From assembly GCA_963760605.1 (NCBI GenBank), contig CAVXFA010000058.1:14790-78789 (forward strand): a stretch of 64,000 nt of DNA, in the 5' to 3' direction. The position numbers were made by a program, and so were the translations under genes. Of the stretch, positions 1-64,000 are shown one piece after another. This DNA is from an uncultured delta proteobacterium. GTDB lineage: Bacteria > Desulfobacterota > SM23-61. Under the pieces are notes generated by a model. It was given only the letters and a program-made list of their open reading frames with translations. It was not told the origin of the DNA and did no database searches. Positions within the stretch are counted from its first letter, which is position 1. Every line of letters begins with the position of its first letter.

Positions 1-958
1 GGATATCTTCTTTTCGCTTGCGCAAAGGAGGAATGGTCAGGGGGACGACGTTGATGCGGTAGTAGAGGTCGGAACGGAATTCGCCCCGGGCCATCATTTC
101 TTCCAAATTTTTATTGGTCGCCGAGATCAGACGCACATCCACGCTGACCGTCTTCATCCCTCCCACGCGGACAAATTCTCGCTCTTGCAGGGAACGGAGG
201 ATTTTGGCCTGGGTAGGCAGGCTCAGTTCCGAGACTTCATCCAGAAAAAGGGTGCCCTGGTGGGCTAGTTCAAAATGTCCGATGCGCCGGCTCTGGGCGT
301 CGGTAAAAGCACCCTTCTCATGTCCGAAAAGTTCGCTCTCGATCAGCGTCTCGGGTATGGCCGCGCAGTTTACAGCCACAAAAGGTTTGTCTTTCCGCAA
401 GCTGTTGTAGTGGATGGCTCGGGCGACTAACTCTTTTCCCGTTCCGCTCTCCCCGTGGATTAAGACCGTCGAATTTTTCTCGGCGATTTGCCGAATGGTA
501 GAATAGATTTCTCGCATCTCTTTGGATTTGCCGATGATGTTATCGAAACGGTACCGCTCCGCTACCTCTTCCTGCAATCTTCGGTTCTCGATTTTTAGGT
601 CGCGACTTTCTAAGGCCTTTTCGGCCAACAACATCAGTTCTTCCACGTCGAATGGCTTGTTGATGTAATCATAGGCTCCAAGTTTCATCGCTTCCACGGC
701 GGTTTTTACCATCTTGGTGGCTGTAAGCATGACCACAGGAGTCAGGGGCTGAATCTGCCGGATTTCCTTCAGCATCTCCATGCCGTCCTTCTCGGGCATG
801 ATGATATCCAGAAAGATCAGGTCTGGTTCTTCCTTCTGGATCTTCTCCCAGGCCTCTGTGGAACTGCCAGCCAGGATCACCTGATAATCCTTCTTGAAGA
901 TCATCCGTAACGAATCCCGCACGCTCAATTCATCATCGACAATCAAAATCTTACGCAT
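1..958 (-). CDS. Sigma-54-dependent response regulator (REC + AAA+; NtrC/AtoC family), 3' end runs off the window
   Basis: Manual translation from ATG at 958 gives [25 protein letters not shown], then LIFLDIIMP (phospho-Asp), Walker A GESGTGKE, and [15 protein letters not shown]...GTLFLDEV. Absent from the ORF track because it is truncated by the window edge. Confidence 0.95.
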
Positions 959-2908
959 GGCTTTCCTTTATGGTTCCTCTCTCGGCTGAAATAGCCACTG
1001 GGAACCGAAGACGAATGGCCGTCCCGGCTCCTTCCCCTAAACTGACCCGCATCTCCCCCCCATTGCGCACCATCACCTTACGGGCCAGCGCCAAACCCAA
1101 ACTCCAATTCTCATACTCCAACCCTGCTCCCCCGCCCTCCTCTCGACGCATCCCCCGCAGAATCCCATTCTGACCCTCATACCAAACCCGCAACTCCACA
1201 AACCCCGGCCGACCCTCCCTACCCCTCCTCTCCCCCAACCCCGTTGACAACCGCAAGGACTTCTGCTCGCTCCCCTTCAAAAACACATGCCCCAAAACGC
1301 TCCGCAACACAAACCCCAACTGCACCTCATCAAAAAGTACCGCCGGCAACCCCTCCCCCAACTCGGTCACCCACCGCACCCCCCACTGATCTAACTCCTT
1401 CTCCTTCCGCTTGAGAACCTCCCCCAACCTGAAGTTCAAATCATTCCCCACCAACCGCGGAACCGAAAACTGCGTATACTCTAAAAGACTCTCCAAAAGC
1501 TCATTGATCCGCTTCACATCCAGGCTCACCAACCGAGAAAACTGCTCCCGAAACTCGGCATCCTCGTACTTCTCCGGCAGAAGATAAGCAAAAGTGCTGA
1601 TCGCTACCAAAGGATTCTTGATCTCATGGGCCAAGATCGAAAGAGTCGCGTCGAACAAGGACTTCCCTTCTTCCACCGGCAAGGTCGACAACGGCAAAAC
1701 CCCTTCCCCGGCCTGCTTCCCCTCCCCCAAAGAAGCCCATGCCTCCTCACCCGAAAAACTAAAAACCAAATCCTCCGGCAATACCAACTCCCCTTCCTTC
1801 AAAACCACCGACCGCAAAACCACACTCTCCAACTCCCGCAAATTCCCAGGCCAATAATACTGCTCCAACACCTGCAACGCCTCCAAAGAAAACTTCTTCC
1901 GCACCCAATCCCCCGACCCCTGCTCCTGCAAAACCTCACCCACCATCCGCGGAATCTCTTCCCGCCTCTCCCGCAACGGCGGCAAAACCACTCTCAATAC
2001 CTCCAAACCCTGATAAAGATCCCCCCGAAACCTCCCCGCCGATACCGCCCGAGCCAACGAAAACTTAGACGAAGATATCACCCGCACCTCAACCCCCATC
2101 CCCTCCCAACCAGGCCAACCCAACCCCTGACCATGCAAAAGATCCAAAAGAACCCCCTGCAAATCCCACCCTAAACTCTCCACCTCCTCAAAAAAAAGAG
2201 TCCCAGAAACACTCGCCCCACCCCCCCATCCGCCAACCAAAGGGCAAGCCTCTCCCGCAACCCCTCCACCGTCAACTCCCGACAAAAAAACCGCAAAAAC
2301 GGCCGACCCCTCCACGACCCCAACAAATGAATCGCCCTGGCCACCCCACTCCGACCCGTCCCCTCCTCCCCCTGAATGAATACCGGCAACGATGAACCCG
2401 CCACCTTCAAAACCCTCTCCCGCACCCCCACAGCCACCCGCGAAGAATAAAACCATGACTTGATCCGCTCTTCCACCGACAGAATCCGCCGCTCTCCCCC
2501 CCTCTCCTCCACCCAATCCCTCTGCAAAAGAAGCGCCTCCACCTTCTCCCGCAATGACTCCACCCCAAAAGGCTTGCTCAACCCATCACTTAAGGGCAAA
2601 ACAAACCTCTTCTCCCGCGCCACACCCTCCCCCATCAGCAAAAGAAGCGGCAACCGCGGCTGCACCTGGCGCAGAGCCCGAAAAAAAGACTCGTAAAAAA
2701 ATAGGGGCAGATCCACCCCCACCAGCACAATCTCCACCTCCTCCCGCCCCACCACCTCCAGGGCCTCGGGCAGATCACTCACCGTCAACACCACATACTC
2801 ATCCTTCAGGATCATCCAGAGCGAAGTGCGCACGCTGGAAGAAGAATCCACCACCAGCACTTTCCGCTTCCGCCCTTTATTTCGCAGGGCCACCCCGCCC
2901 TCCGGCAT
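951..2908 (-). CDS. Degenerate hybrid: pseudo-receiver + sigma-54-activator-like AAA domain + HisKA/degenerate HATPase; one frameshift near 2216-2227
   Basis: ORF 2171-2908 gives a receiver-like N-terminus ([20 protein letters not shown]) and [14 protein letters not shown] 951-2516 continues [11 protein letters not shown]..., [30 protein letters not shown]. The frames join in the C4-A-C7 tract at 2216-2227. Confidence 0.8.
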
Positions 2909-5012
2909 TCAACGGCAGATGGACGCGGAAACTCGTCCCCTTGCCCACTTCACTCTCCAAATCGATAAACCCCCCATGTTCATGGATGATCTGGTAACTG
3001 ATGGCCAAACCCAACCCGCTGCCCATCAGGCCGAGTGGAAAAAAAGGGATCGAAGATACGGTCTAAATTCTCCTTGGGGATCCCAACCCCTGTGTCCCGC
3101 ACTTCGATTTGAACGAACCGCTCGCTGGTTTCCTCTCGAAGTACCTGCACGACCCGGGTCTCAACCCAGATCTGCCCTTGCCCGGGGATTGCCTGGACGG
3201 CATTCAGGAGTACATTCAGCAGCACCTGTTTGATCTGTTCTGCATCCACCATGACCAGAGGGAGATGGGGGAGCAGTTCTTGGAAATCGTAATGTTCTTC
3301 TTCCGGGCTTCGGTGATAATCAAAAATTCCATTTTTTCGATGAGGGCATTCACATCTTCCCCGCGCAGATTGGGCTCCGAGGGCCGGGCAAATCCTAAAA
3401 GTTCGTTGATCAAGGTGGTAAGGCGGTCAATTTCCCCGGAGGCGACCTTGAGAAAATAATTACGAAACTCCTCATCCTCCAAACGCTCGGGAAGGAGCTG
3501 GGTAAAGGTTTTGATGGACACCAGGGGGTTGCGGATCTCATGGGCCAGACTGGAAATCAAAGTCCCCAGAGAGGCTAGGCGGTCCGCCCGACGCATGAAC
3601 TTCTGTGATTTTTTCAGATTTTCATAAAGGTTGGCGTTCTCAATGGCGATGGCCAGCTGGTTGGCCAGGGTATTCAGAAGGTCGAGGTCTTCTCGATAAT
3701 ACATCTCTTCCCGGCTCTTGTGCCCCAGGTTAATAAACCCGATCAACCGGTCCATATAAATAAGCGGCAAGCAGACTTCTGCCTGCAATCCAATCATCAT
3801 ATCCAAAAACTCTTTCTCTTCTCGCCGCCTCGGATTTCTTTCAATTTCGGCCCGGACAACCGCTTCCTTCTTTTCCTGCAGCCAGCGAATGCAGGGATCG
3901 CCGGACTTAAATGACGTATTCTCCAGATTATTCTCTGATGAGCCCCGCGCCAAGGCCGAACGAAAAATCTCTTTTTCTGGACGTAAAGGAAAATGGAGAT
4001 GCGCGACACCCCCATGCTGCGCTCCACTGTCTCGGCCAGCATGTGCAAAAGCCGATTCAGATCTACCATGGTCACCAGGCGCTTGCTGAAATTTGTCCAG
4101 AACCCGGTGGTAATAATATTTGTCTTTGACGATGATCTGTTGCATCGTCCGATCCATTCGCTCTTTGACCTTCTGGAAACTTAAAGCTGCCGCGACGCCG
4201 ACCACGAGGAGCAATAAAGAGAAGGATAAATCTGCTTGCTGGTAAAAATATTTTTCCAAAAAAATGATGATAAACATCGCAGGAACACCCAGAATGAATA
4301 TAGAAAAAATGTATGCCAGCCCCTTAGCCATGAAAAGACTTAGATCCATAAGGCGATGCTGGACGACGGAATAGACCGCAATTAAAAGGCCGATGCTAAC
4401 AACGACGCTTCCTAAAGGATAAACCCGCAACCCAAATACGGGCAAAAAGTTCAGGCTGCCCAGGGTAAAACTTACCCCGACGGCCAGAAAAAAGTACTTC
4501 AGCCTCTGCCGATGATAACTGTCGGCGTGAGTGTACCCCTGACCCATATACAAAAAGGCGATGAGGATAGCGATGATAAATTGGAAGAGGAAAAGATAGT
4601 ATAGAGGGCCACCTTTGAAAGAATATCCCCAAGGATAAACGATTAAATCTTCGATAAAGTAGCGGGTCGAACTAATCGCTGCCAGAACACCCGAGAGGCC
4701 GTAAAAAATCATAAGGATTCCCCTGCTTCGTCGGGAAAGTCCTTGGGGATTGGTAAAAAGAAAGGCAAAATGCAGGAAGGTCGGGGGAATGAAAAGAACC
4801 GGAATCCGGAAAATTCCTCCCCAAAGGTGAGCGAACTCAGCATTGGGACTGAGGAGGAGTCCGGCCCACTCAACGTTCCACAAAGAAACGCATAAAAGCA
4901 TGGTAGCAAAGGATTTATTAACTGGATTGGGCTGTTTTTTGGAGTAAATAAAAAGGCTCACGAGGAGATACGTTAAAGCGGCGATGATCGGAGGGAGGGC
5001 ATAGATGTTCAC
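2877..5012 (-). CDS. Membrane sensor histidine kinase (N-terminal multi-TM/7TM-type region, GAF, HisKA, HATPase_c), carrying about four indels
   Basis: Hydrophobic N-terminus, GAF-like [17 protein letters not shown]...LAIAIENA, and H-box LAHEIRNPL. HATPase pieces ([40 protein letters not shown]) lie in successive frames. Indels are near 4090, 3980, 3275 and 3023; the restored stop is at 2877-2879. Confidence 0.9.
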
Positions 5013-5134
5013 TTCATCTCTCCTTCACGGCGCAAAGGAGGAGGTGGCTGTGGCCCAGGAGTTTCCGGTGCGGGGGGAACCGCTCAGAGAATTGCTTATA
5101 AGAAAGAGCCATCAAATTCCACAGTCGCTTTGCC

Positions 5135-5885
5135 CATTCCCAGGGGCCGATAGACGGCGTGCAGGCCATCCTAATTCGACCAGTCATAATCGATCATGCG
5201 GTCTTCTTCCTCAACCTTTCTTTTTAACTCTGTTTCCAGCATAGGCATCAAAATGAAAAACTCCGCGTGGGCACCCTTTTCTCGAACTAAGAAATCCACA
5301 GGGTTAGGGAGTCGTTCCTCATCCTTGCCTAAATGAAGGGGTGCCTGCCCGCCCCACCGAAGTTTTAGGGGGATTAAAGCCTTGAAAAGCTCACGGGTGT
5401 AGGCCTTATTGCTTGACTATATTATCGTCAATAAAAAAGATTTTCTTGACATTGTCTTGCCTTATTTCTTGCGCCACTTCTTCCACCGGCCGGCATCGCT
5501 ATCTACCCTAAAAATTTTTGGTCGCCGAGCAAAATTCACAGTTAACAGGACGCCCCCTTCCAGCCCAAATTGGAAAGTTAATCTTCGAGGGGCGGTATCG
5601 GTCTTTTCTTCAACTTTTTTTTCCTCTTTTTTTGAATCCATCGCCAATCCGGTTAGCGCGAGGAGCTTGAGGAGTCATGAAACCAATGGACACTGGGTCT
5701 GCTGGATCGTCGAATGACACGTCTTCAAACAAAGTATTCATCAATGGTTTGAACCTCAAAATCTGCGGAAGTTAGGGAAGCCAGAAAAGGCAGGCTCAAG
5801 CGTGGGAACATTAATTTTTTTGGCTTTGTGAATTCTTTCTCCATCAATTAACTGGGGATGGTGAATCAACAATGATCTCAATATA
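5135..5885 (-). pseudogene. Decayed cobalamin-binding radical SAM protein
   Basis: Manual translation gives collinear fragments: KKLMFPRLSLPFLASLTSADFEVQTIDEY / EDVSFDDPADPVSIGFMTPQAPRANRIGDGFKKRGKK / GRGRPVNCEFCS (CxxxCxxC with first Cys to Arg) / RCRPVEEVAQEI..KIFFIDDNIV / NKAYTRELFKALIPLKLRWGGQ / VDFLVRE..FFILMPM..MIDYDWSN*DGLHAVYRPLGM. There are stops, frameshifts and internal deletions. Confidence 0.85.
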
Positions 5886-5913
5886 CCTATCCTCGAAGGA
5901 GTTCTTGAAAAGC

Positions 5914-7224
5914 TTATACCCTCCTATAAACCACCACCGCGTTTGTTCCCCCTAAGCCGAAGCAATTGGCCATGGCGATCTGAATATCTTTTTTTCTCGC
6001 CTCTTGGGGAACGTAATCTAGGTCTAATTCCGGGTCAGGAACTTCATAATTGATGGTCGGTGGAAGGACCCCTTCGCGTAAGGCCAAGCACGCTGCAATA
6101 CTCTGCATGGCGGTCGCTCCGGCCATTGCGTCCCCCGTCGCGGCTTTGATAGAACTTACAGCCAATTTATATGCGTGATCCCCGAATACTTTTTTAATCG
6201 CTTGACTCTCTTTTTTATCCAGTATGACGCCTGAATAAGCGTGTCCGCAGATATACCCGACATCTTCAGGTCTCAACGAAGTATGAGCCAGAGCAATTTG
6301 AAAGGCTTTGATTATATTCCCTGCTTCCGGGCTGAAGAAAATTGAGTCGGAAGCATCGTTGGTCAGCCCGAATCCGAGGATTTCGGCGTAAATCCTTGCT
6401 TCCCGTTTTTGGGCATGCTCCAATTCCTCTATGATCAAAGTTCCCGCCCCCTCCCCCAAAATATATCCTGTTCTTCTTCTGTCGTAAGGGCACATGGCTC
6501 TCTTAGGATCGCCATTTAGGGAAGTCATGGATTTGGAGGCAGAATACAATCCGAAGGTCAGGGGATAAATGGGCGTATCCGTTCCGCCGGCAACCAAAAT
6601 TTCCGCCAGGCCGCTGGAAATGACCTGGTATGCATTCACGATGGCCATGCTTCCCGAAGAGCACCCGGTAGAAACCGCCATATTATACCCATGAATTCTG
6701 AAAGCTTCCGCCAGCGCTCCAATCATGGCATTGTGGTTCATCAATCCCACGAAGGAGGGGTGGACCCGCTTCAGACCTCGTTCATAAAAAGTGGCTCCAA
6801 ATTTTTCATAGATATCCATAGGGCCCAATGCGGTCCCATAAATCAGACCTACCCGATAGGGGTCTTCCTTCCCCAAATCGAGGTTGGCATCTTCGATGGC
6901 TTTTTGGGTAGATACAATGGCGAATTGGGTTCCGCGGGAAAGTCGGCGGGCACTTTTGGGATCTATGTAATCCGTGGCATCGAAATTATTTACCTCCCCC
7001 GCAAACTTGCAGGGATAAGAAGAAGCGTCAAAATGGGTGACCATCCCTATGCCGCATCTTCCGGAGATCAAAGCCTCCCAGAAGGCCTCCTTGCCGATCC
7101 CGATCGGCGAGACGACCCCCACCCCCGTGACCACCACGCGCTTTGGCAGAACCGATCCTTTTTTCGTAGTGGACCTTTGGGAGAAGTTCTTGAAAAATGG
7201 CAGCTTCAAGAGACCGGACCCCAT
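5914..7224 (-). CDS. fabF: Beta-ketoacyl-ACP synthase II-like (FabF family) with atypical active site
   Basis: KRVVVTGVGVVSPIG, catalytic Cys in STGCSSG, first His in GHAYSG, and C-terminal NCFGLGGTNA. The second His position reads TGDAMAG. The true start may be near the PKRVVV segment rather than 7224. Confidence 0.85.
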   Translation of the reverse strand: MGSGLLKLPFFKNFSQRSTTKKGSVLPKRVVVTGVGVVSPIGIGKEAFWEALISGRCGIGMVTHFDASSYPCKFAGEVNNFDATDYIDPKSARRLSRGTQFAIVSTQKAIEDANLDLGKEDPYRVGLIYGTALGPMDIYEKFGATFYERGLKRVHPSFVGLMNHNAMIGALAEAFRIHGYNMAVSTGCSSGSMAIVNAYQVISSGLAEILVAGGTDTPIYPLTFGLYSASKSMTSLNGDPKRAMCPYDRRRTGYILGEGAGTLIIEELEHAQKREARIYAEILGFGLTNDASDSIFFSPEAGNIIKAFQIALAHTSLRPEDVGYICGHAYSGVILDKKESQAIKKVFGDHAYKLAVSSIKAATGDAMAGATAMQSIAACLALREGVLPPTINYEVPDPELDLDYVPQEARKKDIQIAMANCFGLGGTNAVVVYRRV

Positions 7225-7312
7225 TTTGTTTTTTTATGGGTTTAAATCATACGAAATGCCCTGCAGGAATGTAAAATACCGCTCATTCCCTCCAATTCTA
7301 TCGTGATATTCG

Positions 7313-7360
7313 CCCCTCACCCCATCTCTCCCCATCGAGGGAGAGGCGAGCGTGAGAGGG
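7313..7360. repeat. REP-like palindrome (CCCTCACC..CTCTCCC-loop-GGGAGAG..GTGAGAGGG)
   Basis: Imperfect inverted repeat; a similar copy lies at about 49485-49539. Confidence 0.6.
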
Positions 7361-7480
7361 AAACAATCAAAGAACTTAATGCATGGGTATTAAATCTGTA
7401 AACTTGTCAAGGGTTTAATGAAGAAATAATATATGAAAGCTCAGAAAAGTCAATAATTTTTTTTGAATTTGATTTATTTC

Positions 7481-8268
7481 TCAATATTCCTGGCCGTGGA
7501 AAGTATTGACTTCCACGAATTTTCCGACGGGCTTGTAGATTTTTGGGGAGACCCATGGTGCTCCGAGAATTCCATCCTGGATTGCCCAACTTCGTCCGCG
7601 TACCGATTTCTCCGCTCCTTTCCTGCGGAACGGGCTGGACCCATCGAGACGCTCGCACAATTTCCCCCCAGGAATTCCCGATCAATTTCCTCCATCTGTT
7701 TCCGTCCTTCTAAGTACCCAAAACCGTTCCGTTCGTATTGAATGGCATTATGGTAGAAGAGGGCTTCTCCAGAGATGATGGAAACGCCCAACCGGGAGGC
7801 AAAGCGTTCCAGGAGAAACATGAACTCCCTCAGCAGTCTCAGCCCAGGACGAACCTGCCCCGGGGCCAGGCCGGCTTTCATCGCCCGTTCTTCCTCGGCT
7901 ACATTTCTTGCGGCCGTCCCAAAGAGAGTATCTTTTCCCCGGGTATCCTGATCGATTTGGAAGCGTTCTGCCCGGGGGTCGTTGATCACGATGAAAGAAA
8001 GCTCCAGGTTGTCCATGAAGGGGGTATCGGAGAGCTGCAGAAAGAAAATAGAGTCCTGGTCTGTAGCCCGCCACCTGACGTCGACAGAGGTGAACCCATG
8101 GGTTTCGGGCGTGTGGAACTGGACCACCTTCTCGCCTTGCCGGTTGAGGAAGGTATTCCGGTCAATCCCGAAGAGGGAAAATATGCGGAGAGGGATCAGG
8201 CCGCGGTAGAGCTTGATCCGTTCTTCAGGGGGTAGATGGTTGACTTCGTAGATCGAACGGTATTTCAT
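7481..8268 (-). CDS. Hypothetical protein, possibly divergent GNAT-like; frameshift near 7665
   Basis: ORF 7474-8268 reads well up to IDREFL. The frame then shifts in a C6 tract and continues GKLCERLDGSSPFRRKGAEKSVRGRSWAIQDGILG... to TGA at 7481-7483. HNAIQYERNGF resembles GNAT motif B. Confidence 0.65.
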
Positions 8269-8674
8269 TCATCAACTGGCGGGCAAAGAACCGAGGGATC
8301 GGAGAAAGGTCAAAGATCACTCTCCTCAGAGCGTCAGGGGGCTCCCATCTCACCATCCGGCCGACCCTATCGACCCTTTCCACCTTCGATCCAGAAATTT
8401 TATTCTTCAGATCCTCAGAGTATTTTTCGGGGGCATTGCGGTCTTTCCGACCGCCCGCCAAAAGCGAGGGCAGGCGAATCTCTTTCACCTCCTTCGTAAT
8501 GTCGAATGGGTCACAGGCCATCCTGTCACGGTAACAGACACACGAGCTCACCTCAGCCCACTCTCTCTGCTGGCGTGGTCATGAATCCAAAACGAGTCTC
8601 CACCTAACGGGGGGAGTTTTTGCTTTCTTCTCCGAGTAATGCACTTTTGTTTCATGGACCATCCCTTTGGGCAT
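8225..8674 (-). pseudogene. Alpha/beta-hydrolase remnant (N-terminal and C-terminal pieces, middle deleted)
   Basis: MPKGMVHETKVHYSEK.. from 8674, then a stop, then ACDPFDITKEVKEIRLPSLLAGGRKDRNAPEKYSEDLKNKISGSKVERVDRVGRMVRWEPPD. This matches the hydrolase C-terminal pattern, but the catalytic His (GH) reads GR and no GxSxG motif was seen. Confidence 0.55.
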
Positions 8675-8770
8675 CGATTGCTCCTTGGAAAATTTTTTCT
8701 CAGCAAACCTGAGCACGCAGATCCAAGTGTTTGAAAATTATCATACAACCAGCCCTTTTTCAAGTCTTCA

Positions 8771-8799
8771 TTGACAAAAAAACTAGGTGTATATATATT
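8771..8799 (+). promoter_or_regulatory. Sigma-70-type promoter upstream of suhB
   Basis: TTGACA (8771-8776), 17 nt spacer, TATATT (8794-8799). Confidence 0.65.
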
Positions 8800-8906
8800 T
8801 ATTTATCCCCTCCCCGTCCGAAATATAGTGGAAAATACCCGAACAAAAAGGAAGTCTCAGAACCCTACCCGAAATCCAACTACCCCGAAAGGAATGATGG
8901 GAAAAC

Positions 8907-9686
8907 ATGGAATCCTTTGAACAGGTGGCCATCTTGGCTGCGAAAAAGGCCGGGCTTCTTTTAAAGAGGAGACTCGGCCAAAAAAGACGGGTGAACTATA
9001 AGGGGGCCGTAAATTTAGTCACGGAAATGGACCTCTTCTCTGAGAAACTCATCGTCTCCGAAATCCGCCAGCGCTACCCCAACCATAGCTTCCTGGCTGA
9101 GGAAAAAACCTCCACGCAGGAAAAGTCTCCCTACCGCTGGATTATCGACCCTTTGGACGGAACAACGAATTATGCCCATGGCTACCCGATCTTCTGCGTT
9201 TCCCTTGCTCTGGAAAAGGAAGGAGAGGTCATCCTCGGTGCGGTCTACGACCCTATGAGAGATGAACTCTTCCTGGCAAAGAAAGGAAAAGGAGCCCGCC
9301 TCAACGGGTGGAAAATTCATGTCTCCTCGACCGCGAAACTATCTCGAAGCCTGCTGGCTACAGGGTTTCCTTATGACCTGCGAGAGAGCCCGGTCAATAA
9401 CTTCGACCATTTTCGCAATTTCGCGCTGCGCGTCCAGGCGGTCAGAAGAGCCGGCTCTGCAGCCCTAGACCTATGCTATGTGGCCGCGGGGCGTTTCGAT
9501 GGATTTTGGGAGATGAAGCTGGGTCCCTGGGACATGGCGGCCGGAAGCCTGATCGTCAGGGAAGCCGGGGGAGAGGCAACTGATTTTCTAGGCAGGCGCC
9601 TCGGCTTGGATGGGAAACATGTCTTAGCCAGTAATGGAAAGATTCACCGGGAAATGATCCGGGTCTTGAAACTGGGACACCTTTAA
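8907..9686 (+). CDS. suhB: Inositol monophosphatase family protein
   Basis: LAEE, WIIDPLDGTTNYAHG, RRAGSAALDLCYVAAGRFDG, WDMAAG motifs. Confidence 0.95.
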   Translation: MESFEQVAILAAKKAGLLLKRRLGQKRRVNYKGAVNLVTEMDLFSEKLIVSEIRQRYPNHSFLAEEKTSTQEKSPYRWIIDPLDGTTNYAHGYPIFCVSLALEKEGEVILGAVYDPMRDELFLAKKGKGARLNGWKIHVSSTAKLSRSLLATGFPYDLRESPVNNFDHFRNFALRVQAVRRAGSAALDLCYVAAGRFDGFWEMKLGPWDMAAGSLIVREAGGEATDFLGRRLGLDGKHVLASNGKIHREMIRVLKLGHL

Positions 9687-9720
9687 AAACAGTGAAGAGT
9701 TAAGAGTTGGGAGGTAAAGG

Positions 9721-11037
9721 TTAAAAGAAAGAATCTTCTCTGTTTCCTTGAGACTTGTTACCGCTGCTATTTATAGGTCGTTTTTTTCTCCTTATGGGTG
9801 AATCCGCTTTAAGAGAATCGTAAAGAGATAAGATTTTTTTGGCAATAATTGGCCAACCGAATTGCTTGACTCTGGCCCTTGCTGCCGCGACCAGCTTCCT
9901 TTTCAGAGAGGGGGTCTCGATGACCTCGCGGATTCGTTCGGCCAGCAACAGCCAATCTCCTTCCGGAACTAAGATCCCAGTTTGGCCATCCTCTACTGTG
10001 TACTGGAGTCCCCCAACCCGAGAAGCGATCACTGGCGTACCGCAGGCCATAGCTTCTAAAGCCACCATGCCGAAGGATTCGTAGCGCGAGGGTAGGACAA
10101 GGGCTTCCGCTGCCGAATAGAAGTAGGGGAGCAAATCCTGCCGCTGAGATCCCCAAAAGGCGATGCGGTCCTGTAGCTTCATCCGGGCAACCATCCTCCG
10201 TAACCGTTGCATTTCCTCGTTTTCAGTTTGCGGGTCTACATCCAGTTCTCCTCCGATAATGATGACCCCTAGTTCCCGACTGCCTCTCATCGGTTTACGG
10301 GAAAGGTGGTGGATGGCCTGGATTAATACATCAATTCCCTTTATGGCATCGATGCGCCCGACGAAAAGAATGAACTGCCTTTGCGAAAGTCCAAGGAACT
10401 TTTGGGCCTTTAATGAAGGGATGGGTTTGAAGAGGTTCAGATCCACCCCACAGGGGATCACTTTGATTTTTGCAGGTTGGGCTTGGTGGTGAAGGATCAT
10501 CTGCTCTCTTTCCCATGGACTCGGCGCGACCAAGCAATCGGCAAAATCCATGATTTGTCCCTCGATCGCCAACCTCCCCTGTGGCTCTTTCTCTTCTTTT
10601 TTTCTATTCACAGCATTTTTTAGGGCCCCCAGAGTGTGGAACATATGCACCAAGGGGATGGACCATTGGCGCTTCAGTTGGCCTCCGACCCATCCGGAAA
10701 GCCAATAATGGGAGTGTACCAAATCGTAAGAAATTTTTTCTGATTCGGCGAATTGCCTGACTCCCGAGATAAACTTTGGCAAATACTGGAGAAGCTCGTT
10801 CTTGAGAACCGGTTCTTCGGGCCCAGCCTTGAGGTGGATGACCCGGGCGTTTCGGCCGAGATGAACGATGCGGGAGATGTGGGGGTTCTGCGAGCGAGTG
10901 AACACATCGATTCGCAATCCCAGACGGGTCATTTGCCGGCTCAACTCGCGAACGTAGACGTTCATTCCTCCCGTTTCCTTCCCGCCGAGGGCAGCGAGAG
11001 GGCAACTATGCACGCTAAGGACGGCGACGTGTTTCAT
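9721..11037 (-). CDS. mshA: GT4 glycosyltransferase, MshA-like (D-inositol-3-phosphate glycosyltransferase family)
   Basis: VAVLSVHSCPLA..GGMNVYV, HSHYWLSG, HTLGALKN, FVGRI, ESFGMVALEAMACGTPV. Confidence 0.8.
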   Translation of the reverse strand: MKHVAVLSVHSCPLAALGGKETGGMNVYVRELSRQMTRLGLRIDVFTRSQNPHISRIVHLGRNARVIHLKAGPEEPVLKNELLQYLPKFISGVRQFAESEKISYDLVHSHYWLSGWVGGQLKRQWSIPLVHMFHTLGALKNAVNRKKEEKEPQGRLAIEGQIMDFADCLVAPSPWEREQMILHHQAQPAKIKVIPCGVDLNLFKPIPSLKAQKFLGLSQRQFILFVGRIDAIKGIDVLIQAIHHLSRKPMRGSRELGVIIIGGELDVDPQTENEEMQRLRRMVARMKLQDRIAFWGSQRQDLLPYFYSAAEALVLPSRYESFGMVALEAMACGTPVIASRVGGLQYTVEDGQTGILVPEGDWLLLAERIREVIETPSLKRKLVAAARARVKQFGWPIIAKKILSLYDSLKADSPIRRKKRPINSSGNKSQGNREDSFF

Positions 11038-12038
11038 TCTTTGATGACTCGAATGCGAAAGATTTTTTCCTCCTTTCCTCCCAGATGATACTTGTAGTCC
11101 TCCCTCCCCCTCAAGAAATTAAAACTAGCCATCCCCTTATCGATGGCCTGGCGAATACAATGAGCGGCCAGAACAATCCCCGGACTGAACCGGGCAAACT
11201 GAGGGTCATAGCCTGAATTGTAAACGTATTCCGTCCCCGCAAAATCGAAAGAAAGAAACGCGGCCACCTCTTTCCCCCCGACTTTTAAAAAAGATAAATT
11301 CAGCCAGCCCCTTTCCTGGAAGCGGATGGATACATCGCGAAAGAAAGCCTGCATCTCTGGGCTCATGAACTGCGCCTTATCTTTCCGGCTTTTTCGGTGG
11401 AGATCAAAAAAAATTTCCATTTCTCTGAAAAGGGGGGGAGTTCCCTCGACCCCCGATATTTCGCAAGAGACTTCTCTCTCCATCCGGCGCATTTTTCGGC
11501 GGAGCTCGTGCCGGTCCTTGGAATTTAATCTTTCCAAAAACATCTCCCAAGTTGCCGGCAGGTCTAGATAAAGGGCAACTTCCTCAACTTCCTGAACCAC
11601 TCGAAAGCCAAAGGATTGCATGAGGGGGGGCAAAAATTGAGCTGTCGGGGAGAACTCGGAGGTTCCGTTGAGCTCCAAATATCCCCAAGGTCCTTCTCCG
11701 AAGAAACGTCCCAGGGCGCCAAAAGCTTCTTCTTCCCGGCCAGAGGCGATGACCAGGTCCCGGTAATCGCAAACGTCTTTACTGCCGACCAAAGTGAGCC
11801 CCTGCTGCCCTTCCTCTCCCGTGGAGGTTGAGAAGGCCCCAACGGCAAGCAAGGCCCCCTCCAGAGCCCGAAAAAGGATGATCTTGGCCTCAAGGGATCT
11901 ACCAAAATGCTTCAGCCAAATTTCAATCCAAAGCGGAGTGAGGAAGGGATTCTGAAAGCGGCTACTAGAGAGGAGAGCTTCCCACTCCCGCATCGAAGCC
12001 TCTGAGTAGGAGTTTGCCTCCAGCAACTCGATGGTCAC
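11034..12038 (-). CDS. GNAT-family acyltransferase (CelD/BcsL-like)
   Basis: FLTPLWIEIW, KDRHELRRKMRR, YNSGYDP..FSPGIVL, FNFLRGREDYKY motifs. Confidence 0.85.
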   Translation of the reverse strand: MTIELLEANSYSEASMREWEALLSSSRFQNPFLTPLWIEIWLKHFGRSLEAKIILFRALEGALLAVGAFSTSTGEEGQQGLTLVGSKDVCDYRDLVIASGREEEAFGALGRFFGEGPWGYLELNGTSEFSPTAQFLPPLMQSFGFRVVQEVEEVALYLDLPATWEMFLERLNSKDRHELRRKMRRMEREVSCEISGVEGTPPLFREMEIFFDLHRKSRKDKAQFMSPEMQAFFRDVSIRFQERGWLNLSFLKVGGKEVAAFLSFDFAGTEYVYNSGYDPQFARFSPGIVLAAHCIRQAIDKGMASFNFLRGREDYKYHLGGKEEKIFRIRVIKE

Positions 12039-12661
12039 TCATGTTCTCCCGTTATCCCCTGGGGGACGGGATAGAAGGGGGTCGCTTTTTCCCGCCCAAC
12101 CGTGGTCTCCAAACCATGCCCTGGGTAAATGATCGTATCCTCAGGGAGGACGAAAATTTTCGCGTAAATGGAGGATAGGATCAACCGCTCATCGGCTCCA
12201 GGGATCGCCGTATTGCCAGGGCCATGGGGGAAAATCGTATCTCCGCTGAAGAGTATTTTCTTGGTAAGAAAGCAGACCCCGCCCGGGGAATGGCCTGGCG
12301 TGTGCAAAACCTTGAGGGTTACATCTCCGAATGTTAGCAGCTGCCCGTCTTCCAGGGAGAATTCCGGCGGTTTTTTCAAGGCGCTGGCATCGCGCGGATG
12401 GATGCCCACAGGGGCCCTAGCATAATTCCTAACCTCTTCCAAACCCCGGATATGGTCCATGTGGCCGTGGGTGATCAGGATATACCGCACCTTTGTTTTC
12501 CTGGTTTCCTCCAAGATGCGTTTGGCCTCGCCTGCTGGGTCAATAATCACACTCTCCTGCGTTCGCGGGCAGATCAGAATGTAACAATTGTTTCCCCAAG
12601 AACCTACTTCTAGCCTTTTGAGTTCCATCCAATTCCTCCAAACCATGTGAGCAGAGGGCAT
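12035..12661 (-). CDS. Metallo-beta-lactamase-fold hydrolase (glyoxalase II-like)
   Basis: THGHMDH, HTPGHSPG, SGDT, PGHG motifs. Confidence 0.92.
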   Translation of the reverse strand: MPSAHMVWRNWMELKRLEVGSWGNNCYILICPRTQESVIIDPAGEAKRILEETRKTKVRYILITHGHMDHIRGLEEVRNYARAPVGIHPRDASALKKPPEFSLEDGQLLTFGDVTLKVLHTPGHSPGGVCFLTKKILFSGDTIFPHGPGNTAIPGADERLILSSIYAKIFVLPEDTIIYPGHGLETTVGREKATPFYPVPQGITGEHE

Positions 12662-12761
12662 AGAGCAAAGGGCATAGAAAAAAATTATATAAATGCCGTT
12701 TTTGCCTTTTAGGCTTTGTGCCTTGCCTTATGTCCCCTCCCCTATGCGCTATGCTCTATGC
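12649..12761. repeat. Intergenic inverted short-unit repeat (GAGCA/GGGCATAG ... CTATGC)
   Basis: gagcagagggcatagagcaaagggcatag on the left and ctatgcgctatgctctatgc on the right are complementary units of about 7 nt. Confidence 0.55.
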
Positions 12762-12765
12762 TTCT

Positions 12766-13698
12766 TTAGAACCCGCTGAAGGGAACAGGAATGAAAGTCA
12801 AAATAAAAACGGCCACAGTCAACCATCCCATGACCATACGTTTCCTGTCCAAAGGGACCCGCCAGTCCACCGGCTGAGGGTGACGGAAGCCCATGATGAA
12901 GAGAAGAAGGCCCCAGAGAAGCCATCCCGGCCAGCCAAAAATTCCAAGAGCCAAAAGGGCCAAGAAAACGTATTTGGATATTTTATTTTGCCTCTCCCCC
13001 AGGAGGGCATAGGCCACATGCCCTCCATCCAGTTGGCCGATGGGTAGGAGATTAAAGGAGGTAACCAAAAGGCCAATCCATCCTGCAAACCCAACGGGGT
13101 GGATGACAATATCGAACCCTGCAGGAACGGGCCCTACGACCAACCAACTGATCAAGGAAAGCAGAAGGGAAGAACCCAAAGTAAGCCCCATATGGCCCTG
13201 CACCATTTTCACTACCGAAAGATGAAAGCCAAGAATGAGGAATGGAATTGAAACCACAACTCCTACCAAGGGGCCGGCCGCTCCAACATCCAAAAGCATC
13301 TTCCGATCGCGGACGGGAGAACGCATTTTGATGAAAGCCCCGAATGTTCCAATAATAAAGGGCAAGGGAGGAGCCGGGATGAAATAGGGCAACGTGACAT
13401 TCAGACCATGTTTCCTGGCGATAAGATAATGACCTAATTCATGAGCTAGGAGGATTCCCATCAGAGAGAAGGAAAAGGGAATCCCCTTGAAAATGTGTGC
13501 GGGATTCTTTAAAGGATCCGCTCCTTCATGCCAGGCCCCCGCCAAAAGGGTCGTAAATACCGTAAGGAAAAAAAGGATGATATTTACAGCGATGCGCGGC
13601 TTTGGGGGTGAAGAGACCCGCAGAGGCTCATCTTCCCAACTTTCAAGCCAGGGTAGCGCCTTTCTTTCTCTTCTAATCCAAAATTTTCTAAAATCCAT
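12766..13698 (-). CDS. Site-2 protease family (M50) intramembrane metalloprotease
   Basis: AHELGH zinc motif, NLLPIGQLDGGH, multiple TM segments. Confidence 0.93.
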   Translation of the reverse strand: MDFRKFWIRRERKALPWLESWEDEPLRVSSPPKPRIAVNIILFFLTVFTTLLAGAWHEGADPLKNPAHIFKGIPFSFSLMGILLAHELGHYLIARKHGLNVTLPYFIPAPPLPFIIGTFGAFIKMRSPVRDRKMLLDVGAAGPLVGVVVSIPFLILGFHLSVVKMVQGHMGLTLGSSLLLSLISWLVVGPVPAGFDIVIHPVGFAGWIGLLVTSFNLLPIGQLDGGHVAYALLGERQNKISKYVFLALLALGIFGWPGWLLWGLLLFIMGFRHPQPVDWRVPLDRKRMVMGWLTVAVFILTFIPVPFSGF

Positions 13699-14261
13699 TT
13701 TCTTCTCTACCGGCCCAGGATCCCTTGATCGGCGATGAAGCGGGGATAGAATATAGAGTTAAAATTCTTTATCTTCTCCAATTCTCAACGCTCTAAGAAG
13801 CTGAAATGTGTCGTTAATTCTCGGGAAACGATCCGAGAACCTTTCCGCTTCTTCAGAAGAAAATAGGGTAAACCACAGAGGTAAGGGATGAAAATGGAAA
13901 AAATAGGAAATGTCCGCTCCATTATTTAAAATAACAAAAGGCTCGGCTGCAAGCAACATGAAATTCTGGTTGCCTCCCAGTCAGCCTCATTCCTTGCCCC
14001 CCTGCCTCTTGAATTTACCTTTTATTGGAACCCGGGTGGAACGGCGGAGAACGCGGGCGGAATTGGCGGGAAATGATCCTACTCAAGCCGATCGCTCTGA
14101 TTCCGTGATGGGCGGCGGGGAAAAGGAGAGAGGGCTTGGCAATCTCTTCCTCCCCAGGTGAGGAGGGGCTGCGCTCAGCGTCTCCCCGCCTGGTCCCGGA
14201 AAACTATTTCGAATTCATGAACGAAAACGAAAATTGAAGGGTGGCAAGGGCTCTTTTCTCC

Positions 14262-14290
14262 TTGAATAATTCCAGAAGCTGCGGTATAAA
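14262..14290 (+). promoter_or_regulatory. Candidate sigma-70 promoter for cvpA
   Basis: TTGAAT, 17 nt spacer, TATAAA, about 20 nt upstream of the start. Confidence 0.45.
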
Positions 14291-14310
14291 TTCCCCAGCA
14301 GGGAAAGGCA

Positions 14311-14880
14311 TTGAACACCTTGGACATCATTTTTCTCATCCTTATCGGGGCTTCCGTTCTTTACAGCCTCATCCGCGGGTTGGTGCGCGAGGTCTTTTCT
14401 TTTCTCGCGATTATCTTGGGTTTTTGCGGGGCCAGCTACGGTTATTTAGCCATGGCCAACGGGCTGAGGCGTTGGGTGGAGAATGCGGTCTTCGCTCAAG
14501 TCCTCGGCTTTGTTGTCCTTTTCATCTTCCTGGTTTTGGCGATCAGCCTGCTGGGCAAGGCCCTCTCCCGTTTTGTCAAAAAGACGGACCTGAGTTTGGG
14601 CGATCATCTAGGGGGCGGGGCCTTTGGATTCCTCAAAGCCGTCTTTCTGATTGCCGTGATTCTTCTCGTGCTCACCGCCTTCTTGCCGTCCCGGAGCAAG
14701 GTCCTCTCGGAATCCAAGGTTTCACCCCATGTCTTAGCCATCGCCCGGCAGCTTTCCTTTCTAGTTCCGGAGAAGCTCCGCGCCCTTTACATCGCCAGGG
14801 AGAAGGAGCTCAAAAAATACTGGGCTTCCGAGGAACTGGCCATAGAAAAAATCGAAATAAAAGGAGGGAAAAGAGGATGA
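14311..14880 (+). CDS. cvpA: CvpA family membrane protein
   Basis: TTG start, LDIIFLILI..GLVREVFS, DHLGGGAFGFLK, SKVLSES pattern. Confidence 0.9.
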   Translation: MNTLDIIFLILIGASVLYSLIRGLVREVFSFLAIILGFCGASYGYLAMANGLRRWVENAVFAQVLGFVVLFIFLVLAISLLGKALSRFVKKTDLSLGDHLGGGAFGFLKAVFLIAVILLVLTAFLPSRSKVLSESKVSPHVLAIARQLSFLVPEKLRALYIAREKELKKYWASEELAIEKIEIKGGKRG

Positions 14881-15305
14881 AGAGTTTAACTCTCCTGGCA
14901 AAACGAAAAGGCCTGGCCCCTGGATATCAAGGTGCGGTCACTGGCGGTTGCTTGCTGTTTATCATTGGGGTCGCTGTGTTCGGATACGTGGGATTTAAAG
15001 TTGGCGATGCCTACTGGAACTACTTGGAGGTGCGGCATAAGGTTCGGGAGGCTTTGAATTGGGCGGTTGCCGGTTCACCGAAGGGCGACCCAGAAATTGT
15101 GCAGAAGGTCATTGGCAACGCCCGCGGCGCAGGAACCGAATTTTCCCCTGAGAACATCCAGATCAAACAAACGACGGACACCCTGACCATTATTGTGTCC
15201 TGGGTTCAAGAAGTGGAGTTTCCCTATTATACACTTCCCTTGAAATTTAAGGTGGATCTGAGTGAGGTGAAACGATGGCATAAGGGTGGGCTGATTTTAA
15301 AATGA
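14877..15305 (+). CDS. Hypothetical membrane-anchored protein (DUF4845-like)
   Basis: ATG overlaps the cvpA stop (ATGA). One TM segment (GCLLFIIGVAVFGYVGFKV) is followed by a small exported domain. The ORF-track start at 14241 is spurious upstream extension. Confidence 0.65.
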   Translation: MKSLTLLAKRKGLAPGYQGAVTGGCLLFIIGVAVFGYVGFKVGDAYWNYLEVRHKVREALNWAVAGSPKGDPEIVQKVIGNARGAGTEFSPENIQIKQTTDTLTIIVSWVQEVEFPYYTLPLKFKVDLSEVKRWHKGGLILK

Positions 15306-15425
15306 TAATAGGATAGAAGGAAAATTTCTAACTTACAGACTGGATGGAGGGTTTGGATAGTTCATCCCCAATGAATGGACTTCGAATATTTTATTTCGCC
15401 CCACGAAGGAAGAAGAAAGAAGTCC

Positions 15426-16913
15426 CTAAATGAGGAATTCAGCCACGTGGATGTTATATTCGTTCGGGTCGATGGTCTTCACGATCGATCTTGTGTATGT
15501 TCCAGTCTCTTCATCTAGCTCTCTCAGGTCCACGAGCTTCCCTTTCCGATATTCCCCGTCGCTGTAATAGAGCAGGCAGACCTTTGGCCGCTCGATCAAC
15601 TCCGGCTCCTCCTGGATCTGAACGACGATACCGATCTCGTTGCTATTCAACAAGACCAGGGTCCCGAGAGGGAAAATCCCGATCATATTGATGAAAACTT
15701 TGACCAGCGCGGGATCGAAATCTTTCCCCGCCCTTTCCAGCATGAGTCCCAAGATTTTCTCAGAGACATAGGGAAATCGACGGTAGACCCTTGGTCTGAT
15801 CAAAGCATCGTAAAAATCAACCAGGGCGGTGATCCTCCCGAAAAGGGTGATATTCCTTTTCCGGGCTAGTTTGGGATAACCGCTCAAATCGTATTTCAGG
15901 TGATGTTCGAAAGCCGCGTCAATCATCCGGGTGGAGAGTTCTCCCCATTCTTTCACCCGGATCACGATCTCCGCTCCGATGAGCGGATGGGAGCGGATCA
16001 TCGTCCATTCCTGGGGGGTTAATTTCTCCGTTTTGTTCAAAACTTCGCTGGGAATCCTCGTCTTGCCAACATCGTGAAGTAGGCCGGCCATGCCCAAATG
16101 GGAGAGGATTTTTTTGGGAAAACCGATCCTTTGGCCCAAGGCGATAGCATAAATGGCTACATTGACCGAGTGGTTGAAAGTGTACTCATCATAGTTCTTG
16201 ATATTGGCCAATCCTAACAAAGCGGACTCGTCCTGCATGATGGAATTGACCGCATTCTGCATCAGGTGTTTGGCTTTACGGATGTTGAGCAATTTTTGAG
16301 TCTTAACGCCCTCCATGACTTCTTTGACTAAATCGATTGCTTTAAAATAGATTTCTTTGGAGTATCGCTTCTGTTCTTCGGAATCAACATAGAGTTCCTC
16401 ATCTTTGAAAAATTCCAATTTGTCGACATTGATCCCTTGGATCCCCCGCAATTCTAGCTGCTTCCGCACATAAAGGTAGTTGCTCTCATTATTCTCCCCT
16501 AGTCCGGAAAGGATGAAAACGAAATCTTTTAGGGTTCCCCCCGACACCTCAGCGCTAAACTCCAGTTCCCCGATCCATCGTTTTTCCATCTCCTTAGAAA
16601 AAGTCTTAAAGATGGCATATTTATCGGCCTTTACCGGAACCCGGATATTGTTGAAGAAGAAATTCTCCCGGATGATTTTCAGCAAAAGATGGCCCTCGGA
16701 TTTGATGAAAGGGTTGATGGCTTGCAAACAGTCTTGGGTCAGCCGATCGATAAGGTCGTTATTTTGATCATAAATAGTGGCTCCCCTGAGCAGGCGATAG
16801 AACCTTGAGATAAATTCCGTCCCCAGGGTCGTAGGCAGGTTTTCATGGTCGAAGAAAGTTTGCACCTCTTTCGAATCTTCACGCCTCCTCCCTTCCCTTA
16901 TTTGTGCAGTCAT
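15426..16913 (-). CDS. HD-GYP domain protein (probable c-di-GMP phosphodiesterase)
   Basis: YTFNHSVNV, LLHDVGK, HHLKYDLSGYP, DFYDAL..R.Y motifs. Confidence 0.92.
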   Translation of the reverse strand: MTAQIREGRRREDSKEVQTFFDHENLPTTLGTEFISRFYRLLRGATIYDQNNDLIDRLTQDCLQAINPFIKSEGHLLLKIIRENFFFNNIRVPVKADKYAIFKTFSKEMEKRWIGELEFSAEVSGGTLKDFVFILSGLGENNESNYLYVRKQLELRGIQGINVDKLEFFKDEELYVDSEEQKRYSKEIYFKAIDLVKEVMEGVKTQKLLNIRKAKHLMQNAVNSIMQDESALLGLANIKNYDEYTFNHSVNVAIYAIALGQRIGFPKKILSHLGMAGLLHDVGKTRIPSEVLNKTEKLTPQEWTMIRSHPLIGAEIVIRVKEWGELSTRMIDAAFEHHLKYDLSGYPKLARKRNITLFGRITALVDFYDALIRPRVYRRFPYVSEKILGLMLERAGKDFDPALVKVFINMIGIFPLGTLVLLNSNEIGIVVQIQEEPELIERPKVCLLYYSDGEYRKGKLVDLRELDEETGTYTRSIVKTIDPNEYNIHVAEFLI

Positions 16914-16928
16914 CAGACTCTCAAGTCC

Positions 16929-18713
16929 TTAGAGCGCAAGACGCTCCGCGGCCTGCAGGCAAGCTTGCCGAACGTTGTGGTTTTTTGAATTCTTCCCTGA
17001 TTTCAAGACGGACTTTGCTTCCAGGGTTCCGATCAGGGCCAAGGCATTCGCGGCTCCCATGCGAATTTCCACCTTCTTCTTCCTGTCGAACCAACCTCTT
17101 TGTTCCAATAATTTCTGAAGGGGCCGGACGGCCTCATCGCAGCCGCTCATCCCGATCGCGTCGAAGAAGGCTTTTATTTCGGCCTTCTCCTTCTTGGGGA
17201 ACTCCTTTGATTGGACCACTTCTAAGAGATGAGGCAGACTGGCTTTTTTCCCCACCTTCGCAAGATTCAGGGCCGCCATGCTCCGAATCCGTACATCCAG
17301 ATCATCAAGGGCCTTCACCAGTAATCCAAAAGCCTTGCTCCCGCCGATTGTCCCTAACGCCTGGACAGCCTCTCTCCTGACCCTCGCTTCTCCATGATTA
17401 CAGCCTTTTTGGACGTACGGGAGGGCCTGCTCTTTCCCGACCCGGGCCAAGATGTAGATAATATTCCGAACCAGATACCATCGGTGATCATTCATGAAGG
17501 AAGAGATGAGGTCGACGCTGTTCTTTCCGATTTCGCAGATGACATCGCATAATACCCTTCTGGCTTTTGAATTAGTGAGTTCCCCCAACAATTGAATCAA
17601 AGACCGGACCGAGTTTGGCCGCAAGAGGGTCAGGTATTTGCTGACCTCTTCCAATTTAACTCCCTTTTCTTTTTCCAGAATTTTACCGATCCGTTCGATC
17701 TGCGGCGGCTCCCCGGCAACCTCAATGAACTGCTGGGTGATTTTGACCTGCCAATTTTCCAATTGATAGGTATTGAGGATGATATAAACTTTGGTCAACA
17801 GGTCGCTGGCTTTCTGAAATTCCCCCAGAGTCAAGAGGGCATCCAAAAGTTTTTGGAGAACATTAACCGCATCCTGGTAGGGTTCCGGCTCTCTTTCCAG
17901 AGCCATGATTTCGAGGAGGATGTCGATAATATTGAACACAGCTGTGGGGGCGGTCTCGGCCTCGGCTTCCTTCCGTAATCTTTCCAATTCATCAGGCGTG
18001 AGGAAATAAACACTTTGATGTGCTGCGATTGGAGGAGGCCCGCTGGTCCTTTCGGAAAGAATCGCCTCTAGGTCGAACCCATCTTCCTCCCCTTCTTCCC
18101 CAAAGTCCGGTTCCACTTTGTGGGCCGGCGGTTCGAATTTTAGATATTTCCTGAATTCTTCCACATTCGTAGGAATGAGGACCGGCATTTCATCCAGGAA
18201 TTGATCCGTGGCCAAATAGCTAATGTGGACAAAATCTGACTCCCACAACAGGGTAACGAGGTCATCTTCCATTTGATCGATTTTGTCGACCCGCTTCAAA
18301 ATATCGACCAGCCCCTGGATTTCCCACTCCTCCAAACTCTCCATAAAACGAAGTTCTCTCAACCCATCTTTGTAAAGGCGAAAGGCCAAGCTGCTATTTA
18401 AGTCTTTGTTTTCATATAAAATCTTTCCTTTGAAGGAGAAATCATATTCTCCGATCTGGAAAATAAAAGAATGAAATTTATTCAAGAAGAGTTGGAATTT
18501 CCTGAAAAGTTGGTTTCGAAAATCATTGAGGGAAGGATTTTCGGGTGGATATAAACGAAATGCCTTTATGGTTTTAACGAAGGTCGACATCAAATCTCTG
18601 GCTAGAAGGAGCGACTCATCGAGCTCCTCGCCTTCGATCGGCGGCACCTCCCCCGAGAGATCGATTGCCTTTTTATCCTCTTCCACCTCTGCGGGTATGA
18701 CTCCTTTTCCCAA
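16929..18713 (-). CDS. HEAT-repeat protein with uncharacterised N-terminal domain
   Basis: Repeated WYLVRNIIYILARVG, RVRREAVQALG, VRIRSMAALNLA helical units. Confidence 0.88.
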   Translation of the reverse strand: MGKGVIPAEVEEDKKAIDLSGEVPPIEGEELDESLLLARDLMSTFVKTIKAFRLYPPENPSLNDFRNQLFRKFQLFLNKFHSFIFQIGEYDFSFKGKILYENKDLNSSLAFRLYKDGLRELRFMESLEEWEIQGLVDILKRVDKIDQMEDDLVTLLWESDFVHISYLATDQFLDEMPVLIPTNVEEFRKYLKFEPPAHKVEPDFGEEGEEDGFDLEAILSERTSGPPPIAAHQSVYFLTPDELERLRKEAEAETAPTAVFNIIDILLEIMALEREPEPYQDAVNVLQKLLDALLTLGEFQKASDLLTKVYIILNTYQLENWQVKITQQFIEVAGEPPQIERIGKILEKEKGVKLEEVSKYLTLLRPNSVRSLIQLLGELTNSKARRVLCDVICEIGKNSVDLISSFMNDHRWYLVRNIIYILARVGKEQALPYVQKGCNHGEARVRREAVQALGTIGGSKAFGLLVKALDDLDVRIRSMAALNLAKVGKKASLPHLLEVVQSKEFPKKEKAEIKAFFDAIGMSGCDEAVRPLQKLLEQRGWFDRKKKVEIRMGAANALALIGTLEAKSVLKSGKNSKNHNVRQACLQAAERLAL

Positions 18714-18808
18714 CTTTTTTTTGAGATAATTTTATTTTACTTCTTTACCAGAATATGTCAATTTTTTTTACAAGGCGCAGGATTCTCAAGGTCCCCGTGA
18801 ACCCCAAG

Positions 18809-18837
18809 TTGACAAATCCCTCTCAGGGTGTTAAAAA
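18809..18837 (+). promoter_or_regulatory. Candidate sigma-70 promoter for the tRNA
   Basis: TTGACA, 17 nt spacer, TAAAAA, 16 nt upstream of the tRNA 5' end. Confidence 0.5.
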
Positions 18838-18853
18838 TAAATTCAAAAGGCAT

Positions 18854-18930
18854 GGGCGATTAGCTCAGGTGGATAGAGCGTTGGTCTCCGGAACCAAAGG
18901 CCGTGGGTTCGAATCCCGCATCGCCCACCA
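18854..18930 (+). tRNA. tRNA-Arg(CCG)
   Basis: Acceptor stem GGGCGAT/ATCGCCC with encoded CCA, D-loop with A20, anticodon arm TTGGT-CTCCGGA-ACCAA, T-loop GTTCGAATC. Confidence 0.97.
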
Positions 18931-19628
18931 GTAAAAACAATTATTTAGTCCCAACTCTCGTTTGCTTTTGGGGTACTAAAAAGCCGTCTGCAAAGCCAAA
19001 CCTATCCCCAACAAGGGACAAAACCTCGCCCGATCATGCGGAATAATCTGTAGGGACAATCCAGGATGATAAATTGGGCAAGGGTCCAGGAATTTCTCCC
19101 ATTGTTCATAGCATTCTATTCGGTTGCGGATCTTTCTTTCTTTAAGATATTTTGAAGCTTTAGAGAGAATTTATCAATTTTATCTTGCCCCTATGCAAAG
19201 GTCATAAGATATTCTGACCAGGCCGCTCCCATTTTCAGAGTACCGGGGAATCCGGCCCTCTATGGAAAGGGGGGGCAGTGCATAGGTTGCATCCCATTAC
19301 TCTGCGGGGGGAAAAAGGATCATCTTTCTAAGAAAATCTCTCAGGGGGAGGTTTTATCCTGACCAGCCTCTGCGGCGGGTTCACCTGGCGGGAAGTTTCC
19401 TGCTTTTTAATGTCAACTCATTTTTTTGCGCTTACTCACTGGATACCCTGATATCCCTCCGATCCGGGCCAAAAATACATACGGTAAAACTGCGCCTCCG
19501 GCCAGGGGGAAAACCGACCGCCGGGATCTTGCCGAGAAATTTTTTCCCCCTCAAACCCTCCTGTAACTCCTTCATGTTACGTTCCAATGCCTAAGGAATC
19601 TCTGTAAGATTTTCTCATCCTGTAAGCG

Positions 19629-20450
19629 CTAGATGGTTAAGTAACCTCCATCGACGGGGATGATGGCCCCGGTCACGTATCTTGATGCCTCCGATGCGAG
19701 GTATACCGTCGCCCCTTTAAGCTCATCCCCCTCGCCAAACCTCCTCATGGGGATGTGACGGAGAAGCTTCTCCCCGTGGTTTTCTAATACCCACTCGGTC
19801 ATGTCCGTGGGAAACCAACCCGGAGCAATCGCATTAACTCGAATGTTATATCCTGCCCACTTGGCTGCCAAGTCCTTAGTAAAGGCGATCAGGGCCCCCT
19901 TGCTGGCGCTATAAGCGATAGCGTCTGCGGCATCGGATTCCGTTCCGATCATTCCCATGATCGAGGCGATATTGATGATGTTCCCACTTTTCTGCCGGAT
20001 CATTACTCGACCGGCGATCTGGCAAAATAGGAAAACGCCAGTCATGTTGGTCTCCATGACTTTTTGCCAACCTTCCAGACGATACTCTTCCGGAGGAGCT
20101 CCCCAATTTGCTCCAGAATTGTTCACCAAGATGTCCAACCGGCTGAATTCTTTGAGGGTTGTATCCACCACGTTCTGGATATCCTTCGGAGATCTCACAT
20201 CACACGGAAACGCCAAAGTCTTCCCGCCCATTTTGGCGATTTCTTCCGCTACCTTCTGGCAATTTTCCAACTTCCTTGAACAGAGCACCACATTCGCCCC
20301 AGCTTCCGCCAAACCTTCGGCCATCTTCAACCCAATGCCCCTTCCTCCGCCCGTAACGATAGCGATTTTCCCGCTCAGATCAAACATTCCTTTAACATTC
20401 ATTCTGTCACTTCTCCTTTTTGTATAGGGTTCAAAGATTCTCGGGTTCAA
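19629..20450 (-). CDS. Short-chain dehydrogenase/reductase (gluconate 5-dehydrogenase-like)
   Basis: TGGGRGIG, NNSG, YSASK, NAIAPGWFPT. Confidence 0.92.
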   Translation of the reverse strand: MNPRIFEPYTKRRSDRMNVKGMFDLSGKIAIVTGGGRGIGLKMAEGLAEAGANVVLCSRKLENCQKVAEEIAKMGGKTLAFPCDVRSPKDIQNVVDTTLKEFSRLDILVNNSGANWGAPPEEYRLEGWQKVMETNMTGVFLFCQIAGRVMIRQKSGNIINIASIMGMIGTESDAADAIAYSASKGALIAFTKDLAAKWAGYNIRVNAIAPGWFPTDMTEWVLENHGEKLLRHIPMRRFGEGDELKGATVYLASEASRYVTGAIIPVDGGYLTI

Positions 20451-20503
20451 GACGCCAATGAAAAATACAGTATTTTACTTGACCCCGCGAATCCTAGAAC
20501 CCT
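20426..20503. repeat. Intergenic inverted repeat (GGGTTC..GATTC.CGGG..CAAG / CTTG.CCC..GAATC..GAACCC)
   Basis: Imperfect inverted arms of about 25 nt flank an A/T spacer. Confidence 0.5.
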
Positions 20504-20518
20504 CGATTCCCATTTCTT

Positions 20519-21487
20519 TCAGATAAACCGTATGATCCTTGACCCGCGCCTCTGGTCCAAGCGATGAATTCCCTCCTCCCGGGCCAGAGTCACAGCCTCT
20601 TCGTACTCTGCATGGGTCACTCTGCGATTCAGGGGAGGGTTTTCTCGGGCCTCTCCACAGGGCCGGTATTGGGGCATGACATTAACATAGGTATGGGGTG
20701 AAATTTCTCGGGCCAAGAAGCGCATCGCTTCGCGTGTCCCAGCCAACCCGCCGGGCAAAACCAAGTGCCGAATCAAGAGGCCACGCTCGGCAATGCCCCG
20801 GCGGTCGATCACCAGATCTCCAACCTGCCGGTGCATCTCTTTGATCGCCGCCTTAGCTCTCTCCGGGTAATCTCGGGCGCAGCAGAACTTATCAGCAACT
20901 TCTCCGTCCATGAACTTCAAGTCCGGCATGTAGATATCGAAGACACCGTCTAGAAGCTTGAGCGTTTCCACCGAATCATACCCGCCCGTGTTGTAGACCA
21001 GCGGAACCCGCAGCCCTCCCGCAACCGCCTGCGGCAGAGCGCTCAGGATCTGGCCCACGGCATGAGAAGGAGATACGAAATTGATGTTATGGCAGCCCAT
21101 CTCTTGCAGGCTCAGCATCATCTTGGCCAATCGGTCCGTAGGGACCTCTCGCCCCTCCCCCAGGTGGCTGATTTCATAATTCTGGCAGAAAAGGCAGAGA
21201 AGATTGCAATGAGTGAAGAAGATGGTCCCCGACCCTTTAACTCCTACCAGGGGGTCCTCCTCGCCGAAATGGGGGCTGTAACTTGAAATAACGGCCAGCA
21301 TGCCCGTACGGCAAAAGCCTTTTTCATCGGAGGTGCGGTTCACCTCACATTCGCGAGGACAAAGACGACAGGATGTTAGAACTGCCTTAGCCCGAGACGC
21401 TCGCTCTGCGAGAGTTCCTTTCTGAAAAAGGCCTAAGTAGGCCGGCTGGAAAATCTCTTCTCTGTAATCTTTCTTCACAACAACCAT
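20519..21487 (-). CDS. Radical SAM protein, PflX-like
   Basis: CRLCPREC, CNLLCLFCQN (CxxxCxxC), YNTGGY, LLIRHLVLP, NVMPQYRP. Confidence 0.9.
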   Translation of the reverse strand: MVVVKKDYREEIFQPAYLGLFQKGTLAERASRAKAVLTSCRLCPRECEVNRTSDEKGFCRTGMLAVISSYSPHFGEEDPLVGVKGSGTIFFTHCNLLCLFCQNYEISHLGEGREVPTDRLAKMMLSLQEMGCHNINFVSPSHAVGQILSALPQAVAGGLRVPLVYNTGGYDSVETLKLLDGVFDIYMPDLKFMDGEVADKFCCARDYPERAKAAIKEMHRQVGDLVIDRRGIAERGLLIRHLVLPGGLAGTREAMRFLAREISPHTYVNVMPQYRPCGEARENPPLNRRVTHAEYEEAVTLAREEGIHRLDQRRGSRIIRFI

Positions 21488-21525
21488 TTCACTCTTCTAC
21501 TTACGACCCATAATCCTAAAAGAAA

Positions 21526-21702
21526 AGGTTGCTGAAAAAGGGGGCTTTTCGCTACTCCGGATATTCTTACGATCGGCTCATCGCGATTATGGCTCGCGTC
21601 GCTGAAAAATCACTCATTTTTCGGGCGCTTTTCTCCGCCCTGTGCTGTTCCTGGAAAAATAGACTCACGCTCAAAGCTGCTTTTTGACTTTTTCGGCATC
21701 CT
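21526..21702. mobile_element. MITE-like element with IS-type terminal inverted repeats, overlapping the 3' end of the upstream gene
   Basis: Left end AGGTTGCTGAAAAAG; right end CTTTTTCGGCATCCT (reverse complement AGGATGCCGAAAAAG); no transposase. Confidence 0.6.
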
Positions 21703-23392
21703 GGTAAGTCTCGGGATGGAGATTTTTCTTCCCTAAAAGTAGATTCAAATGCTCGGTTGGCTCGTACTTGGTCGCCCTTCCCTTTCCCGACAGGGTAAAA
21801 TATCCTTGTCTGGCAAGTTCCCGAATCATCTCCAGAGCTTTCCTCCGGGATACGGACTTCGGTTGTTTTAGATCTTGGAGGGTGAAGAAGCCCTTCTTTT
21901 CAAGGATCTCTATAACCCAGTTTAAGCCCGGAAGAGAAGCGCCTTGGCCCTCGAATTCCAGGACGCGATAAGCTTTCCCGCGTTTTCTCAGAGGCCGGAC
22001 GATTCCCCGATTGACTAAATCTTTGATCTCCGTGTAGGCCGTATCTCGATCTACCCCTAACTTCTGGTAATCGGAGCTGCTGAAGATCATCCCATGAACT
22101 CTGGCATAACTTAAAATACGTTTCTGGCGCAGATTCAGGGCTTGGCCGCTGAACCTTTGCAGCCAAGCCAGAGTGCCATCATCCAGAATGGGCGTATTCC
22201 TGAATACCAGGCAGCAAAAATTTCCCTCTTCTTTCAACTCCGGTGGATTCAGTCCATGACGATCCATCTCCCGAAAAATCTGAGGCAGGCCTTCACCCAA
22301 TGCTCGCATGATGCCCCTGTCGGTGAGAACGCGCGTGATCAAAGGGTTCCTGGAATAATGGACTTTTTCCTGACCCAACAGTTGTTGAATTTTGACAGGG
22401 CCGGGGAGCTTGCCGGGGCTACGGACCTCGATACGATCGTCGAACATCCAGATCTCAACGGCGCTTCCTTCGAGACTATAATCCCGGTGGGCGATGGCGT
22501 TGATGAGAGCCTCCATCCAGGCGAAAGCAGGATATTCAAATTTCTCTCGGAAGAAGAGGTCTCGCCGCACAATTCGCTGCTTGACCCGCTCTCCCAGGAT
22601 GCTTTCCATCTCTCCGATTAGTCTCAGGATCGGGGCTTCGATGCGGAGGCGTTCGGCCACATTGGTTCCGTTCTTGGCTGCTTTTTCGTTTCCCTCGAAG
22701 CGGACGAATTCTACCCCCGGTCGGGGGTGCCAGCGCAAGGGGTCCTTGCCGAAAAGATAGGCAGCCGCCCGGGTTAATAAAGGCTTCCCCTCGTGATATT
22801 CGATCAGCCCATAAGGGCGGTGAAGGATTTTTTCAGCCTCTTCGTGCACGCCTAGATGACCGATAAAGTCAGCGACCAGATTTTCCTCTAAGTCTTCCAG
22901 GGAGCTTTTGGGAAGGACTTCTCGTTCGTGCCAGGTCTCGTACCTCGCCTCCTTGAGGGCGGCCATTCTCTCCTTGGAGAGCAGGACATTCTGCGCCCCG
23001 ACTCGAAGATAGCACTTTCCATTTCGTAAAAGATGAATAGCCGGATTGGGAATAACAGTGAATTTGAGAAGGGCCTGCCCTTCCATCTGCTCTTGCGTAA
23101 CCTCGAACTTAAGAGGCGGGACAGCTGACCTCTCCAGAGCCCGCAGGAAAAGATTATATGCTTTGTGACCGAAAAAAATCCCCAAGACTTCTCCGCCCGC
23201 TTCCGCGCCCAGAAGAACCGTTCCGCCATCCGCGTTGGCCATGGCGCTCAAGGATTCGGCAACCGCCTGCCCAATTTCCTTTAAAGTTCGCTTCTTAAGC
23301 CCCCCACTGAGACCCCTTCGGTAGCAGCTCAAGAGATCGCCGAATTGTCCTGGGGCCTGTTGTCGGAATTGAATCCATTCCTCCTTTTTCAT
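21671..23392 (-). CDS. Schlafen/AlbA_2-like domain + RecG_C-type (HATPase_c_4) + C-terminal HTH protein
   Basis: SAMANADGGTVLLG (AlbA_2), EALINAIAHRDY, FDDRIEVRSPGKL, SRNPLI, C-terminal winged-helix-like segments. Confidence 0.85.
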   Translation of the reverse strand: MKKEEWIQFRQQAPGQFGDLLSCYRRGLSGGLKKRTLKEIGQAVAESLSAMANADGGTVLLGAEAGGEVLGIFFGHKAYNLFLRALERSAVPPLKFEVTQEQMEGQALLKFTVIPNPAIHLLRNGKCYLRVGAQNVLLSKERMAALKEARYETWHEREVLPKSSLEDLEENLVADFIGHLGVHEEAEKILHRPYGLIEYHEGKPLLTRAAAYLFGKDPLRWHPRPGVEFVRFEGNEKAAKNGTNVAERLRIEAPILRLIGEMESILGERVKQRIVRRDLFFREKFEYPAFAWMEALINAIAHRDYSLEGSAVEIWMFDDRIEVRSPGKLPGPVKIQQLLGQEKVHYSRNPLITRVLTDRGIMRALGEGLPQIFREMDRHGLNPPELKEEGNFCCLVFRNTPILDDGTLAWLQRFSGQALNLRQKRILSYARVHGMIFSSSDYQKLGVDRDTAYTEIKDLVNRGIVRPLRKRGKAYRVLEFEGQGASLPGLNWVIEILEKKGFFTLQDLKQPKSVSRRKALEMIRELARQGYFTLSGKGRATKYEPTEHLNLLLGKKNLHPETYQDAEKVKKQL

Positions 23393-23400
23393 AAGTTTCC

Positions 23401-24156
23401 CTAAGGCAAGCCCAGTTTGAAAAAATCTTGGGCATTCAAGAAAGTTTGATCAGCAATTTCCGCGGGTTCCTGGCCCTTCAGTTCGCTCACTGCCTTCAGG
23501 GAAATGAAAAGGTCTTTCGGTTCGCTTGGGTTTCCTTGGTAAACTTCCGGGGCATCCGTCTCCAAGAGCAACCGGTCGAGGGGAACCATTTTGATCGCCC
23601 GCCGATGCCTTTCGCTGTAAGCTGCTGCTGGCGTGGCTGAAATGAAGTACCCCCGCTCGAATATTTCTTTAAGAACGCCCGCAGGGCCGCTGTACCAATG
23701 GAACACGGCCCTCTCGACCTGGAAAGCTTGCAGCAAATCCAATGCCCTTGCCCAGGCTCTGCGGGCGTGCAGGAGAATGGGTTTCTTTTCCCGGGAAGCG
23801 ATCGCCAACAGCCTCCGCAGAACTTCTTCTTGTTGCTGCTGAGGAGTCTCGATGGCGAAATCCAGCCCGACCTCTCCCAAAGCCAAGCACCGAGGAAGTT
23901 CTCTCTCGATCAAGGAAAAATTGGCCTGGAGATCATCCTTGTTCAGTCGCCAAGGATGGAGGCCCAGGGCAGGAAACACAAAACTGGGATACCGGCCCGC
24001 CAGATCCAAAATTTTTTCATTCGCAGCCAGGTCTGCACCAACCCCTACAACCGCCCGGATCCCAGCTTCTTTGGCCCGGGCCAGGGCTCCCTCGACGTCT
24101 TTGATTTCATCCAAATGAGCATGAGTATCGATGAGCTTCAAGGAAAGTCGCCCCAC
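23401..24156 (-). CDS. tatD: TatD family hydrolase/DNase
   Basis: DTHAHL, GLHP, GEVGLD, LHAR, FHWY, LETDAP. Confidence 0.92.
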   Translation of the reverse strand: MGRLSLKLIDTHAHLDEIKDVEGALARAKEAGIRAVVGVGADLAANEKILDLAGRYPSFVFPALGLHPWRLNKDDLQANFSLIERELPRCLALGEVGLDFAIETPQQQQEEVLRRLLAIASREKKPILLHARRAWARALDLLQAFQVERAVFHWYSGPAGVLKEIFERGYFISATPAAAYSERHRRAIKMVPLDRLLLETDAPEVYQGNPSEPKDLFISLKAVSELKGQEPAEIADQTFLNAQDFFKLGLP

Positions 24157-24227
24157 AATTTCCGAAGAAAGATTTAAGTCATGATCGCCATCGTTCCCGA
24201 TGGAACTGGATCAGAAAGATCAACCTC

Positions 24228-24881
24228 TCACTCCTCTTTCCAGCCGAAGTCTCCCACCAGGGGGACAAAGACGCATCCCGTAAGATCCTCTTCCGTGAAT
24301 TGGTTTCTTTTGCGGGTCACTTTATAGAGCGTCTGGGTATAGCGGGGACCGACCGGGATAACCAACCTTCCCCCTTCCGCCAATTGAGAGGTGAGCGTTT
24401 GGGGGATCTCAGGCGCTCCAGCAGTGACAATGATCCCGTCGAAGGGAGCCTTTTCCGGCCATCCCTTCGTCCCATCCCCCGTCAGAAAAAAAATATTCTC
24501 GTAACCAAGTTCCTGCAGAATCTTTTGGGCTCTAAGGAGAAGCTCCTGGATTCGCTCAATAGTGAAGATCGTTTTAGCCAGCTCTGCCAAGATGGCAGTT
24601 TGATACCCTGATCCTGTACCAATCTCCAAGACCCGCTCATCTCCCTTCAGTTCCAATGATTGGGTCATCACTGCGACCATATAGGGTTGAGATATCGTTT
24701 GCCCCTCGCCAATGGGGAGCGGGCGGTCTTCATAAGCCGCAAGTTGATAATCGGAAGAGACGAAAGAATGGCGGGGAATATTGGCCAGAACTGCCAGCAA
24801 GCGCTGGTCATGGATGCCCCGCCTGTGGAGTTGCTCTTCCACCATGGCCAACCGTTCCTTCTTAAAATCCTGCACGACCAA
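24228..24881 (-). CDS. pcm: Protein-L-isoaspartate O-methyltransferase
   Basis: GQTISQPYMVA, VLEIGTGSGYQTA, GDGTKGWPEKAPFD, CVFVPLVG. Confidence 0.96.
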   Translation of the reverse strand: MVVQDFKKERLAMVEEQLHRRGIHDQRLLAVLANIPRHSFVSSDYQLAAYEDRPLPIGEGQTISQPYMVAVMTQSLELKGDERVLEIGTGSGYQTAILAELAKTIFTIERIQELLLRAQKILQELGYENIFFLTGDGTKGWPEKAPFDGIIVTAGAPEIPQTLTSQLAEGGRLVIPVGPRYTQTLYKVTRKRNQFTEEDLTGCVFVPLVGDFGWKEE

Positions 24882-24886
24882 ATCCT

Positions 24887-25057
24887 TTCACCACAGAGAA
24901 CGCAGAGATCTTAAAAAGAAATTTCCCATCCGAAATCTCCTCCCCCACCCAGTGGAGAAAGAAACTTTGCGGGCGTTCGGGTATCGAAAGCCTCGGGAAT
25001 TTCTATTTTTCCGATCTTAATTTTTTTCTCTGCCCCCTCTGCGGTCTCTGCGGTGAA
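24887..25057. repeat. Intergenic inverted repeat (TTCACCACAGAG..CGCAGAG / CTCTGCG..CTCTGCGGTGAA)
   Basis: Arms of about 22 nt at both ends of the pcm-apgM spacer. Confidence 0.65.
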
Positions 25058-25065
25058 AACTATTC

Positions 25066-26274
25066 TTAAGCCCCAAACTTCGTTAACCTCCGGGCATGGG
25101 CCAGGGCCAGTGGCATGAGGTCCACGGATGGCATTCTCCCCAAAACTCCCCCGATACAGCTGACTTCATCAAATTTTTTTACCGGGTCGATCAAGCAATA
25201 CTTCGAATGCAGGATGAGCGGCAAGGGATGCCAGCTATGGCTGGCCATCTTCGCAGGGGTGGAGTGATCTCCCGTCACTACCAGAACATCGGGCTGGAGC
25301 GACCTCGCTTGCGGAATGTAGTGGTCTACATCCTCAATCACCCCCACCTTGCCGTCGAAATCTCCGTCTTCTCCACGGGAGTCCGTTTGTTTGATGTGCA
25401 GGAAAAAGAAATCATACTTGGCAAAATGATCCGCCAAAGCCTTAAACTCCTCAGCCAGGGTCCCAACATTGGAAAGTACGGTCATCCCCACCAATCGGCT
25501 AATCCCCCGATACATGGGATAAGTGGCGATGGCCAGGGCGTTCAGTCCATAGCGGTCTTTCATCGAAGGATATCGGGTGTGCTTGGCAAAGCCGCGCAGG
25601 AGGACCATGTTCGCCTTGGGCTCATCCGAAAGGAGTTGACGAGTCTGGAAAATAAACTCCCGCACCACGGCTGCTGTCTTTTCAGCCTCTGGAACCAAAG
25701 CTTTGGGCTCCAGGGGAGGAAGACCTTCCCGCTCCGGGTCCGTGTCCTCAATCTCTCCCCTAAGCCCTTTCCCCCGAAGAACCAAAACAGCCCGGTGTTC
25801 TTTCACAGGTTCCACCATAACTTCCACCCCTCCACCTAGCTGCAAGCCTCTTTGGAGCTTCTGGCAGATTCGCTGATTGGTTTCGTTTGAAATTCGTCCC
25901 GCTCTGCGGTCGATCACTTTCCCGTTTTTATCTACGGTAGCAAAATTCACTCGGGCCACAACGTCCTGTTCTGTGAGGGGAAAATCGATTCCTGTGGCTT
26001 CCAGGATCCCCCTCCCGATATTGTATTGGAAAGGATCATAACCAAAGAGGGCAAAATGGGAAGGACCGCTCCCCGGCGTGATCCCTGGAGAAACAGGTTC
26101 CAGAATGCCGCAGGAAGAAACCTCAGCGAGTTTATCCAGGTTTGGTGTCCGGGCCACTTGCAGCTCTGTCCCGCCCTTTTCTTCCACCTGGATTCCACCC
26201 AAACCGTCGAGGATGATAAACACGATCTTCGATGACCCCGGCACCAACAGTCCAGTTAACAGGCTGGAGTCCAT
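25066..26274 (-). CDS. apgM: 2,3-bisphosphoglycerate-independent phosphoglycerate mutase (archaeal-type)
   Basis: LDGLGG, TPGSGPSH (catalytic Ser), DRRAGRI, DSRGEDGD, TGDHSTP. Confidence 0.93.
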   Translation of the reverse strand: MDSSLLTGLLVPGSSKIVFIILDGLGGIQVEEKGGTELQVARTPNLDKLAEVSSCGILEPVSPGITPGSGPSHFALFGYDPFQYNIGRGILEATGIDFPLTEQDVVARVNFATVDKNGKVIDRRAGRISNETNQRICQKLQRGLQLGGGVEVMVEPVKEHRAVLVLRGKGLRGEIEDTDPEREGLPPLEPKALVPEAEKTAAVVREFIFQTRQLLSDEPKANMVLLRGFAKHTRYPSMKDRYGLNALAIATYPMYRGISRLVGMTVLSNVGTLAEEFKALADHFAKYDFFFLHIKQTDSRGEDGDFDGKVGVIEDVDHYIPQARSLQPDVLVVTGDHSTPAKMASHSWHPLPLILHSKYCLIDPVKKFDEVSCIGGVLGRMPSVDLMPLALAHARRLTKFGA

Positions 26275-26332
26275 GAACTCCTCCTAACTCAAAATCCTTT
26301 AGAGGTTCTTTCAAATAAAATAATAAAAATTA

Positions 26333-26419
26333 TAAAGTTAAGATTGATAATTTAAAGTTACAAGTTAGTTTTTTAAAGCGCTCAACCCTTCGAATTTTAT
26401 TTCTTCAATCTTAACTTTA
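26333..26419. repeat. AT-rich perfect 15-bp inverted repeat
   Basis: TAAAGTTAAGATTGA (26333-26347) and TCAATCTTAACTTTA (26405-26419). Confidence 0.6.
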
Positions 26420-26435
26420 AAAATCGCAAAGGCTT

Positions 26436-26567
26436 TCAAGTTTTGGGCGGCTCGTGGGCAACAGGCGCCGCCGGCGCTGTTTGAGTCTTTCTTTTATCTT
26501 TTTTGCGTTTCGCCCTCAGGTGGAATTGGTGCTGTTTTCTCTTGTGTTTGCTCTTTGAAGTAGCCAA
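26436..26567 (-). CDS. Small basic protein, 43 aa (below the ORF-track cut-off)
   Basis: Shine-Dalgarno GGGGGAG, then TTG start, then MATSKSKHKRKQHQFHLRAKRKKDKRKTQTAPAAPVAHEPPKT*. Confidence 0.55.
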   Translation of the reverse strand: MATSKSKHKRKQHQFHLRAKRKKDKRKTQTAPAAPVAHEPPKT

Positions 26568-26667
26568 TAAACTCCCCCTTCCATGTTTTTTAAGATAGAA
26601 TATAGAAAAAAACATTTTTAATCAACCCCCAAAAAATATCTCTGCAGGGCTCTGAAAGGGGAAAAGG

Positions 26668-27828
26668 ATGGGCCGCCTCATTCTCACGCCCAAGGGGCTC
26701 TCCTGGTTTAGAAAGGGACACCCCTGGATCTTCAGAAATGACCTGGAAAGAATCCACGATGCCGCCCCCGGGAGCATCGTATCCCTGGAAACTAAGAATG
26801 GAAAATTCTTGGCGCGGGGTTTTTACAGTGATCAGTCCAAGATCGCCTTCCGCCTCATCTCCCGGAGTAAAGAGGTCATTGATGCGGATTATTGGAAGAA
26901 GTGCATTCTCAAGGCCCTTCAATACCGGCAGGCTGTGGTGGAACGGACAAATGCTTATCGACTGGTCTTCGGGGAATCGGACGGAATTCCCTCCCTCATT
27001 ATTGATCGATATGCCGATCATTTTGTGATGCAAACCCTGGCCCAGGGTCCTGAAAATTTAATCTCCCTTATCACCGAGATCTTGCTGGATATATTTCATC
27101 CCCAATCCATCATCCTGCGCAATGACCTGGCTGTGCGGGAGCTTGAAGGCTTGCCGCCGGAGAAAAAAATTCTTTTTGGAGAATTTCCCAAAAATGTACA
27201 GGTCTTTGAAGGAGAAATTCATTACCGGGCAGATTTATGGACGGGACAGAAAACCGGCGCTTACCTAGATCAAAGAGAGAACCGCCTCTTGGCTGCCCGC
27301 TTTCTTCAAGGGAGAATTCTCGACGCCTTCTGCTACCATGGATTGTTTGGCCTTCATGCCGCCCGGAATGCCTCCCGGGTCATTGGCATTGACTCTTCCC
27401 CGGAGGCCATCGAGCAGGCCAAGGAGAATGCCCTTTTAAATGCTTTGACCAATATGGAATTCCGCAAGGAAAATGTTTTTGACTTTCTTAAAAAAGAGGC
27501 TGATGAAGGGCAGAGCTACGATGGGATCATCCTCGATCCGCCGGCATTTGCCAAGAGCAAAGAGAATATAGCCGGAGCCACTCGCGGGTACAAGGAACTC
27601 AACCTGCGAGCCATCCGCCTACTGAACCCCGGGGGGATCCTGGTTACTTCTTCTTGCTCTTACAATCTTTCCGAATCGAAGTTTCTGGAAATCCTGCGGG
27701 AATGTGAAAAAGACTCGGGATGCACTTTGCGAATCATCGAAAAGAGGGGCCAAAGCGCCGACCATCCGGTTCTCCTTTCCTTCCCCGAAAGTTTTTACCT
27801 GAAATGCCTTTTTTTAGAAAAAATCTAA
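26668..27828 (+). CDS. rlmI: Class I SAM-dependent rRNA methyltransferase, RlmI family
   Basis: GHPWIF (PUA), GESDGIPSLIIDRY, GQKTGAYLDQRENR, ILDPPAFAK, TSSCS. Confidence 0.88.
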   Translation: MGRLILTPKGLSWFRKGHPWIFRNDLERIHDAAPGSIVSLETKNGKFLARGFYSDQSKIAFRLISRSKEVIDADYWKKCILKALQYRQAVVERTNAYRLVFGESDGIPSLIIDRYADHFVMQTLAQGPENLISLITEILLDIFHPQSIILRNDLAVRELEGLPPEKKILFGEFPKNVQVFEGEIHYRADLWTGQKTGAYLDQRENRLLAARFLQGRILDAFCYHGLFGLHAARNASRVIGIDSSPEAIEQAKENALLNALTNMEFRKENVFDFLKKEADEGQSYDGIILDPPAFAKSKENIAGATRGYKELNLRAIRLLNPGGILVTSSCSYNLSESKFLEILRECEKDSGCTLRIIEKRGQSADHPVLLSFPESFYLKCLFLEKI

Positions 27829-28023
27829 CTTCTCCGATGACCGGATGGTTACCCACGAACCTTGGCCCCAGCCATCCTCTTTGAGAATTTCTTTGAACTG
27901 GTTTTTGCTGATCAGCATGGGCTGCTCATAACATTGGTGGGGGGAAAATCTTCTATTTTCGTGGTAAAGTGGAGAATATCAAATTTCAGACCGAACTTTT
28001 TTCCCGAGGGGTTTAACCGCACA

Positions 28024-29357
28024 GTGAAAAATCAGCCGAAAATTACGGTGGGGATCATGGACCGGCAGGCCGAAGTCACCGGCTGCTCTGAATGGAAATT
28101 TCCGCGGGGACGGGTTCGGTCCTGTGTCGGGCCGGTTTTCAGCAAAGGCGATGTCGGGGATGATCCGTGCTCACCGATGAAGCCCATCTGGAAATCGCTC
28201 GTTCTCCTTCGATCCGGCTCACAGCCCCGGAAGATTCGACTTTTGAATTATTTCATGTGACCATCGGAAACCGGTTCCACTGGGAGAGGAAGGAAGATCA
28301 GACCTTTCGAGGGAACCTGATTCTTTGGCCGCGCCAGGACGGAACGATTGCCGCCATCAATGAAATCCCCTTAGAGGATTATCTGAAAAGTGTGATCTCC
28401 TCGGAGATGAGCGCCGCAGCCCCGATGGAATTTCTGAAGGTTCACGCCATCCTATCCCGAAGCTGGCTTCTGGCCGCGCTCGATCGGAAGAAGAAAACAA
28501 AAGAAACACCTCTGTCGGCGCGGAAGATCCCCGAAAAGGAAGGAGAGGTGATCCGCTGGTATGACCGGGAGGACCACGATCTTTTCGATGTCTGCGCCGA
28601 TGACCACTGCCAGCGCTACCAGGGGATCCGAAAGATCCTATCCGCACAGGCCGAAGAGGCTGTGCGGGAAACCCTCGGGAGGGTCATCACTTACCAGGAT
28701 GAAATCTGCGATGCCCGATATTCCAAGGCCTGCGGAGGACTGACGGAAGACTTCGATACGGCCTGGGATGATAAGCGAGTTCCTTATCTGACAAGCATTT
28801 CGGATGCACCGGTTCCGCATCGCCCGATCGGGACGGAGGAAGAAGCGGCCCGCTGGATCCTTTCAGGCCCGGAGGCGTACTGCCATACAAAAGACGAAAG
28901 TCTTCTCGAAAAAATCCTTCCCGCCTTTGACCGCGAGACCAAAAGCTTTTTCCGCTGGACGATCGAATATTCCCGCGAAGAACTCGAAGAGATCCTGCGA
29001 GAAAAATCGGGTTTTGATTTCGGCGATCTGCAGGAGATCGTACCCCTTCGCCGGGGCCCTTCGGGGCGGATCTGCCGGTTGAAAATCGTCGGTTCGAAGA
29101 AAAGCATGGTCGTGGGAAAGGAACTGGAAATACGCCGATGGCTTTCCCGGAGTCACCTTTACAGCAGTGCCTTCCTGGTGAAGGTGAAATATGATCCTCG
29201 CGGGAAAGCCGAGCGATTTACCTTTCATGGGGCGGGCTGGGGACACGGCGTGGGGCTCTGCCAGATCGGCGCCGCCGTCATGGCCACCCGGGGATTTTCA
29301 GCGGAGGAAATCCTGAAGCATTACTTCCGGGGAGTGGAAATAAAGAAAATCTACTAA
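28024..29357 (+). CDS. SpoIID/LytB domain protein (lytic transglycosylase-like); two N-terminal indels near 28087 and 28166
   Basis: INEIPLEDYLKSVISSEM, DVCADDHCQRYQG, YSKACGG, GAGWGHGVGLCQIGA. The N-terminus is recovered only by changing frame twice. Confidence 0.85.
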
Positions 29358-29363
29358 AAAAAC

Positions 29364-29494
29364 TTGGAATATTGGAATGATGGAATACTGGAATGTTGGG
29401 TATAGCCTTCAGCAATCCAAAAACTATAAGATCTCTATTTTTGCTTTTTGAGGATTTTCCCATTATTCCATCATTCCACTATTCCAATATTCCA
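29364..29494. repeat. Inverted array of 8-nt TGGAATNN units
   Basis: ttggaatattggaatgatggaatactggaatgttggg ... cccattattccatcattccactattccaatattcca. Confidence 0.75.
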
Positions 29495-29502
29495 TCGGTG
29501 AG

Positions 29503-30219
29503 GTGCCATTGAGAGGACGGCGATTCAAGACCGCCTTCATCCTGGGCGCCGGCCTGGGGACGCGGCTTCGCCCGCTGACGGAGCGGTGTCCGAAGCCGCT
29601 CCTGGAGATCGGAGGACGTCCCATCATCACTTACGCAATGGATCATCTCCATAGCGTCGGCGTAGATCGTTTCATCGTGAATACCCACCACTGCCCGGAA
29701 GTTTACTTGGAAAAATTTCCCGACAGGCAATGGCGGGGTGTACCCATTACCTTTCGCCATGAACCGGTCCTTCTGGACACGGCGGGGGGATTGAAAAACA
29801 TTGAAGATCTCCTGGAAGAGGACGAGGCCATCTTCTGCCACAACGGAGACGTGATGACCGACCTTCCCTTGCAGAGGCTCCTGGAAGCCCATGAGGAGAT
29901 GCGACCGGAGGTGACGCTTGCCCTTCGAAGCAGCGGCCCTCTTCTGAACGTAAACATCGATGAGCGCGGTGAAATCTGCGATCTTCGGCACACCCTGGGA
30001 AATCCGGGCGTTCAGAGCTGCCTCTTTACCGGCATCTATGCCGTGGAGAGATCCTTCCTCCGTTTCCTTGAAGCAGGAAAAATCGAATCCGTCGTTTCCG
30101 TTTTTATCCGAAGAATCATAGAAGGAGCGGGATCGGTCCGGGGGATCGTCATTGACGAAGGTGAATGGCATGAGATCGGCTCCATAGAAGCCTACGAAAG
30201 TCTGAAAACCACGAGATAA
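29503..30219 (+). CDS. Nucleotidyltransferase, MurU-like
   Basis: [38 protein letters not shown]; adjacent to an AmgK-like kinase. Confidence 0.85.
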
Positions 30220-30300
30220 TTGGAATGTTGGAGGAAAAAATTAGTAAAGGAAGGTCGATCATTATTCCATCCTTCCACTATTCCATTATTCCAGTTGGAA
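30219..30300. repeat. Second, partial TGGAAT/ATTCCA inverted array
   Basis: ttggaatgttgga ... attattccatccttccactattccattattcca. Confidence 0.6.
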
Positions 30301-30310
30301 ATGGGGGCCG

Positions 30311-31350
30311 ATGAAGTCACGGGATGATATGATCCGTTTTTGCCGAGAATCCTTGGGGCTTCCAGAGTCCGTCTCCATGGAATTTTCTCCGCTCGAGGGC
30401 AGAGGGTCGGACAGGACTTTCTTCCGGCTGAAATGGAACCGACAAGGGTTCGGCCATCCTGGTCCATTACGACCCGAAGCGGGTAGAGAATACCTATTAC
30501 GCCGAAATCGCCGCCTTTCTGCGTCGAGATCGATATTCCGGCGCCCCGGCTGATCCGCCACGATCCCGCCGCCTGTTTCATCCTCATGGAAGACCTCGGA
30601 GATAAGGACCTTTGGTCTTTCCGGAAAACCTCCTGGGAAAATCAACGGCCTCTTTACCAGAAGACCCTGACCATCGTGCACAGACTCCATTCCTTCTCCG
30701 AAAAGGACTTTCCTTCGGGCCGGGTGAGGCTCATGGAGGGCTTTGGTCCCGATCTCTACCGCTGGGAGCGGGATTACTTCAGGGAACATTTTGTGAGAAA
30801 CGTTTGCGGGATCGAACTTGAGCCTTCCTTCGCGCGGGAACTCGAATCGGAGCTTTCCGCCCTGGGAGAGCGGCTTTCAGGAACGAAGCGCTGCCTCGTG
30901 CACCGGGACCTGCAATCCCAGAACGTGATGATTCGTGACGGAGAACCCTTCCTCATCGACTTCCAGGGGATGCGCTTCGGAAGCCCCTTCTACGATCTTG
31001 GCTCGCTCCTCTGCGACCCCTATGTGAATTTTTCCGACGAGGAGCGTCACGAACTCCTGTCTTTTTATTACGGGCTGTCGAAAGGAGATCTTGATCAGGC
31101 CAGCTTCCGGAATTATTTCTGGGAAGCTTCGGCCCAGCGCCTCATGCAAGCCCTGGGAGCCTACGGATTTTTGGGCCTAAGGAAAGGGCTTAAAGCTTTT
31201 CTCGATCATATCCCTGCCGGACTCCGTAATCTTCACCGTGCGGCCGCACAGGCGGCATCCCTCCCCCATCTGCGAGAACTCTCCCTGGCCTGCCAGAGGG
31301 CGATCGAGCAAAAGGAAAAAGGCGCCCGTGCAGAAAATCAAAAAAGCTGA
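30311..31350 (+). CDS. Aminoglycoside-phosphotransferase-fold kinase, AmgK-like; indels near 30446 and 30525
   Basis: GRGSDRTFFRL, MEDLGD, LVHRDLQSQNVM, IDFQGMRFG..YDLGSLL, QRLMQALGAYGFL across frames. Confidence 0.82.
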
Positions 31351-31484
31351 AAGTTACAGGCGGGATTTTCTGGAAAGCAGGAAGGGCGAATAGGGTGTCC
31401 TTTTTCGATTAGGTTGGCGGACCATAATCCGTCATTGATCCAAAAAGAAAAAATGGATATATTGGAATCATCCTAACTATCGGT

Positions 31485-33536
31485 TTGATTGAGGAGGGTT
31501 CTGCTTTGCCTGGCGAGACTAAACGATCTGTTTGTCCCTACGACTGCCCGGACACCTGTGGGCTTTTGGTGGAAGTAGTGGATGGGAAAGCCGTTAAGGT
31601 CTCTGGGGACCCGGAACATCCCTTTACGCGGGGCACCTTATGCCCCAAGATGAATCACTATGAAAAGACCGTCCATTCTCCCCTGCGACTAATCCACCCT
31701 CTGTTACGGACAGGTCCCAAAGGATCTGGCGACTTCCGGTCCGTTTCCTGGGAAGAAGCAACTAACCATGTTGCCGAACGCTGGAATAAGATCATTGAAC
31801 AGCACGGAGCTGAGGCCATTCTTCCTTACTCTTACGCCGGAACCATGGGCCTCATCCAGCGAAATGCCGGCCATCCCTTCTTCCACCGCCTGGGCGCTTC
31901 CCGGCTGGACCGGACCATCTGCGCACCAGCCAAGGAAGCAGGTTGGAAGGCAGTCATGGGAAATACGGCTGCCTCCCATCCTGATGAGGCAGGCCACAGC
32001 GATCTCGTAATCCTATGGGGAATCAATGCCGTGGCCACGAGCATTCATTTCCTTCATGGGGTAAGAGAAGCCAAGAAGAAAGGAGCAATCGTCTGGCTCG
32101 TCGAAACCTACGAGACCCCCACATCCGCTTTAGCCGATCGAGTCTTTCTTGTACGGCCCGGAAGCGACGGTGCCCTGGCTATGGGATTGATGCACCTCTT
32201 GGTTCGCTATGATCTCGTCGACCGAGATTTTTTGGCTGGTCATGTTCAAGGGTTTGAAGAGTTGAAAAAGGAGGTTCTTCCGGATTTTCCACCCGCAAAA
32301 GTTTGCTCCCTGACGGGCCTGCCGCAGGAAACTCTGGAACTCATGGCCAAAGCGTATGGAAACGCCAAGGCGCCCTTTATCCGGCTGGGAGCCGGGCTTT
32401 CCAGGTACGGGAACGGAGCCATGTCTACCCGAACCATTGTCTGCCTCCCTACTCTCGTCGGAGCTTATGGCAAAAAAGGCGGTGGGTGCTTTGTCGGTAC
32501 AAGCACGGCCGGCGTATTCGCGATGAAGGAAATTTTGCGGGAAGATTTCATGACCCGGGCAACTCGGATCATCAACATGAACAAGCTGGGGGAGGCTTTG
32601 AACCATTTGGATAATCCTCCGATTCAAAGCCTCTATGTCTATCACTCAAACCCCGCTGCCGTCACCCCTGACCAGAATCAAGTGCTGCGGGGTTTGGCTC
32701 GAGAAGACCTCTTCACCATTGTCCACGAACGATTCATGACCGACACCGCCCGTTATGCGGATGTTATCTTGCCATCTACGTCTTCTTTGGAGCATAGTGA
32801 CCTATATCGGTCCTACGGTACCTACTGCATTCAGCGGGCAAAAGCCGTTATTCCTCCAGTAGGGGAAAGCAGATCCAACTCTGAGGTTTTCAGCATCCTG
32901 GCGAAAGCCCTGGGATGTTCTGAGCCCTTCTTCCGGCAGAGCGCTGATGAACTCATCGATCATCTTCTCTCGATTCCAAATCCTTTGCGGGAAGGAATTG
33001 ATCAGGAAGCTCTTGCTGCTGGCAGAGCTGTGGAACTCAACCTCCCGAAGAATGCCCAAAGCCAATTCAAAACCCCTTCTGGGAAAATTGAGATCTTTAA
33101 TCCCAAAGAGCGCGATCCCCTGCCCTGTTACATTCCTCCTTATGGGGGCGACCTTCCCTTCCGCTTAATGACAGCTCCCAGCCTATACGCCCTAAACTCC
33201 TCCTTTAGGGAACGGGAGGACCTGCGCCTAAAAGAAAATGCCATGTTTCTCCAGATGAATCCCAAGGATGCCTTGGCCAAGGATCTGAAGGAAGGGAACC
33301 GGGTGGTCGCCTTCAATGAATTGGGAGAAGTCCCTTTCATCCTGAAGGTTACGTCCAAAGTCCCTTCTGGCTTGGTGGTGGCGGAAGGGGTCTGGTGGTT
33401 GGAACACTGCCCCGGGTCGCGCGCCGTGAATGCTCTTACCTCTCAGCGCTTGACCGACCAGGGTGCGGGGTCCACCTTTTACGACAATACAGTAGATGTG
33501 AGACTTGGCCAGGTGACCTCCGGCCAAAGCGGGTAG
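31485..33536 (+). CDS. Molybdopterin-dependent oxidoreductase (cytoplasmic, Fe-S-binding N-terminus)
   Basis: CPYDCPDTCG, GTLCPK, DRTICA, DTARYADVILP, C-terminal molybdopterin dinucleotide-binding region; no signal peptide. Confidence 0.9.
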   Translation: MIEEGSALPGETKRSVCPYDCPDTCGLLVEVVDGKAVKVSGDPEHPFTRGTLCPKMNHYEKTVHSPLRLIHPLLRTGPKGSGDFRSVSWEEATNHVAERWNKIIEQHGAEAILPYSYAGTMGLIQRNAGHPFFHRLGASRLDRTICAPAKEAGWKAVMGNTAASHPDEAGHSDLVILWGINAVATSIHFLHGVREAKKKGAIVWLVETYETPTSALADRVFLVRPGSDGALAMGLMHLLVRYDLVDRDFLAGHVQGFEELKKEVLPDFPPAKVCSLTGLPQETLELMAKAYGNAKAPFIRLGAGLSRYGNGAMSTRTIVCLPTLVGAYGKKGGGCFVGTSTAGVFAMKEILREDFMTRATRIINMNKLGEALNHLDNPPIQSLYVYHSNPAAVTPDQNQVLRGLAREDLFTIVHERFMTDTARYADVILPSTSSLEHSDLYRSYGTYCIQRAKAVIPPVGESRSNSEVFSILAKALGCSEPFFRQSADELIDHLLSIPNPLREGIDQEALAAGRAVELNLPKNAQSQFKTPSGKIEIFNPKERDPLPCYIPPYGGDLPFRLMTAPSLYALNSSFREREDLRLKENAMFLQMNPKDALAKDLKEGNRVVAFNELGEVPFILKVTSKVPSGLVVAEGVWWLEHCPGSRAVNALTSQRLTDQGAGSTFYDNTVDVRLGQVTSGQSG

Positions 33537-33555
33537 GTCCCTTCTCATTTACCCA

Positions 33556-34596
33556 CTATGAGTCCAGGGGTTGCAGAACTATTTTTAAACCCTGTTGCTT
33601 CTCAAATTTATCAAAAGCCTCTGGCCACTCGCTGATTGGGTAAACGTCGGTTACTAAACATCTTGTTTTTACAATCCCGCGCTCCAATAATTTTAAAGAG
33701 GTTTCCCAAGCAGACCAGTATTGGCTGAATGAACCTCCTACTTTCAATTCCTTGTAGGCGATGGCCTCAAAATTAATCTCAAAGGGTTTTCCGAAAAGAC
33801 CGATCTGCGTAAACACACCTCGTTTCTTGACTACATCGAATCCGATTCTGGCCGCTTCGGGTGCTCCGGAACACTCCAGAACCACATCGACCCCCTTCCC
33901 CTGGGTAATCAAGCTGATGAACTGGCGGAGATTTTGTTCTTGGACATTCACGATCTCTTCAAAGCCCAGGGATTTTGCTAATTCAAAGCGGGTCAAGTCC
34001 TTTGAAGTGCCCGAAAGAATCACCCTCCCCCCCTCAGATCTGGCGACTTGGGCGGCCAGAAGGCCGATCCCCCCAACCCCCGAGACCAGAACCGTATCGC
34101 CTGAAACAATATGAGAAAGGTCAACAATCCCATGAGTCACGCAAGACAGGGGCTCGCACATCGCTCCGGCGAGAAAATCCACATTGTCCGGAAGCCTGTG
34201 GACTCTTTTTTCAGGAATTACGATATATTTCGCAAAAGCTCCATTAAACCAGAACCCGATCGACTTACGATCGCTACATAAATTATACAGCCCCGTGCGG
34301 CAATATCCGCATCGCTCGCAAACAGAAAAAGCTGTCTCGCTAGTTACCCGGTCCCCCACCTGCCAATTAGATATCCCTTTCCCCACCTCCACAACCACTC
34401 CACAATATTCGTGCCCCATCACAACGGGGGTTCGTATGGGCATTGCTATCGCATCGTGGAAGAGATGAATATCTGAGCCACAGATTCCTGCTGCCATCAC
34501 CTGGATCTTAACCTCTCCTTCTTTAGGGAAAGGCTCATCGACCTCTCGAACTTCGATTTGCCCATGTCCTCTGGCAAACTTTACTAAACCTTTCAT
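33556..34596 (-). CDS. Zinc-dependent (MDR) alcohol/polyol dehydrogenase
   Basis: GICGSD, GHE, CERCGYC..NLC structural Zn, GVGGIG. Confidence 0.92.
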   Translation of the reverse strand: MKGLVKFARGHGQIEVREVDEPFPKEGEVKIQVMAAGICGSDIHLFHDAIAMPIRTPVVMGHEYCGVVVEVGKGISNWQVGDRVTSETAFSVCERCGYCRTGLYNLCSDRKSIGFWFNGAFAKYIVIPEKRVHRLPDNVDFLAGAMCEPLSCVTHGIVDLSHIVSGDTVLVSGVGGIGLLAAQVARSEGGRVILSGTSKDLTRFELAKSLGFEEIVNVQEQNLRQFISLITQGKGVDVVLECSGAPEAARIGFDVVKKRGVFTQIGLFGKPFEINFEAIAYKELKVGGSFSQYWSAWETSLKLLERGIVKTRCLVTDVYPISEWPEAFDKFEKQQGLKIVLQPLDS

Positions 34597-34895
34597 ATAA
34601 AACCTCCAGCTTTATAAAAGATATCTACCTTGGGAAAAATATCCATTTGACCGCCATACGATTTCCTTGCGAACGTTGCTTGGTTGTTCCTGATGGAAAT
34701 ATGGGGTAAGAACTTTTCGATAAACCAGGCCGGGAATCCTGGGACCTGACCCAGGAAAATATGACTTAAATCCAGACTATCAATAGGACGGAGAAGAAAC
34801 GACGTTAAGCAAACATCTTTACTTTTAGGCCAGTAGCTCAATGCGAATGAATGATCCAATATCCCAAGCCTTTTGGGGCGCGAAGAAAGAATACA

Positions 34896-35597
34896 TTAGA
34901 TGCCTAAATACTTTTTCATCAGCGCTGGATCTTTTCGGATCGTTTCGCTCTCACTCTCAAATTGAACCTGGCCATTACTCATGATATAGCATCGTTGAGA
35001 AACCTTCAGGGCCATCTTGGCATTCTGTTCTACCAAGAGGGTGGCGATCCTGTGCTGATGCAAGTCTTCGATAATCTCCATCACCTCTTTGACAATTAGA
35101 GGGGCTAACCCTTCAGAGGGCTCGTCCATTAATATGAAATCAGGGTTTCTAATCAGGGCCCGGGCGATGGCCAGCATCTGTTGCTCGCCGCCGCTTAAAT
35201 TCCATCCTTTCCGCATCCGCATGCTCTTCAGCTGGGGAAAGTAGTCATAGACCCTGTTCAGGTCCCAATCCTTGCGAGGAGCATCTTTGCGGATCCCCAC
35301 CCTTAGATTTTGTTCCACCGTGAGATTTGGGAAAATTCGCCGGCCCTGAGGGACTAACCCGATCCCCCGATTGGCGATCATATAATAGGGAAGCCGGGTG
35401 GTGTCTTCCCCCTTGAAAACAACCGTACCATCTCGTGGCGGGGTCAATCCCAAAATGGATCTTAGCGTCGTAGTCTTCCCAGCCCCATTTCTTCCGAGAA
35501 GGCTCACACATTCCCCATCCTCGACATGCAAACAAATATCGAAAAGGATGTGGGCCTCCTTGTAATACGTATTGATCTTATCGACAGTCAATAACAT
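34896..35597 (-). CDS. livF: Branched-chain-type ABC transporter ATP-binding protein (LivF-like)
   Basis: GRNGAGKTT, LSGGEQQM, MDEPSEGLAP. Confidence 0.93.
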   Translation of the reverse strand: MLLTVDKINTYYKEAHILFDICLHVEDGECVSLLGRNGAGKTTTLRSILGLTPPRDGTVVFKGEDTTRLPYYMIANRGIGLVPQGRRIFPNLTVEQNLRVGIRKDAPRKDWDLNRVYDYFPQLKSMRMRKGWNLSGGEQQMLAIARALIRNPDFILMDEPSEGLAPLIVKEVMEIIEDLHQHRIATLLVEQNAKMALKVSQRCYIMSNGQVQFESESETIRKDPALMKKYLGI

Positions 35598-36421
35598 TAT
35601 ACCACCCCACCCAAGTAAGCCTCTTGCACCCTCTCATTTTTCTGGATCTCCTCTGGAGTTCCCGCAGCGATCACCCTGCCCAGGTGGAGGACCGTGATTT
35701 GTTCCGAAATTAAAAGAACGATCTCCACCTTGTGTTCGATGATGATGATACTCAATTCTGCCGAGAATTGCTTGATCATCTCAACGATATGGTACGCCTC
35801 CTCCAGGGAGAGGCCACTGGTAGGCTCATCGAGAAGAAGCAGTTTGGGGTTAGAGGACAGGGCGAGACCAATGTCCAGGATCTTCTGCTCTCCGTGGGAC
35901 AAAGTGCTGGCGTTTTGGAACCTCTTGTCATACAGGCCGATCCGCTGCAAAAGTTGTTCAGCTCGATCATTGATCTCTCTGAAATTATGAGCGCTGGCAA
36001 ATAATTTACCCCTATGAGGCGTTATGGCCTGAACGGCTAAGGCCATATTCTCGAAGACAGTGAGTTCATTATAGATATTTACAACCTGAAAAGATCTCGA
36101 GATCCCGGCCTTCATAATCTCATAGGGAGGCAAATTGGTTATGTCCTTCCCCTCGAAGATGACCTTACCTCTGTCGGCGTTGAAGAAGCCGGTGATGACG
36201 TTGAAGAGGGTGGTCTTCCCAGCTCCGTTGGGCCCGATGACGGAAACCAACGACCCTTTCTTGACCTTGAGGTTGACCCCATCCACCGCCCTCAAAGCTC
36301 CAAAGTCCTTCGTCAAGTTATCGGTAACAAGGATGAAGCTTTCTTCCCCTCCACCATCCATAATAGGTGTGCTCCTGTTCAATTTTAAATTCTTTTTCCG
36401 AAATGGTTCATTGAGATCCAA
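35597..36421 (-). CDS. livG: Branched-chain-type ABC transporter ATP-binding protein (LivG-like); start probably near 36361
   Basis: GPNGAGKTT, LSHGEQK, LDEPTSGL, IEH, QEAYLG. Confidence 0.93.
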   Translation of the reverse strand: MDLNEPFRKKNLKLNRSTPIMDGGGEESFILVTDNLTKDFGALRAVDGVNLKVKKGSLVSVIGPNGAGKTTLFNVITGFFNADRGKVIFEGKDITNLPPYEIMKAGISRSFQVVNIYNELTVFENMALAVQAITPHRGKLFASAHNFREINDRAEQLLQRIGLYDKRFQNASTLSHGEQKILDIGLALSSNPKLLLLDEPTSGLSLEEAYHIVEMIKQFSAELSIIIIEHKVEIVLLISEQITVLHLGRVIAAGTPEEIQKNERVQEAYLGGVV

Positions 36422-36601
36422 ACGATCGTTGCCATGGGTTTGCGAGAAGCTTGTGATTCAACTTTAGGGGGTCCCCTTGCCTTGAGATTCAAGGGAGGCC
36501 AAACATCCTCCCTGCTAGGAGCGGAGTTTCCAGCCCCGCCCCCGCAGGCCAGTTCAGGCGAAATTTCTTTAACTATACAATCTCTTCAGGAGAACCCATG
36601 A

Positions 36602-37879
36602 TTAAAGTTGCTCCAACTTGCAGGGACTCTCTTCTCGCGTTTTGGGGTATTTCGTCCCTGGAATCTTTGCCATTATTTCGAAAAGGTCGGTCCGATCTTT
36701 CATCTCTTTCGGATCATTCGAGCGAACCAAGTAGTAGTCCATCAAAAACTGATGGTCCCACTCTCGCACATAGACTTCACTGTCATTGGCGGGCTCAAAA
36801 AACTTTAGACCTTCAAAGGCTCTGACTACGGGCTTCATATCTGTCGTTCCCGCCTTCTCCACCGCCTTGAGCAAGGCTTTCATGCCCACATAGCCACAGT
36901 ATAACGAGTTTTCTGGTACGGGAATGGCTGCAGCCGGAAATGTTTTCTGATATTTTTTTATAAAATCCGAAACCCCTGGACCCTTTTGCATGTGATACCA
37001 CTCAATACAGGCATACCCGACAATAATGCCGGGACCTGCAGCCCAACAATCTAAATAATCCCTCAGAATAGAGGCCATCTTAAATTCCTTCGTAATCCCA
37101 AACTCGTAGGCTTGTTTGTAGAGGTTGATCCCATCCGTACCCCAAACATTCCCTATGAAAACATCTGGCTTGACTTGTTTGACCTTAAGCAATTGGTTGC
37201 TGAAGTCTGTGGTACCGAAGGGAATCAAGGTTTCTCCCAAAAATTGACCGCCCTTGGCCTCTAAGACTTTTCTCATGGCCGCAGTTCCCGTGTGGCCTGC
37301 CGTATAATCGTGAGTCAAGAAGTACCATTTCTTCCCCATATTGTCGGCCAACCAGGTAGCGACAGCTCGAGCAAACATGGTCATCGAGGCGGGGACTCTA
37401 AAGGTGTACCGGTGGCATTTCTCATCCGTCAAGGCGTCCGAATTCGGATTTGTAGTCACAAAGATAACCCCTTCATTTTGAGCCACTTCACTAATGGCCA
37501 CGGCGGCGCCGCTACTGACCTCTCCGATAAGAAAATTTACCTTTTCTCTCTTGATAAGCCGGGTGGCCTTCCGGGAGGCAATCATGGGGTTGGTCTGCGA
37601 ATCTTCGACAATCATTTCAACTTTCCTCCCCAGTACCCCTCCCTTTTCATTGAATTCATTCACCGCCATTTCCATTCCTCGCCTCTCGGAAGAACCCAGA
37701 TCACCAAAGGTCCCGCTTAGTGGGGTCACGACTCCGATCAAGATGGGTTCCTTTTGGGCGCGAGCAACCCTGGGCGAGAAGGAATTGATCCCCACAGCCG
37801 CGGTGCTCGCTATGGCCCCCTTTAAAAAGGTCCGACGGGAAACTTTGGCCTTTAAAAATTTCTTAATCTTTTTTTCCAT
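36602..37879 (-). CDS. Leu/Ile/Val-family ABC substrate-binding protein with Tat signal
   Basis: SRRTFLK twin-arginine motif; PLSG, GEVSSG, DYTAG periplasmic-binding-protein pattern. Confidence 0.9.
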   Translation of the reverse strand: MEKKIKKFLKAKVSRRTFLKGAIASTAAVGINSFSPRVARAQKEPILIGVVTPLSGTFGDLGSSERRGMEMAVNEFNEKGGVLGRKVEMIVEDSQTNPMIASRKATRLIKREKVNFLIGEVSSGAAVAISEVAQNEGVIFVTTNPNSDALTDEKCHRYTFRVPASMTMFARAVATWLADNMGKKWYFLTHDYTAGHTGTAAMRKVLEAKGGQFLGETLIPFGTTDFSNQLLKVKQVKPDVFIGNVWGTDGINLYKQAYEFGITKEFKMASILRDYLDCWAAGPGIIVGYACIEWYHMQKGPGVSDFIKKYQKTFPAAAIPVPENSLYCGYVGMKALLKAVEKAGTTDMKPVVRAFEGLKFFEPANDSEVYVREWDHQFLMDYYLVRSNDPKEMKDRTDLFEIMAKIPGTKYPKTREESPCKLEQL

Positions 37880-37918
37880 ACAATTCCTCCTTTAGCTAAA
37901 TTTCCTTGGCCGTTCAGC

Positions 37919-38923
37919 TCAAGGTTTGAGAAGACTCTTGATTTTTGAAAGCCGATTTGACCATTCGGGTCTCTCTTTCCCAATGAAACCCAGGATGCCT
38001 TCCGGGAGAAGAAGGATAATTACTACAAAGAGTAACCCAAAGATGAACAACCAGTGTTCGGTAAAGGCACTGACCATGTCCTGGAGGATAAGGAAAATGG
38101 CCGCCCCCAGAATGGGGCCAAAAAAATTGGACAGCCCCCCTCCCAGGATCGTCATCATGACTACATCTCCCGAAGCCAGCCAGGTCATGTTTTCGGCGAA
38201 GGCACTGGAGATTAACAGGGCATGCAATGCCCCGGCCAGCCCCGAAAAAAGGCCGGAAATCGTCATGGCCACCAGCCGATAGCGATAAATATTGTAACCA
38301 AGAAACAAAGTACGATCCCGGTTATAGCGGATTCCCTTCAGCACCCGGCCAAATGGAGAATGGACAATTCTCCATATAATGATCATCGATATCATGTAGA
38401 AAATTAGAATAAAATAATAGAAATAAAAGGGATTTTTTAAGTCGATCGAAAGGAGGCCGGGAAATTTGATAGGGTATCTGATGATCCCCGCAAAACCGTC
38501 TTCACCCCCCGTCACCTCAGTCCAGCGAAAAGCGATGACGAAGAACATCTGAGTGAAGGCAACCGTCAACAAACCAAAGTAAATTCCACTTTTCCTGACA
38601 ATAACCCGTCCGATGAGAAAGGCAGCGAGGCCTGCCGCAACCATCCCCACGATCAAGGGGACCCAAAGGCCGGTCATGAGATAACGCTGGGTGAGACCTA
38701 GGCCATAAGCTCCGATCCCGAAAAGACAACCATGGCCGAAGGACATCAGCCCTGTATAACCTAACATCAGGTTATAGGCCAAGCAAAAAAGAGAAAATAT
38801 GAGAATCTCCGTCGCCAGAGTCGTATACCCACCCAAGAAGGGTAATAGGTATGGAAAAAAAATATAAAAGACACCCACAAGAAAAATAGGATGGTAGAGA
38901 ATCTCCTTCATTCTTTTCAGCAT
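37919..38923 (-). CDS. livM: ABC permease, LivM-like
   Basis: YNLMLGYTGLMSFGH, TGGEDG, SPFGR, GGLSNFFGP. Confidence 0.92.
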   Translation of the reverse strand: MLKRMKEILYHPIFLVGVFYIFFPYLLPFLGGYTTLATEILIFSLFCLAYNLMLGYTGLMSFGHGCLFGIGAYGLGLTQRYLMTGLWVPLIVGMVAAGLAAFLIGRVIVRKSGIYFGLLTVAFTQMFFVIAFRWTEVTGGEDGFAGIIRYPIKFPGLLSIDLKNPFYFYYFILIFYMISMIIIWRIVHSPFGRVLKGIRYNRDRTLFLGYNIYRYRLVAMTISGLFSGLAGALHALLISSAFAENMTWLASGDVVMMTILGGGLSNFFGPILGAAIFLILQDMVSAFTEHWLFIFGLLFVVIILLLPEGILGFIGKERPEWSNRLSKIKSLLKP

Positions 38924-38935
38924 CGCCGATGACTC

Positions 38936-39808
38936 CTATGCCTCAAGTCCGCTCTTTTCCCCCCAGAGTCCCCGAGGTCTGGTTAAAATGACTAATACAA
39001 GAAGAACAAACATAGCCAGGTCACTGACTCGCGGAAAGATCATCACCGCCAAGGTGGTGGAGATGCCCACGAGAATGCCTCCCACGACACTTCCCCAGAA
39101 ACTGCCAATCCCTCCGATGGCCAATACCACAAAGGCCGGCATAATGATGAAGGTTCCCATGTCCGGCTTCACCCCCTGCATAGGAGCCATCAAAACCCCT
39201 GATATCCCTGCAAAGGCAGATCCGATACCAAATACCAGAGTTCTTACCTTCTTCAAGTTCTTTCCCATGGCGCCAATCATTTCACTGTCGCTAACCCCGG
39301 CCTTAATGACGATTCCCGTAGTGGTCTTCTCCAGAAACAGCCACATACATAAAATCAAGAGGCCGGTGAAGGAGACGACAAAAACCCGGTATTTTGAATA
39401 ATCCATTAAACCGACGTTCATAAACCCAGTTAAGGCCTGAGGAGGGTTGAACGGGTACCCCTGGCTTCCCCAGATCCAGCGAACGGTTTCCGTAATTGTA
39501 CAGGTCAGGCCAAAAGCTACCAAGAGACCATAAAGAGGATCTTTGCCGTAGATTCTTCGGAAAACAAGAACCTCCATGACCATCCCAATGAGCCCTACCG
39601 CCAGTGGAGCCACGATCAGGGCGCATCCAAAGCCGATGTGTGGGGTAACGACCATCGCAAAGTAAGCCCCTAAAGCGAAAAGAACAATATGGGTAAAATT
39701 GATGACCTCCATTACCCCGACAATCAGAGTCAGTCCCAGCGCCATCAACGTATATAAGATCCCCAGTACGATTCCGTTAAATAATTGAGAGGTGATATAA
39801 AGAGTCAT
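38936..39808 (-). CDS. livH: ABC permease, LivH-like
   Basis: NGIVLG..Y.LMALGL, NFTH, IGGIGSFWG, RPRGLWG. Confidence 0.92.
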   Translation of the reverse strand: MTLYITSQLFNGIVLGILYTLMALGLTLIVGVMEVINFTHIVLFALGAYFAMVVTPHIGFGCALIVAPLAVGLIGMVMEVLVFRRIYGKDPLYGLLVAFGLTCTITETVRWIWGSQGYPFNPPQALTGFMNVGLMDYSKYRVFVVSFTGLLILCMWLFLEKTTTGIVIKAGVSDSEMIGAMGKNLKKVRTLVFGIGSAFAGISGVLMAPMQGVKPDMGTFIIMPAFVVLAIGGIGSFWGSVVGGILVGISTTLAVMIFPRVSDLAMFVLLVLVILTRPRGLWGEKSGLEA

Positions 39809-39922
39809 CGGGTCCCCCTTCGACTATGCTTTTCGCGAAATCTTCATCCACTTCAGACTTTTCCCGGCCCGCCCAATGTCGCCCAAACAACAAGAAGATT
39901 GAGCCGTCGCCATTCTGAGAGG

Positions 39923-41080
39923 TTAAAGGGCTTGCCGGTAAATCTCCAGAATGGATTCTAAAGTCAATTCTCTGGGATTCGTGTTGATGAGTCTTTTGTT
40001 TTGAAACGCCTCTTCGGCCAGCATGGGTAGGTCGTTTTCCTTCACCCCCATCTCCCTCAGTTTGAGGGGAAGACCTACCTCTCGGATAAGGTTGGCAATG
40101 CGCTCTCCCAAACGATCTACGACATCTTTTTCATTCAGGCCTCGAATATCGATGCCCATTTGCTCTGATATTTTTTTCGCTTTGGGGATGTTGGCCAGGG
40201 CATTAAACCGAACCACAGAGGGCATCATGAGCGCATTTCCCAACCCATGGGGCACATCAAAATGTGCTTCAATGGGGTAAGAGGTGGCGGCGACTGCGCC
40301 AGCGCCGGCGATTAAAGAAACCCCGCCACAAAGAGCCGCGAGAGCCATGTTTTCCCTGGCGGTCAGGTCGCTTCCATCCTTGACGGCGCGCAGCAAATTT
40401 TCCGCCGCCAACCTGATGGTCTGGAGGGCATACATTTCGGAGAGAAAATTTGCGTTCTTGGACATGAAGGATTCTAGCGCATGACCCAGAGCATCTACCC
40501 CAGTATAAGCTGTCACCCGTGGAGGGATGGTCAGCATAAGTTCCGGGTCGACAATTGCCACCCTCGGTAGAATATGTCGGCTCACGACAGCCTTCTTAGC
40601 CTTGGCCTTCACGTCTTTGAAAATAGCATTGCGCGTTACCTCCGCACCCGTTCCCGCGGTGGTGGGGATCGAAAAAGTTGGAAATCCGGGTTTGGGCACC
40701 CTATCGATGCCAAAATAGTCGCTCACGGACCCGCCGTTAGTCATAACGATTGACGCCCCTTTGGCTGTATCCATGGAACTTCCTCCTCCAAGGCCAACCA
40801 GCAGGTCCACTTTTTCTTTCTTCGCTATTGCCGCACTTTCGTCGGCCAACTCAAAGGGGGGTTCTGGCTTTACCGAGCTGAAGATTTCAGTCTTGATCCC
40901 GCCTTTTTCCAATATTCGCTGCACCCGGGTGGAAGTGCCCGCCTGATGGACACCCGGATCGGTAATGATCAAGGCTTTCCGGGCCCCCAATTTCTTGGCT
41001 TCTGGAACCGCCTGCTCCAGAGATCCTCTGCCCACCCAAATCCATTCCGTGCAAAAATAAAGAAACGGTGTGCCGCTCAT
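39923..41080 (-). CDS. Iron-containing (family III) alcohol dehydrogenase
   Basis: GLGGGSSMDTAK, IPTTAGTGAE, DALGHALES, PHG; one His ligand position reads Ala. Confidence 0.9.
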   Translation of the reverse strand: MSGTPFLYFCTEWIWVGRGSLEQAVPEAKKLGARKALIITDPGVHQAGTSTRVQRILEKGGIKTEIFSSVKPEPPFELADESAAIAKKEKVDLLVGLGGGSSMDTAKGASIVMTNGGSVSDYFGIDRVPKPGFPTFSIPTTAGTGAEVTRNAIFKDVKAKAKKAVVSRHILPRVAIVDPELMLTIPPRVTAYTGVDALGHALESFMSKNANFLSEMYALQTIRLAAENLLRAVKDGSDLTARENMALAALCGGVSLIAGAGAVAATSYPIEAHFDVPHGLGNALMMPSVVRFNALANIPKAKKISEQMGIDIRGLNEKDVVDRLGERIANLIREVGLPLKLREMGVKENDLPMLAEEAFQNKRLINTNPRELTLESILEIYRQAL

Positions 41081-41231
41081 GACTTCTTTCTCCTTTAAAA
41101 GTACTGGACCAGATCCTGGCCAGTCCTCTCTCTTCTTTTCCTCTTATCCGGGAATGGAGTGCTGCCCCATTCCTTTTCCCATATTTTCACACCCACCCTT
41201 TTCCGCAACCTGGCAGAGAACTCATCTTTCT

Positions 41232-42006
41232 TTAATGGGCTGTCCAGCCGCCATCGACCAGAAGAACATGGCCGGTGACCAGATTGGATGCCTCGGACGC
41301 CAAGTAAATCACTGCCCCGATTACATACTCGGGTTGTCCCATTCGACCCAGAGGAATGTTTCCCAAGACATACTCCCGAAAGCCCTCGTCGGCAAACATG
41401 GATTTTGTGAGCGGGGTTTCGATGAAAGTGGGCGCAATGGCGTTTACGTTGATGTTATACGGGCCCCATTCGATCGCCAAAACTCTGGTTAGGAGATTGC
41501 CCCCCCCCTTTACTGGAGGAGTAAGCTGCCCTCTGGGGAAGCCCAACATGGCCCGCCTGGGAAGAAATATTTATGATCTTCCCCTTTTTCTGCTTGATCA
41601 TCACCCTTCCGACTGTTTGGGCACAGAAGAAGACGTCTTTGAGATTGGTATCGATGATCTTATCCCAGGCCTCTTCGGTCACATCAACCGCCCTCTGGGG
41701 AATGTTGATGCCGGCGTTATTAACGAGAATATCAATCCGGCCGAAACTTTTCACCGATTCCTCCGCCAAGGCCTGGATCTGCGAAAGGTTAGCAATATCC
41801 GTCTGCTGGATGAGAACCCGGCGACCCATTTTTTCTATTGCTGCTCCCACCTTTTTCAATTCGGCGACGGTGCGGCTACAAACCACCACATCCGCTCCGT
41901 ATTTGGCTAAGGCCAGGGAGATGTGATAACCGATCCCTCTCCCGCCACCCGTAACAATGGCCACTTTACCGGAGAGATCAAATTCATAAAAAGGGTTTTT
42001 TTTCAC
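41232..42006 (-). CDS. SDR oxidoreductase (KduD/gluconate-5-dehydrogenase-like), frameshifted in a G9 tract at 41500-41508
   Basis: ORF 41455-42006 has TGGGRGIG, NNAG, YSSSKGG. ORF 41232-41549 continues NLLTRVLAIEWG..NAIAPTFIET..VDGGWTAH. Confidence 0.88.
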
Positions 42007-42018
42007 TGCTTTCCGCCC

Positions 42019-43860
42019 CTATAGTTTATTCAATCCTAACTCTTCTAATTTTTCAGGAGTAGGAATTCCGTCCTCGGACCACTTCCGATAGGCATAGTAG
42101 TCACTCAAAAGTTTTCCCATGGGGGGAAGCTGATTGCTAAGGCCCTCTCCTGTCCGGTTCAAAGTCAAGAACCGGTAGGGGAGGAAATCATCCTTGCGGC
42201 TGATCCCCAGGCGGACATTATACATTCTTTTTAGATTAAAGAGCCTTTCACCCACCTTCATGTATTCAGGGATGTCGATCCCCCAATCGGTGATCATGTT
42301 TAGCCAGTCCACCTGGTTGGTCACATTCACCGCCTTGCCGACTTGAGTAAAGCGACAGAGGATCAGGGCATCCATGACACACATTAAATCTTGCATCTTG
42401 GCCGTAAATTCCGCCTTGCCCTCAATCTGATAAGGATCTTGAGGTTCCGCAATTCCAATCTCCTGCATGGTCAAGGCTAATTCGTAGGGGTGACTCCAAC
42501 TGGCGTTGTGGCAGGCGCCTCTGGCTGCGGTCGCATAAGAAAGGGCTTGGCTGAAGAACCTTCTGGGGTCGTGGGCCGAGGGTTCCAGACCTTTAACCTG
42601 GACTGCAAATTCAATGGCATTTCTTCCGAGGCTCTCAGCCATCTTCTTTGATCCCTCCCCCATCACTCGACCGATCCCTTCGCCCCTACCCATCTTGTGG
42701 ACCATTTCTACCAGCGCCTTTCCATTGCCCCAGGCTAGTTCGATCCCGTCCGTATCTTCCCGAGTTAGGATCCCCTTTTCATAGGCTTCCATGGCAAAGG
42801 CGATGATTCCACCGGTTGAAATGGTATCCAATCCATATCGATTGCAGAGTTGGTTGGCCTTGGCAATCGCCACTAAATCATCCACCAAACAAAGGCCCCC
42901 CAGGGTCCCGATGCTTTCGTATTCCGGACCTTCACAATCCATGGGGGCATAAGGACCTTCGGTTATCTTAATATGTCTCCCGCAGGCAATGGGACATTGC
43001 AGGCAGGCCTTTCTTCCGGAAAGGATCGTATCATGCATGGCCATCCCGGAAATCTTCTTGGCCCCTTCCCATCTTCCCTGTTTCCAGTTCTTGAGCGGGA
43101 AGTTCCCGATCTTTTCATAATTGTCAATGCCCCCCGAAGTCCCGTATTTGCCGAACGCCTCTGTCACCCCCCGAATGTGGGGCAGAAGGTTTTGGATATG
43201 GGTCTTCAGTTCCTCACGCTGGGCAATAGGAATCGGGCCATCCCCCCAGACGACCATCGCTTTCAGGTTCTTGGAACCCATGACCGCCCCCAAACCCGTG
43301 CGAGCGGCCGCCCGCACAATCTGCCCGATATGCGGGATGCTGGCGATCTTGGCCATTCGTTCTCCCGCAGGACCAATCACCGCAGCAGTGGCTTCTTTGG
43401 ATGTTTCCTTTTTCAACCAATCTGCGGATTCATAAGAGTCTTTGCCCCATATGAGCTTAGCATCTCGAATCTCTGCCTTCCCATCTTGAATCCAGAGGTA
43501 GACCGGAACTTCCGACTTCCCCTTGATGACGATCCCATCGAATCCAGCCCTTTTGCAGTGGACAGCCCAAGAACCTCCGACGTTTGATTCTCCAAAAAGT
43601 CCGGTGAGAGGAGAACGGCTCACCACATGGTGCCTCCCTGAACTGGGAACCCCGGTTCCGGTAAAAGGGCCTGTCATGGCCATGAGAACATTTTCAGGAG
43701 AAAGGGGATTTATTTCAGGCCCCGTCTCTTCGTAAAGAATTTTAGCTTCCAGGCCGAGCCCCCCGATATATTTCCGGATCATGGCCTCATCCAATTCTTC
43801 AACTTCAATCTTGCGGTTTGATAGATCCACTCGCAGCAATTTCTTGTGATAGCCAAACAT
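42019..43860 (-). CDS. aor: Aldehyde:ferredoxin oxidoreductase (tungsten-pterin family)
   Basis: Start MFGYHKKLLRVDLS, SPLTG..GESNVGG, GLGAVMGSKNLKA, CLQCPIACG, EYES, DTISTG, DALILC. Confidence 0.93.
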   Translation of the reverse strand: MFGYHKKLLRVDLSNRKIEVEELDEAMIRKYIGGLGLEAKILYEETGPEINPLSPENVLMAMTGPFTGTGVPSSGRHHVVSRSPLTGLFGESNVGGSWAVHCKRAGFDGIVIKGKSEVPVYLWIQDGKAEIRDAKLIWGKDSYESADWLKKETSKEATAAVIGPAGERMAKIASIPHIGQIVRAAARTGLGAVMGSKNLKAMVVWGDGPIPIAQREELKTHIQNLLPHIRGVTEAFGKYGTSGGIDNYEKIGNFPLKNWKQGRWEGAKKISGMAMHDTILSGRKACLQCPIACGRHIKITEGPYAPMDCEGPEYESIGTLGGLCLVDDLVAIAKANQLCNRYGLDTISTGGIIAFAMEAYEKGILTREDTDGIELAWGNGKALVEMVHKMGRGEGIGRVMGEGSKKMAESLGRNAIEFAVQVKGLEPSAHDPRRFFSQALSYATAARGACHNASWSHPYELALTMQEIGIAEPQDPYQIEGKAEFTAKMQDLMCVMDALILCRFTQVGKAVNVTNQVDWLNMITDWGIDIPEYMKVGERLFNLKRMYNVRLGISRKDDFLPYRFLTLNRTGEGLSNQLPPMGKLLSDYYAYRKWSEDGIPTPEKLEELGLNKL

Positions 43861-44174
43861 CGAATCTACATCCTCCTCTCTTCCCCTGAGTCGGTCATGA
43901 GGCCTTTCCGTAGACCTCTTCTTATTTTGCAAGTTTAAGGTTTGAGAGTAATCTCTATCGGTCGTTTAACAAAGTCACCTGCTTTGGTATATTACACAAA
44001 TTTTTGAAAAATGATAGGATATTTCAACAGGCTGACCGATAATACCTTTCTTAGGCAATTTTCATCTGGCCCTGAGAGCCCCGATGCTTCCCGTTCCGAT
44101 AAAACGAATCCGTTCCATTTCATTTTCCATTCTCAGCAGGACCCTGCTCAACCATGGCATTATCGCCAGAGGCC

Positions 44175-45458
44175 TTAACGAACAAACAAGTTTGCCAGGC
44201 CGGTAGTTAAGAAAGGAAACAAGGTGACTAAGACCAAGGTGATCATCATTAACAAAAAGTAAGGCACATAGGCTTTGCAACAATCGGCAAAGGAAATCCC
44301 GAACATACCGGAGACGACGAATATATTGATTCCCACCGGAGGAGTTAAATAACCAATATACATATTCAACAAAAATACGCCGGCAAAATAAATTTCATCG
44401 ACGCCAAATTTCAAGTAAAGTTGCTTAAAAATGGGGACCAGGATAACGATGCCAGAAAGGATGTCCACCAGGCATCCAGTCACGAGGAGAAAAAGGTTAA
44501 TGAAAAGCATGAAGATCCATTTGTCCCGAACCAAATGGAAAATCTGTTCGGCCCACATCTGGGGGATCTGTTCCAGGGTCAAAAAGCGAGCCAGAACCAT
44601 GGCGCCCGAACATAGAAATAGGACAATGGAAGTCGTTACACCGGTATCGATAGCGATCCCGGGAAGGTCTCGCAATTTCACCCCCCGATGAATAACGAGT
44701 TCTACAAATAAGGCATAAGCTGCAGCTACGGCAGCCGCTTCCGTCACCGTAAAGATCCCCCCATATACTCCTCCAAATATGATGAGAGGCATTCCCAAGG
44801 CGGTCATTCCATTTTTGAGGGAGCTGGCAATCCTCAAGAAATTAGGTCTTTGAAATTTCTGGCCGGGAAATATCTTCTTGCCTTTGAAATAAATGTAAAA
44901 GGAGAATAAGAATACAATAATAATTCCCGGCAAAACCCCCGATAAAAATACCTTCAACACCGAAACTTCAGCAATCAGGGCATAAATGAGACCTGGGATG
45001 GTGGGGGGAATAAGCATGCCCAACAGGGCACTGGGACCCAAAACTCCGCCAACAAAACTTTTGGGCCATCCTCGGGACACAAGGGCTGGAAACATAATAC
45101 CGCCAATCGCTGCCAGAGTAGCCAGGTCGGATCCCGTTAAGGTACCAAATAGGGCGCAGGCAATGACCATGGCCATCGGCATACCTGAGGGGATAAAACC
45201 TACGAAGGCCTCCGCTATCTCTAACATTTTGGGGGCTAATTTCCCCCTTGCCATTACGTTTCCAGCCAAGATGAAGTAAGGCACGGCGGAATAGGAGTAG
45301 GATTGCATGTTGAAAAACATATTTTGCACGACTACCCCCAGAGGAATATGGGCAACGAAAACGTATATCAAAATGGAAGTGGCGATCATGGCAAAAGCGA
45401 CCGGAATGGATGTAAGGATCATAATGACCATGATGAGTAAAGCGGCCAGCCCTTCCAT
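44175..45458 (-). CDS. dctM: TRAP transporter large permease DctM
   Basis: AVPYFILAGNVM, LIPPTIP, GIFTVTEAA, TPPVG. Confidence 0.93.
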   Translation of the reverse strand: MEGLAALLIMVIMILTSIPVAFAMIATSILIYVFVAHIPLGVVVQNMFFNMQSYSYSAVPYFILAGNVMARGKLAPKMLEIAEAFVGFIPSGMPMAMVIACALFGTLTGSDLATLAAIGGIMFPALVSRGWPKSFVGGVLGPSALLGMLIPPTIPGLIYALIAEVSVLKVFLSGVLPGIIIVFLFSFYIYFKGKKIFPGQKFQRPNFLRIASSLKNGMTALGMPLIIFGGVYGGIFTVTEAAAVAAAYALFVELVIHRGVKLRDLPGIAIDTGVTTSIVLFLCSGAMVLARFLTLEQIPQMWAEQIFHLVRDKWIFMLFINLFLLVTGCLVDILSGIVILVPIFKQLYLKFGVDEIYFAGVFLLNMYIGYLTPPVGINIFVVSGMFGISFADCCKAYVPYFLLMMITLVLVTLFPFLTTGLANLFVR

Positions 45459-45609
45459 TCAGAACTCCTTTCTCTTCTTATCAAGGGATAATCGTATTTT
45501 TAAGGGACAATCCCTTCAAACGCGACACTGGATCCAATGAACCCTCAGATGGATCGGGGTTTTACTTATCACATCTTTTCCACCTGTTGAAATTAAGACT
45601 TTCCTCCAT

Positions 45610-46119
45610 TCATTCCGTTCTTTTTTTAAAAAATGTGAAAAGATTTTCTATGACCCGGTAAACGGCCGTCAGGTAGCCGAGGGGCATGATGATGGCGGGC
45701 ACTCCGAGGGGTAACCAATAGATGGATCCGGTCCTTTGGTCTCTTACAAGGAGATCGGAGACAAATTCGATCGAAAGGACAAAAAGGACGGTCATTACCC
45801 CCAGCGCAAAAACGGTCGCAATAAAATTCAGGCTTTTTTTCGTCCTGGGAATAAATTGGATCAGCATATCCACCCGCAGATGACTCCCCCGGCGAGCAGC
45901 GACGCCAATCCCAACCGTGATGACAATTAGCAAAAGAAAGCCAGCCGATTCCTCTACCCAGCTCAGAGAGCTTTCTATGACATACCGAAAAAAAACGCCA
46001 ACCACAGAGATGGCTACGCTGCATAAGACGGCCATTATTAAAAAAACATTCTCAAATAACTCAACCCTTCTCCCGAGAGCCTTCATTATTTTTCTCCCTT
46101 TTCCTTCTCGATCCACCAA
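45610..46119 (-). CDS. dctQ: TRAP transporter small permease DctQ
   Basis: Four TM segments, FFRYV..SWVEE, HLRVD; located between dctP and dctM. Confidence 0.9.
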   Translation of the reverse strand: MVDREGKGRKIMKALGRRVELFENVFLIMAVLCSVAISVVGVFFRYVIESSLSWVEESAGFLLLIVITVGIGVAARRGSHLRVDMLIQFIPRTKKSLNFIATVFALGVMTVLFVLSIEFVSDLLVRDQRTGSIYWLPLGVPAIIMPLGYLTAVYRVIENLFTFFKKRTE

Positions 46120-46221
46120 TTTTCGTTGGCCTAACAGTTTATGAAAAAATGCGACCCCCCGGGATTTTCCCCCCTGATGGACGTCATCCCTCCATCCATC
46201 AGAGGGGATGGGAGGTGGCTT

Positions 46222-47277
46222 CTACTTGCTTAAAATTTCTTTGTCATAGTCACGGCCTAAAGACTTATAGACTGTACGCATAAAGGCCCGACCATCGTGG
46301 CTCTTTTCATCAATTCTTTTCTCATGCTCAATGACCACTTTTCTGGTCGCGGCGATCCAGCGGGTTTTTTCCTGGGGGTCGAGTTTCCAAACTTTCACTC
46401 CCTTGCTCTTCAAAATCTCGGTGGCGTTTTCATCATATCCCTTCATCTCTCCCTGTTGTTGATGACAGGCCTCACGAGCCGAATCGATGACAATTTTTTG
46501 TAAGTCGGCCGGCATTTTTCTGAGGGTTTCTTCCCGGAACCAGAGAACATGGGTCCCAAAAAGGTGCTGGGCCTCGGTTATATTGTTAATCACTTCATAG
46601 AGACGTGATTCAACTAAGGTTCCGGTAGGCCCAGTAAGCCCTTCCACAGTTCTTTGCTGAATTGCCATAAAAACTTCCGGCCAGGGAATCGGAGTTGCGT
46701 TGGCGCCCAGGGCCTCAATTGTCCCTTTAATCGTATAGGCCGCGGCTGACCGAATCTTTCTTCCTTTCATATCTTCCAGAGTTCTAATGGGAGGATCTCT
46801 ATATGCTAGGACGTTAAATCCATAAGGAACCCATCCCAGTCCGATGATTCCTTGACTCCGAAGGCTATTCAGGACGAGGTCGGCACCTTCACTCCCAATC
46901 CATTTATTGAAAAGTATATCCCAATCTTGGATCAGATAGGGGGTATACATGGTCATTACTTTGGGATTTAGGGTGCCTGCGAGAGCACAGCTAATGGTCA
47001 TAAACTGGATCGTATTATTATTGAGCTGACTTAAGAGAGATTCCTCACCGCCCAGCTGGGCATTGGGGTACCATTTACCCTTTATCTTTCCGGCTGATTT
47101 GGCCTCTATCAGCTTGATAAAATTTAAACCGGCCTTTGCCCGAGGATGCTCTATGTTGGTTGCAGTGCCCCCTTTAAACTCATAGGTTTCTGCAGCCCAG
47201 GTTACCGATCCAATGATCAGAACGAGAGTGATGATACTAAACCAACACAGTATGGTTTTCTTCGATTTCATTGCCAA
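46222..47277 (-). CDS. dctP: TRAP substrate-binding protein DctP
   Basis: Signal peptide, QLGGE, DMKGRKIR, PIPWPEVFMAIQQRTVEG. Confidence 0.92.
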   Translation of the reverse strand: MAMKSKKTILCWFSIITLVLIIGSVTWAAETYEFKGGTATNIEHPRAKAGLNFIKLIEAKSAGKIKGKWYPNAQLGGEESLLSQLNNNTIQFMTISCALAGTLNPKVMTMYTPYLIQDWDILFNKWIGSEGADLVLNSLRSQGIIGLGWVPYGFNVLAYRDPPIRTLEDMKGRKIRSAAAYTIKGTIEALGANATPIPWPEVFMAIQQRTVEGLTGPTGTLVESRLYEVINNITEAQHLFGTHVLWFREETLRKMPADLQKIVIDSAREACHQQQGEMKGYDENATEILKSKGVKVWKLDPQEKTRWIAATRKVVIEHEKRIDEKSHDGRAFMRTVYKSLGRDYDKEILSK

Positions 47278-47483
47278 ACCTCCTTCTCGCTAAAAATTCT
47301 TAACAGCCCTTCTGAAACTAGCCAAACCACTTTTGGGGAAGCCTTTTTCTTTTTGGCGCTCACCTCCCTCCATCCGTTTCAACGCCTGAAGGATTTTAGA
47401 TCATTTGTTAACCTCCAACCCCATTGCTCGCTTTCAATGTTTTTGCACCAGCTCTATGTAAACCCCGTTGAACTCTTCTTCCT

Positions 47484-48446
47484 TTAAAATGACTCTCCGC
47501 ACAATGAACCGCTCCAGCTCTTCCCTTCTTCCTGAATCAGGGGGCTGTCAATGAACTCTAAGGTCAACCCTTCCGGCGTGGTCAAATAGACTGCTTTCCC
47601 TCCCTGGTGGGGGCCTGCAATTATAGATTGGGGGGGGGCCTTAAAATTCACATTTCTTTTGGTCAGTTCAAGATAGAATTCTTCCAGGTTCTTAACCCCA
47701 AAAGCCACATGGGTGAATCCAACCCTCTGCATCTTCCACGGGGCTGCCGGCAGAATCTTAAAATTTACCGGCTGAACAAGTTTCAAACAACTGCCAGCCT
47801 GGGCTCGCAACAATACCCACCGTACCGAACTTTGGAGTCCATCTTTTGCGGGACTGTTTTTTTCAAGGGAAGGACCTCCTTGATCTGCGATCCCCAATCC
47901 CAAAACGTCCCGGTAGAAGAGGATCGATTCACCGATGTTCTCAACTACCATTCCTGGGTATAGAAACTCCTTTGTTGCTCCCTTTTGGTCAACTCGTTCT
48001 TCATTTTCCGGCTCGATGATTTTTAATAGTAGCCCATCCGGATCTCGCCAGGTAGACACTCGCCGTCCTGGGTAAGGCCCTTCCCCTATATCCCCTAGTT
48101 GTTTAGACCCTTTCTGTTTTTCTGCGGAAACTTCAAACGGAGAGAAGCTCTTCTCTCCCCCTCCCATGAAGGCACAATATAAGATCCCAACATGCAAGCC
48201 AGCATCCTTTTCCGGGAGAATCGTCTTTGGGTTAAAAAATCCAAACACCTCCATATGGCGATAGGGTGTCACCGATAAATATACAGTCCGCGTATGAAAG
48301 CCGGGTATACCGGTAATCTTATCAACCCACTCTCCTTTTCTTTCGGCATCGCTCAACACCGTAAAACCAAAGTTCTCTCGATAATATTTGATCGACTCAT
48401 CTAAGGCACTCACAGTCAAGGCGATGTGGCTTAACCCCAAAATCAT
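47484..48446 (-). CDS. Two-domain VOC (glyoxalase/epimerase) family protein
   Basis: LSHIALTV..RHMEV, and FTHVAFGV..TLEFID beta-alpha-beta-beta-beta modules. Confidence 0.8.
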   Translation of the reverse strand: MILGLSHIALTVSALDESIKYYRENFGFTVLSDAERKGEWVDKITGIPGFHTRTVYLSVTPYRHMEVFGFFNPKTILPEKDAGLHVGILYCAFMGGGEKSFSPFEVSAEKQKGSKQLGDIGEGPYPGRRVSTWRDPDGLLLKIIEPENEERVDQKGATKEFLYPGMVVENIGESILFYRDVLGLGIADQGGPSLEKNSPAKDGLQSSVRWVLLRAQAGSCLKLVQPVNFKILPAAPWKMQRVGFTHVAFGVKNLEEFYLELTKRNVNFKAPPQSIIAGPHQGGKAVYLTTPEGLTLEFIDSPLIQEEGKSWSGSLCGESF

Positions 48447-48580
48447 AACGATTTACCCATCCAGGAAGAATTAGACACTACGAGTTTTCAAAAGGCTTTA
48501 AACCTGCCCTCACCCAGACTTCCAAGGACACTATGCCAATTTCTTGATTGTCAATAAATTCCAGGGAAAAAGCGGGCCAA

Positions 48581-49420
48581 TTAATTAAAGACGGCCCCTC
48601 CATCTACATTAATGGCCTGGGCGGTAATTTCGTTGGCTTCCTCAGAGGCGAGAAAGACGACAGCGTTCCCGATGCCCTCTGGGGTTTGGGGTTTGCCCAG
48701 GGGAATTGTATTCTGGACCCTTGCTTTTAAGACCTCATCCGGGCTCATCCCTTTAAATGGCGGATAGGATTTTGACAACATCTTCGCAAGTTTCTCCCAC
48801 ATAGGGGTCCATATGACTCCTGGGCAGATGGTATTGACGTTCACGTTAAAGGGAGCTAACTGTACAGCGACTCCCTGAGTCAGTACGATCACACCTGCCT
48901 TGCTTGCACAATAGTGGGGAACATAAGCCAACCCCCTGCGTCCCCCGATGGAGGCGATATTGATGATCTTCCCCTTTTTCTGTCTCTTGAAATATGGAGC
49001 AATGGCCCGATTGCAAAGAAAGACTCCTTTCAGGTTGACATCGATGGTTTGGTCCCAATCCTCCTCGGAAATGTTCTCAAGCGACGGGGCTTCTGTCGAA
49101 TCCATCAGAGAACCAATTCCCAACACCCCAGCATTGCAAACCAGGATATCAATTCGGCCCATCTCTCTTATGCTGGTATCGATAAGCTTCTGACACTGGT
49201 CGGCCATGCGAACGTCAGTCTGGATAGCCAGGGATTTCTGCCCGATTCCCTTGACTTTAGCCGACACCTTTTCCGCCAGGCCCAGATTTACGTCACTGAC
49301 CACCACATGGGCCCCCTCTCTGGCTAGGCAAAGGCATATCCCCTCACCCAGGCCTCCGCCTCCTCCGGTTACGATGGCCACCTTCTCATCCAAGCGCTTT
49401 CCCATTCTCCATACCTCCAT
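48581..49420 (-). CDS. SDR oxidoreductase, acetoin reductase/2,3-butanediol dehydrogenase (BudC)-like
   Basis: TGGGGGLG, CNAG, HYCASK, NTICPGVIWTPMW (BudC-like PG..TPMW). Confidence 0.85.
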   Translation of the reverse strand: MEVWRMGKRLDEKVAIVTGGGGGLGEGICLCLAREGAHVVVSDVNLGLAEKVSAKVKGIGQKSLAIQTDVRMADQCQKLIDTSIREMGRIDILVCNAGVLGIGSLMDSTEAPSLENISEEDWDQTIDVNLKGVFLCNRAIAPYFKRQKKGKIINIASIGGRRGLAYVPHYCASKAGVIVLTQGVAVQLAPFNVNVNTICPGVIWTPMWEKLAKMLSKSYPPFKGMSPDEVLKARVQNTIPLGKPQTPEGIGNAVVFLASEEANEITAQAINVDGGAVFN

Positions 49421-49436
49421 TCGTTCATTGGAATGC

Positions 49437-49584
49437 TATTGACTTTTGCATAAATAATGCAACGAAGATTGCTATCCCGCAGACCCCCTGACCTTTATCC
49501 TCTCCCCCGTATTCGGGGGAGAGGGGAGGGTGAGAGGGACGTAACAAAATGCGTAATATTCCATTACTTTTGCAAAGCTCAATA
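49437..49584. mobile_element. MITE-like element: about 24-bp terminal inverted repeats enclosing a REP-like hairpin
   Basis: Left TATTGACTTTTGCATAAATAATG; right end reverse complement TATTGAGCTTTGCAAAAGTAATG; internal cctctccccc-gtattc-gggggagagg hairpin. Confidence 0.55.
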
Positions 49585-49671
49585 ATATACATATTTCTCC
49601 CCACTGTTCAGGGATCAGTCGTCCACGACCATGACGCTTCTGGTCATAACCTTTCCTTTTCCCTTAAAGAC

Positions 49672-50892
49672 TCAGATTAACAAAATGGGATTTTCCAGAC
49701 CGTGTTTAAGGTCCTGGAGGAACTTGGCTCCCATTGCCCCATCCACAATCCGGTGGTCAACGGCCAGAGTCATTTCCGCTATCGGTCGGATCACCACACA
49801 ATCATTCCGGACCACTGGCTTGTCCATGATCTTGCCAATGGACAAAATCCCGCCCTGGGGTGGGTTGAGAATCGAGGTGAAAAAAACAATGTCATACATC
49901 CCCAAGTTCGAGACGGTGAAGGTCCCCCGTTCGATCTCGTCGAGCGAGAGGCGGCCCTGACGGGCCCGCTCCACCAGATCTTTCCGTTCCTGGGCAATCT
50001 GCGAAAGTCTTTTCTGATCAGCCCTTTCCACGGCAGGAACGATCAGCCCGTCGTCCAGAGCCACGGCCAAGCCGATGTTGATGGTTCTTAGGATTTCAAC
50101 CTGATCACCGTTAAGCCTCGAGTTCAGTCGGGGATGATCCCGCAGGGTGGTAGCCACGGCTTTGATAAAAATGTCGTTTAGGGAAAATTTGGCCTCGCCC
50201 GCAGCCCCCATTTTCTCGCTTTGCGAATCCAGCCACCTTTTTACCTCTGTCATATCCACTTCCGTACCGAGGTTGAAATGGGGTGCATCATGAAAGCTTT
50301 GGGATAGGCGCCGGGCGATGGTTCGGCGCATGCTCGTCATGGGAATGATATCGGCAACTTCGACGAGTCCGAAAGGAGGACGCGGTTCAATTTTTAGCGG
50401 CTTGGCCTCGCTCAGATATTTTTCAATATCGGCCACGCTAATCCTTCCCGAAGGGCCCGAACCCGCTACAGAAGAAAGGTCAATACCCTTTTCTTTGGCC
50501 ATCTTTTTGGCCAGGGGTGAAGCAAAGACTCGTTCCCTGATTGGTGGAGCAAGGGGGGAGGAAATGGCTTCCTTTTTTTCGCTTACCTGAACCTTTTCTG
50601 GAATCGGCGCGTCTATTTTCTCTTTCGGGTGGAGGCGGAGGTCGATTTGCTCTTCCGCTCCTCCAATCATAGCGATCAACCCCCCTACCGGCACCTCGTC
50701 ACCCACCTTCACCAGAATCGCCTTCACCACCCCACTGGCGGGAGACTCGATCCCGTAGTTCACTTTGTCGGTTTCAATCTCCAGCAAGATCTCCCCGGCC
50801 TCTACTGGATCCCCCACCGATTTCAGCCATTTTAAAATCTTGGCCACGGTCATCGTATAACCCAGGTTGGGTATGGTTACTTCGGTTGCCAC
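49672..50892 (-). CDS. acoC: Dihydrolipoamide acyltransferase E2 (AcoC/PdhC-like), single lipoyl domain
   Basis: EIETDKVN lipoyl-Lys, FASPLAKK E3-binding domain, DHRIVDG catalytic motif. Confidence 0.88.
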   Translation of the reverse strand: MATEVTIPNLGYTMTVAKILKWLKSVGDPVEAGEILLEIETDKVNYGIESPASGVVKAILVKVGDEVPVGGLIAMIGGAEEQIDLRLHPKEKIDAPIPEKVQVSEKKEAISSPLAPPIRERVFASPLAKKMAKEKGIDLSSVAGSGPSGRISVADIEKYLSEAKPLKIEPRPPFGLVEVADIIPMTSMRRTIARRLSQSFHDAPHFNLGTEVDMTEVKRWLDSQSEKMGAAGEAKFSLNDIFIKAVATTLRDHPRLNSRLNGDQVEILRTINIGLAVALDDGLIVPAVERADQKRLSQIAQERKDLVERARQGRLSLDEIERGTFTVSNLGMYDIVFFTSILNPPQGGILSIGKIMDKPVVRNDCVVIRPIAEMTLAVDHRIVDGAMGAKFLQDLKHGLENPILLI

Positions 50893-50947
50893 AGTCTTTC
50901 TCCTTCTTAGAATCGCGAGGTCGAAAAGGGATTACTCTTTTTTTGCT

Positions 50948-51923
50948 TCAGAAGGACATCAAACCTCTGACCGCTTCGATAATTTTTTGCTCATTGGGAA
51001 ATGACGAAGTTTTCCAGGGCCAGGTTAAAAGGAATGGGGGTATCCAGGGAGGCAACTCGCCGGATCGGCGCATCCAGCTCATCCAGAACCTCTTCGGCAA
51101 TCAAAGCCCCAATCTCTCCCCCGACCCCCCCTCTCTTGGGTCCTTCCTCAACAATGACAACCCGATGAGTTTGCCTCACCGAATCCAGGATGGCCTTGGT
51201 GTCGAGCGGAACCAGGGTCCGGGGATCCAAAACAGTCACCTGGACCCCCTCTTTCCCCAGCTGCTCGGCGGCTTTCAACGCTTCCGACACCATCCGGCCA
51301 ATGGCCACGATGGTTACATCCTTGCCTTCACGGTGGATTCTGGCCTCCCCGAAAGGAATTAGGTATTCTTCTTCGGGTACCGGACCGGTCGTCTGGTAGA
51401 GTAACCTCCGTTCTATGAAGAGCACGGGGTTGTCATCTCGAATCGCTGTCTTCAGAAGCCCTTTGGCATCATAGGGCGTTGCGGGAACGGCTACCTTCAG
51501 GCCGGGGACGTTCATGAACCAAGCATCCAAGGTCTGGGAGTGCTGGGCCGCAAATCCCCCCCACTTCCCCGCGGGGGTCCGCACGACCAACGGAAAAGAA
51601 ACCTGCCCCCCGGACATGTACCGCAGCTTGGCGGCGGAATTACAGATTTGGTCCATGCACATCGGCAGGAGATCACAGAATTGAATCTCCGGAACCGGCC
51701 GCATGCCCATCATGGCAGCGCCCACGGCAACCCCCACGATCGTCTGTTCACAAATCGGGGTGTCAAAAACCCTCTCCCGGCCGAACTCGTCGATCAACCC
51801 CTTGCATACCGTAAAGGCATAGCCCAGCTCCACATCCTCCCCGTACACAAAGACTCTCTTATCCCGACGCATTTCTTCGGCCAGCGCCTCACACAAAGCG
51901 GTTGCATATTTGATCTCTCTCAT
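50948..51923 (-). CDS. acoB: TPP-dependent dehydrogenase E1 beta subunit (AcoB-like); one extra base near 50997
   Basis: DTPICEQ, PEIQF.D, AQHSQ, DPRTLVPLD. Removing one T restores VIPNEQKIIEAVRGLMSF* ending at 50948. Confidence 0.88.
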
Positions 51924-51944
51924 GGTTGTTTGGATCCCCCTCTC

Positions 51945-52910
51945 TTAGACGTAGACATCTTCTAAGGCAACTTTGATATCCGGCTGAGGACTGGCTTCGG
52001 CATAACGGATCGCTTCCTCTATGGCCTCCGCAACTTCCTTGTCAATCCGCTCGATTTCCTCCGGGCTCAATTCACCCTGCTTGATCAAAAGTAGCCGGGG
52101 ATCCCTCTTCTTCCAGGAATCCAGCTCCTCTTTGGTGCGATACGGCCCGTAGGGGGGATCTCCCCGGGAGTGTCCCAAAAAGCGGTAGGTCTTGCACTCC
52201 AGAAGAGAAGGACCTTCCCCTCTCCGGGCCCTCTCCACAGCCTCCTTCGCCGCCCTGTAGACGGCCAGCACGTCCATGCCGTCTACCACTACGCCCGGCA
52301 TGTTATAGCCCTTGGCCCGGACGGCAATATCCTCAACCGACGTGCTCTTTTTCACCGAGACGCTAATCCCGTAGAGGTTGTTTTCGCAGACGAAGACGAC
52401 CGGTAGTTTCCACAAAGACGACACGTTGTGGGCCTCGTGGAATGGGCCCCCGTTGGAGGCATTATCCCCAAAAAAGCAAACACAAACCTGCCCGCTCTTC
52501 TGCATCTTGATGGCCAACCCCACCCCCGCGGCGATCGGCATTCCTGCGCCCACAATCCCCATCGCGCCCAGCATGCCCCTTTTCACATCCACGATGTGCA
52601 TGGATCCCCCCTTACCCCGGCACAACCCCGTAGCCTTGCCAAAAAGCTCAGCCATCATGGCCTTCAAATCCGCTCCCCGCATTAAGCAATGTCCATGACC
52701 TCGATGGGTCGCGACCACCAGGTCACGCTCTTCCAGGGCTGCGGAAACCCCCACGGCGACCGCTTCCTGCCCCACCGAGGTATGCACGGCTCCGGTGATC
52801 TTGCCCTGCCGGAAAAATTCATCCACCTTCTCCTCAAACCGGCGAATCGTCATCAACCTCCGGTACCACTCCCGAAATTTCTCCTTCGATGTCTCTGTTG
52901 TTTTAGCCAT
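51945..52910 (-). CDS. acoA: TPP-dependent dehydrogenase E1 alpha subunit (AcoA-like)
   Basis: GAVHTSVGQEA, THRGHGH, GKGGSMH, FFGDNASN..F.EAHN TPP motif, TYRFLGHS. Confidence 0.88.
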   Translation of the reverse strand: MAKTTETSKEKFREWYRRLMTIRRFEEKVDEFFRQGKITGAVHTSVGQEAVAVGVSAALEERDLVVATHRGHGHCLMRGADLKAMMAELFGKATGLCRGKGGSMHIVDVKRGMLGAMGIVGAGMPIAAGVGLAIKMQKSGQVCVCFFGDNASNGGPFHEAHNVSSLWKLPVVFVCENNLYGISVSVKKSTSVEDIAVRAKGYNMPGVVVDGMDVLAVYRAAKEAVERARRGEGPSLLECKTYRFLGHSRGDPPYGPYRTKEELDSWKKRDPRLLLIKQGELSPEEIERIDKEVAEAIEEAIRYAEASPQPDIKVALEDVYV

Positions 52911-53619
52911 TTTTCTCCTCACAATCTAGGGGTAATTTTGAAATGGTTTTCCGCTAGCCTGAAGGTGCTTTTGGAATTCCTTTGCCCACCAAAATTTTAA
53001 ATATACCATATGACCGCTGGAAGTTCTAACCCTTTCTTTTAGAAATCATATCCTCAAAGGCTCCTCCGACCACAGAATCCCCTTGCTCCTGAATTTCTTT
53101 CCTGGCCCGGAGATTTTTCGGCATATTGTAATGCGGTACTCTGGGTAAGTTGAAGAATGGCCGTCTGGGTCGTGCATTGAACTTTGACTTGAATTCGTTT
53201 AGTAGTATACAAGTTTTGTGAAATCTTGCAATTTAAAATTTGGCTCATGCTCTATGAATCATGCATTTCCTATCCCTTGTAACCTCAACCTATACTATTT
53301 GAGATTAGGAGGGGAGCTATGGGCAAGCCTGGGCAATGATTGAAAATAATTTGGGATTGGCTCAGCCAGTATGCAGAAGGATCTCCTAAAATTCCTTGAC
53401 AGTATCCAGATTACGGGTAGACTATTGTTACCAATATATGCTATGATTTTTATAGCAATTTTCCCCACTCACCAAATGTGAAGCCGGAGTAAAACCCGGA
53501 GAGCCAAGGAATTGACTATTCATGCCAAGGTCCCCGCACAGTAAGGCCAGCCGGGAATAAAGAGAGATCGGGCCATTGCGAGATAAAGGATCTTTGGAAG
53601 AAACAGAAAGGAAGGGATC

Positions 53620-54477
53620 ATGATGAAAAAACAGGCATTCATCGCCGGGTTGACTCTGGTCGTAGTCGCGAGTGCTCTTCTGGTATTTTGGCTCTCTTCC
53701 AGAGCAAAGCCTCCTGAGCCGACGAGGCGAGAATCTTCGCTGCAACCTTCAACCGAGCGCCAGAGACCAGACATACAGTTCCAACCATCCCAAAAGGAGA
53801 CTGCTCAGGGGGAAGAAAAACGCGTGGCAGTACCACAGGGAAAGCCAAAAAGCTTGGCCAGGCAGCCGGATGGTGAAGCCTACTCCTTTGCCTCTGCAAC
53901 CTGGATGATGGAACAACAACGGATTGATCCCGGTGGTTTGACGAAGGAACATACCATGTCGTGGGTCTGGATCAAAGGGAACCGAAAAAGGGTGGATACC
54001 TTCAGAACGCTTGGGTCTTGGGCGGGAACCGCTGCCCAGCCAGCGGTCATTGTCTTTACGGACGAGAAGTATGTATACGAATACCTTCCTGATCGACAAA
54101 AGATGGTGAAGGTTCCTTGCCACGTAAGTTTGGAAGTTCTCTCTAAGAAATGGACCAAGAAAAGGAGTGAGGAAAGAGTCGGCCGTGAGGTGGTCGATGG
54201 GAAACTTTGCGATACCTACCTCCTGGTGAACGACGTGAGTGTCGCCGGCCTGGGCACGGTAGCAATGGAAGTCAAAGAATCTCGATGGCAAGGTCTGGTT
54301 CTCAAGAGCGTGTCCCGGACCCTCGGGGACAGCATTCGAGATATCCTCGTCACCGAACTGAAAGATGTCCGCCTGGACGTTCCCATCCCCGATGAGAAAT
54401 TCATCCTTCCGACAGGGGTGACGGTCCAGGAAATAAAAGCCCCTCCCGATGAAGCTATTCAGGCATCTATTCGTTGA
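53620..54477 (+). CDS. Membrane-anchored periplasmic protein with LolA-like/DUF4412-like beta-sheet domain
   Basis: N-terminal TM segment, Pro/Gln linker, WVWIKGNRKRVD, VYEYLP..KMVKV, GREVVDGKLCD, VPIPDEKFILP. Confidence 0.65.
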   Translation: MMKKQAFIAGLTLVVVASALLVFWLSSRAKPPEPTRRESSLQPSTERQRPDIQFQPSQKETAQGEEKRVAVPQGKPKSLARQPDGEAYSFASATWMMEQQRIDPGGLTKEHTMSWVWIKGNRKRVDTFRTLGSWAGTAAQPAVIVFTDEKYVYEYLPDRQKMVKVPCHVSLEVLSKKWTKKRSEERVGREVVDGKLCDTYLLVNDVSVAGLGTVAMEVKESRWQGLVLKSVSRTLGDSIRDILVTELKDVRLDVPIPDEKFILPTGVTVQEIKAPPDEAIQASIR

Positions 54478-54484
54478 AGCAATC

Positions 54485-55978
54485 CTACAGGATTCCGGCC
54501 TCGACGAGCCCTTTGTAGGCGATGGCGCAGCCAAGAAGGGTGACCACCACGGCGCTAGCCACGGGGAGGTAGCCGATCATCCTTCCCTCACCGGTGAAGC
54601 GTGTCATCATGGGTTTGGCAATGACCAGGAGTACCCCGATTGCCACCAGCACAAGGGCCAAACCCACGCTAAAGCTAACCAGGATCACTAGGCCCAGGGT
54701 AACTCTGTTCAAGGCGAAGGCGATCATCAACACTACCAATGCTTCGGGGCAAGGGACGATTCCTCCGGAGATACCCAAGGCGAAGAGGCTTCCGAGGGAG
54801 ACATCTGAGGCTTTTGAGGGTCGGGGAGTCTTTAGTATTTCCGATCCATGGGTGTGACCGCCGATGGCTTCATGCTGATGGGAATGCTCATGCCCATGGT
54901 CGTGGTGGTGGGGATACCCGTGCTCATGGCTGTGGCCTCCTGCCGAGGACCATCGTCTAAAAAGAAGCCAGATCCCCATCCCGGCCACAAGGACACCGGA
55001 GAGGGCTGTTAGCCAGGGGAAGAGCGTCTGAGGCATCACATACTGGGAGGCGAAGAGCATCCCTACCCCCAACACAAAAACTGAGAAGGTATGAGTCATC
55101 GTAACGATAACGCCTAGAAGGATGGCATCCCACACCCGGCCTTTCGTCCCCACCAGGTAAGCCGCCACGATGGTCTTACCATGCCCGGGGGTGAGGGCGT
55201 GCGCCGCCCCGAAGACGAAGGCGATCAGCAGGGGCGCTGCCAAGGACTTGATATCCCACCGAGGATTGTTGATCATATCTCTCAGCCGTTCGCGGAGGGT
55301 TCCCCCACCGAGGGTCGAGGCGATGACCGTTTCCTTGCCACCTTTCTGACCCGAGGCCCCTCCTCCGGCACTCCCAATCTCATCAGTACGGTAGCGCACC
55401 GTGACCGTCCGTTCGTTCTTTCTGCCGGCGAGGAGCGCCATTGCCTTTCCCTTTGAGTCTTGGGGAAGCGGGCGATCCTCAGGGATCATCCATTCCAGCA
55501 CTTTAACCCTTCCGGCAGCGATCAGCGAGGTCTTGAGACGGCCGGGAAGTGCCAGAAAGGTGCCGTCATAAAAAGCAATCCGGTGTTCGCCGGGGGAAAG
55601 GGCCGACAGATTCGAGACAAACCGGTACCGTCTAGCCCGAAGGCTATGGAAGTCGACGGACCCAATCAAATCAACCTTCTGACCATCCACCGTCAGGGAG
55701 AGGAAACCTTTTAGATTGGAGAGCATCAGGGTCTTGAACATCTCCTCCTCCTCCGGAGAGACCTTGCCATCTTTGTCGAGGTCCATCACCTGCAAATCGG
55801 CCGCCACTGCCCCCTCCTCCAGGTAAGTCGAATAGTTGATGACCACCTGATCGTCGAGGATCTTCACCTCGGTCCAATGATTGACGCCGGGATCAGCGAC
55901 AAAATTATGGGCGACGGATGGGGAGGGTAGGAACAATAGCAAAAAGAAAGGAAGAAGATACCTGAGAGGCCTGACCAT
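54485..55978 (-). CDS. Fusion of exported N-terminal domain (DUF1007-like) and RcnA/HoxN-type Ni/Co permease with His-rich loop
   Basis: Signal peptide ending SVA-HNF, AHALTPGHGKTIVAAYLVG, THTFSV, His-rich GHSHEHGYPHHHDHGHEHSHQHE, GGIVPCPEA. Confidence 0.85.
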   Translation of the reverse strand: MVRPLRYLLPFFLLLFLPSPSVAHNFVADPGVNHWTEVKILDDQVVINYSTYLEEGAVAADLQVMDLDKDGKVSPEEEEMFKTLMLSNLKGFLSLTVDGQKVDLIGSVDFHSLRARRYRFVSNLSALSPGEHRIAFYDGTFLALPGRLKTSLIAAGRVKVLEWMIPEDRPLPQDSKGKAMALLAGRKNERTVTVRYRTDEIGSAGGGASGQKGGKETVIASTLGGGTLRERLRDMINNPRWDIKSLAAPLLIAFVFGAAHALTPGHGKTIVAAYLVGTKGRVWDAILLGVIVTMTHTFSVFVLGVGMLFASQYVMPQTLFPWLTALSGVLVAGMGIWLLFRRWSSAGGHSHEHGYPHHHDHGHEHSHQHEAIGGHTHGSEILKTPRPSKASDVSLGSLFALGISGGIVPCPEALVVLMIAFALNRVTLGLVILVSFSVGLALVLVAIGVLLVIAKPMMTRFTGEGRMIGYLPVASAVVVTLLGCAIAYKGLVEAGIL

Positions 55979-56168
55979 GAATCGATCCCCCTGGTGAATA
56001 GTTTCTCTGCACATCTTTATAAGCGCTCCTTTTCTCTTCACCCTCTTCCTCTTCCCCTTGAACCCCACCTTCCACGCAATGCTTTCGGCGGTGGCACCAG
56101 CAGCGTTGACCCGCAGCGATCTGTGCTCCAGGTGGCCGATCGGTCCACAAGCGGCAACCTTCTGTGTC

Positions 56169-59100
56169 TCAGGGGTTGACCGACGCTCTCCGACGCCGCC
56201 ATCTTTCGATCAACTCGTCGAGCAGGGTGTAGACTACGGGCACCACGGCGAGGGTCAAAAGAGTAGAAGTGATCAGGCCACCGATGACCGCCACCGCCAT
56301 TGGCTGGCGCATCTCGGCTTCGCTCCCCAGGCCCAGGGCCACCGGCAGCATGCCAAAGATCATGGCCATGGTCGTCATCAGGATGGGGCGAAGCCGGATG
56401 GGGGCCGCCGTCAGCACCGCCTCCTGTCTGGAGAGCCCCCTTTCGCGCAGGGTCTTGGTGTAATCCACCAGGAGGATGGCGTTCTTCGTCACCAGGCCCA
56501 TCAGGAGAACGATGCCGATCAGCGACATCAGGTTGATCCTCATCCCGGTGAGGAAAAGGGCCACCAGCGCTCCGATGATCGCCAGTGGCAGGGAGAGCAT
56601 GATGGTAAAAGGGTGCAGGAATGAGCCGAACAGGGAGGCCAGGATCATGTAGATAAAGATCACGGATAGGATCAGGGCGCCGATCAGAGCCTTGAAGGAC
56701 TCCTCCATCTGAGCCACCTCGCTGGCAAACCCGACGCTGTATCCCGGGGGGAGTTTGAGTCGAGCCAGGCCAGCCCTGATATCTCGGGCCACATCCCCTA
56801 CCGGCCGTCCGGCCACCTGCGCGTAGACGGTGACCTGTCTCTGTCGGTTAACCCGCTCGATACGGGCAGGACCGCTGGCAGGAACCACCGACGCTACATC
56901 CCGCAAATACACCCGTTTTCCCTGGGAGGTAGTAAAAAAGAGATTTTCAATGCCCTTGCTGGAATCGCGCTGGGTCGGGATGAGGCGGACGCGCACATCG
57001 TACTCCCGGTTATACTCTTTGTATCGGGTGGCGACCCCGCCCTCGACCATAGTCCGCAGAACACTGGCCAGCTCCCCCATGCCCAGGCCATAGTCTCCGG
57101 CTTTGGCACGGTTGATCACCACGTCGTACTCCGGCTGGCCCCGCTGGATCGAGGCGAAGACGTCCGCTGTGCCCTTCACTCCCCGCACGATCTCCGCGAC
57201 GCTCCACCCCAGGCGATTGGCGGTATCGGTTCTGGGACCACGAATGAACACCTCGATGGGCGCCTGATAGGATGCCGCTCCCACCCCACCGGCGGTGGTG
57301 AAGCTGATCCTTGTCCCGGCGATCGGGGGCAGGGTGCGCCGAAGTTCAGCGATGATCTCTTCTTGAGACCGGCGCCGTTCTCGAAGCGGCTTCAGCTTCA
57401 CCCCCAGAGTTGCGGTATTGATCTCGCCGCCAAACACCGAACCGATGGCCGTGAACACCGTCTCGACCTCCGGCCGATCCACCAAGGAGCGGAACAAGAT
57501 GGCTGTGGCGTTTACCATATCGTACATCCGCGCGCCGGGATCCTTCTCCAGAAAGATATTGAATTCACCAGCATCTACCGGCGCCAAGAACTCCCGGCCG
57601 ATGAAGGGAAGCAGGGCAAGGCTGGCTACGAGGATGGCGAGAGCGATCGCCAGGACGCGGCCGCGATGGGCCAGTACCCATTCCAGAAAACCCCGATACC
57701 CCCTATCCAGGCGGTCGTACAGTTCGATCCAGCCGGCAAAGAGTCGGCCAATCCTGGTCCGCCGCCGCTCGGTCTTGTCGAATACCCGCATGAAGCGGGA
57801 AGAGAGCATCGGGTCCAGGGTGAAGGCGACAAACAAGGAGACCAGGACCGCCGCGGCCACAGTCAGGCCGAACTGGTGATAAAAGCGCCCCACCGCCCCA
57901 GACATGAAGGCCACCGGTACAAAGACGGCGACGATAGCAAGGGTGGTGGCATTGACCGCCAGGCCTACCTCAGAGGTGCCACGCTGGGCCGCCGTCACCG
58001 GATCCTCCCCCGCCTCCATATGACGAAAAATGCTCTCCCGCACCACCACCGAATCGTCAATCAAAAACCCGATGGCCAGGGATAGGCCCAACAGGGTCAT
58101 GACGTTTATGCTATACCCCAGCGCATAGAGCAGGGCGAAGGTCGCGATAACTGATGTGGGGAGGGCCAGGGCGGCGATGATGGTGCTTCGCCAATCCAGC
58201 ATAAACAGGAACACAACCACAATGGCCAGGATGCCGCCCAGGATGAGACTGTTCCCTACATCCCGCACGGAATTGACGATACGGGTAGAGGCATCCCGCA
58301 GGGTGGTAATCTGCACGCCGCTGGGGAGGGTGGAAGTGAGCTTCTTCAGCTCGGCGTGGACTCGGCGGCCCACACTCACGGTATTGCTGCCCGACTGCCG
58401 GTGAATGGAGAAGATCACCGCCTTGCCCTTGTTGATGTCTGCGGCGATCCGGACGTCTTTAAATGCATCTTGAATCATGGCCAGATCGCGGAGATAAATG
58501 GGGACACCGTTGGTCTGGGCCACCACCATATCGAGGATGTCGTCCAGGCTGGCAAATTCCCCCTTCGTGCGGAGCAGCACCTCGCCAGTCCGTTCCGTGA
58601 TGAGTCCACCGGGGGCGCTTTGATTCTCCTCCGCCAACCGATCAATCACCTGCTTGGTAGACAGCCCGTTGGCTGCCAGGCGTTCAAAATCCAGGGAGAC
58701 ATGAATTTCTCGTTCGATGCCGCCCAGGACCTCCACGGAGGCCACGCCGTCCAGCGCCTCCAGGCGAGGCTTGACGTCTTCCAGAGCGATGTGCCGGAGT
58801 TGATCCGGCATTACGAGATCGCTGCTCAACCCCAAGAGCATGATCGGCTCGGCGGCCGGATCGTATCGGCGGATGCTGGGTTCGGTGATCCCCTGCGGCA
58901 ACTGGGGACGGATGGCGGAAAGCGCCTCGCTCACCCGTAGCGGCGCTTCGACCAGAGGGGTTTGCAGGGTAAATTCGACGATTACCCGGGAGAGTCCGAC
59001 GCTGGAGACCGATCTCACCTGTTTCAGACCCTTCAGGGAGCTGACTGCATCCTCGATTGGCTGGGTGACCAGCTTCTGCATTTCCTCAGGGCTGGCCCCG

Positions 59101-59255
59101 GAATACTGGGTGGTCACGAGGACCACGGGCGGGAACACGTCAGGGAAGAGCTCGACCCCCAGCAAGGAAAGCGACACCAGCCCCAGGACCCCCAGGGCTA
59201 GGATTACCATGGTGGTGAAGACAGGATATTTGATGGCCTGGTTCGATAGGTACAT
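56169..59255 (-). CDS. RND efflux transporter permease (AcrB/HAE1-like)
   Basis: 1028 aa, [35 protein letters not shown] proton-relay residues. Confidence 0.95.
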
Positions 59256-60254
59256 CAGCGGATGACTCTCACCCTTTGGCCATCATTCACCATACGGGCG
59301 CCAATGGTGACCACTTCATCCCCTTCCTGCACGCTCCCTTTCGGCCGGTAGGCGGTGTGCTCCCCGCTCGTGCTGGGGTTCCGGGATCCCGCCGGGTTCA
59401 GAACCTGGACCCACCTGTTATCGGAGGCCCCTCGCATTCACCTCCAGTTCATGCACGGTATTATCTCTGACAACATAGACAAGGGCGGACTCGTCCCCCG
59501 CGATTAGCGCCTCCTTCGGCACCATTATGACATTTTCCAGCTTTTCCTTCACCACCCCGACCATGGCAAACATGCCAGGCTTCAGGCGGTGGTCCCGGTT
59601 GTCAATGGTAACTTCAGCCCTGGCCATGCGGCTGCTCACGTCCAGGCTGGGGCTAACGCTGGTAATCTTGCCCTTGAAAATGGCCAATGGAAAGTGATCC
59701 AGCGGATAGGCCTCAAACCTGACCCGGGCCTCCATGCCCACTTTCATAAACGTCGTAAGCGTCTCGGGCACGCCCACCTGGACCTTCACTACTTCCGTAT
59801 CCGCGATGGCAAAGAGCGGCTTCGCGCCAGCTCTGTCCAAGGCTATGGCAATGTCCCCCGGTTCACAGGATCGCTGTTCGACGATGCCGGAGATGGGCGA
59901 TCTGATTGAGACGGAATCCCCGCCGTTACCTTGGACTACCGCCAGGATGTCGTCTTTTTTGACCCTGCCTCCCTCTTTCACCCTGACCTCTTGAACTTGT
60001 CCGGTCACCCTGGAAAAGACATCCACCCTGGCCTGGGGAACGACCGTGCCGCCCATGGAGATTAACTCTTCAAGGTCTCCCCGGATGACCTTAGCCACCA
60101 ACACCGGGAAGGCACTCTCCTGGTCCGAGGCTGTGATCCCCGCTTTCTCTACGACGTGTCGGGATTGGTATACCCGATACCCAATAAGGATCACCAGGAG
60201 CAGGAGCCCCACTAAGGCCGTGATCAATCTTTTGCTGGCCGTAATACGTGCCAT
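59255..60254 (-). CDS. RND periplasmic adaptor (MFP) lacking the alpha-helical hairpin; frameshift near 59427
   Basis: N-terminal TM segment, lipoyl-like halves SRVTGQVQEVRVKEG..ILAVV and IRSPISGIV, LKPGMFA. The C-terminus ..VLNP..VQEGDEVVTIG..VNDGQRVRVIR is in ORF 59255-59437. Confidence 0.87.
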
Positions 60255-60359
60255 TTTGTCTATCTCCCTGGCCGCTGGGCGTGTCGGTCCGCTTTATCGC
60301 ACCGTCTTCTCATACTTCTCTCGAGTCATATACCCGCCTCTAATGATGGTCTCTTGCTG

Positions 60360-61034
60360 TCAAGGGATGTTAGGCACCTGCTTCTTGTACTCCCCTGGAG
60401 CCATATACCCGCTGGGCCTGCTTGCCCAGGCCCGGTGCACGTTTTCGACGTAAAGGGCCTTGAGCGTCGTCAGTTCATTTTGCAGGGCTTGGCCCTTATC
60501 CGCAGTGAAGGCGGGAGCATCAGGAAAACGCGCGCGGCCCGCTTCGAATGTCTTGATCGCCTTCTCCATCGCCTTCACTTCCCACGGTCCCACCCCGGCT
60601 CTTAGGTCTTTTTCTACATTGAAGCGTTTGCCCAGAAGCGCCCTCTCGCGACAAACATCGACGAGCTGCTGATACACCTCTACTGGCGCCCCTGACTGAC
60701 CATGAAGCTCTAGGGCTTTCTCCAGCTCGGTGATAGCTTTGCCGTATATCTCCTCCAATTTTTCGCGATTCTGTTCGCCTTTCGCCTCCCTCAGGTATGC
60801 TGCCCCCAGGAGGAAGTGGACCCGGGCCGCTTGAGGATTGGCTGCCAGGGCTTCCTGGAGGGCGACCTTCGCCTCCTTAAGCGAGGCTGCATCGTCCTTG
60901 GCCAAAAGGCGCTCGGCCCTCTCAAGCGGGGTTTCCTTCGGTTTCCCGCATCCCAAGAGGACCAGGGCCAAAATCAGGGGGAAAAAGGCCGTGATCAATC
61001 TTTTGCTGGCCGTAATACGTGCTATTTTGCCCAT
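60360..61034 (-). CDS. TPR-like lipoprotein, copy 2 (chimeric N-terminus)
   Basis: Lipobox LVLLG-C, TPR-like helices (NPQAARVHFLLG.AY, ELEKALEL); paralogue of 61087-61761. Confidence 0.8.
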   Translation of the reverse strand: MGKIARITASKRLITAFFPLILALVLLGCGKPKETPLERAERLLAKDDAASLKEAKVALQEALAANPQAARVHFLLGAAYLREAKGEQNREKLEEIYGKAITELEKALELHGQSGAPVEVYQQLVDVCRERALLGKRFNVEKDLRAGVGPWEVKAMEKAIKTFEAGRARFPDAPAFTADKGQALQNELTTLKALYVENVHRAWASRPSGYMAPGEYKKQVPNIP

Positions 61035-61086
61035 CTCCCTAACTGCTGGCGTGTCGGCCACGCCTTGATTTTCCTCCGTGTGGCAG

Positions 61087-61761
61087 CTATTCGTCGCGCT
61101 TCTGCTTCTGGTACTCTTCCGGAGACATATACCCGGCGGGCCTGCTTGCCCAGGCATTGTATACGTTTTGAGTGTAAAGGGCCTTGAGCTCCGCCAATTC
61201 CTCCTGAAGGGCTTTGACTTTCTCCCCAGCGAAGGCAGGATCGCTAGGGAAACGCGCGCGGCCCTGCTCGAATGTCTTGATCGCTTTCTCCATTGACTTC
61301 ACTTCCCACGGTCCCACCCCGACTTTTACGTCTTTTTCTGCATTGAAGCGTTTGGGCAGAAGCGCCCTCTCGCGACAAGCATCGACGAGCTGCTGATAAA
61401 CCTCCATCGGCACCCCTGACTGACCGTTAAGCTCCAGGGCCTTCTCCAGCTCGGTCGTAGCGTTGCCGTATATCTCCTCCAATTTGTTTCGGTTCTTTTC
61501 ACCTTTCGCCTCTCTCATGTATGCTGTCCCCAGAAGGAAGTGAACCCGGGCCGCCTGAGGATTGGCTGCCAGGGCTTCCTGGAGGGCGACTTTCGCCTCC
61601 TTAAGCGAGGCAGCATCGTCCTTGGCCAAAAGGCGCTCGGCCCTCTCAAGTGGTGTTTCCTTCGGTTTCCCGCATCCCAAGAGGACCAGGGCCAAAATCA
61701 GGGCGAGAGAGGTGGCTGTCAAAATCCATTTTCCCTTTCGTGTCAATTCCCCATCTCCCAT
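61087..61761 (-). CDS. TPR-like lipoprotein, copy 1
   Basis: RKGK n-region, lipobox LVLLG-C; the first 49 residues from the Cys are identical to copy 2. Confidence 0.8.
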   Translation of the reverse strand: MGDGELTRKGKWILTATSLALILALVLLGCGKPKETPLERAERLLAKDDAASLKEAKVALQEALAANPQAARVHFLLGTAYMREAKGEKNRNKLEEIYGNATTELEKALELNGQSGVPMEVYQQLVDACRERALLPKRFNAEKDVKVGVGPWEVKSMEKAIKTFEQGRARFPSDPAFAGEKVKALQEELAELKALYTQNVYNAWASRPAGYMSPEEYQKQKRDE

Positions 61762-61798
61762 TCAGCGAGGTCCCATCCCGAGGGGACCCTGGCGCTGT

Positions 61799-61839
61799 AA
61801 TAAAAAGGCCCTTCCACCCGAAACAGGCGGAAGGGCCTT
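61799..61839 (-). terminator. Rho-independent terminator after lactonase-family copy B
   Basis: AAGGCCCTTCC..GGAAGGGCC hairpin followed by TTTTTATT on the minus strand, preceded by a second hairpin GCCTTCCC/GGGAAGGC. Confidence 0.75.
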
Positions 61840-61887
61840 GCAAAGGCCTTCCCCTATTAAGGGAAGGCGCTTAAACAAAAAGCAATA

Positions 61888-62727
61888 TCAATCAACCCGT
61901 ACGACCCCCTCAGCTACCTTGGGGAACATGTCGAAGAAAGCTGGATCGTGGCCGGGAACAAAGGTCGTACCGGTCCCCATGATCTTCTTGATCTTGTCAT
62001 AGGAATCCAGCATCTGCACCAGGTCGTAGCCGAACCCCAGCGGAATCCCCTCTTTCAGGTTCCGGTAGGTGTAGCAGGCGTCGCCAGCAATCGGAATGAC
62101 TCCCTTCCGGGTATTAACAGCCGCGGTCTGGGTGCCGGCGGTGTGCCCTGGGGTTAAATAGAGTGAAATACCCGGGATTACATCGGCGGCATCCCCGTTA
62201 ACAACTTTCACTCTGCCTTCCCAGTTCAGCCGAATCATCGCGAGGACGTCCGCCGGAACGAAACCGGCCATGGTGTGCTTCTTCATGGTAATCTCACCAG
62301 CGGCGAACTCGATCTCCTTCTTCTGTACCCAGAAGGTTGTTGCGGGCAGGTCACTCGTTCCACCCGCATGGTCCCAGTGCATGTGCCCGATAAAGGCGTC
62401 TGAAATCCGATCAGGAGTAGTCCCTACCTTCCGCAGGTTATCGGCGATGCTGGTCCAGGCACCCGCCGGTGCTCCCCACTTCATGCCCAGGGCGACATCG
62501 TTATAGCCGGTATCGAACATCATCTCCTTACCACCGCCCTTAATATAGCAGTACGAGAAGGGAACAGTCATCGTTTTGCCACGGTCAGTAGCAAATAGGA
62601 TAGCATCAGTTGGATAGTTTTCCAGGCGGCTGTACCACATTGAATAGATCTCATACTGTGCAGCCAGAGCAGTCCCGACAAACCCCAGGCACAGCAGCAT
62701 AGCCATTATCGCAATACCTCGCTTCAT
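61888..62727 (-). CDS. Exported N-acyl-homoserine-lactonase-family metallo-hydrolase (AiiA-like), copy B
   Basis: Signal peptide (MKRGIAIMAMLLCLGFVGTALAA), HMHWDH, TPGHT, GDACY, PGHD. Confidence 0.85.
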   Translation of the reverse strand: MKRGIAIMAMLLCLGFVGTALAAQYEIYSMWYSRLENYPTDAILFATDRGKTMTVPFSYCYIKGGGKEMMFDTGYNDVALGMKWGAPAGAWTSIADNLRKVGTTPDRISDAFIGHMHWDHAGGTSDLPATTFWVQKKEIEFAAGEITMKKHTMAGFVPADVLAMIRLNWEGRVKVVNGDAADVIPGISLYLTPGHTAGTQTAAVNTRKGVIPIAGDACYTYRNLKEGIPLGFGYDLVQMLDSYDKIKKIMGTGTTFVPGHDPAFFDMFPKVAEGVVRVD

Positions 62728-62958
62728 AATCTTCCTCCTTTACTTTCGTTGTTTTTTGGAAAACGACACGTCTCAATCCGTTCACGGCTATTACGTTAAT
62801 CGATCGCTCTCACCCCCTTTCATCCTGGTTCCAGCTCACATTTCTCAAGAGGGGGCTTACGATAAATTTGCACGCCCACGATCACAGAAGCCGCCCCGGG
62901 AGCAACAGGAGAATGACCAGTACAGCTAACCCAGGAAACTGCAATCCTCAGATTTCGA

Positions 62959-62987
62959 AATATAATCCATCCAATATTTCTTGTCAA
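62959..62987 (-). promoter_or_regulatory. Sigma-70-type promoter for lactonase-family copy B
   Basis: Minus strand TTGACA (62987-62982), 17 nt spacer, TATATT (62964-62959). Confidence 0.6.
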
Positions 62988-63311
62988 GAACAATTTGAGA
63001 ACAATTTGAGAGTATTCTGAAAGAGGTGGCTATCAACATCGCTAGGTCCTCCACTCGCTAATAAAATCACCTATTTCCCAACGCTTAGCTTTGCCAAGCG
63101 AAAAAAATATTTGCGTGCACCCCACTTTTAAGCGGTCCAGATCTCTAAAAAACTTCAGTCTCATCCCAAAAGCCCTTGGATAAGGCTTGGGGTTTCATCC
63201 ATCCTTCTCAATCCGACTCAGCGCTGGCCAACCGATGTCACTCCCAGGAGGTTGAACAAATCTCCATCTCCCATTCAGCGAGGTCGCATCCCGCAGAGCC
63301 CCTCGTTCTGT

Positions 63312-63352
63312 AATAAAAAGGCCCTTCCACCCGAAACAGGTGAAAGGGCCTT
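63312..63352 (-). terminator. Rho-independent terminator after lactonase-family copy A (duplicate of 61799-61839)
   Basis: Near-identical hairpin plus T-run. Confidence 0.72.
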
Positions 63353-63399
63353 GCAAAGCCTTCCCCGGTTAAGGGAAGGCGCTTAAACAAAAAACAATA

Positions 63400-64000
63400 T
63401 TAATCAACCCGCACGACCCCCTCAGCTACCTTGGGGAACATGTTGAAGAAATCCGGGTCGTGGCCGGGGACAAAGGTCGTGCCGGTTCCCATGAGCTTTT
63501 TGATCTTATCATAGGAATCCAGCATCTGCACCAGGTCGTAGCCAAATCCCAGCGGAATCATCTCTTTCAGGTTCCGGTAGGTGTAGCAGGCGTCGTTCAC
63601 AACCGGAATGATTCCCTTGCGGGTAGTAAAAGTCGCGCTCTGGGTGCCGGCGGTGTGCCCTGGGGTGTAATATAGGCTAACACCCGGGAATACATTGGCG
63701 GCATCCCCGTTAACAACTTTCACCCTGCCTTCCCAGTTCAGCCGTATCATCGCCAGGACGTCTGCCTCAACGAAACCGGCCATGGTGTGCTTCTTCTGGG
63801 TAATCTCACCGGCGGCGAACTCGATCTCCTTTTTCTGTACCCAGAAGGTTGAAGCTGGCAGGTCACCCGTTCCACCAGCATGGTCCCAGTGCATGTGACC
63901 GATAAATACGTCTGAAATCCGATCAGGGGAAGTTCCTATCTTCCGCAGGTTATCGGCAATGCTGGTCCAGGCACCCGACGGTGCCCCCCACTTCATGCCC
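63400..64000 (-). CDS. N-acyl-homoserine-lactonase-family metallo-hydrolase, copy A (5' part outside the window)
   Basis: HMHWDH, TPGHT, NDACY, PGHD; about 24 differences from copy B over 198 aa by manual comparison. Confidence 0.85.
   Translation of the reverse strand, partial: GMKWGAPSGAWTSIADNLRKIGTSPDRISDVFIGHMHWDHAGGTGDLPASTFWVQKKEIEFAAGEITQKKHTMAGFVEADVLAMIRLNWEGRVKVVNGDAANVFPGVSLYYTPGHTAGTQSATFTTRKGIIPVVNDACYTYRNLKEMIPLGFGYDLVQMLDSYDKIKKLMGTGTTFVPGHDPDFFNMFPKVAEGVVRVD

Follow-up and report, generated by a model that had tools for sequence, protein, structure and literature searches.

A ketosynthase-linked sigma-54 signalling cassette of uncultured Thermodesulfobacteriota-like bacteria holds a conserved gene of extreme strand composition

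Introduction

Does a ketosynthase gene beside a membrane kinase and a sigma-54 activator mark a pathway that makes and senses its own signal, and are the genes around it really decaying? The question is raised by a locus at the start of the window, by which we mean the whole 64-kb stretch of DNA that was analyzed. A sequence-only reading had proposed that a ketosynthase (KS) and a B12-binding radical SAM enzyme (rSAM) make a modified acyl signal, which is sensed by the adjacent kinase in a quorum-sensing-like manner, and that this genome is losing the genes for its synthesis. The gene between the kinase and the activator had been taken for a degenerate pseudo-relay.

Results

The locus contains five co-oriented genes on the minus strand, in the order KS, rSAM relic, histidine kinase (HK), a gene here called RAH, and an NtrC-type activator. 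The coordinates and Pfam matches agreed with the sequence-only reading on these five genes, their orientation, and their overlapping stop and start codons; HK and RAH share 32 nt, and RAH and NtrC share 8 nt. That gene list, however, had overlooked a methyltransferase relic between the rSAM relic and HK. Upstream of KS lies a conserved hypothetical gene (7474..8268, minus strand) without a Pfam or NCBIfam match, whose window copy was recovered by tblastn in two frames, with a frameshift near 7665. The same gene is found upstream of KS in L001, L002, L004, L164, and L174, among which L004 is a long-read MAG. The linkage of KS with HK-RAH-NtrC was kept in relatives, as KS was located upstream of these three genes in 19 of the 19 related loci where its position was visible. 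In contrast, rSAM did not share this synteny, being intact in ~8 of the related loci, absent in ~10, and a relic in L162. The cassette-bearing relatives come from wetlands, peat, and sediment, and uncultured wetland sulfate-reducer relatives keep the cluster. These comparisons showed that the locus represents a conserved cassette of uncultured Thermodesulfobacteriota-like ("Deltaproteobacteria") bacteria, with the order hypothetical gene, FabF-like KS, optional B12-rSAM and SAM-methyltransferase, 7TM-GAF kinase, RAH, and NtrC-type activator. The cassette would define a three-tier sigma-54 signalling chain that was previously unstudied.

The KS gene (5914..7224, minus strand) is an intact open reading frame of 436 aa with both the N- and C-terminal ketoacyl-synt domains. 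It scored 440 bits against the fabF equivalog TIGR03150, under the cut-off of 493.75, and the only subfamily model that it passed was PRK07314; its ACP_syn_III match was under the threshold, and the nearest solved structures were KAS II enzymes. ACP, FabD, and a second KS were not found in the 64 kb by tblastn with approximate E. coli queries, a preliminary result, and only generic SDRs far from the locus were recovered. The earlier descriptions of an atypical FabF and of a locus without fab genes nearby agree with these results. Compared with FabF/KAS II (TIGR03150; PDB 4LS5, 1J3N), KS matches at full length over both domains, but it differs in its sub-cut-off score, in the motif GHAxS in place of AHGTST, in the lack of acpP, fabD, and fabG context, and in being fixed beside a two-component system. 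A motif alignment against an approximate E. coli FabF reference indicated that the active-site Cys and the first His are kept, as in FabF, and that at the position of the second catalytic His (H340 of E. coli FabF) the window KS has Asp, L164 has Gln, and eight other orthologues have His. By this alignment, the KS of the window genome has lost the His that decarboxylative condensation requires. The comparison with DarB that had been offered is a loose one, since KS is FabF-like (KAS II) and DarB is FabH-like; DarB/PpyS-type synthase-sensor pairs have a KAS III/FabH-like synthase that makes the ligand of the adjacent sensor, unlike the KAS II-like enzyme here.

The rSAM relic (5135..5899, minus strand) was delimited by tblastn searches in which the intact L001 and L085 orthologues served as queries. 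It consists of three pieces matching residues 1-81, 156-253, and 315-377 of the intact orthologue, which in L001 has 436 aa with both the B12-binding and the radical SAM domain. The pieces carry internal deletions, in-frame stops, and frameshifts, and CX3CX2C is broken by replacement of the first Cys with Arg. The decay of this gene had been recognized correctly, and the window rSAM is truly dead. The same relic occurs in relatives at ~94% identity. The neighboring relic (5020..5133, minus strand), found by tblastn with the L001 and L085 methyltransferases and assigned through Pfam analysis of the intact L001 protein, is that of a SAM-dependent methyltransferase, in which residues 6-30 are joined to 231-243 by deletion of ~200 codons. 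L001, L002, L085, and L163 have the intact trio of KS, methyltransferase, and B12-rSAM. The rSAM and methyltransferase genes are therefore optional and were lost repeatedly, and rSAM is no core part of the cassette. Erosion of the synthesis arm is thus confirmed for rSAM, but it is not peculiar to this genome.

HK (2877..5012, minus strand) matched HisKA_7TM, GAF, HisKA, and HATPase_c of Pfam, as expected for the 7TM/GAF histidine kinase that had been named. Its window copy has four frame-breaking indels near 4095, 3981, 3266, and 3022. All contigs from four public metagenomes contradicted these indels, including contigs otherwise identical to the window, and the X1-X7 contigs lacked them; removal of the four indels gave an intact kinase of 711 aa. 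RAH has a single frame break, at a G7 run near 2220, which three of the other four datasets do not show, and the corrected frame encodes 652 aa. Since the public contigs contradict or lack the frame breaks, both HK and RAH are probably intact in natural populations, and the breaks in the window are probably assembly errors. HK matched TIGR02916 (PrsK) over its whole length, as a 7TM-GAF-HK protein would, with a score of 144 against a cut-off of 300, and the downstream regulator matched TIGR02915 with 448 against 502.6. The locus thus resembles the PrsK/PrsR pair of XrtA/PEP-CTERM systems, but both scores are under the cut-offs, exosortase and PEP-CTERM genes were not seen here, and RAH forms an extra tier between the kinase and the regulator.

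The NtrC-type sigma-54 activator (1..958, minus strand) has normal composition and was assigned by Pfam REC and Sigma54_activat matches and by GAFTDA. It had been called intact; the REC and AAA+ domains lie in the window, and the gene is cut by the window edge, so that its 3′ part lies beyond it. The L242 orthologue has 455 aa and includes HTH_8, and the window copy ends before the HTH region. A sigma-54 promoter match was not found near the locus.

RAH (951..2908, minus strand) is a fusion of REC, sigma-54-type AAA+, HisKA, and a weak CA domain. It starts with GTG at 2893, preceded by a good Shine-Dalgarno sequence (GGAGGG). Pfam matched Response_reg, Sigma54_activat (PF00158), AAA_lid_14 (PF25601), and HisKA (PF00512). 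The receiver has the expected Asp and Lys (VGVDLP and SKPF in the window), with a single acidic residue at the DD site and Asp replaced by Glu in some clade members. The phospho-acceptor His of the DHp domain is present, and all 18 sequences compared share HEIKNP. No variation was seen in GEEGTG or the Walker B Glu either, nor in the Walker A/B, H-box, and YWPGN residues among aligned members. HATPase_c gave 22.3 bits, under 26.4, in L001, and no match in the window copy. Direct reading against NtrC showed that the GAFTGA sigma-54-contact loop is missing, the segment at its place being LEKFMRKLSFWLQNS. There is also no C-terminal HTH; RAH ends instead with HisKA and a CA-like domain. In comparison with NtrC1-type bEBPs (Aquifex NtrC1, PDB 1NY5; ZraR), the N-terminal two-thirds of RAH are alike, namely REC, sigma-54-type AAA+, and lid, with Walker A and B kept. 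In contrast, RAH lacks the GAFTGA loop and the HTH, and its C-terminal part is a HisKA/CA kinase core whose closest match is ZraS (9JFJ); it is therefore no conventional sigma-54 activator.

Homologues of RAH numbered 532 at E<=1e-30. The AlphaFold model of a skewed member, P0011, resolved REC, AAA+, DHp, and CA modules with a mean pLDDT of 73.7; the last of these has an alpha/beta fold like that of CA domains, and its lid is disordered. The dN/dS value was 0.44 for RAH versus 0.12 for NtrC, with dS of 0.33 and 0.31, respectively. Moreover, the window RAH was 60% identical to the orthologue of normal composition in L081, similar to pairs in which both members are normal. RAH is a conserved, selected, and foldable protein family, and its description as a degenerate pseudo-relay fails on the invariant motifs, the dN/dS value, and the modeled fold. 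The degenerate look of RAH is due to its extreme strand composition, not to decay.

We analyzed this composition by sliding composition, change-point, and codon-position analysis. A G-loaded, C-purged tract (1021..2980, minus strand) coincides with RAH. In 400-nt steps, G+T made up as much as 77% of its coding strand, compared with an average of 52% (sd 4.7%) for the window, and it is the only region of such composition in the 64 kb. The coding-strand GC skew was +0.5 to +0.7 in 100-nt bins and relaxed at 1502-1701, the H-box region. At four-fold sites, RAH had G 0.63 and C 0.08, compared with G 0.30 and C 0.35 in the neighboring genes (the 21 other ORFs of the window). Third positions were A.06, C.07, G.63, and T.24; positions 1 and 2 were far less shifted. 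Thus, 87% of the silent sites were G or T, but T-ending codons were not enriched, and C was replaced by G as much as by T, or mainly by G. The flanking genes of the same operon had normal composition. The antisense RNA of the tract folded at -8 to -17 kcal per 150 nt versus ~-37 normally, skewed tracts had 3-9 G4 motifs each versus 0 in normal orthologues, and the C/A-rich antisense strand, poor in stops, contained ORFs of up to 291 aa.

The same state was observed well beyond the window. Tract 31-mers were present in 20 independent metagenome assemblies, contigs covered the tract at 98% identity, and JGI short-read contigs L179, L180, L194, L241, and L242 showed the same skew. Composition was unchanged in L241 (92% nucleotide identity) and L242 (83%), with recent changes balanced in direction. 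G+T at third positions (GT3) was.48-.58 in ~42 orthologues,.63-.66 in 5, and.80-.88 in 6. The GC skew was graded from 0.3 to 1.0 across lineages; at four-fold sites it was +0.75 to +1.0 in all skewed clades, with AT skew differing by clade, such that clades B and C were purine-rich rather than G+T-rich. Three skewed groups appeared both in the flank-gene tree and in the RAH tree, their independence resting on neighbor-joining trees of few genes. In clade C, the skew spared the first 75 nt and stopped sharply at the DHp end. A comparable tract was not found in any other gene across the 2.84 Mb examined. Taken together, the skew is shown to be old, stable, graded among lineages, confined to the RAH gene, and present in three RAH clades. 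The A/C-to-G/T (M<->K) flux at four-fold sites was 0.158 for RAH versus 0.187 for NtrC, a value between the predictions of selection and of mutation bias.

Discussion

We infer a relay from HK through RAH to NtrC, with KS tied to an acyl or lipid cue. The membrane kinase would phosphorylate the RAH receiver; the GAFTGA-less AAA+ ring and the DHp/weak-CA module of RAH would pass or gate the signal to NtrC, which would act at sigma-54 promoters. Together with this chain, KS may handle an acyl or lipid cue instead of serving bulk fatty-acid synthesis. That no sigma-54 promoter match was found near the cassette counts against this reading. The older model, in which KS and rSAM make the signal, draws support from the strict linkage of KS to HK-RAH-NtrC, from the four loci with the intact trio, from the reality of both relics, and from a kinase sensor that combines 7TM and GAF and so suits a cue from the membrane or a small molecule. 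However, about half of the lineages keep the signalling chain but have no rSAM or methyltransferase, and the synteny would equally fit regulators that control the KS operon. H340 is also lost in the window lineage and L164, where the KS and kinase ORFs are still intact, and this fits poorly with a simple synthase-makes-signal scheme. We thus consider the older model improbable. In the relay that we prefer, the middle tier is an enhancer-binding-protein ATPase without GAFTGA fused to a kinase core, and abundant anaerobes of wetlands have a FabF-like enzyme hard-wired to the signalling chain.

The cause of the skew is unproven, and several explanations were weighed against the data. That the tract is a sequencing or assembly artefact, such as methylation-induced miscalls of long reads, may seem worth considering since the window assembly does hold indel errors and L004 is a long-read MAG. 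Miscalls could not produce codon-position dependence, however, and with the 20 independent metagenome assemblies and the short-read contigs in the same state this explanation was rejected as practically negligible. A pseudogene hit on one strand by deaminase-type or other hypermutation (A-to-G, C-to-T) would account for a coding strand poor in A and C, the frame break, and the weak Pfam scores. Yet the shift is concentrated at silent sites, dN/dS is 0.44 with invariant catalytic motifs, dS equals that of the neighboring NtrC gene, relatives diverged by 8-17% share this composition, which is at equilibrium, and the frame break is missing from most other datasets. Deaminase hypermutation was therefore rejected on codon-position dependence, unraised dS, and replacement of C by G as much as by T, and the pseudogene explanation is very unlikely. 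We give even less credence to a second coding or diversity function, in the form of an antisense overlapping gene or a DGR-like target. The long antisense ORFs invite it, but they are fragmentary, are spread over the three frames, and lack conservation from clade to clade; moreover, the tract of 1.4-1.9 kb far exceeds a DGR variable region. The search of the 64 kb revealed no second copy of the tract as template repeat and no RT-like YxDD motif in any ORF, and both forms were rejected within the window.

A purely mutational origin deserves more weight. The non-template strand of RAH might be chronically single-stranded, for example in R-loops on a transcript poorly covered by ribosomes, so that damage and repair deplete C and A in a manner that reinforces itself as the RNA becomes richer in G. 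In mitochondrial and leading-strand DNA, an excess of G+T on the exposed strand is the classic mark of the single-stranded state. In RAH, all codon positions are affected, dN/dS is raised, the physical borders of the clade C skew are sharp and lie within the gene, orthologues of intermediate composition exist, and G4 motifs are confined to skewed tracts. On the other hand, the main replacement of C is G without enrichment of T-ending codons, clades B and C are not G+T-rich, the silent-site rate of RAH is not above that of NtrC, the Shine-Dalgarno sequence is good, and the flanking genes of the same operon are untouched. We regard this origin as rather unlikely.

We favor a persistent pressure on the RAH transcript or non-template strand, involving Rho or R-loops, because the feature common to the skewed clades is an excess of G over C, not the A-to-G plus C-to-T of deamination. 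The pressure would be either selection or R-loop-linked mutation bias. Rho prefers C-rich, G-poor, unstructured RNA. By this rut logic, the antisense RNA of RAH, being C-rich and unstructured, fits the preference exactly and would be an ideal Rho substrate, and the G-rich, C-poor sense RNA is the opposite, a presumably poor substrate that may readily form R-loops. Literature searches found no report of an entire gene with such recoding, and none is known. The tract also resembles the well-established R-loop zones of immunoglobulin class-switch regions and CpG-island promoters, as well as mitochondrial H-strands, in a non-template strand that is G-rich and C-poor over 1-2 kb, in G-clusters and G4 motifs, and in its sharp onset. 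It differs in that RAH is an intact bacterial coding gene under purifying selection, in which R-loops are only proposed, and in that C is replaced by G rather than T. We tentatively suggest that RAH genes are a natural bacterial counterpart of such G-skew zones, in which a force specific to the gene and the strand would have acted at least three times in one family, be it selection for a transcript that is Rho-immune or forms R-loops, or an R-loop-linked mutation bias that reinforces itself. Several findings count against a pressure on the transcript or non-template strand: selection at ~600 silent sites would have to be unusually strong for a regulatory gene, the clade C borders are unexplained by Rho avoidance alone, and ~42 orthologues show no skew at all. 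The pressure also alters amino acids, with dN/dS rising from ~0.15 to 0.44, a pattern that mutation bias or a force resembling conversion would match better. RNA runs containing the locus were not found. For the joint reading of a conserved cassette with a selected RAH, the inferred relay chain, and pressure on the transcript or non-template strand, we estimate a probability of about 0.5.

RAH offers one gene with a GC skew of +0.75 to +1.0 at four-fold sites that is maintained under purifying selection and recurs in three clades. Because orthologues with skews of 0, 0.3, and 0.9 share the operon context, it provides a clean natural test of bacterial strand asymmetry, whether by Rho, R-loops, or transcription-linked mutation. 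Besides true loss, the locus also illustrates two other sources of seeming gene decay in a MAG, namely assembly indels and composition-driven amino-acid change.

Organization of the locus and its relatives

The sequence-only reading had described five co-oriented genes at the start of the window, and all five were found on the minus strand. The FabF-like ketosynthase gene (KS; 7224-5914) encodes the N and C domains of the Pfam ketoacyl-synt type. It was assigned to fabF in NCBIfam, yet its score of 440 is below the equivalog cut-off of 493.75, in agreement with the earlier description of an atypical FabF. An exact-match database look-up of the KS protein returned no record. The second catalytic His is replaced by Asp in the window and by Gln in the related locus L164, and is retained in eight other orthologues. 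The three downstream genes are a histidine kinase (HK; 5012-2877; Pfam HisKA_7TM, GAF, HisKA and HATPase_c), a REC-AAA+-HisKA-CA protein (RAH; 2908-951; Response_reg, Sigma54_activat, AAA_lid_14 and HisKA) and an NtrC-type activator (NtrC; 958-1, cut by the window edge; REC and Sigma54_activat). As previously noted, their ends overlap, by 32 nt for HK/RAH and 8 nt for RAH/NtrC. HK resembles PrsK, and the regulator resembles PrsR, AtoC and NtrC, with every NCBIfam score below its cut-off.

The 900-nt interval between KS and HK consists of gene wreckage. By tblastn with intact orthologues as queries, only residues 1-81, 156-253 and 315-377 of the B12-binding radical SAM enzyme (rSAM) were recovered. 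Stops and frameshifts interrupt these pieces, and the former CX3CX2C motif now reads GRGRPVNCEFCS, which bears out the decay reported for this gene. The same search detected a SAM-dependent methyltransferase relic, in which residues 6-30 are joined to residues 231-243. A provisional tblastn search of the 64 kb with E. coli queries found neither an ACP, FabD nor a second KS. Matches to a sigma-54 promoter pattern numbered 16, below the 24.6 expected, and none fell in the intergenic regions of the locus; an Rfam scan of 1-9000 gave a single sub-threshold chance match and no known RNA family.

KS relatives with 67-73% identity were found in MAGs labelled Deltaproteobacteria, Thermodesulfobacteriota or Proteobacteria. 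In one of these loci, L001, KS is followed by a 243-aa SAM methyltransferase, a 436-aa B12-binding rSAM, a 711-aa HK, a 632-aa RAH and the start of NtrC. Genome and metagenome scans placed KS upstream of HK-RAH-NtrC in 19/19 loci with enough flank, confirming the linkage in related genomes. An intact rSAM is present in ~8 loci and an intact methyltransferase in seven, while ~10 loci have neither; relics of the two genes were seen only in the window and L162 among the scanned loci. A conserved hypothetical gene lies upstream of KS in six loci. The earlier observation was largely right. Its signal-synthase interpretation is only partly supported: the KS linkage and the erosion of the rSAM arm were borne out, the "pseudo-relay" was not, and the KS product is at most a candidate ligand of the kinase.

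An adjoining gene group at 8907-12661 encodes an inositol monophosphatase (plus strand), an MshA-like GT4 glycosyltransferase (363 bits for TIGR03449, cut-off 462), a FemAB/GNAT-like acyltransferase and an MBL-fold hydrolase, and is followed by an M50 peptidase at 12766-13698. These genes also flank the KS cluster in L001, L002, L004 and L005, and the group resembles a small-molecule pathway of the inositol-glycoside or thiol type. In one MAG, contigs JAHJQK010000084 (L086) and JAHJQK010000050 (L001/L081) each contain a RAH 3′ end, the two being 88% identical, which points to either two copies or mixed strains in the bin.

Frame breaks in HK and RAH

In the window, RAH is broken at ~2220, in a G7 run, and HK at ~3022, 3266, 3981 and 4095, all on the minus strand. 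Single-base differences in metagenome contigs from wetland, peat and sediment fall exactly on these breaks. The HK differences were present in every covering contig of the datasets X1, X3, X5 and X7, including X1 contigs with no other difference from the window. When the contig differences were applied, HK became an intact protein of 711 aa and RAH one of 652 aa, and the breaks are probably not biology. Two further window genes have single frame breaks: an SDR gene (41247-41982), broken near 41497 beside a C9 run, and the conserved hypothetical gene upstream of KS (7474-8268), broken near 7665. Considered alongside the indels of HK and RAH, these suggest scattered single-base indel errors in the assembly. 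The rSAM relic is also common to lower-identity relatives (~94%), indicating that it is a true pseudogene.

RAH is a conserved protein family

RAH had been regarded as a degenerate pseudo-relay, a view that the following results contradict. A total of 532 homologous proteins were obtained at E<=1e-30. In 18 diverse members, skewed ones (coding strand G-loaded and C-purged) included, Walker A GEEGTG, the Walker B Glu, YWPGN and the H-box HEIKNP are invariant. The dN/dS of RAH is 0.44, above the 0.15-0.19 of normal and intermediate pairs and the 0.12 of NtrC; its dS of 0.33 equals that of the neighbouring NtrC (0.31). RAH is therefore a conserved family, not a wreck. The whole family has no GAFTGA loop and no HTH, and its CA domain is weak in Pfam. 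The AlphaFold model of a skewed homologue, P0011 (mean pLDDT 73.7), contains REC, AAA+, a DHp hairpin and a CA-like fold, joined by a disordered Gly/Glu/Arg-rich linker. Among solved structures, NtrC1 comes closest to the N-terminal part and ZraS to the C-terminal part.

In the skewed RAH proteins of P0035, P0011, P0037 and L004 (~14900-15050), the AAA+ lid and DHp are separated by enlarged low-complexity linkers of Gly/Glu/Lys/Arg, which are encoded by purine-only runs and predicted to be disordered. One RAH clade of 528 aa (L084, 4388-5971; L085, 5911-7494) lacks the receiver domain and has a short Pro/Gly-rich leader ahead of the AAA+ domain.

Composition of the RAH tract

What stands out most at the locus, and had been taken for decay, is a maintained compositional state. 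The tract at ~1021-2980 (coding strand minus) is the sole region of the window with such an extreme composition. Third codon positions of RAH are A.06, C.07, G.63 and T.24, and positions 1 and 2 are shifted far less. At four-fold sites, the values are.06,.08,.63 and.23 in RAH versus.15,.35,.30 and.20 in 21 other window ORFs. NNY codons end in T at 84%, NNR codons end in G at 92%, and Leu usage shifts from CTN to TTG; overall, G-ending codons supplant C- and A-ending ones, and T-ending codons are not increased. The protein is 60% identical to the normal orthologue from L081. Skewed tracts contain 3-9 G4 motifs versus none in normal orthologues, and the HK and NtrC flanks have normal composition in every skewed locus. 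The tract's 31-mers are present in 20 independent metagenomes. L241 and L242, the nearest relatives at 92% and 83% nucleotide identity, share this composition. Recent changes are balanced in direction, indicating that the state is old and at equilibrium.

Among RAH orthologues, the G+T fraction of third codon positions (GT3) was 0.48-0.58 in ~42, 0.63-0.66 in five and 0.80-0.88 in six. All skewed RAH genes have a four-fold-site GC skew of +0.75 to +1.0. Trees of RAH and of the flanking genes resolved the skewed genes into three groups: clade A (the window, L241 and L242; sister to the intermediates L162, L164 and L175), clade B (L179, L180, L240, P0011, P0022, P0029, P0035 and P0037) and clade C (L004, L194, P0096, P0099 and P0101). 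The AT skew varies among them, with T>A in the window's clade and purine-rich strands in the other two. In clade C, the first ~75 nt of the gene are spared, and the skew stops abruptly after DHp. Across the 2.84 Mb of DNA examined, 600-nt windows this skewed occur only in RAH genes. An rSAM gene is carried by 0/5 skewed lineages versus 8/16 normal ones, an association that is not significant after allowing for relatedness.

Possible causes of the skew

The skew itself is robust. A sequencing artefact was ruled out by the codon-position dependence, the metagenomic 31-mers and the matching metagenome contigs. A dead gene or a deaminase burst was likewise excluded by the invariant motifs, the dN/dS, the equal dS, the equilibrium and the codon-position dependence. 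An antisense gene as the source of the skew was also rejected, as were, within the 64 kb, a DGR target and a second copy of the tract. When k-mers were tested for enrichment relative to synonymous shuffles, only composition effects emerged and no specific repeated motif of, for example, the Chi type. None of the RNA-seq runs searched contain the tract, and no precedent for such a skewed gene was found in the literature.

Our own first reading, plain A-to-G plus C-to-T deamination, was dropped on the codon tables and the clade comparison. A pure deamination bias on a single strand is disfavoured, since T-ending codons are not enriched, the AT skew differs among clades and dS is not raised. The A/C-to-G/T flux at four-fold sites, 0.158 in RAH and 0.187 in NtrC, falls between the values expected under selection and under mutation bias. 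An RNA rich in G and poor in C has the reverse of the features that Rho prefers, and tends to form R-loops and G4 structures. The sense RAH RNA, with this composition, would escape Rho and be prone to R-loops or G4; the antisense RNA, rich in C and with hardly any structure, would be an ideal Rho substrate. Simple Rho avoidance is disfavoured too: amino acids shift as well as silent sites, the border within the clade C genes is sharp and the ~42 orthologues are without any skew. We tentatively favour a pressure associated with either the transcript or the non-template strand.

In the window, the RAH H-box segment (1502-1701) escapes the skew, with a GC skew of 0.13-0.25, and shares an 85-nt stretch of 69% identity with the HK H-box (3463-3547). 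Strong constraint may be responsible, as may local conversion between these paralogous DHp regions. Apart from the RAH tract, the window has a single compositional outlier, at ~38501-38900, which is A-rich on the plus strand (AT skew +0.42) and lies inside minus-strand ORFs.

Follow-up and report, generated by a model that had tools for sequence, protein, structure and literature searches.

ChpT of Caulobacter and Spo0B of Bacillus are histidine-kinase-like phosphotransferases with a dead CA domain. Both place a DHp-type hairpin with a conserved His beside an alpha/beta domain without the ATP-lid glycines, and both are encoded within two-component pathways. NtrX and VpsR combine a receiver with a sigma-54-type AAA+ fold that is unable to contact sigma-54; they retain a DNA-binding HTH and act as sigma-70-type regulators. 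NifL, the partner of NifA, is a kinase-like protein without kinase output whose gene adjoins that of a sigma-54 activator. NifL consists of PAS domains and a nucleotide-binding GHKL domain and acts on the activator by protein-protein contact, binding its AAA+ domain, and the His of its H domain is not needed. At the DNA level, in the concerted evolution of tufA and tufB by gene conversion, two dispersed copies are near-identical while orthologues diverge, and the differences between copies are patchy. Abdulkarim and Hughes reportedly described it in 1996, and the same process is treated by Paulsson et al. (2017; PMC5485169). Another force on composition is the avoidance of Rho, whose targets are set mainly by C excess over G along more than 150 nt; this avoidance shapes codon and amino-acid usage (Dierksheide et al. 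2026; PMC13323073).

The window analysed here is a 64,000-nt stretch of one contig from an uncultured delta proteobacterium. It contains a fusion gene, copy C58, with the domain order receiver-like, sigma-54-type AAA+ without GAFTGA, HisKA and degenerate HATPase, between a kinase gene and an NtrC gene. A second copy lies on contig C36 of the same genome. The features are as follows.

951..2908, minus strand: REC-like/AAA+/HisKA/CA-like fusion gene, frameshifted (ORFs, Pfam, identity to the C36 ORF)
2223..2224, no strand: 1-nt deletion splitting the fusion ORF (alignment with the C36 copy)
2540..2860, minus strand: pseudo-receiver domain (Pfam Response_reg, AF2 model, column counts)
1752..2434, minus strand: sigma-54-type AAA+ domain and lid (Pfam, alignment, column counts, structure matches)
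1470..1643, minus strand: HisKA (DHp) domain (Pfam HisKA, translation, column counts, AF2 hairpin)
990..1451, minus strand: degenerate CA (HATPase-like) domain (HATPase_c, column counts, AF2, ZraS match)
949..3042, no strand: 2.1-kb duplicated segment, equal to C36:43986-46079 (blastn 97.6% over 2095 bp, flanks unrelated)
2877..5012, minus strand: cognate 7TM-GAF-HisKA-HATPase kinase gene, broken (ORFs, Pfam, tblastn against orthologous kinases)
2..958, minus strand: NtrC-type sigma-54 activator, REC-AAA-HTH, 455 aa, leaving the window (ORFs, Pfam)

The fusion gene in the window is read as two ORFs on the minus strand, 2908-2171 and 2516-951. With the intact C36 paralogue (652 aa) as reference, one T is absent between 2224 and 2223, where GGGGTGGG has become GGGGGGG. 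The lost base is a T within a G run, of which 7 G are left, and hence the deletion is not a simple homopolymer-length error. The ORF has an ATG at 2908, and GTG 2893-2891, preceded by the Shine-Dalgarno sequence GGAGG at 2903-2899, is likely the true start. All motif strings quoted in an earlier note on this DNA were found on the minus strand, VVDSSSS and VLVGVDLP within ORF 2908-2171 and DLYQGL within ORF 2516-951. The HMM domain scan which that note had proposed recovered Response_reg, Sigma54_activat, AAA_lid_14 and HisKA, with HATPase_c below threshold; the Sigma54_activat match of the window copy is divided between the two ORFs.

The receiver-like domain scores 31 bits against Response_reg in the window copy and 29-31 bits among the fusion proteins (cut-off 30.2 bits), and the AF2 monomer has a pLDDT of about 90 over most of residues 15-135, falling to about 70 near residues 91-110. 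The acidic pair had been described as missing, and indeed D-S/P stands in place of DD, but one Asp of the pair remains. The reported absence of the phospho-Asp extends to the whole family, the position being Gly in 52/52 receiver-bearing members, 36 of which have an Asp at +2 from it. The beta-4 Thr/Ser position is Gly or Glu by column counts. The domain thus lacks the acidic pair, the phospho-Asp and the Thr/Ser of a receiver, and among these features only the KPF Lys is kept (50/53 family members by column counts). Half of the family has no receiver domain at all.

The AAA+ half is degenerate in a similar sense. Walker A of the window copy reads GEEGTGRS at 2371-2348 (minus strand), bearing out the reported K to R change, and Walker B reads EE. 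The GAFTGA loop was likewise correctly said to be absent: in all aligned orthologues, 11 residues are missing at the point where the neighbouring NtrC reads GAFTDA. The second Arg finger is gone. Family column counts gave the Walker A Lys in 51/106 members and the sensor II Arg in 33/106, and the second Walker B residue is E in 44, D in 28, G in 15 and N in 13. AAA_lid_14 scored 57 bits in the window copy; in the C36 copy and the G001 orthologue, PF00158 scored 62-66 bits (cut-off 20.2) and AAA_lid_14 58-68 bits, as compared with 250 bits for the neighbouring NtrC. The domain therefore has the PF00158 and lid signatures of a sigma-54 activator without the GAFTGA loop and the catalytic residues. 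Pfam found no C-terminal HTH_8 in the fusion proteins, and HisKA comes after the lid. The NCBIfam equivalog level was not reached (best 136-140 bits against cut-offs of 558-714). Comparison of the AF2 model with solved structures placed NtrX, NtrC1, NtrC4 and VpsR nearest to the AAA+ half, with NtrX and VpsR as top matches for residues 1-390.

The DHp domain is preserved. The H box LAHEIKNPL lies at 1634-1608 on the minus strand, within ORF 2516-951, with His428 at 1626-1628. It is intact, as the earlier note had stated, and its H, E, K and N are invariant in 106/106 family members; this box, which contains the HExxN phosphatase motif, is the sole invariant element across the family. HisKA scored 33 bits in the window copy and 32-42 bits among the fusion proteins (PF00512, cut-off 26.9). 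Both the H-box His and the HExxN/T motif of a DHp domain are found, and the AF2 monomer has a helical hairpin at residues 411-479. HATPase_c gave only 15.8 bits in the window copy and 15.8-22.7 bits among the fusion proteins (cut-off 26.4). The G1 and G2 boxes of a CA domain are absent, G2 being replaced by N-L-S/N-L-A-L, and the lid is disordered in the AF2 model (pLDDT below 50 at residues 584-600); the top structural match of this half is the cytoplasmic domain of ZraS. The HATPase was said to lack both the N-box Asn and DxGxG. DxGxG is absent, but the loss of the Asn is confined to the window copy, whose N box reads GH at 1292-1287 (minus strand); the C36 paralogue and 71-86 of the 106 members have the Asn, mostly with Glu before it.

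These features set the fusion apart from each described system. Judged by its sequence and predicted structure, it appears to have the prerequisites of a ChpT/Spo0B-type phosphotransferase, namely a DHp hairpin bearing a conserved His and a CA fold that lacks the ATP lid. There is no detectable sequence relationship with ChpT or Spo0B, and the C-terminal half is nearest to ZraS/AtoS-type HisKA kinases; the pseudo-receiver and the inert sigma-54 AAA+ domain are extra. Unlike NtrX and VpsR, the fusion has DHp-CA instead of HTH, and Walker A/B residues are not conserved in its family. The likeness to NifL would be one of function only, by analogy: the His box is invariant in the fusion, in contrast to NifL, and docking would fall to a paralogous AAA+ domain.

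We found no literature description of the fusion family. In the comparison set of 106 members, each of at least 480 aa, conservation does not extend to the Walker A Lys, Walker B, sensor II or the G1/G2 boxes, and the sequence comparison indicates that the fusion ORF is a member of a conserved, so far unnamed family of catalytically hollow chimeras. The synteny kinase-fusion-NtrC was observed at every native locus examined, in at least five genera. Orthologues with normal composition have dN/dS values of 0.05-0.2, indicating purifying selection, whereas skewed orthologues (see below) are under weaker constraint (omega 0.26-0.45) and the two copies of this genome (G000) differ nearly neutrally (dN/dS 0.89). 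The earlier note had suggested following dN/dS and His retention, and regarded canonical motifs or a variable His in orthologues as signs of a mere decaying pseudogene. Neither was observed: the His is kept in 106/106 members while the catalytic AAA+ and HATPase residues vary. Apparent full-length matches in Pelagibacterium, Sumerlaeota, Acidobacteriota and others were not fusions but neighbouring kinase and NtrC genes that the search had run together. Among paralogues, the adjacent NtrC comes out best (163 vs 156 bits); the corresponding kinase comparison is marred by frameshifts. A tandem duplication across a kinase/regulator pair would produce the present gene order and may have given rise to the chimera, with this very pair only marginally favoured as the source. 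The NtrC gene downstream is intact, and there is an overlap of 8 nt between its start and the stop of the fusion gene. The kinase gene has stops and at least four indels or frameshifts by tblastn against orthologous kinases, and is out of frame in two segments, about 4080-3960 and 3265-3005.

The duplicated segment takes in the last ~134 nt of the kinase gene. In the second copy, the fusion ORF is intact (C36:43988-45946, 652 aa, 97.6% nucleotide identity to the window copy). The locus downstream on C36 is orthologous to that of a metagenome copy, P0037, the HEAT_2 neighbour being 70-75% identical at the amino-acid level, and the fusion proteins of this orthologous displaced locus are 61% identical (dS ~0.65). 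Native P0017 and displaced P0033/P0037 are 84-85% identical, as close as P0033 and P0037 are to each other. The displaced locus appears to be older than a species split. In these comparisons, paralogues sharing a genome resemble each other more closely than do orthologues occupying one locus in different genomes, which indicates that C36 and C58 evolve in concert by gene conversion. At sites otherwise invariant in the family, derived changes are found in C36 (I193V, L423I and A609V) as well as in C58 (Q349E and N541H). The C36 copy could still be functional; its open frame of 652 codons is weak evidence either way, because A-poor DNA has few stops in any frame.

The duplicated segment is also distinguished by its composition. 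K3, the G/T fraction at third codon positions, is 0.85 in the 2.1 kb, as compared with 0.51 +/- 0.043 genome-wide, and among the real genes of this genome only the two tuf genes (0.92 and 0.90) and the fusion gene exceed 0.8. Transposase genes also seem to be elevated (0.64-0.72). The sense (minus) strand has A 0.16, C 0.14, G 0.43 and T 0.27, with G 0.62 and T 0.23 at third positions, and the codon hierarchy matches that of tuf exactly (NNG, NNT for Y pairs, TTG, CGG). Polarised changes are strongly directional: A>G 109 against G>A 5, C>T 46 against T>C 13, T>G 31 against G>T 5, and C>G 23 against G>C 4. The share of ancestral A that was converted is 80% at third positions and 22-26% at first and second positions, and among the replacements are K>R (11), E>G (7), A>V (7) and I>V (6). 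Strand-asymmetric G/T enrichment can explain the loss of some catalytic residues in the window copy, A>G giving the Walker A K>R. Of the losses listed in the earlier note, Walker A K>R and N-box EN>GH are recent by-products of the G/T-enriching process and not design.

The skew continues past the fusion gene. The kinase tail within the repeat has K3 0.63-0.67, against 0.53-0.55 in the kinase body, and this tail is skewed in G000, P0017, P0037, G002 and P0005 (0.62-0.85) but unskewed in seven normal lineages (0.31-0.56). The differences between the two copies of this genome concentrate where K3 is lowest (0.711 vs 0.849, permutation p<1e-4). The skew thus seems to track the repeat, not the ORF; the link is incomplete. 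In G005 (K3 0.80) and P0107 (0.75) the gene is skewed, the kinase tail is unskewed and a second copy is absent from the data, as it also is for G002 and P0005 (0.63-0.66). Homology between the tuf copies stops at the ORF borders. Trees of the neighbouring NtrC and kinase, whose deep nodes have support below 80, did not resolve a single origin of the skew; in them, the normal-composition genus g8 nests with the G000 and G002 groups in a clade of 91/93 support, and G005 and P0107 lie outside.

We tentatively propose, as a possibility short of being probable, that a repeat-associated, strand-asymmetric process drives one strand of genes that have long been duplicated to a composition of G>T>>A,C. 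It might take the form of keto-biased gene conversion, or of damage to the strand exposed in recombination between dispersed repeats. The tuf genes would carry a synonymous footprint only, because their protein is frozen; polarised non-synonymous changes in tuf were too few to inform. If the proposal is true, the fusion gene is the first case of the drive that can be dated against single-copy orthologues. The drive would be caught here at intermediate stages (K3 0.63 to 0.88), spilling past an ORF border at the repeat edge, and would be strong enough to override protein constraint and erase catalytic residues. To our knowledge, published tuf work describes homogenisation, not strand-asymmetric G/T rewriting, and our search found no literature on G/T-rewritten duplicated genes or strand-asymmetric rewriting. 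Unlike tuf, the gene undergoing conversion in the fusion pair is dispensable and serves signalling, and its protein sequence has been dragged along.

An alternative explanation is that the G>>C composition itself was selected, since C-poor, G-rich RNA would evade Rho-dependent polarity so that ntrC is expressed, and similarly for tuf. Rho is encoded in the genome, and the force acts at all three codon positions, filtered by protein constraint, much as Rho avoidance makes G over C shape synonymous and amino-acid choices ORF-wide (PMC13323073). We nevertheless consider this improbable. The Rho-avoidance bias is genome-wide and purine (A+G), whereas the skew here concerns two repeat families only and is keto (G+T); T-richness favours Rho in B. 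subtilis, yet T is enriched too. Co-transcribed genes show no skew, be it fusA, rpoBC, those for ribosomal proteins, the kinase body or ntrC, and the skew keeps to the limits of the repeat, taking in the end of another ORF as well as a displaced copy without ntrC behind it. With a strong Shine-Dalgarno sequence in the start region, there is no sign that the gene is poorly translated.

A further alternative is a mutational asymmetry tied to transcription, in which the non-template strand is damaged, maybe within R-loops that the G-rich sense strand promotes, and which would run away in certain genes whether duplicated or not. It could account for A>G and C>T, the classical deamination directions, and the sense strand has 89 G3+ runs and 13 G4 motifs. 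The ongoing bias towards G/T is also the stronger in the native, operon-embedded copy (12 changes toward, 5 away), and the skewed G005 and P0107, with the second copy absent from the data, would fit this explanation. It leaves unexplained the strongly directional T>G and C>G changes; moreover, four-fold sites go to G rather than to a G/T mixture, neighbours in the same transcription unit are normal, and the borders of the skew are those of the repeat. We think it quite unlikely to be the cause. Adaptation to preferred G/T-ending codons, under very high expression or a special tRNA regime, would agree with the tuf-like codon choices and the full set of C34 tRNAs in the genome but is largely refuted and almost certainly not the cause, because ribosomal-protein genes, fusA and rpoBC have genome-average codon usage, T-ending codons are favoured over C-ending ones in all Y pairs, even those read only by G34 tRNAs, non-synonymous sites move in the same way with gains of costly Trp, and the skew spills into the kinase tail in another reading frame.

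We consider it reasonably probable overall that the locus belongs to a family of hollow kinase/activator chimeras, of which the copies here convert each other and are driven towards G/T, the window copy having decayed. The chimera looks like an NtrC/NtrX-type receiver-AAA+ module in its N-terminal half and like a ZraS/AtoS-type DHp-CA module in its C-terminal half. The family protein may act via its DHp helices, as a kinase-dead phosphatase or as a phospho-acceptor for the downstream NtrC-type regulator, or alternatively as a partner of the kinase DHp, and the inert AAA+ domain might serve as a docking or ring-capping module. The residues for ATP binding and hydrolysis drift in both ATPase folds across the family, and the receiver is dispensable. 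In this genome, the 2.1-kb segment has been copied to a second locus, and gene conversion holds the copies at 97.6% identity. All codon positions of the repeat have been pushed to a sense-strand composition of G>T>>A,C, within the limits set by protein constraint, and the duplicated tuf genes bear the same signature. From this drive came replacements of the types K>R, E>G, I>V, N>S and D>G, the Walker A Lys among them. The frameshift, the N-box loss, the near-neutral change relative to its twin and the broken kinase together suggest that the window copy is most likely no longer functional.

The earlier note had proposed a phosphotransfer, scaffold or dominant-negative partner. A role centred on the His box, in phosphotransfer, as phosphatase or as scaffold, is plausible for the family, given the invariant His, the purifying selection and the synteny. 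For the window copy, which is frameshifted, nearly neutral and next to a broken kinase, the proposal fits poorly. A protein active here in one of these roles, heterodimerising with a kinase or capping the NtrC ring, would have to come from C36, unless the frameshift of the window copy were an assembly error or bypassed. The H box intact in both copies and invariant family-wide, the open C36 frame, the omega below 1 in the skewed clade and the intact NtrC downstream would all agree with such a protein. We regard it as unlikely, albeit with a real chance, in view of the dN/dS of 0.89 between the copies, the derived changes at otherwise invariant sites in both, the damage to the cognate kinase, and the missing T in the G run, which does not resemble a simple homopolymer-length error.

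These chimeras of a sigma-54 activator and a histidine kinase amount to a natural experiment on how pseudo-enzymes evolve: the two ATPase sites can decay freely, while nine residues around the phospho-His stay fixed. A third component between kinase and NtrC that acts by its DHp alone, whether as phosphatase, phospho-sink or ring cap, would give the sigma-54 regulons of syntrophic Thermodesulfobacteriota a new wiring element. More surprising is a locus-bounded composition drive in a bacterial genome, with 85% G/T at silent sites against 51% in operon neighbours, common to the duplicated tuf genes, matching the repeat in extent and tied to concerted evolution. If general to recombining repeats, it would be an unrecognised mutational or conversion bias that can mimic codon adaptation and foreign origin and drag protein sequences along (K>R, N>S, D>G, I>V). 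For duplicated genes, verdicts of a dead enzyme that rest on motifs would then be confounded, as would estimates of dN/dS and phylogenies.

As for an interior dip in K3, conversion of the H box from the neighbouring kinase was considered and rejected, the regions being just 52% identical at the nucleotide level. L033, L142 and L145 have contig breaks or junctions that coincide with the borders of the 2.1-kb repeat, and G014, of normal composition, may have two copies.

The gene at 951-2908 on the reverse strand, a fusion of REC-like, AAA+, HisKA and CA-like domains, is split into two overlapping ORFs in the window by one missing T between 2224 and 2223. A second, displaced copy on contig C36 of the same genome (G000; 43988-45946) has GGGGTGGG where the window copy, on contig C58, has GGGGGGG, and is an open frame of 652 codons.

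2908-2171, reverse strand: ORF 1 of the fusion, 245 aa, overlapping ORF 2; Pfam Response_reg and the start of Sigma54_activat
2516-951, reverse strand: ORF 2 of the fusion, 521 aa, overlapping ORF 1; the remainder of Sigma54_activat, AAA_lid_14, HisKA and a sub-threshold HATPase_c
2877-5012, reverse strand: 7TM-GAF-HisKA-HATPase kinase, with out-of-frame segments at about 4080-3960 and about 3265-3005

The fusion probably starts at the GTG at 2893-2891, with GGAGG ahead of it at 2903-2899; the ATG at the 2908 start of the window copy has no counterpart in the orthologues. The stop of the fusion and the ATG of the NtrC gene that follows lie in an 8-nt overlap. Every motif string quoted in the earlier note was found on this strand at 951-2908, and both the motifs and the Pfam domains confirmed its observation of degenerate receiver, AAA and HATPase domains beside an intact H box.

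Whole-genome searches identified full-length orthologues in the same family of uncultured Syntrophaceae-like Thermodesulfobacteriota. At each native locus examined, the fusion is flanked by a 7TM-GAF-HisKA-HATPase kinase and a REC-AAA-HTH activator. The order kinase, fusion, NtrC recurs on metagenome contigs, often widened to ketosynthase, kinase, fusion, NtrC, DUF1848. A FabF-like ketosynthase gene lies upstream of the kinase in the window (5914-7224) and at loci L032 and L141, and a DUF1848 gene follows NtrC at L030, L032, L141 and L146. This conserved wider neighbourhood suggests that the three-gene signalling module is part of a larger unit. The intact NtrC-type neighbour (window 2-958, reverse strand; C58:14608-15750) has GAFTDA as its sigma-54 contact loop, where the canonical sequence is GAFTGA. 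In one metagenome relative, whose fusion (P0031) is skewed, the NtrC gene that follows at L146 (2703-4070) falls into two ORFs, one of 130 aa for the receiver and one of 324 aa for AAA-HTH. The family comprises more than 100 protein-database clusters with only generic annotation, such as 'sigma 54-interacting transcriptional regulator', and no NCBIfam equivalog came near its cut-off against the fusion. It is akin to known kinds of protein, namely histidine-kinase-like pseudo-kinases and NtrC relatives without GAFTGA.

We aligned 106 fusion members of at least 480 aa. In the H box, L426, H428, E429, K431 and N432 are present in all 106 and P433 in 105. Elsewhere, the Walker A Lys occurs in 51/106 members and Arg in 34/106, the second Walker B residue varies among E, D, G and N, the sensor II Arg is found in 33/106, and the G1 and G2 glycines are lost; the N-box Asn residues are retained in 71-86 members. 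The receiver is wholly absent from about half of the members, the phospho-Asp position is Gly in every member that has one, and the GAFTGA region is deleted throughout the aligned orthologues. Thus, the orthologues showed neither canonical motifs nor a variable His: the His is invariant while the AAA+ and HATPase catalytic residues drift. The dN/dS of normal-composition orthologues (0.215 for G001/G014 and 0.054 for G010/G006) indicates purifying selection. Taken together with the invariant His and the non-canonical motifs, the natural inference is that the family has a function centred on the His box.

An AlphaFold model built from a 60-sequence alignment (mean pLDDT 77.8) predicts the receiver and AAA+ folds with confidence; residues 385-417 form a disordered linker and 411-479 a DHp hairpin of two helices, and the C-terminal CA-like alpha/beta domain has a disordered lid (584-600). 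Among solved structures, the N-terminal half is closest to NtrX, NtrC1, NtrC4 and VpsR, and the C-terminal half to the cytoplasmic domain of ZraS. Among paralogues, the adjacent NtrC matches that N-terminal half best, by a slim margin; the order kinase, REC-AAA/DHp-CA, regulator is the one expected from a tandem duplication that began inside the kinase and ended inside the regulator. With HEIKN invariant, the family keeps the phospho-acceptor His as well as the HExxN motif, which serves phosphatase activity in HisKA kinases, and the missing ATP lid makes autophosphorylation unlikely. On these features we favour a protein that would act on the NtrC-type regulator as a kinase-dead phosphatase or phospho-acceptor, or that would pair with the kinase as its DHp partner. 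The AAA+ domain, lacking GAFTGA and independent of nucleotide, would dock to or cap the AAA+ assembly of the regulator. The closest parallels are ChpT and Spo0B, phosphotransferases resembling histidine kinases; NifL, a kinase-like anti-activator of the sigma-54 activator NifA; and NtrX and VpsR, NtrC relatives without GAFTGA.

The coding strand of 951-2908 contains A 0.16, C 0.14, G 0.43 and T 0.27, with a GC skew of about 0.5 that sets in and falls away within about 100 nt of either end of the gene. At third codon positions the fractions are G 0.62, T 0.23, A 0.07 and C 0.08. The G+T fraction at these positions (K3) averages 0.51 genome-wide (sd 0.043; 2,677 ORFs of at least 200 aa), and the only far outliers in G000 are the fusion (0.85) and the two EF-Tu (tuf) genes (0.93 and 0.91; stop to stop 0.92 and 0.90). 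The tuf genes (C96:4090-5286 and 20364-21560; loci L025 and L013) have 90-93% G/T at third positions (G 0.67, T 0.25) and share with the fusion the choice of NNG in four-fold boxes, NNT in Y pairs, TTG for Leu and CGG for Arg. All 12 family genomes with a tuf match have high tuf K3 (0.78-0.94). Across the phylum the values are patchy (0.37-0.85), and the three genomes reaching at least 0.78 (G042, G046 and G057; 0.78-0.85) all carry two tuf copies. The kinase and NtrC genes beside the fusion have ordinary composition in all lineages. The next outlier in G000 is a 234-aa ORF (C108:14816-15517, reverse strand; K3 0.77), whose N-terminal 68 residues had no Pfam match; below it come mostly transposases and REP-associated tyrosine transposases (0.64-0.72, 3-5 sd above the mean), which are other multi-copy genes.

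K3 of the fusion gene by lineage
P0002: 0.88
G000 and P0032: 0.85
P0017: 0.84
G005: 0.83 and 0.77 (two ORFs)
P0037: 0.82
P0107: 0.75
G002 / P0005: 0.63-0.66
G001, G014, G010, G006, G013, G015, G007, G011 and G016: 0.48-0.55

We polarised the changes in the G000 lineage against four normal-composition orthologues. The changes were strongly directional: A>G 109 vs G>A 5, C>T 46 vs T>C 13, T>G 31 vs G>T 5 and C>G 23 vs G>C 4. Ancestral A was replaced at 80% of third positions and at 22-26% of first and second positions, indicating a force that hits all codon positions and is filtered by protein-level selection. Replacements at outgroup-invariant positions were K>R (11), E>G (7), A>V (7), I>V (6), N>S (4) and D>G (3). 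All nine normal-composition orthologues that cover the Walker A Lys retain it, and G000 and G002 have Arg there, so part of the 'dead enzyme' picture of the window copy stems from the composition drive as a by-product. The motif losses listed in the earlier note are present, but some of them, such as Walker A K>R, are better read as mutational by-products than as functional features.

Window 949-3042 matches C36:43986-46079 with 97.6% DNA identity, and the flanks of the two copies are unrelated; the repeat begins within the kinase gene, 134 nt before that gene ends, and extends 2 nt beyond the stop codon of the fusion. Contig L145 has a displaced 5' junction at nearly the identical base and breaks off at the 3' border of the repeat; the native contig L033 stops 28 nt after the stop codon of its fusion. 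On metagenome contig L142, copy P0037 is followed by a gene for a 736-aa HEAT_2 protein, to which the ORFs following the C36 copy are 70-75% identical. With this shared neighbour the displaced locus appears old; we only infer the displaced status of P0037, because just 167 nt of L142 precede its fusion gene. The C36 protein is only 61% identical to P0037 (dS about 0.65), against the 97.6% DNA identity between C36 and C58. Native P0017 scores 84-85% against displaced P0033 and P0037, which score 83% against each other. Fusion copies thus group by genome and not by locus, pointing to concerted evolution by gene conversion.

Judged from its borders, the skew tracks the repeat rather than the ORF, although the association is incomplete. 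The last 45 kinase codons lie inside the repeat in a reading frame other than that of the fusion, and their K3 is 0.63 in C58, 0.67 in the C36 fragment, 0.85 in P0037, 0.62 in P0017, 0.73 in G002 and 0.64 in P0005, against 0.31-0.56 in seven normal lineages and 0.47-0.56 for the kinase body in all lineages. Homology between the tuf copies stops at the ORF borders, so that there the repeat is the ORF. The 44 differences between the G000 fusion copies concentrate at the lowest-K3 sites (local K3 0.711 at differing codons vs 0.849 overall; interior codons alone, 0.795 vs 0.878; permutation p<1e-4 for both). Low-K3 zones are both gene ends and codons 401-425. The latter (window 1633-1707, reverse strand), just upstream of the H box, dips to 0.60 and holds 8/44 copy differences; conversion from the kinase paralogue was rejected as its cause at only 52% nucleotide identity. 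In G005 and P0107 the fusion is skewed, yet neither a skewed kinase tail nor a second copy was visible in the data, and no second copy was seen in G002 or P0005. Incomplete MAGs, or independent events whose borders lie elsewhere, could account for these genes.

The coupling of repeat and skew may also run in reverse, with G-rich, G4-prone fusion DNA provoking recombination; the fusion DNA carries 13 G4 motifs. Avoidance of Rho is a published force on coding-strand composition, for which the relevant quantity is the excess of C over G (PMC13323073). Rho is present in G000, but its avoidance as the driver of sense-strand composition in the fusion leaves the T enrichment unexplained and does not account for the normal co-transcribed neighbours or the repeat-bound skew edges. 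Non-template-strand deamination or R-loops would fit A>G and C>T, but not T>G, C>G or the nearly exclusive G at four-fold sites. Codon adaptation is contradicted by the ordinary K3 (0.48-0.61) of fusA, rpoB, rpoC and the ribosomal-protein genes sharing the tuf operons, and by the skewed kinase tail in another frame. What surprises most about this gene is its repeat-bound G/T rewriting, which tuf shares and which is coupled to concerted evolution; our literature searches found no published description of it.

The two G000 fusion copies have a dN/dS of 0.89, with differences spread evenly over codon positions 1, 2 and 3 (13, 17 and 14), and both have derived replacements at sites invariant across orthologues; the frameshift and N-box EN>GH are confined to the window copy. 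Both out-of-frame kinase segments are bounded by compensating frameshifts, and the second contains stops, with loss of the N-to-G1 part of the ATP-binding domain. One kinase indel is absent from the kinase-tail copy on C36 and so arose after the last homogenisation. Taking these lesions as they stand in the assembly, we conclude that the native kinase/fusion module is decaying in G000 and that its copy in the window has most likely become a pseudogene; the copy on C36 may still be in use, or may not. In the skewed clade, dN/dS is 0.26-0.45, probably an overestimate because silent sites converge, which argues that the gene is not dead everywhere in that clade. The proposal of a phosphotransfer, scaffold or dominant-negative partner for the kinase and/or activator therefore suits the family, with its invariant His under purifying selection, but probably not the frameshifted window copy beside its broken kinase. 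The HEAT_2 gene downstream of the displaced copy, a single 736-aa ORF in L142, is split in G000 into at least four ORFs (L144, G000:C36:37000-44100) and is apparently another broken gene adjoining the repeat:

5583-6242, reverse strand of L144: HEAT_2 fragment
5093-5731, reverse strand of L144: HEAT_2 fragment
4628-4933, reverse strand of L144: HEAT_2 fragment
4000-4707, reverse strand of L144: HEAT_2 fragment

Follow-up and report, generated by a model that had tools for sequence, protein, structure and literature searches.

The described systems closest to the locus considered here include BesABC of Borrelia burgdorferi, in which the periplasmic adaptor BesA works together with the TolC-like protein BesC (PMC3807786, PMC4446572), and His1 beta-sandwich domains fused to metal permeases, for which binding of Cu/Ni has been demonstrated by experiment (PMC12537917). 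In a 64,000-nt stretch of DNA from an uncultured delta proteobacterium (below, the window), we found a BesA-like adaptor and an RND pump encoded next to a permease of the NicO/RcnA type that carries its own periplasmic domain.

Gene set and its conservation

The original prediction described a minus-strand run of two TPR genes, an adaptor, an RND pump and an exported domain fused to a Ni/Co permease, together with a LolA-like gene; all these genes were found on the strands named. The minus-strand set encodes an exported MBL-fold hydrolase, a TPR-like lipoprotein, a hairpin-less adaptor, an HAE1-type RND pump and a protein made of a signal peptide, a His1 domain (a periplasmic domain whose mature form begins with His) and a NicO/RcnA-type permease. 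A gene for a membrane-tethered LolA-fold protein lies on the plus strand, convergent with the NicO end of this set. The features are as follows.

53620..54477, plus strand: LolA-fold protein, 285 aa (no Pfam family; fold search)
54485..56068, minus strand: NicO fusion, 527 aa (PF03824 NicO at residues 281-511; His-rich loop)
55253..55909, minus strand: periplasmic N-terminal domain of the NicO fusion, 219 aa (alignment, model, fold search)
56169..59255, minus strand: RND inner-membrane pump, HAE1-like, 1028 aa (ACR_tran, 914 bits)
59255..60254, minus strand: hairpin-less BesA-like periplasmic adaptor, 332 aa after correction (TIGR01730, alignments, BesA match)
60360..61034, minus strand: TPR-like lipoprotein, copy 2 (LLGC lipobox; marginal TPR_11 and TPR_14 matches)
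61087..61761, minus strand: TPR-like lipoprotein, copy 1, 224 aa (LLGC lipobox with Gly at +2; TPR_14, TPR_19)
61805..61868, minus strand: double hairpin and U-run, intrinsic terminator or attenuator (stem, compensatory changes)
61888..62727, minus strand: exported MBL-fold hydrolase, copy 1, lactonase-like, 279 aa (Lactamase_B; Sec signal peptide; HxHxDH)
63318-63352: second copy of the double hairpin element, after MBL copy 2
63400..64000, minus strand: exported MBL-fold hydrolase, copy 2, running past the window edge (DNA identity to copy 1; full in L016)

The synteny implied by the original prediction is real: the MBL, TPR, adaptor, RND and NicO fusion genes and the convergent 285-aa gene follow one another in the same order in four other loci (L010/L021, L012, L015 and L022), whose flanks are unrelated. 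In 4/4 of them the gene adjoining NicO is convergent, unannotated and of about 285-aa size. Adaptor identity among these cassette loci is 64-85% where measured. The six-gene set is rare and stays together in a few sediment bacteria; neither 16 other genomes of the family nor 400 of the phylum contained the marker for the LolA-fold protein.

Relatives have a single MBL copy and a single TPR copy per locus, while the present locus has two tandem copies of the MBL gene and two of the TPR gene. Both pairs are lineage-specific tandem duplications, with DNA identity of 83% (TPR) and 85% (MBL). The two TPR proteins are 80% identical, and the 5′ end of copy 2 is a chimera with the 5′ end of the adaptor gene (60985-61049 repeats 60214-60278 at 91%). 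The full ORF of MBL copy 2, 279 aa, was found in L016 (190-1029).

A double hairpin resembling a terminator is conserved between the MBL gene and the TPR-adaptor-RND-NicO operon. The element has a 16-bp stem followed by TTTATT; both hairpins are kept in six sequences from five loci, with compensatory changes in 6 of the 26 pairs. The MBL gene is thus probably a separate transcription unit, though a constant neighbour of the operon. A riboswitch search and the gene lists of related loci revealed no metal-responsive regulator or riboswitch at the locus.

Adaptor, RND pump and outer-membrane factors

An adaptor length of 278 aa, given by the ORF at 59418-60254 (minus strand), was rejected: this ORF is cut by a frameshift, and the C-terminus continues in the frame at 59255-59437. 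The extra base at 59433 is an artefact. Near-identical contigs of three public runs do not have it, and therefore the true gene is 59255-60254, encoding 332 aa. Full-length relatives have 329-357 aa, most of them 330-337 aa. A transmembrane helix at the N-terminus anchors the protein, and the stop codon of its gene overlaps the RND start (TGATG).

The coiled-coil hairpin is indeed absent, as had been noticed originally. The best stretch of TIGR01730 covers profile positions 136-284 only, and the lipoyl halves are ∼8 residues apart, a distance that is ∼70 residues longer in the nearest relatives with a hairpin (alignment A1). Alignment to BesA (4KKS) crosses the lipoyl junction unbroken, with a 4-residue gap; alignment to MacA is broken in two around MacA's hairpin. 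BesA is also the closest solved homologue (profile E 5.6e-39, residues 36-278 aligned to 14-258). The loss is common to the whole clade of ∼40 relatives (329-357 aa), which has a specific insert of ∼20 aa in the C-terminal domain, NPAGSRNPSTSGEHTAYRPKG. Solitary paralogues of the adaptor form a subclade with neighbourhoods rich in genes for Fe-S and metal cofactors, one of which also contains Fur, CDF and FeoAB.

The pump is of HAE1 type by its profile scores, not heavy-metal (HME) type: the HAE1-type model NF033617 (RND_permease_2) scored 829 bits, versus 504 bits for the CusA/CzcA model TIGR00914. The HpnN model reached 22 bits, and the closest solved structure is MdtB (9LYQ, 490 bits). Intact proton-relay residues had been predicted and are present: D400/D401 (IDDSVVV), K925 (TKNAIL) and R954/T961 (RLRPILMT), which we take to be the relay by comparison with AcrB motifs. 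The DD pair in TM4 is AcrB-like.

The window had been reported to have no TolC-like gene, and in fact no OEP/TolC match was detected on the whole 105.6-kb contig. No gene for an outer-membrane factor (OMF) was found within 10 kb in any of the five cassette loci. This conserved absence stands out, because five of the seven RND loci in the genome have an adjacent OEP gene. All three of the cassette-bearing genomes have 4-7 OMF genes at other positions, which could act as partners in trans.

The original prediction went from the missing hairpin to the absence of export across the outer membrane, and this step does not hold. BesA uses BesC, and two other hairpin-less adaptor lineages (303-308 aa) are encoded in adaptor-RND-PII-like-OEP operons (L017, L019), so hairpin loss does not imply independence from an OMF; OMF genes are also available in trans. 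The overall interpretation survives in part, with synteny, hairpin loss, the lack of a linked OMF and the LolA fold standing and that one step falling.

NicO fusion and accessory proteins

The NicO fusion consists of a signal peptide, a periplasmic domain beginning with His (His1) and a permease of the NicO/RcnA type, which has a His-rich loop on the cytoplasmic side. The gene caller placed the start of the fusion at M31 (55978). PF03824 scored 64 bits, over its cut-off; the best NCBIfam match of the NicO part, the RcnA-type efflux subfamily NF007454, scored 137 bits, below its cut-off of 195. The fusion contains the sole NicO gene in the genome. In L010, L012 and L022 the NicO start and the RND stop codon overlap, a sign that translation of the two genes may be coupled in these relatives.

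The mature N-terminus reads HNFxADPGVxHWTE, and the outer domain contains a canonical EF-hand loop, DLDKDGKVSPEE. His1, H11, E14, the Asp/Glu residues of the EF-hand and H88 are invariant in 19/19 sequences. The model of this domain is a beta-sandwich with two helices; like the model of the LolA-fold protein it is of low confidence (pLDDT 52 for both), with pLDDT 70-82 across most of residues 40-160. Its top fold matches are the zinc-binding ZrgA and PA4063, and they are weak (E 9e-3, TM ∼0.46). Only 20 relatives were found among 1.84 billion representatives, and 8 of 10 scanned against Pfam also have a NicO domain. The nearest outgroup fusion adjoins NikR and a ZnuABC-type importer, a context that speaks for nickel-type metals; a second outgroup adjoins ZnuABC, and outgroup fusions occur without any RND pump. 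By analogy to the ‘anglerases’, the outer domain most likely binds metal. This analogy and the NikR/ZnuABC link would suit uptake at least as well as the export that the original prediction took for granted.

The ‘LolA-like’ guess made originally was borne out at the level of fold. The 285-aa protein, which has 34 relatives (53-100% identity), matched no Pfam or NCBIfam family. It consists of a transmembrane helix at the N-terminus, a disordered linker of ∼60 aa rich in Pro/Glu/Gln and a beta-rich domain of ∼190 aa. Its AlphaFold model is weak, yet it had 36 PDB matches at E ≤ 1e-3, LolA proteins first, followed by LprG and ependymin-related proteins; RseB, NE2245 and DUF1329 fell just short of this threshold. 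With such a fold, a hydrophobic ligand would be more likely than a bare ion.

TPR copy 1 matched TPR_14 (27 bits) and TPR_19 (25.6 bits), barely over cut-offs. In every related locus the TPR position is taken by a gene without annotation, 208-228 aa in length; one of these genes matches TPR_19 faintly. MBL copy 1 matched Lactamase_B (45.7 bits); its best NCBIfam matches, AiiA, 4-pyridoxolactonase and AttM, were all below cut-offs, and among solved structures a glyoxylase-II-type protein and AHL lactonases come nearest to it.

Interpretation and comparison with known systems

We tentatively read the cassette as a clade-restricted module for Ni/Co handling in the envelope, with two transporters acting together, the HAE1-type RND pump with its adaptor and the NicO/RcnA-type permease; this is possible, though well short of probable. 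We infer the metals, Ni/Co, from the NikR linkage in the outgroup. Ni(II)/Co(II) would pass the inner membrane by way of the permease and be retained by the His1 domain on the periplasmic face of that membrane. From the periplasm or the outer leaflet, the metal, alone or complexed with a ligand, would next be cleared by the RND pump together with the inner-membrane-anchored adaptor. Exit could be through a trans-encoded TolC-like channel, as for BesAB with BesC, or the cargo could be handed over to the TPR lipoprotein, which is directed to the outer membrane, and to the LolA-fold protein with its long tether. The MBL hydrolase may be a client for the metal or may act on the organic ligand.

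The coupled module is favoured by the gene order kept in five loci with unrelated flanks, by the adaptor-RND and RND-NicO stop/start overlaps, by the fusion being the only NicO gene of the genome, by the invariance of His1 and the EF-hand (19/19) and by an outer domain that its few distant relatives almost always have fused to NicO. The NikR/ZnuABC outgroups, the Cu/Ni-binding His1 fusions (PMC12537917), the ZrgA/PA4063 fold matches, the metal-cofactor-rich neighbourhoods of adaptor paralogues and the conserved absence of a linked OEP gene speak for it as well. Against it, the pump is not HME (504 versus 829 bits; DD pair), the LolA fold suits a hydrophobic ligand, metal-responsive regulators and riboswitches were not found at the locus, both models have pLDDT 52 and the ZrgA/PA4063 match is weak. 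The outgroup context suits uptake as well as efflux, and transporters sharing an operon need not share a substrate.

The operon may hold two independent transporters, a BesAB-like system for efflux of amphiphiles or drugs through a TolC-like channel in trans and a separate Ni/Co permease, with the TPR, LolA-fold and MBL proteins accessory or coincidental; we consider this unlikely, if a serious contender. The HAE1-type sequence with its intact proton relay, the operation of BesA-type adaptors with an OMF (PMC3807786), the operon linkage of other hairpin-less adaptors to OEP genes, the 4-7 OMF genes per genome and the outgroup fusions without an RND pump all agree with independence. It leaves unexplained why one set of six genes is kept intact, with overlapping stop/start codons, across 64-85% adaptor identity and varied contexts, and why the LolA-fold and outer-domain families look largely limited to cassette-type genes (20-34 relatives each; LolA-fold marker in 0/416 other genomes). 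Distinctly unlikely is a metal-acquisition cycle, where a lipophilic chelator, with the LolA-fold protein as its carrier, would be exported by the RND pump and adaptor, the MBL hydrolase would open the metal-chelate in the periplasm once it returns, His1 would catch the freed Ni/Co and NicO would import it. Capture and uptake are the anglerase precedent (PMC12537917), and the outgroup fusions adjoin NikR and ZnuABC-type importers. The MBL protein is lactonase-like and exported, and the ligands of the LolA fold are acyl or hydrophobic. Periplasmic esterases that free iron from trilactone siderophores offer an established precedent. However, genes for chelator biosynthesis and for TonB-dependent receptors are missing from all five loci, the NicO part matches the RcnA efflux subfamily best, and the MBL gene has its own terminator.

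Two further readings seem improbable to us, to the same degree. In the version of the original prediction, the NicO part exports Ni/Co/Zn to the periplasm, where the tethered domain metallates the Sec-exported MBL hydrolase, and the outer membrane is never crossed. The MBL gene is always adjacent, and its product must acquire metal outside the cytoplasm because it combines a Sec-type signal peptide with an HxHxDH site; export for metallation is known for copper P-type ATPases. This version leaves the RND pump, adaptor, TPR and LolA-fold proteins without a role, the conserved terminator splits the MBL gene from the operon transcriptionally, and Zn, not Ni/Co, is usual in MBL-fold lactonases. 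Alternatively, lipid or lipoprotein might be routed to the outer membrane, with the RND pump flipping or extracting lipid, the LolA-fold protein ferrying it, the TPR lipoprotein receiving it and the NicO fusion unrelated. Mycobacterial MmpL pumps pair with the LolA-fold partner LppX, the pump here is of the HAE-type RND kind, and the ∼60-residue linker of the LolA-superfamily protein is enough to span the periplasm. Such a route sits poorly with a pump that is AcrB/MdtB-like and not MmpL- or HpnN-like (HpnN, 22 bits), with the tight translational coupling of NicO and with the low confidence of the LolA model.

Among known systems, BesABC (BesA, PDB 4KKS/4KKT/4KKU) shares the missing alpha-hairpin, the directly joined lipoyl halves and the HAE1-like RND partner. 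It differs in having a dedicated TolC-like BesC (PMC3807786, PMC4446572), whereas no such gene lies within 10 kb of the cassette at any locus; the cassette adaptor has its C-terminal insert of ∼20 aa, and its operon has NicO, TPR and LolA-fold partners. In the anglerase-permease fusions (Ang-1/Ang-2 with HupE/UreJ-2; Franco Cairo et al., Nat Commun 2025, PMC12537917), as here, cleavage of a signal peptide exposes an invariant His as residue 1, and a beta-rich extracytoplasmic domain is fused directly to a Ni-type membrane permease. The cassette permease, unlike theirs, is NicO/RcnA-type and embedded in an RND operon, and no Pfam family is detectably related in sequence to its outer domain, which has an EF-hand loop and putative metal binding.

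Escherichia coli RcnA, which with periplasmic RcnB serves Ni/Co efflux, has the NicO family, the HALTPGHGKT and PCPEAL motifs and the central cytoplasmic His-rich loop in common with the cassette permease, and a periplasmic partner function is plausible here too; the cassette protein scores below the cut-off (137 versus 195), its periplasmic part is fused and unrelated to RcnB, and there is no RcnR regulator. ZrgA (Vibrio cholerae) and PA4063 (Pseudomonas aeruginosa), the top fold matches of the outer domain, are periplasmic proteins that combine a beta-sandwich with a helix and work for a membrane transporter (PMC9820375, PMC8561739). They have no sequence similarity to the outer domain, the fold match is weak (E 9e-3, TM ∼0.46, low-confidence model), and ZrgA serves an ABC-type system as a free protein. 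Two-step heavy-metal efflux in Cupriavidus (CzcD, CzcP or CnrT to CzcCBA or CnrCBA) and CusF-CusB-CusA likewise combine an inner-membrane metal transporter, an exporter in those systems, with RND and adaptor, and a periplasmic metal carrier that hands over; their RND pumps are HME, with adaptors bearing a hairpin or helix and a dedicated OMF, whereas the cassette has an HAE1-like pump, a hairpin-less adaptor and no linked OMF.

Gene order, reading frame and conservation of the cassette

The run of genes named in the original prediction was recovered as listed by ORF listing and family scans. It consists of the following features.

61888-62727 and 63400 onwards, minus strand: two exported MBL-fold lactonase-like hydrolases (ORF listing, family scans)
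61087-61761 and 60360-61034, minus strand: two lipoproteins of ~224 aa with marginal TPR matches (ORF listing, family scans)
59418-60254, minus strand: RND adaptor, as first listed (ORF listing, family scans)
56169-59255, minus strand: AcrB-family pump, 1028 aa (ACR_tran, 914 bits)
54485-56068, minus strand: signal peptide, soluble domain of ~220 aa and NicO permease with a His-rich loop, 527 aa (family scans)
53620-54477, plus strand: 285-aa protein without a family match, converging on the operon (ORF listing, family scans)

The adaptor ORF ends at an early stop, and its C-terminus (...VQEGDEVVTIGARMVNDGQRVRVIR) runs on in another frame to 59255, where the adaptor TGA overlaps the ATG of the RND gene. 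The 333-aa read-through product matches ~40 relatives; the full-length ones (329-357 aa, most of them 330-337 aa) do so at 100% coverage, and their alignment leaves one surplus residue at the junction. Near-identical contigs from three public runs have one base fewer at position 59433. In the same assembly the essential gene LptD, just past the end of the window (1555-3688 of L016, the sequence extending beyond it), is broken into two ORFs (480 and 265 aa), and four of the six other RND genes of the source genome (G000 contigs C36, C73, C76 and C86) are in two to six pieces or have an internal stop. The assembly carries many single-base indel errors. Given the base missing in three runs and the splitting of LptD and several RND genes, we attribute the adaptor frameshift to an assembly artefact; a pseudogene or truncated gene is ruled out, since the three public runs contradict the extra base.

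The lipoprotein pair and the MBL pair are tandem duplications (DNA identity 83% and 85%, respectively) of genes present as single copies in relatives; both duplications are private to this lineage. They form two nested units, one comprising the MBL gene with its terminator (61744-62102 versus 63257-63614, 85%) and the other the TPR-like lipoprotein gene (60378-60677 versus 61102-61401, 83%). The 5' end of the second lipoprotein copy repeats the first ~15 codons of the adaptor gene (60214-60278 versus 60985-61049, 91%), which marks a duplication breakpoint inside the 5' end of the adaptor gene.

The same gene order (MBL hydrolase, TPR-like lipoprotein, adaptor, RND pump, NicO fusion, convergent gene of ~257-288 aa) was found in four other loci: L010/L021 on a 560-kb contig, L012, L015 (with one extra small ORF) and L022. 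The synteny on which the original prediction depended thus holds. Adaptor identity is 64-85% in the three loci measured (L010, L012 and L015), and the RND stop codon overlaps the NicO start in L010, L012 and L022. The flanks are unrelated between loci (NiFe hydrogenase; LptD with aco-like genes; M20 peptidase with TRAP). The convergent gene, used as a marker, was detected in only two other species-level genomes; the other 16 genomes of the GTDB family and a phylum-wide sample of 400 genomes lacked it. Though rare, the cassette is stable.

Several further observations concern these loci. Downstream of the convergent gene, window positions 47484-52922 contain acoA/acoB/acoC-like genes for E1-alpha, E1-beta and E2, an SDR gene and a glyoxalase-fold gene, all part of a catabolic island; the three aco-like genes also flank the cassette in L012. 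The extra ORF of L015 (8591-9178, 195 aa, no known family) lies between the RND and NicO genes. It was considered, together with a 195-aa ORF of L018 (a locus with a solitary adaptor), as a split N-domain; hhalign found no relation. The contig of L021 (CAVQYV010000003.1), where the adaptor is 66% identical, is labelled candidate division NC10 by its submitter; close relatives of the window proteins carry the label Thermodesulfobacteriota. Either one of these labels is mistaken or the cassette has been transferred between phyla. At the locus no regulator was found, no known RNA or riboswitch matched in Rfam at E <= 1, and PADLOC found no anti-phage defence families. PF14224 (DUF4331) had no match in the source genome or in 150 genomes of the phylum, nor did the controls, and the cassette ORFs had no match to DUF4331 either.

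Pump, adaptor and NicO fusion

The RND pump matches ACR_tran over positions 2-1020 of 1021. Its best model is the HAE1-type NF033617 (829 bits); against the CusA/CzcA model TIGR00914 the pump reaches only 503.6 of the 701 bits that the cut-off demands. The TM4 motif, IDDSVVV, is AcrB-like, and the closest solved structure is MdtB. The proton relay, predicted to be intact, is complete, with D400/D401 in TM4, K925 in TM10 and R954 and T961 in TM11, at positions that we take to correspond to the AcrB motifs. The HAE1-type best score, the subthreshold CusA/CzcA score and the AcrB-type relay residues place the pump outside the heavy-metal (HME) family; an HME-type pump of the CzcA/CusA kind is ruled out by the model scores and the TM4 motif.

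The adaptor matches TIGR01730 (124 bits, cut-off 94.9) as well as HlyD_D23, HlyD_3 and Biotin_lipoyl_2. Frame correction restores its C-terminal membrane-proximal part, so that lipoyl, beta-barrel and membrane-proximal domains are all present. The alpha-helical hairpin that contacts the outer-membrane factor (OMF) is found neither in this protein nor in ~40 clade members. As the original prediction stated for this adaptor, the lipoyl halves are only ~8 residues apart, and this is so across the whole clade; ~70 residues more lie there in the closest relatives with a hairpin (33-36% identity). A private deletion is rejected, since the hairpin is missing from the entire clade (~40 clusters, 57-90% identity).

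Among solved structures the best homologue is BesA of Borrelia (4KKS; E 5.6e-39 with a profile and 1.2e-16 with the single sequence). The alignment with BesA is colinear through the lipoyl junction with a gap of only four residues; that with MacA falls into two pieces on either side of the MacA hairpin. An insert of ~20 residues in the membrane-proximal domain is specific to the clade. In a tree of 38 sequences the clade occupies a long, fully supported branch apart from other short adaptors (301-308 aa); the deep branches lack resolution, and the supported ones force at least two changes in hairpin state, as regards one or several origins of the loss. A single-protein query of species genomes for close relatives of the adaptor returned only an unrelated Coriobacteriia match.

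In a sister subclade (~60% identity) the adaptor is a solitary gene without a nearby RND pump (L018 8001-8990; L028 8001-8996; L029). Its conserved neighbourhood contains Nitro_FeMo-Co-domain, CbiA/ParA-Fer4 and NifU genes, to which L018 adds Fur, CDF and FeoAB.

The permease part of the NicO fusion matches PF03824 (64.4 bits, cut-off 27.7) and contains the His-rich loop HSHEHGYPHHHDHGHEHSHQHE. Its best subfamily match is the RcnA efflux model NF007454 (137 bits, below the cut-off of 195). With the N-terminus outside and three helices ahead of the loop, the loop would lie in the cytoplasm, as in RcnA. In the periplasmic N-terminal domain, histidine directly follows the predicted signal-peptide cleavage site, read by eye, in 19 of 19 clade members (A-HNFxADPGVxHWTE). 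These 19 also conserve a canonical 12-residue EF-hand loop (DLDKDGKVSPEE) with invariant Asp1, Gly6 and Glu12.

This His1 domain had no Pfam match even at E 10 except EF-hand and dockerin loops, DUF1007 included among the families considered, and no match among PDB sequences; its profile found only 20 proteins among 1.84 billion representatives. A NicO domain is also present in 8 of the 10 relatives scanned against Pfam, and several other relatives are short, standalone and distant proteins starting A-HESPVDH. The full-length model has a pLDDT of 52, but values of 70-82 over most of the outer domain, which is modelled as a beta-sandwich plus two helices. The top PDB fold matches of this domain, weak at E 9e-3, are the periplasmic zinc-binding proteins ZrgA and PA4063. 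This model and that of the 285-aa protein are of low confidence because the alignments hold only 19 close sequences.

The nearest outgroup fusion (L023 8001-13288) is followed by NikR and a ZnuA/ABC/ABC-3 importer, with a CHASE/PAS histidine kinase upstream; a second one (L025 1284-5947) lies just after a ZnuABC-type importer. These surroundings suggest a candidate locus for nickel homeostasis with the fusion at its centre. Anglerases consist of His1 beta-sandwich domains joined to HupE/UreJ-2 permeases, and they bind Cu/Ni (PMC12537917). They share with our fusion the invariant first-residue histidine after the predicted cleavage site; the permease here, however, is NicO rather than HupE/UreJ-2, and the beta-sandwich comes from the model only (pLDDT 70-82 over most of the domain). 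Conservation of His1 and the EF-hand, the weak fold match to ZrgA/PA4063, the NikR/ZnuABC context and the anglerase parallel make a Ni-type metal the likeliest substrate of the fusion. As to transport direction, RcnA efflux is the best subfamily match, though below cut-off, while the NikR/ZnuABC context and the anglerase model would fit uptake.

Neighbouring genes and the intergenic terminator

In the 285-aa protein an N-terminal transmembrane helix is followed by a disordered linker (~60 residues) and then a beta-rich domain. It matches no sequence family. Its model (mean pLDDT 52) gave 36 PDB matches at E <= 1e-3 (best 1.3e-7, TM-scores 0.43-0.52). LolA proteins came first, then LprG and ependymin-related proteins, with NE2245, RseB and DUF1329 just short of the threshold. 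A LolA-superfamily fold is thus probable, not certain, and would suggest a hydrophobic ligand.

The TPR-like lipoprotein has only generic TPR similarity and carries Gly at position +2 past the lipobox Cys. In E. coli, the residue at +2 sets the membrane destination of a lipoprotein; under this rule the protein would be destined for the outer membrane. The MBL hydrolase combines a Sec signal peptide with an HxHxDH site, and its nearest families are AHL lactonases and 4-pyridoxolactonase, below family cut-offs.

A double hairpin with a U-run follows the MBL gene (61805-61868; second copy at ~63318-63380) and is conserved in all five loci, with compensatory changes in 6 of 26 pairs; it ends ~45 nt before the TPR start. 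This conserved terminator sets the MBL gene apart as a separate unit. The operon may depend on terminator read-through, and the double hairpin may be an attenuator governing how strongly the MBL gene is expressed relative to the operon.

Outer-membrane factors, interpretation and comparison with known systems

The original prediction noted no TolC-like gene in the window, and indeed no OEP/TolC match exists on the whole 105.6-kb contig. Nor is there an OMF/OEP gene within 10 kb in L010, L012, L015 or L022. The source genome has seven OMF genes, and at five of its seven RND loci an OMF gene lies next to the pump. That none is linked to the cassette is a genuine, conserved feature and, for this genome, an uncommon one. 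In the two other cassette genomes, four and five OMF genes are encoded elsewhere. In two other hairpin-less lineages (adaptors of 303-308 aa) the operon order is adaptor, RND pump, 96-aa P-II-like protein and OEP (L017 5601-11211; L019 2301-8037), the small P-II-fold gene between pump and channel being kept in both operons. BesA itself functions with the TolC-like BesC (PMC3807786, PMC4446572). The step from a missing hairpin to delivery without an outer-membrane stage, taken in the original prediction, does not follow: BesA pairs with BesC, other hairpin-less adaptors stand in OEP operons, and four to seven OMF genes lie elsewhere in cassette genomes. Use of an OMF channel in trans is fully possible.

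We tentatively favour a coupled envelope module for Ni/Co handling, as the tight, conserved coupling of the NicO-type permease to the RND operon argues for a joint function. The HAE1-type pump and the probable LolA fold suggest that what the pump moves may be an amphiphile or a metal complexed with a ligand, and not a bare ion. That the two transporters are independent and share one operon is the reading to which the same coupling is opposed, and we hold it unlikely. A cycle of chelator export, hydrolysis and uptake is improbable.

Quite doubtful, too, is an arrangement in which the adaptor would join the RND trimer and the His1/NicO permease in one channel-free inner-membrane machine. Periplasmic Ni/Co, or a lipophilic complex, would be relayed among permease, pump, long-tethered LolA-fold carrier and outer-membrane TPR lipoprotein, supplying or clearing metal for envelope proteins such as the co-conserved MBL hydrolase. 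If true, such a relay would define, in a diderm bacterium, a new functional class of RND systems. Lowest among the rival readings, side by side, stand metallation of the MBL hydrolases, as originally predicted, and export of lipids or lipoproteins.

Bacteria of anaerobic sediments need Ni and Co for hydrogenases and CODH, and sulfide keeps both metals scarce there. Should the coupling prove functional, the preferred module would tie organic-type RND efflux to Ni/Co handling in anaerobic sediment bacteria and give roles to three protein families now without annotation. The cassette is the only case we came across in which an RND operon appears translationally coupled to a permease of the NicO type with an anglerase-like His1 capture domain.

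The principal exception cited against the tip-to-tip model of tripartite pump assembly is the hairpin-less adaptor; BesA was the sole such adaptor described in the literature consulted (PMC4446572). In the BesA-type system the partner BesC is a TolC-like channel with relaxed periplasmic gates. The cassette adaptors are a second, well-defined lineage from another phylum; in at least two further lineages, OMF genes share the operon of the adaptor. Together with BesA they provide comparative material on how pumps reach, or do without, an outer channel.
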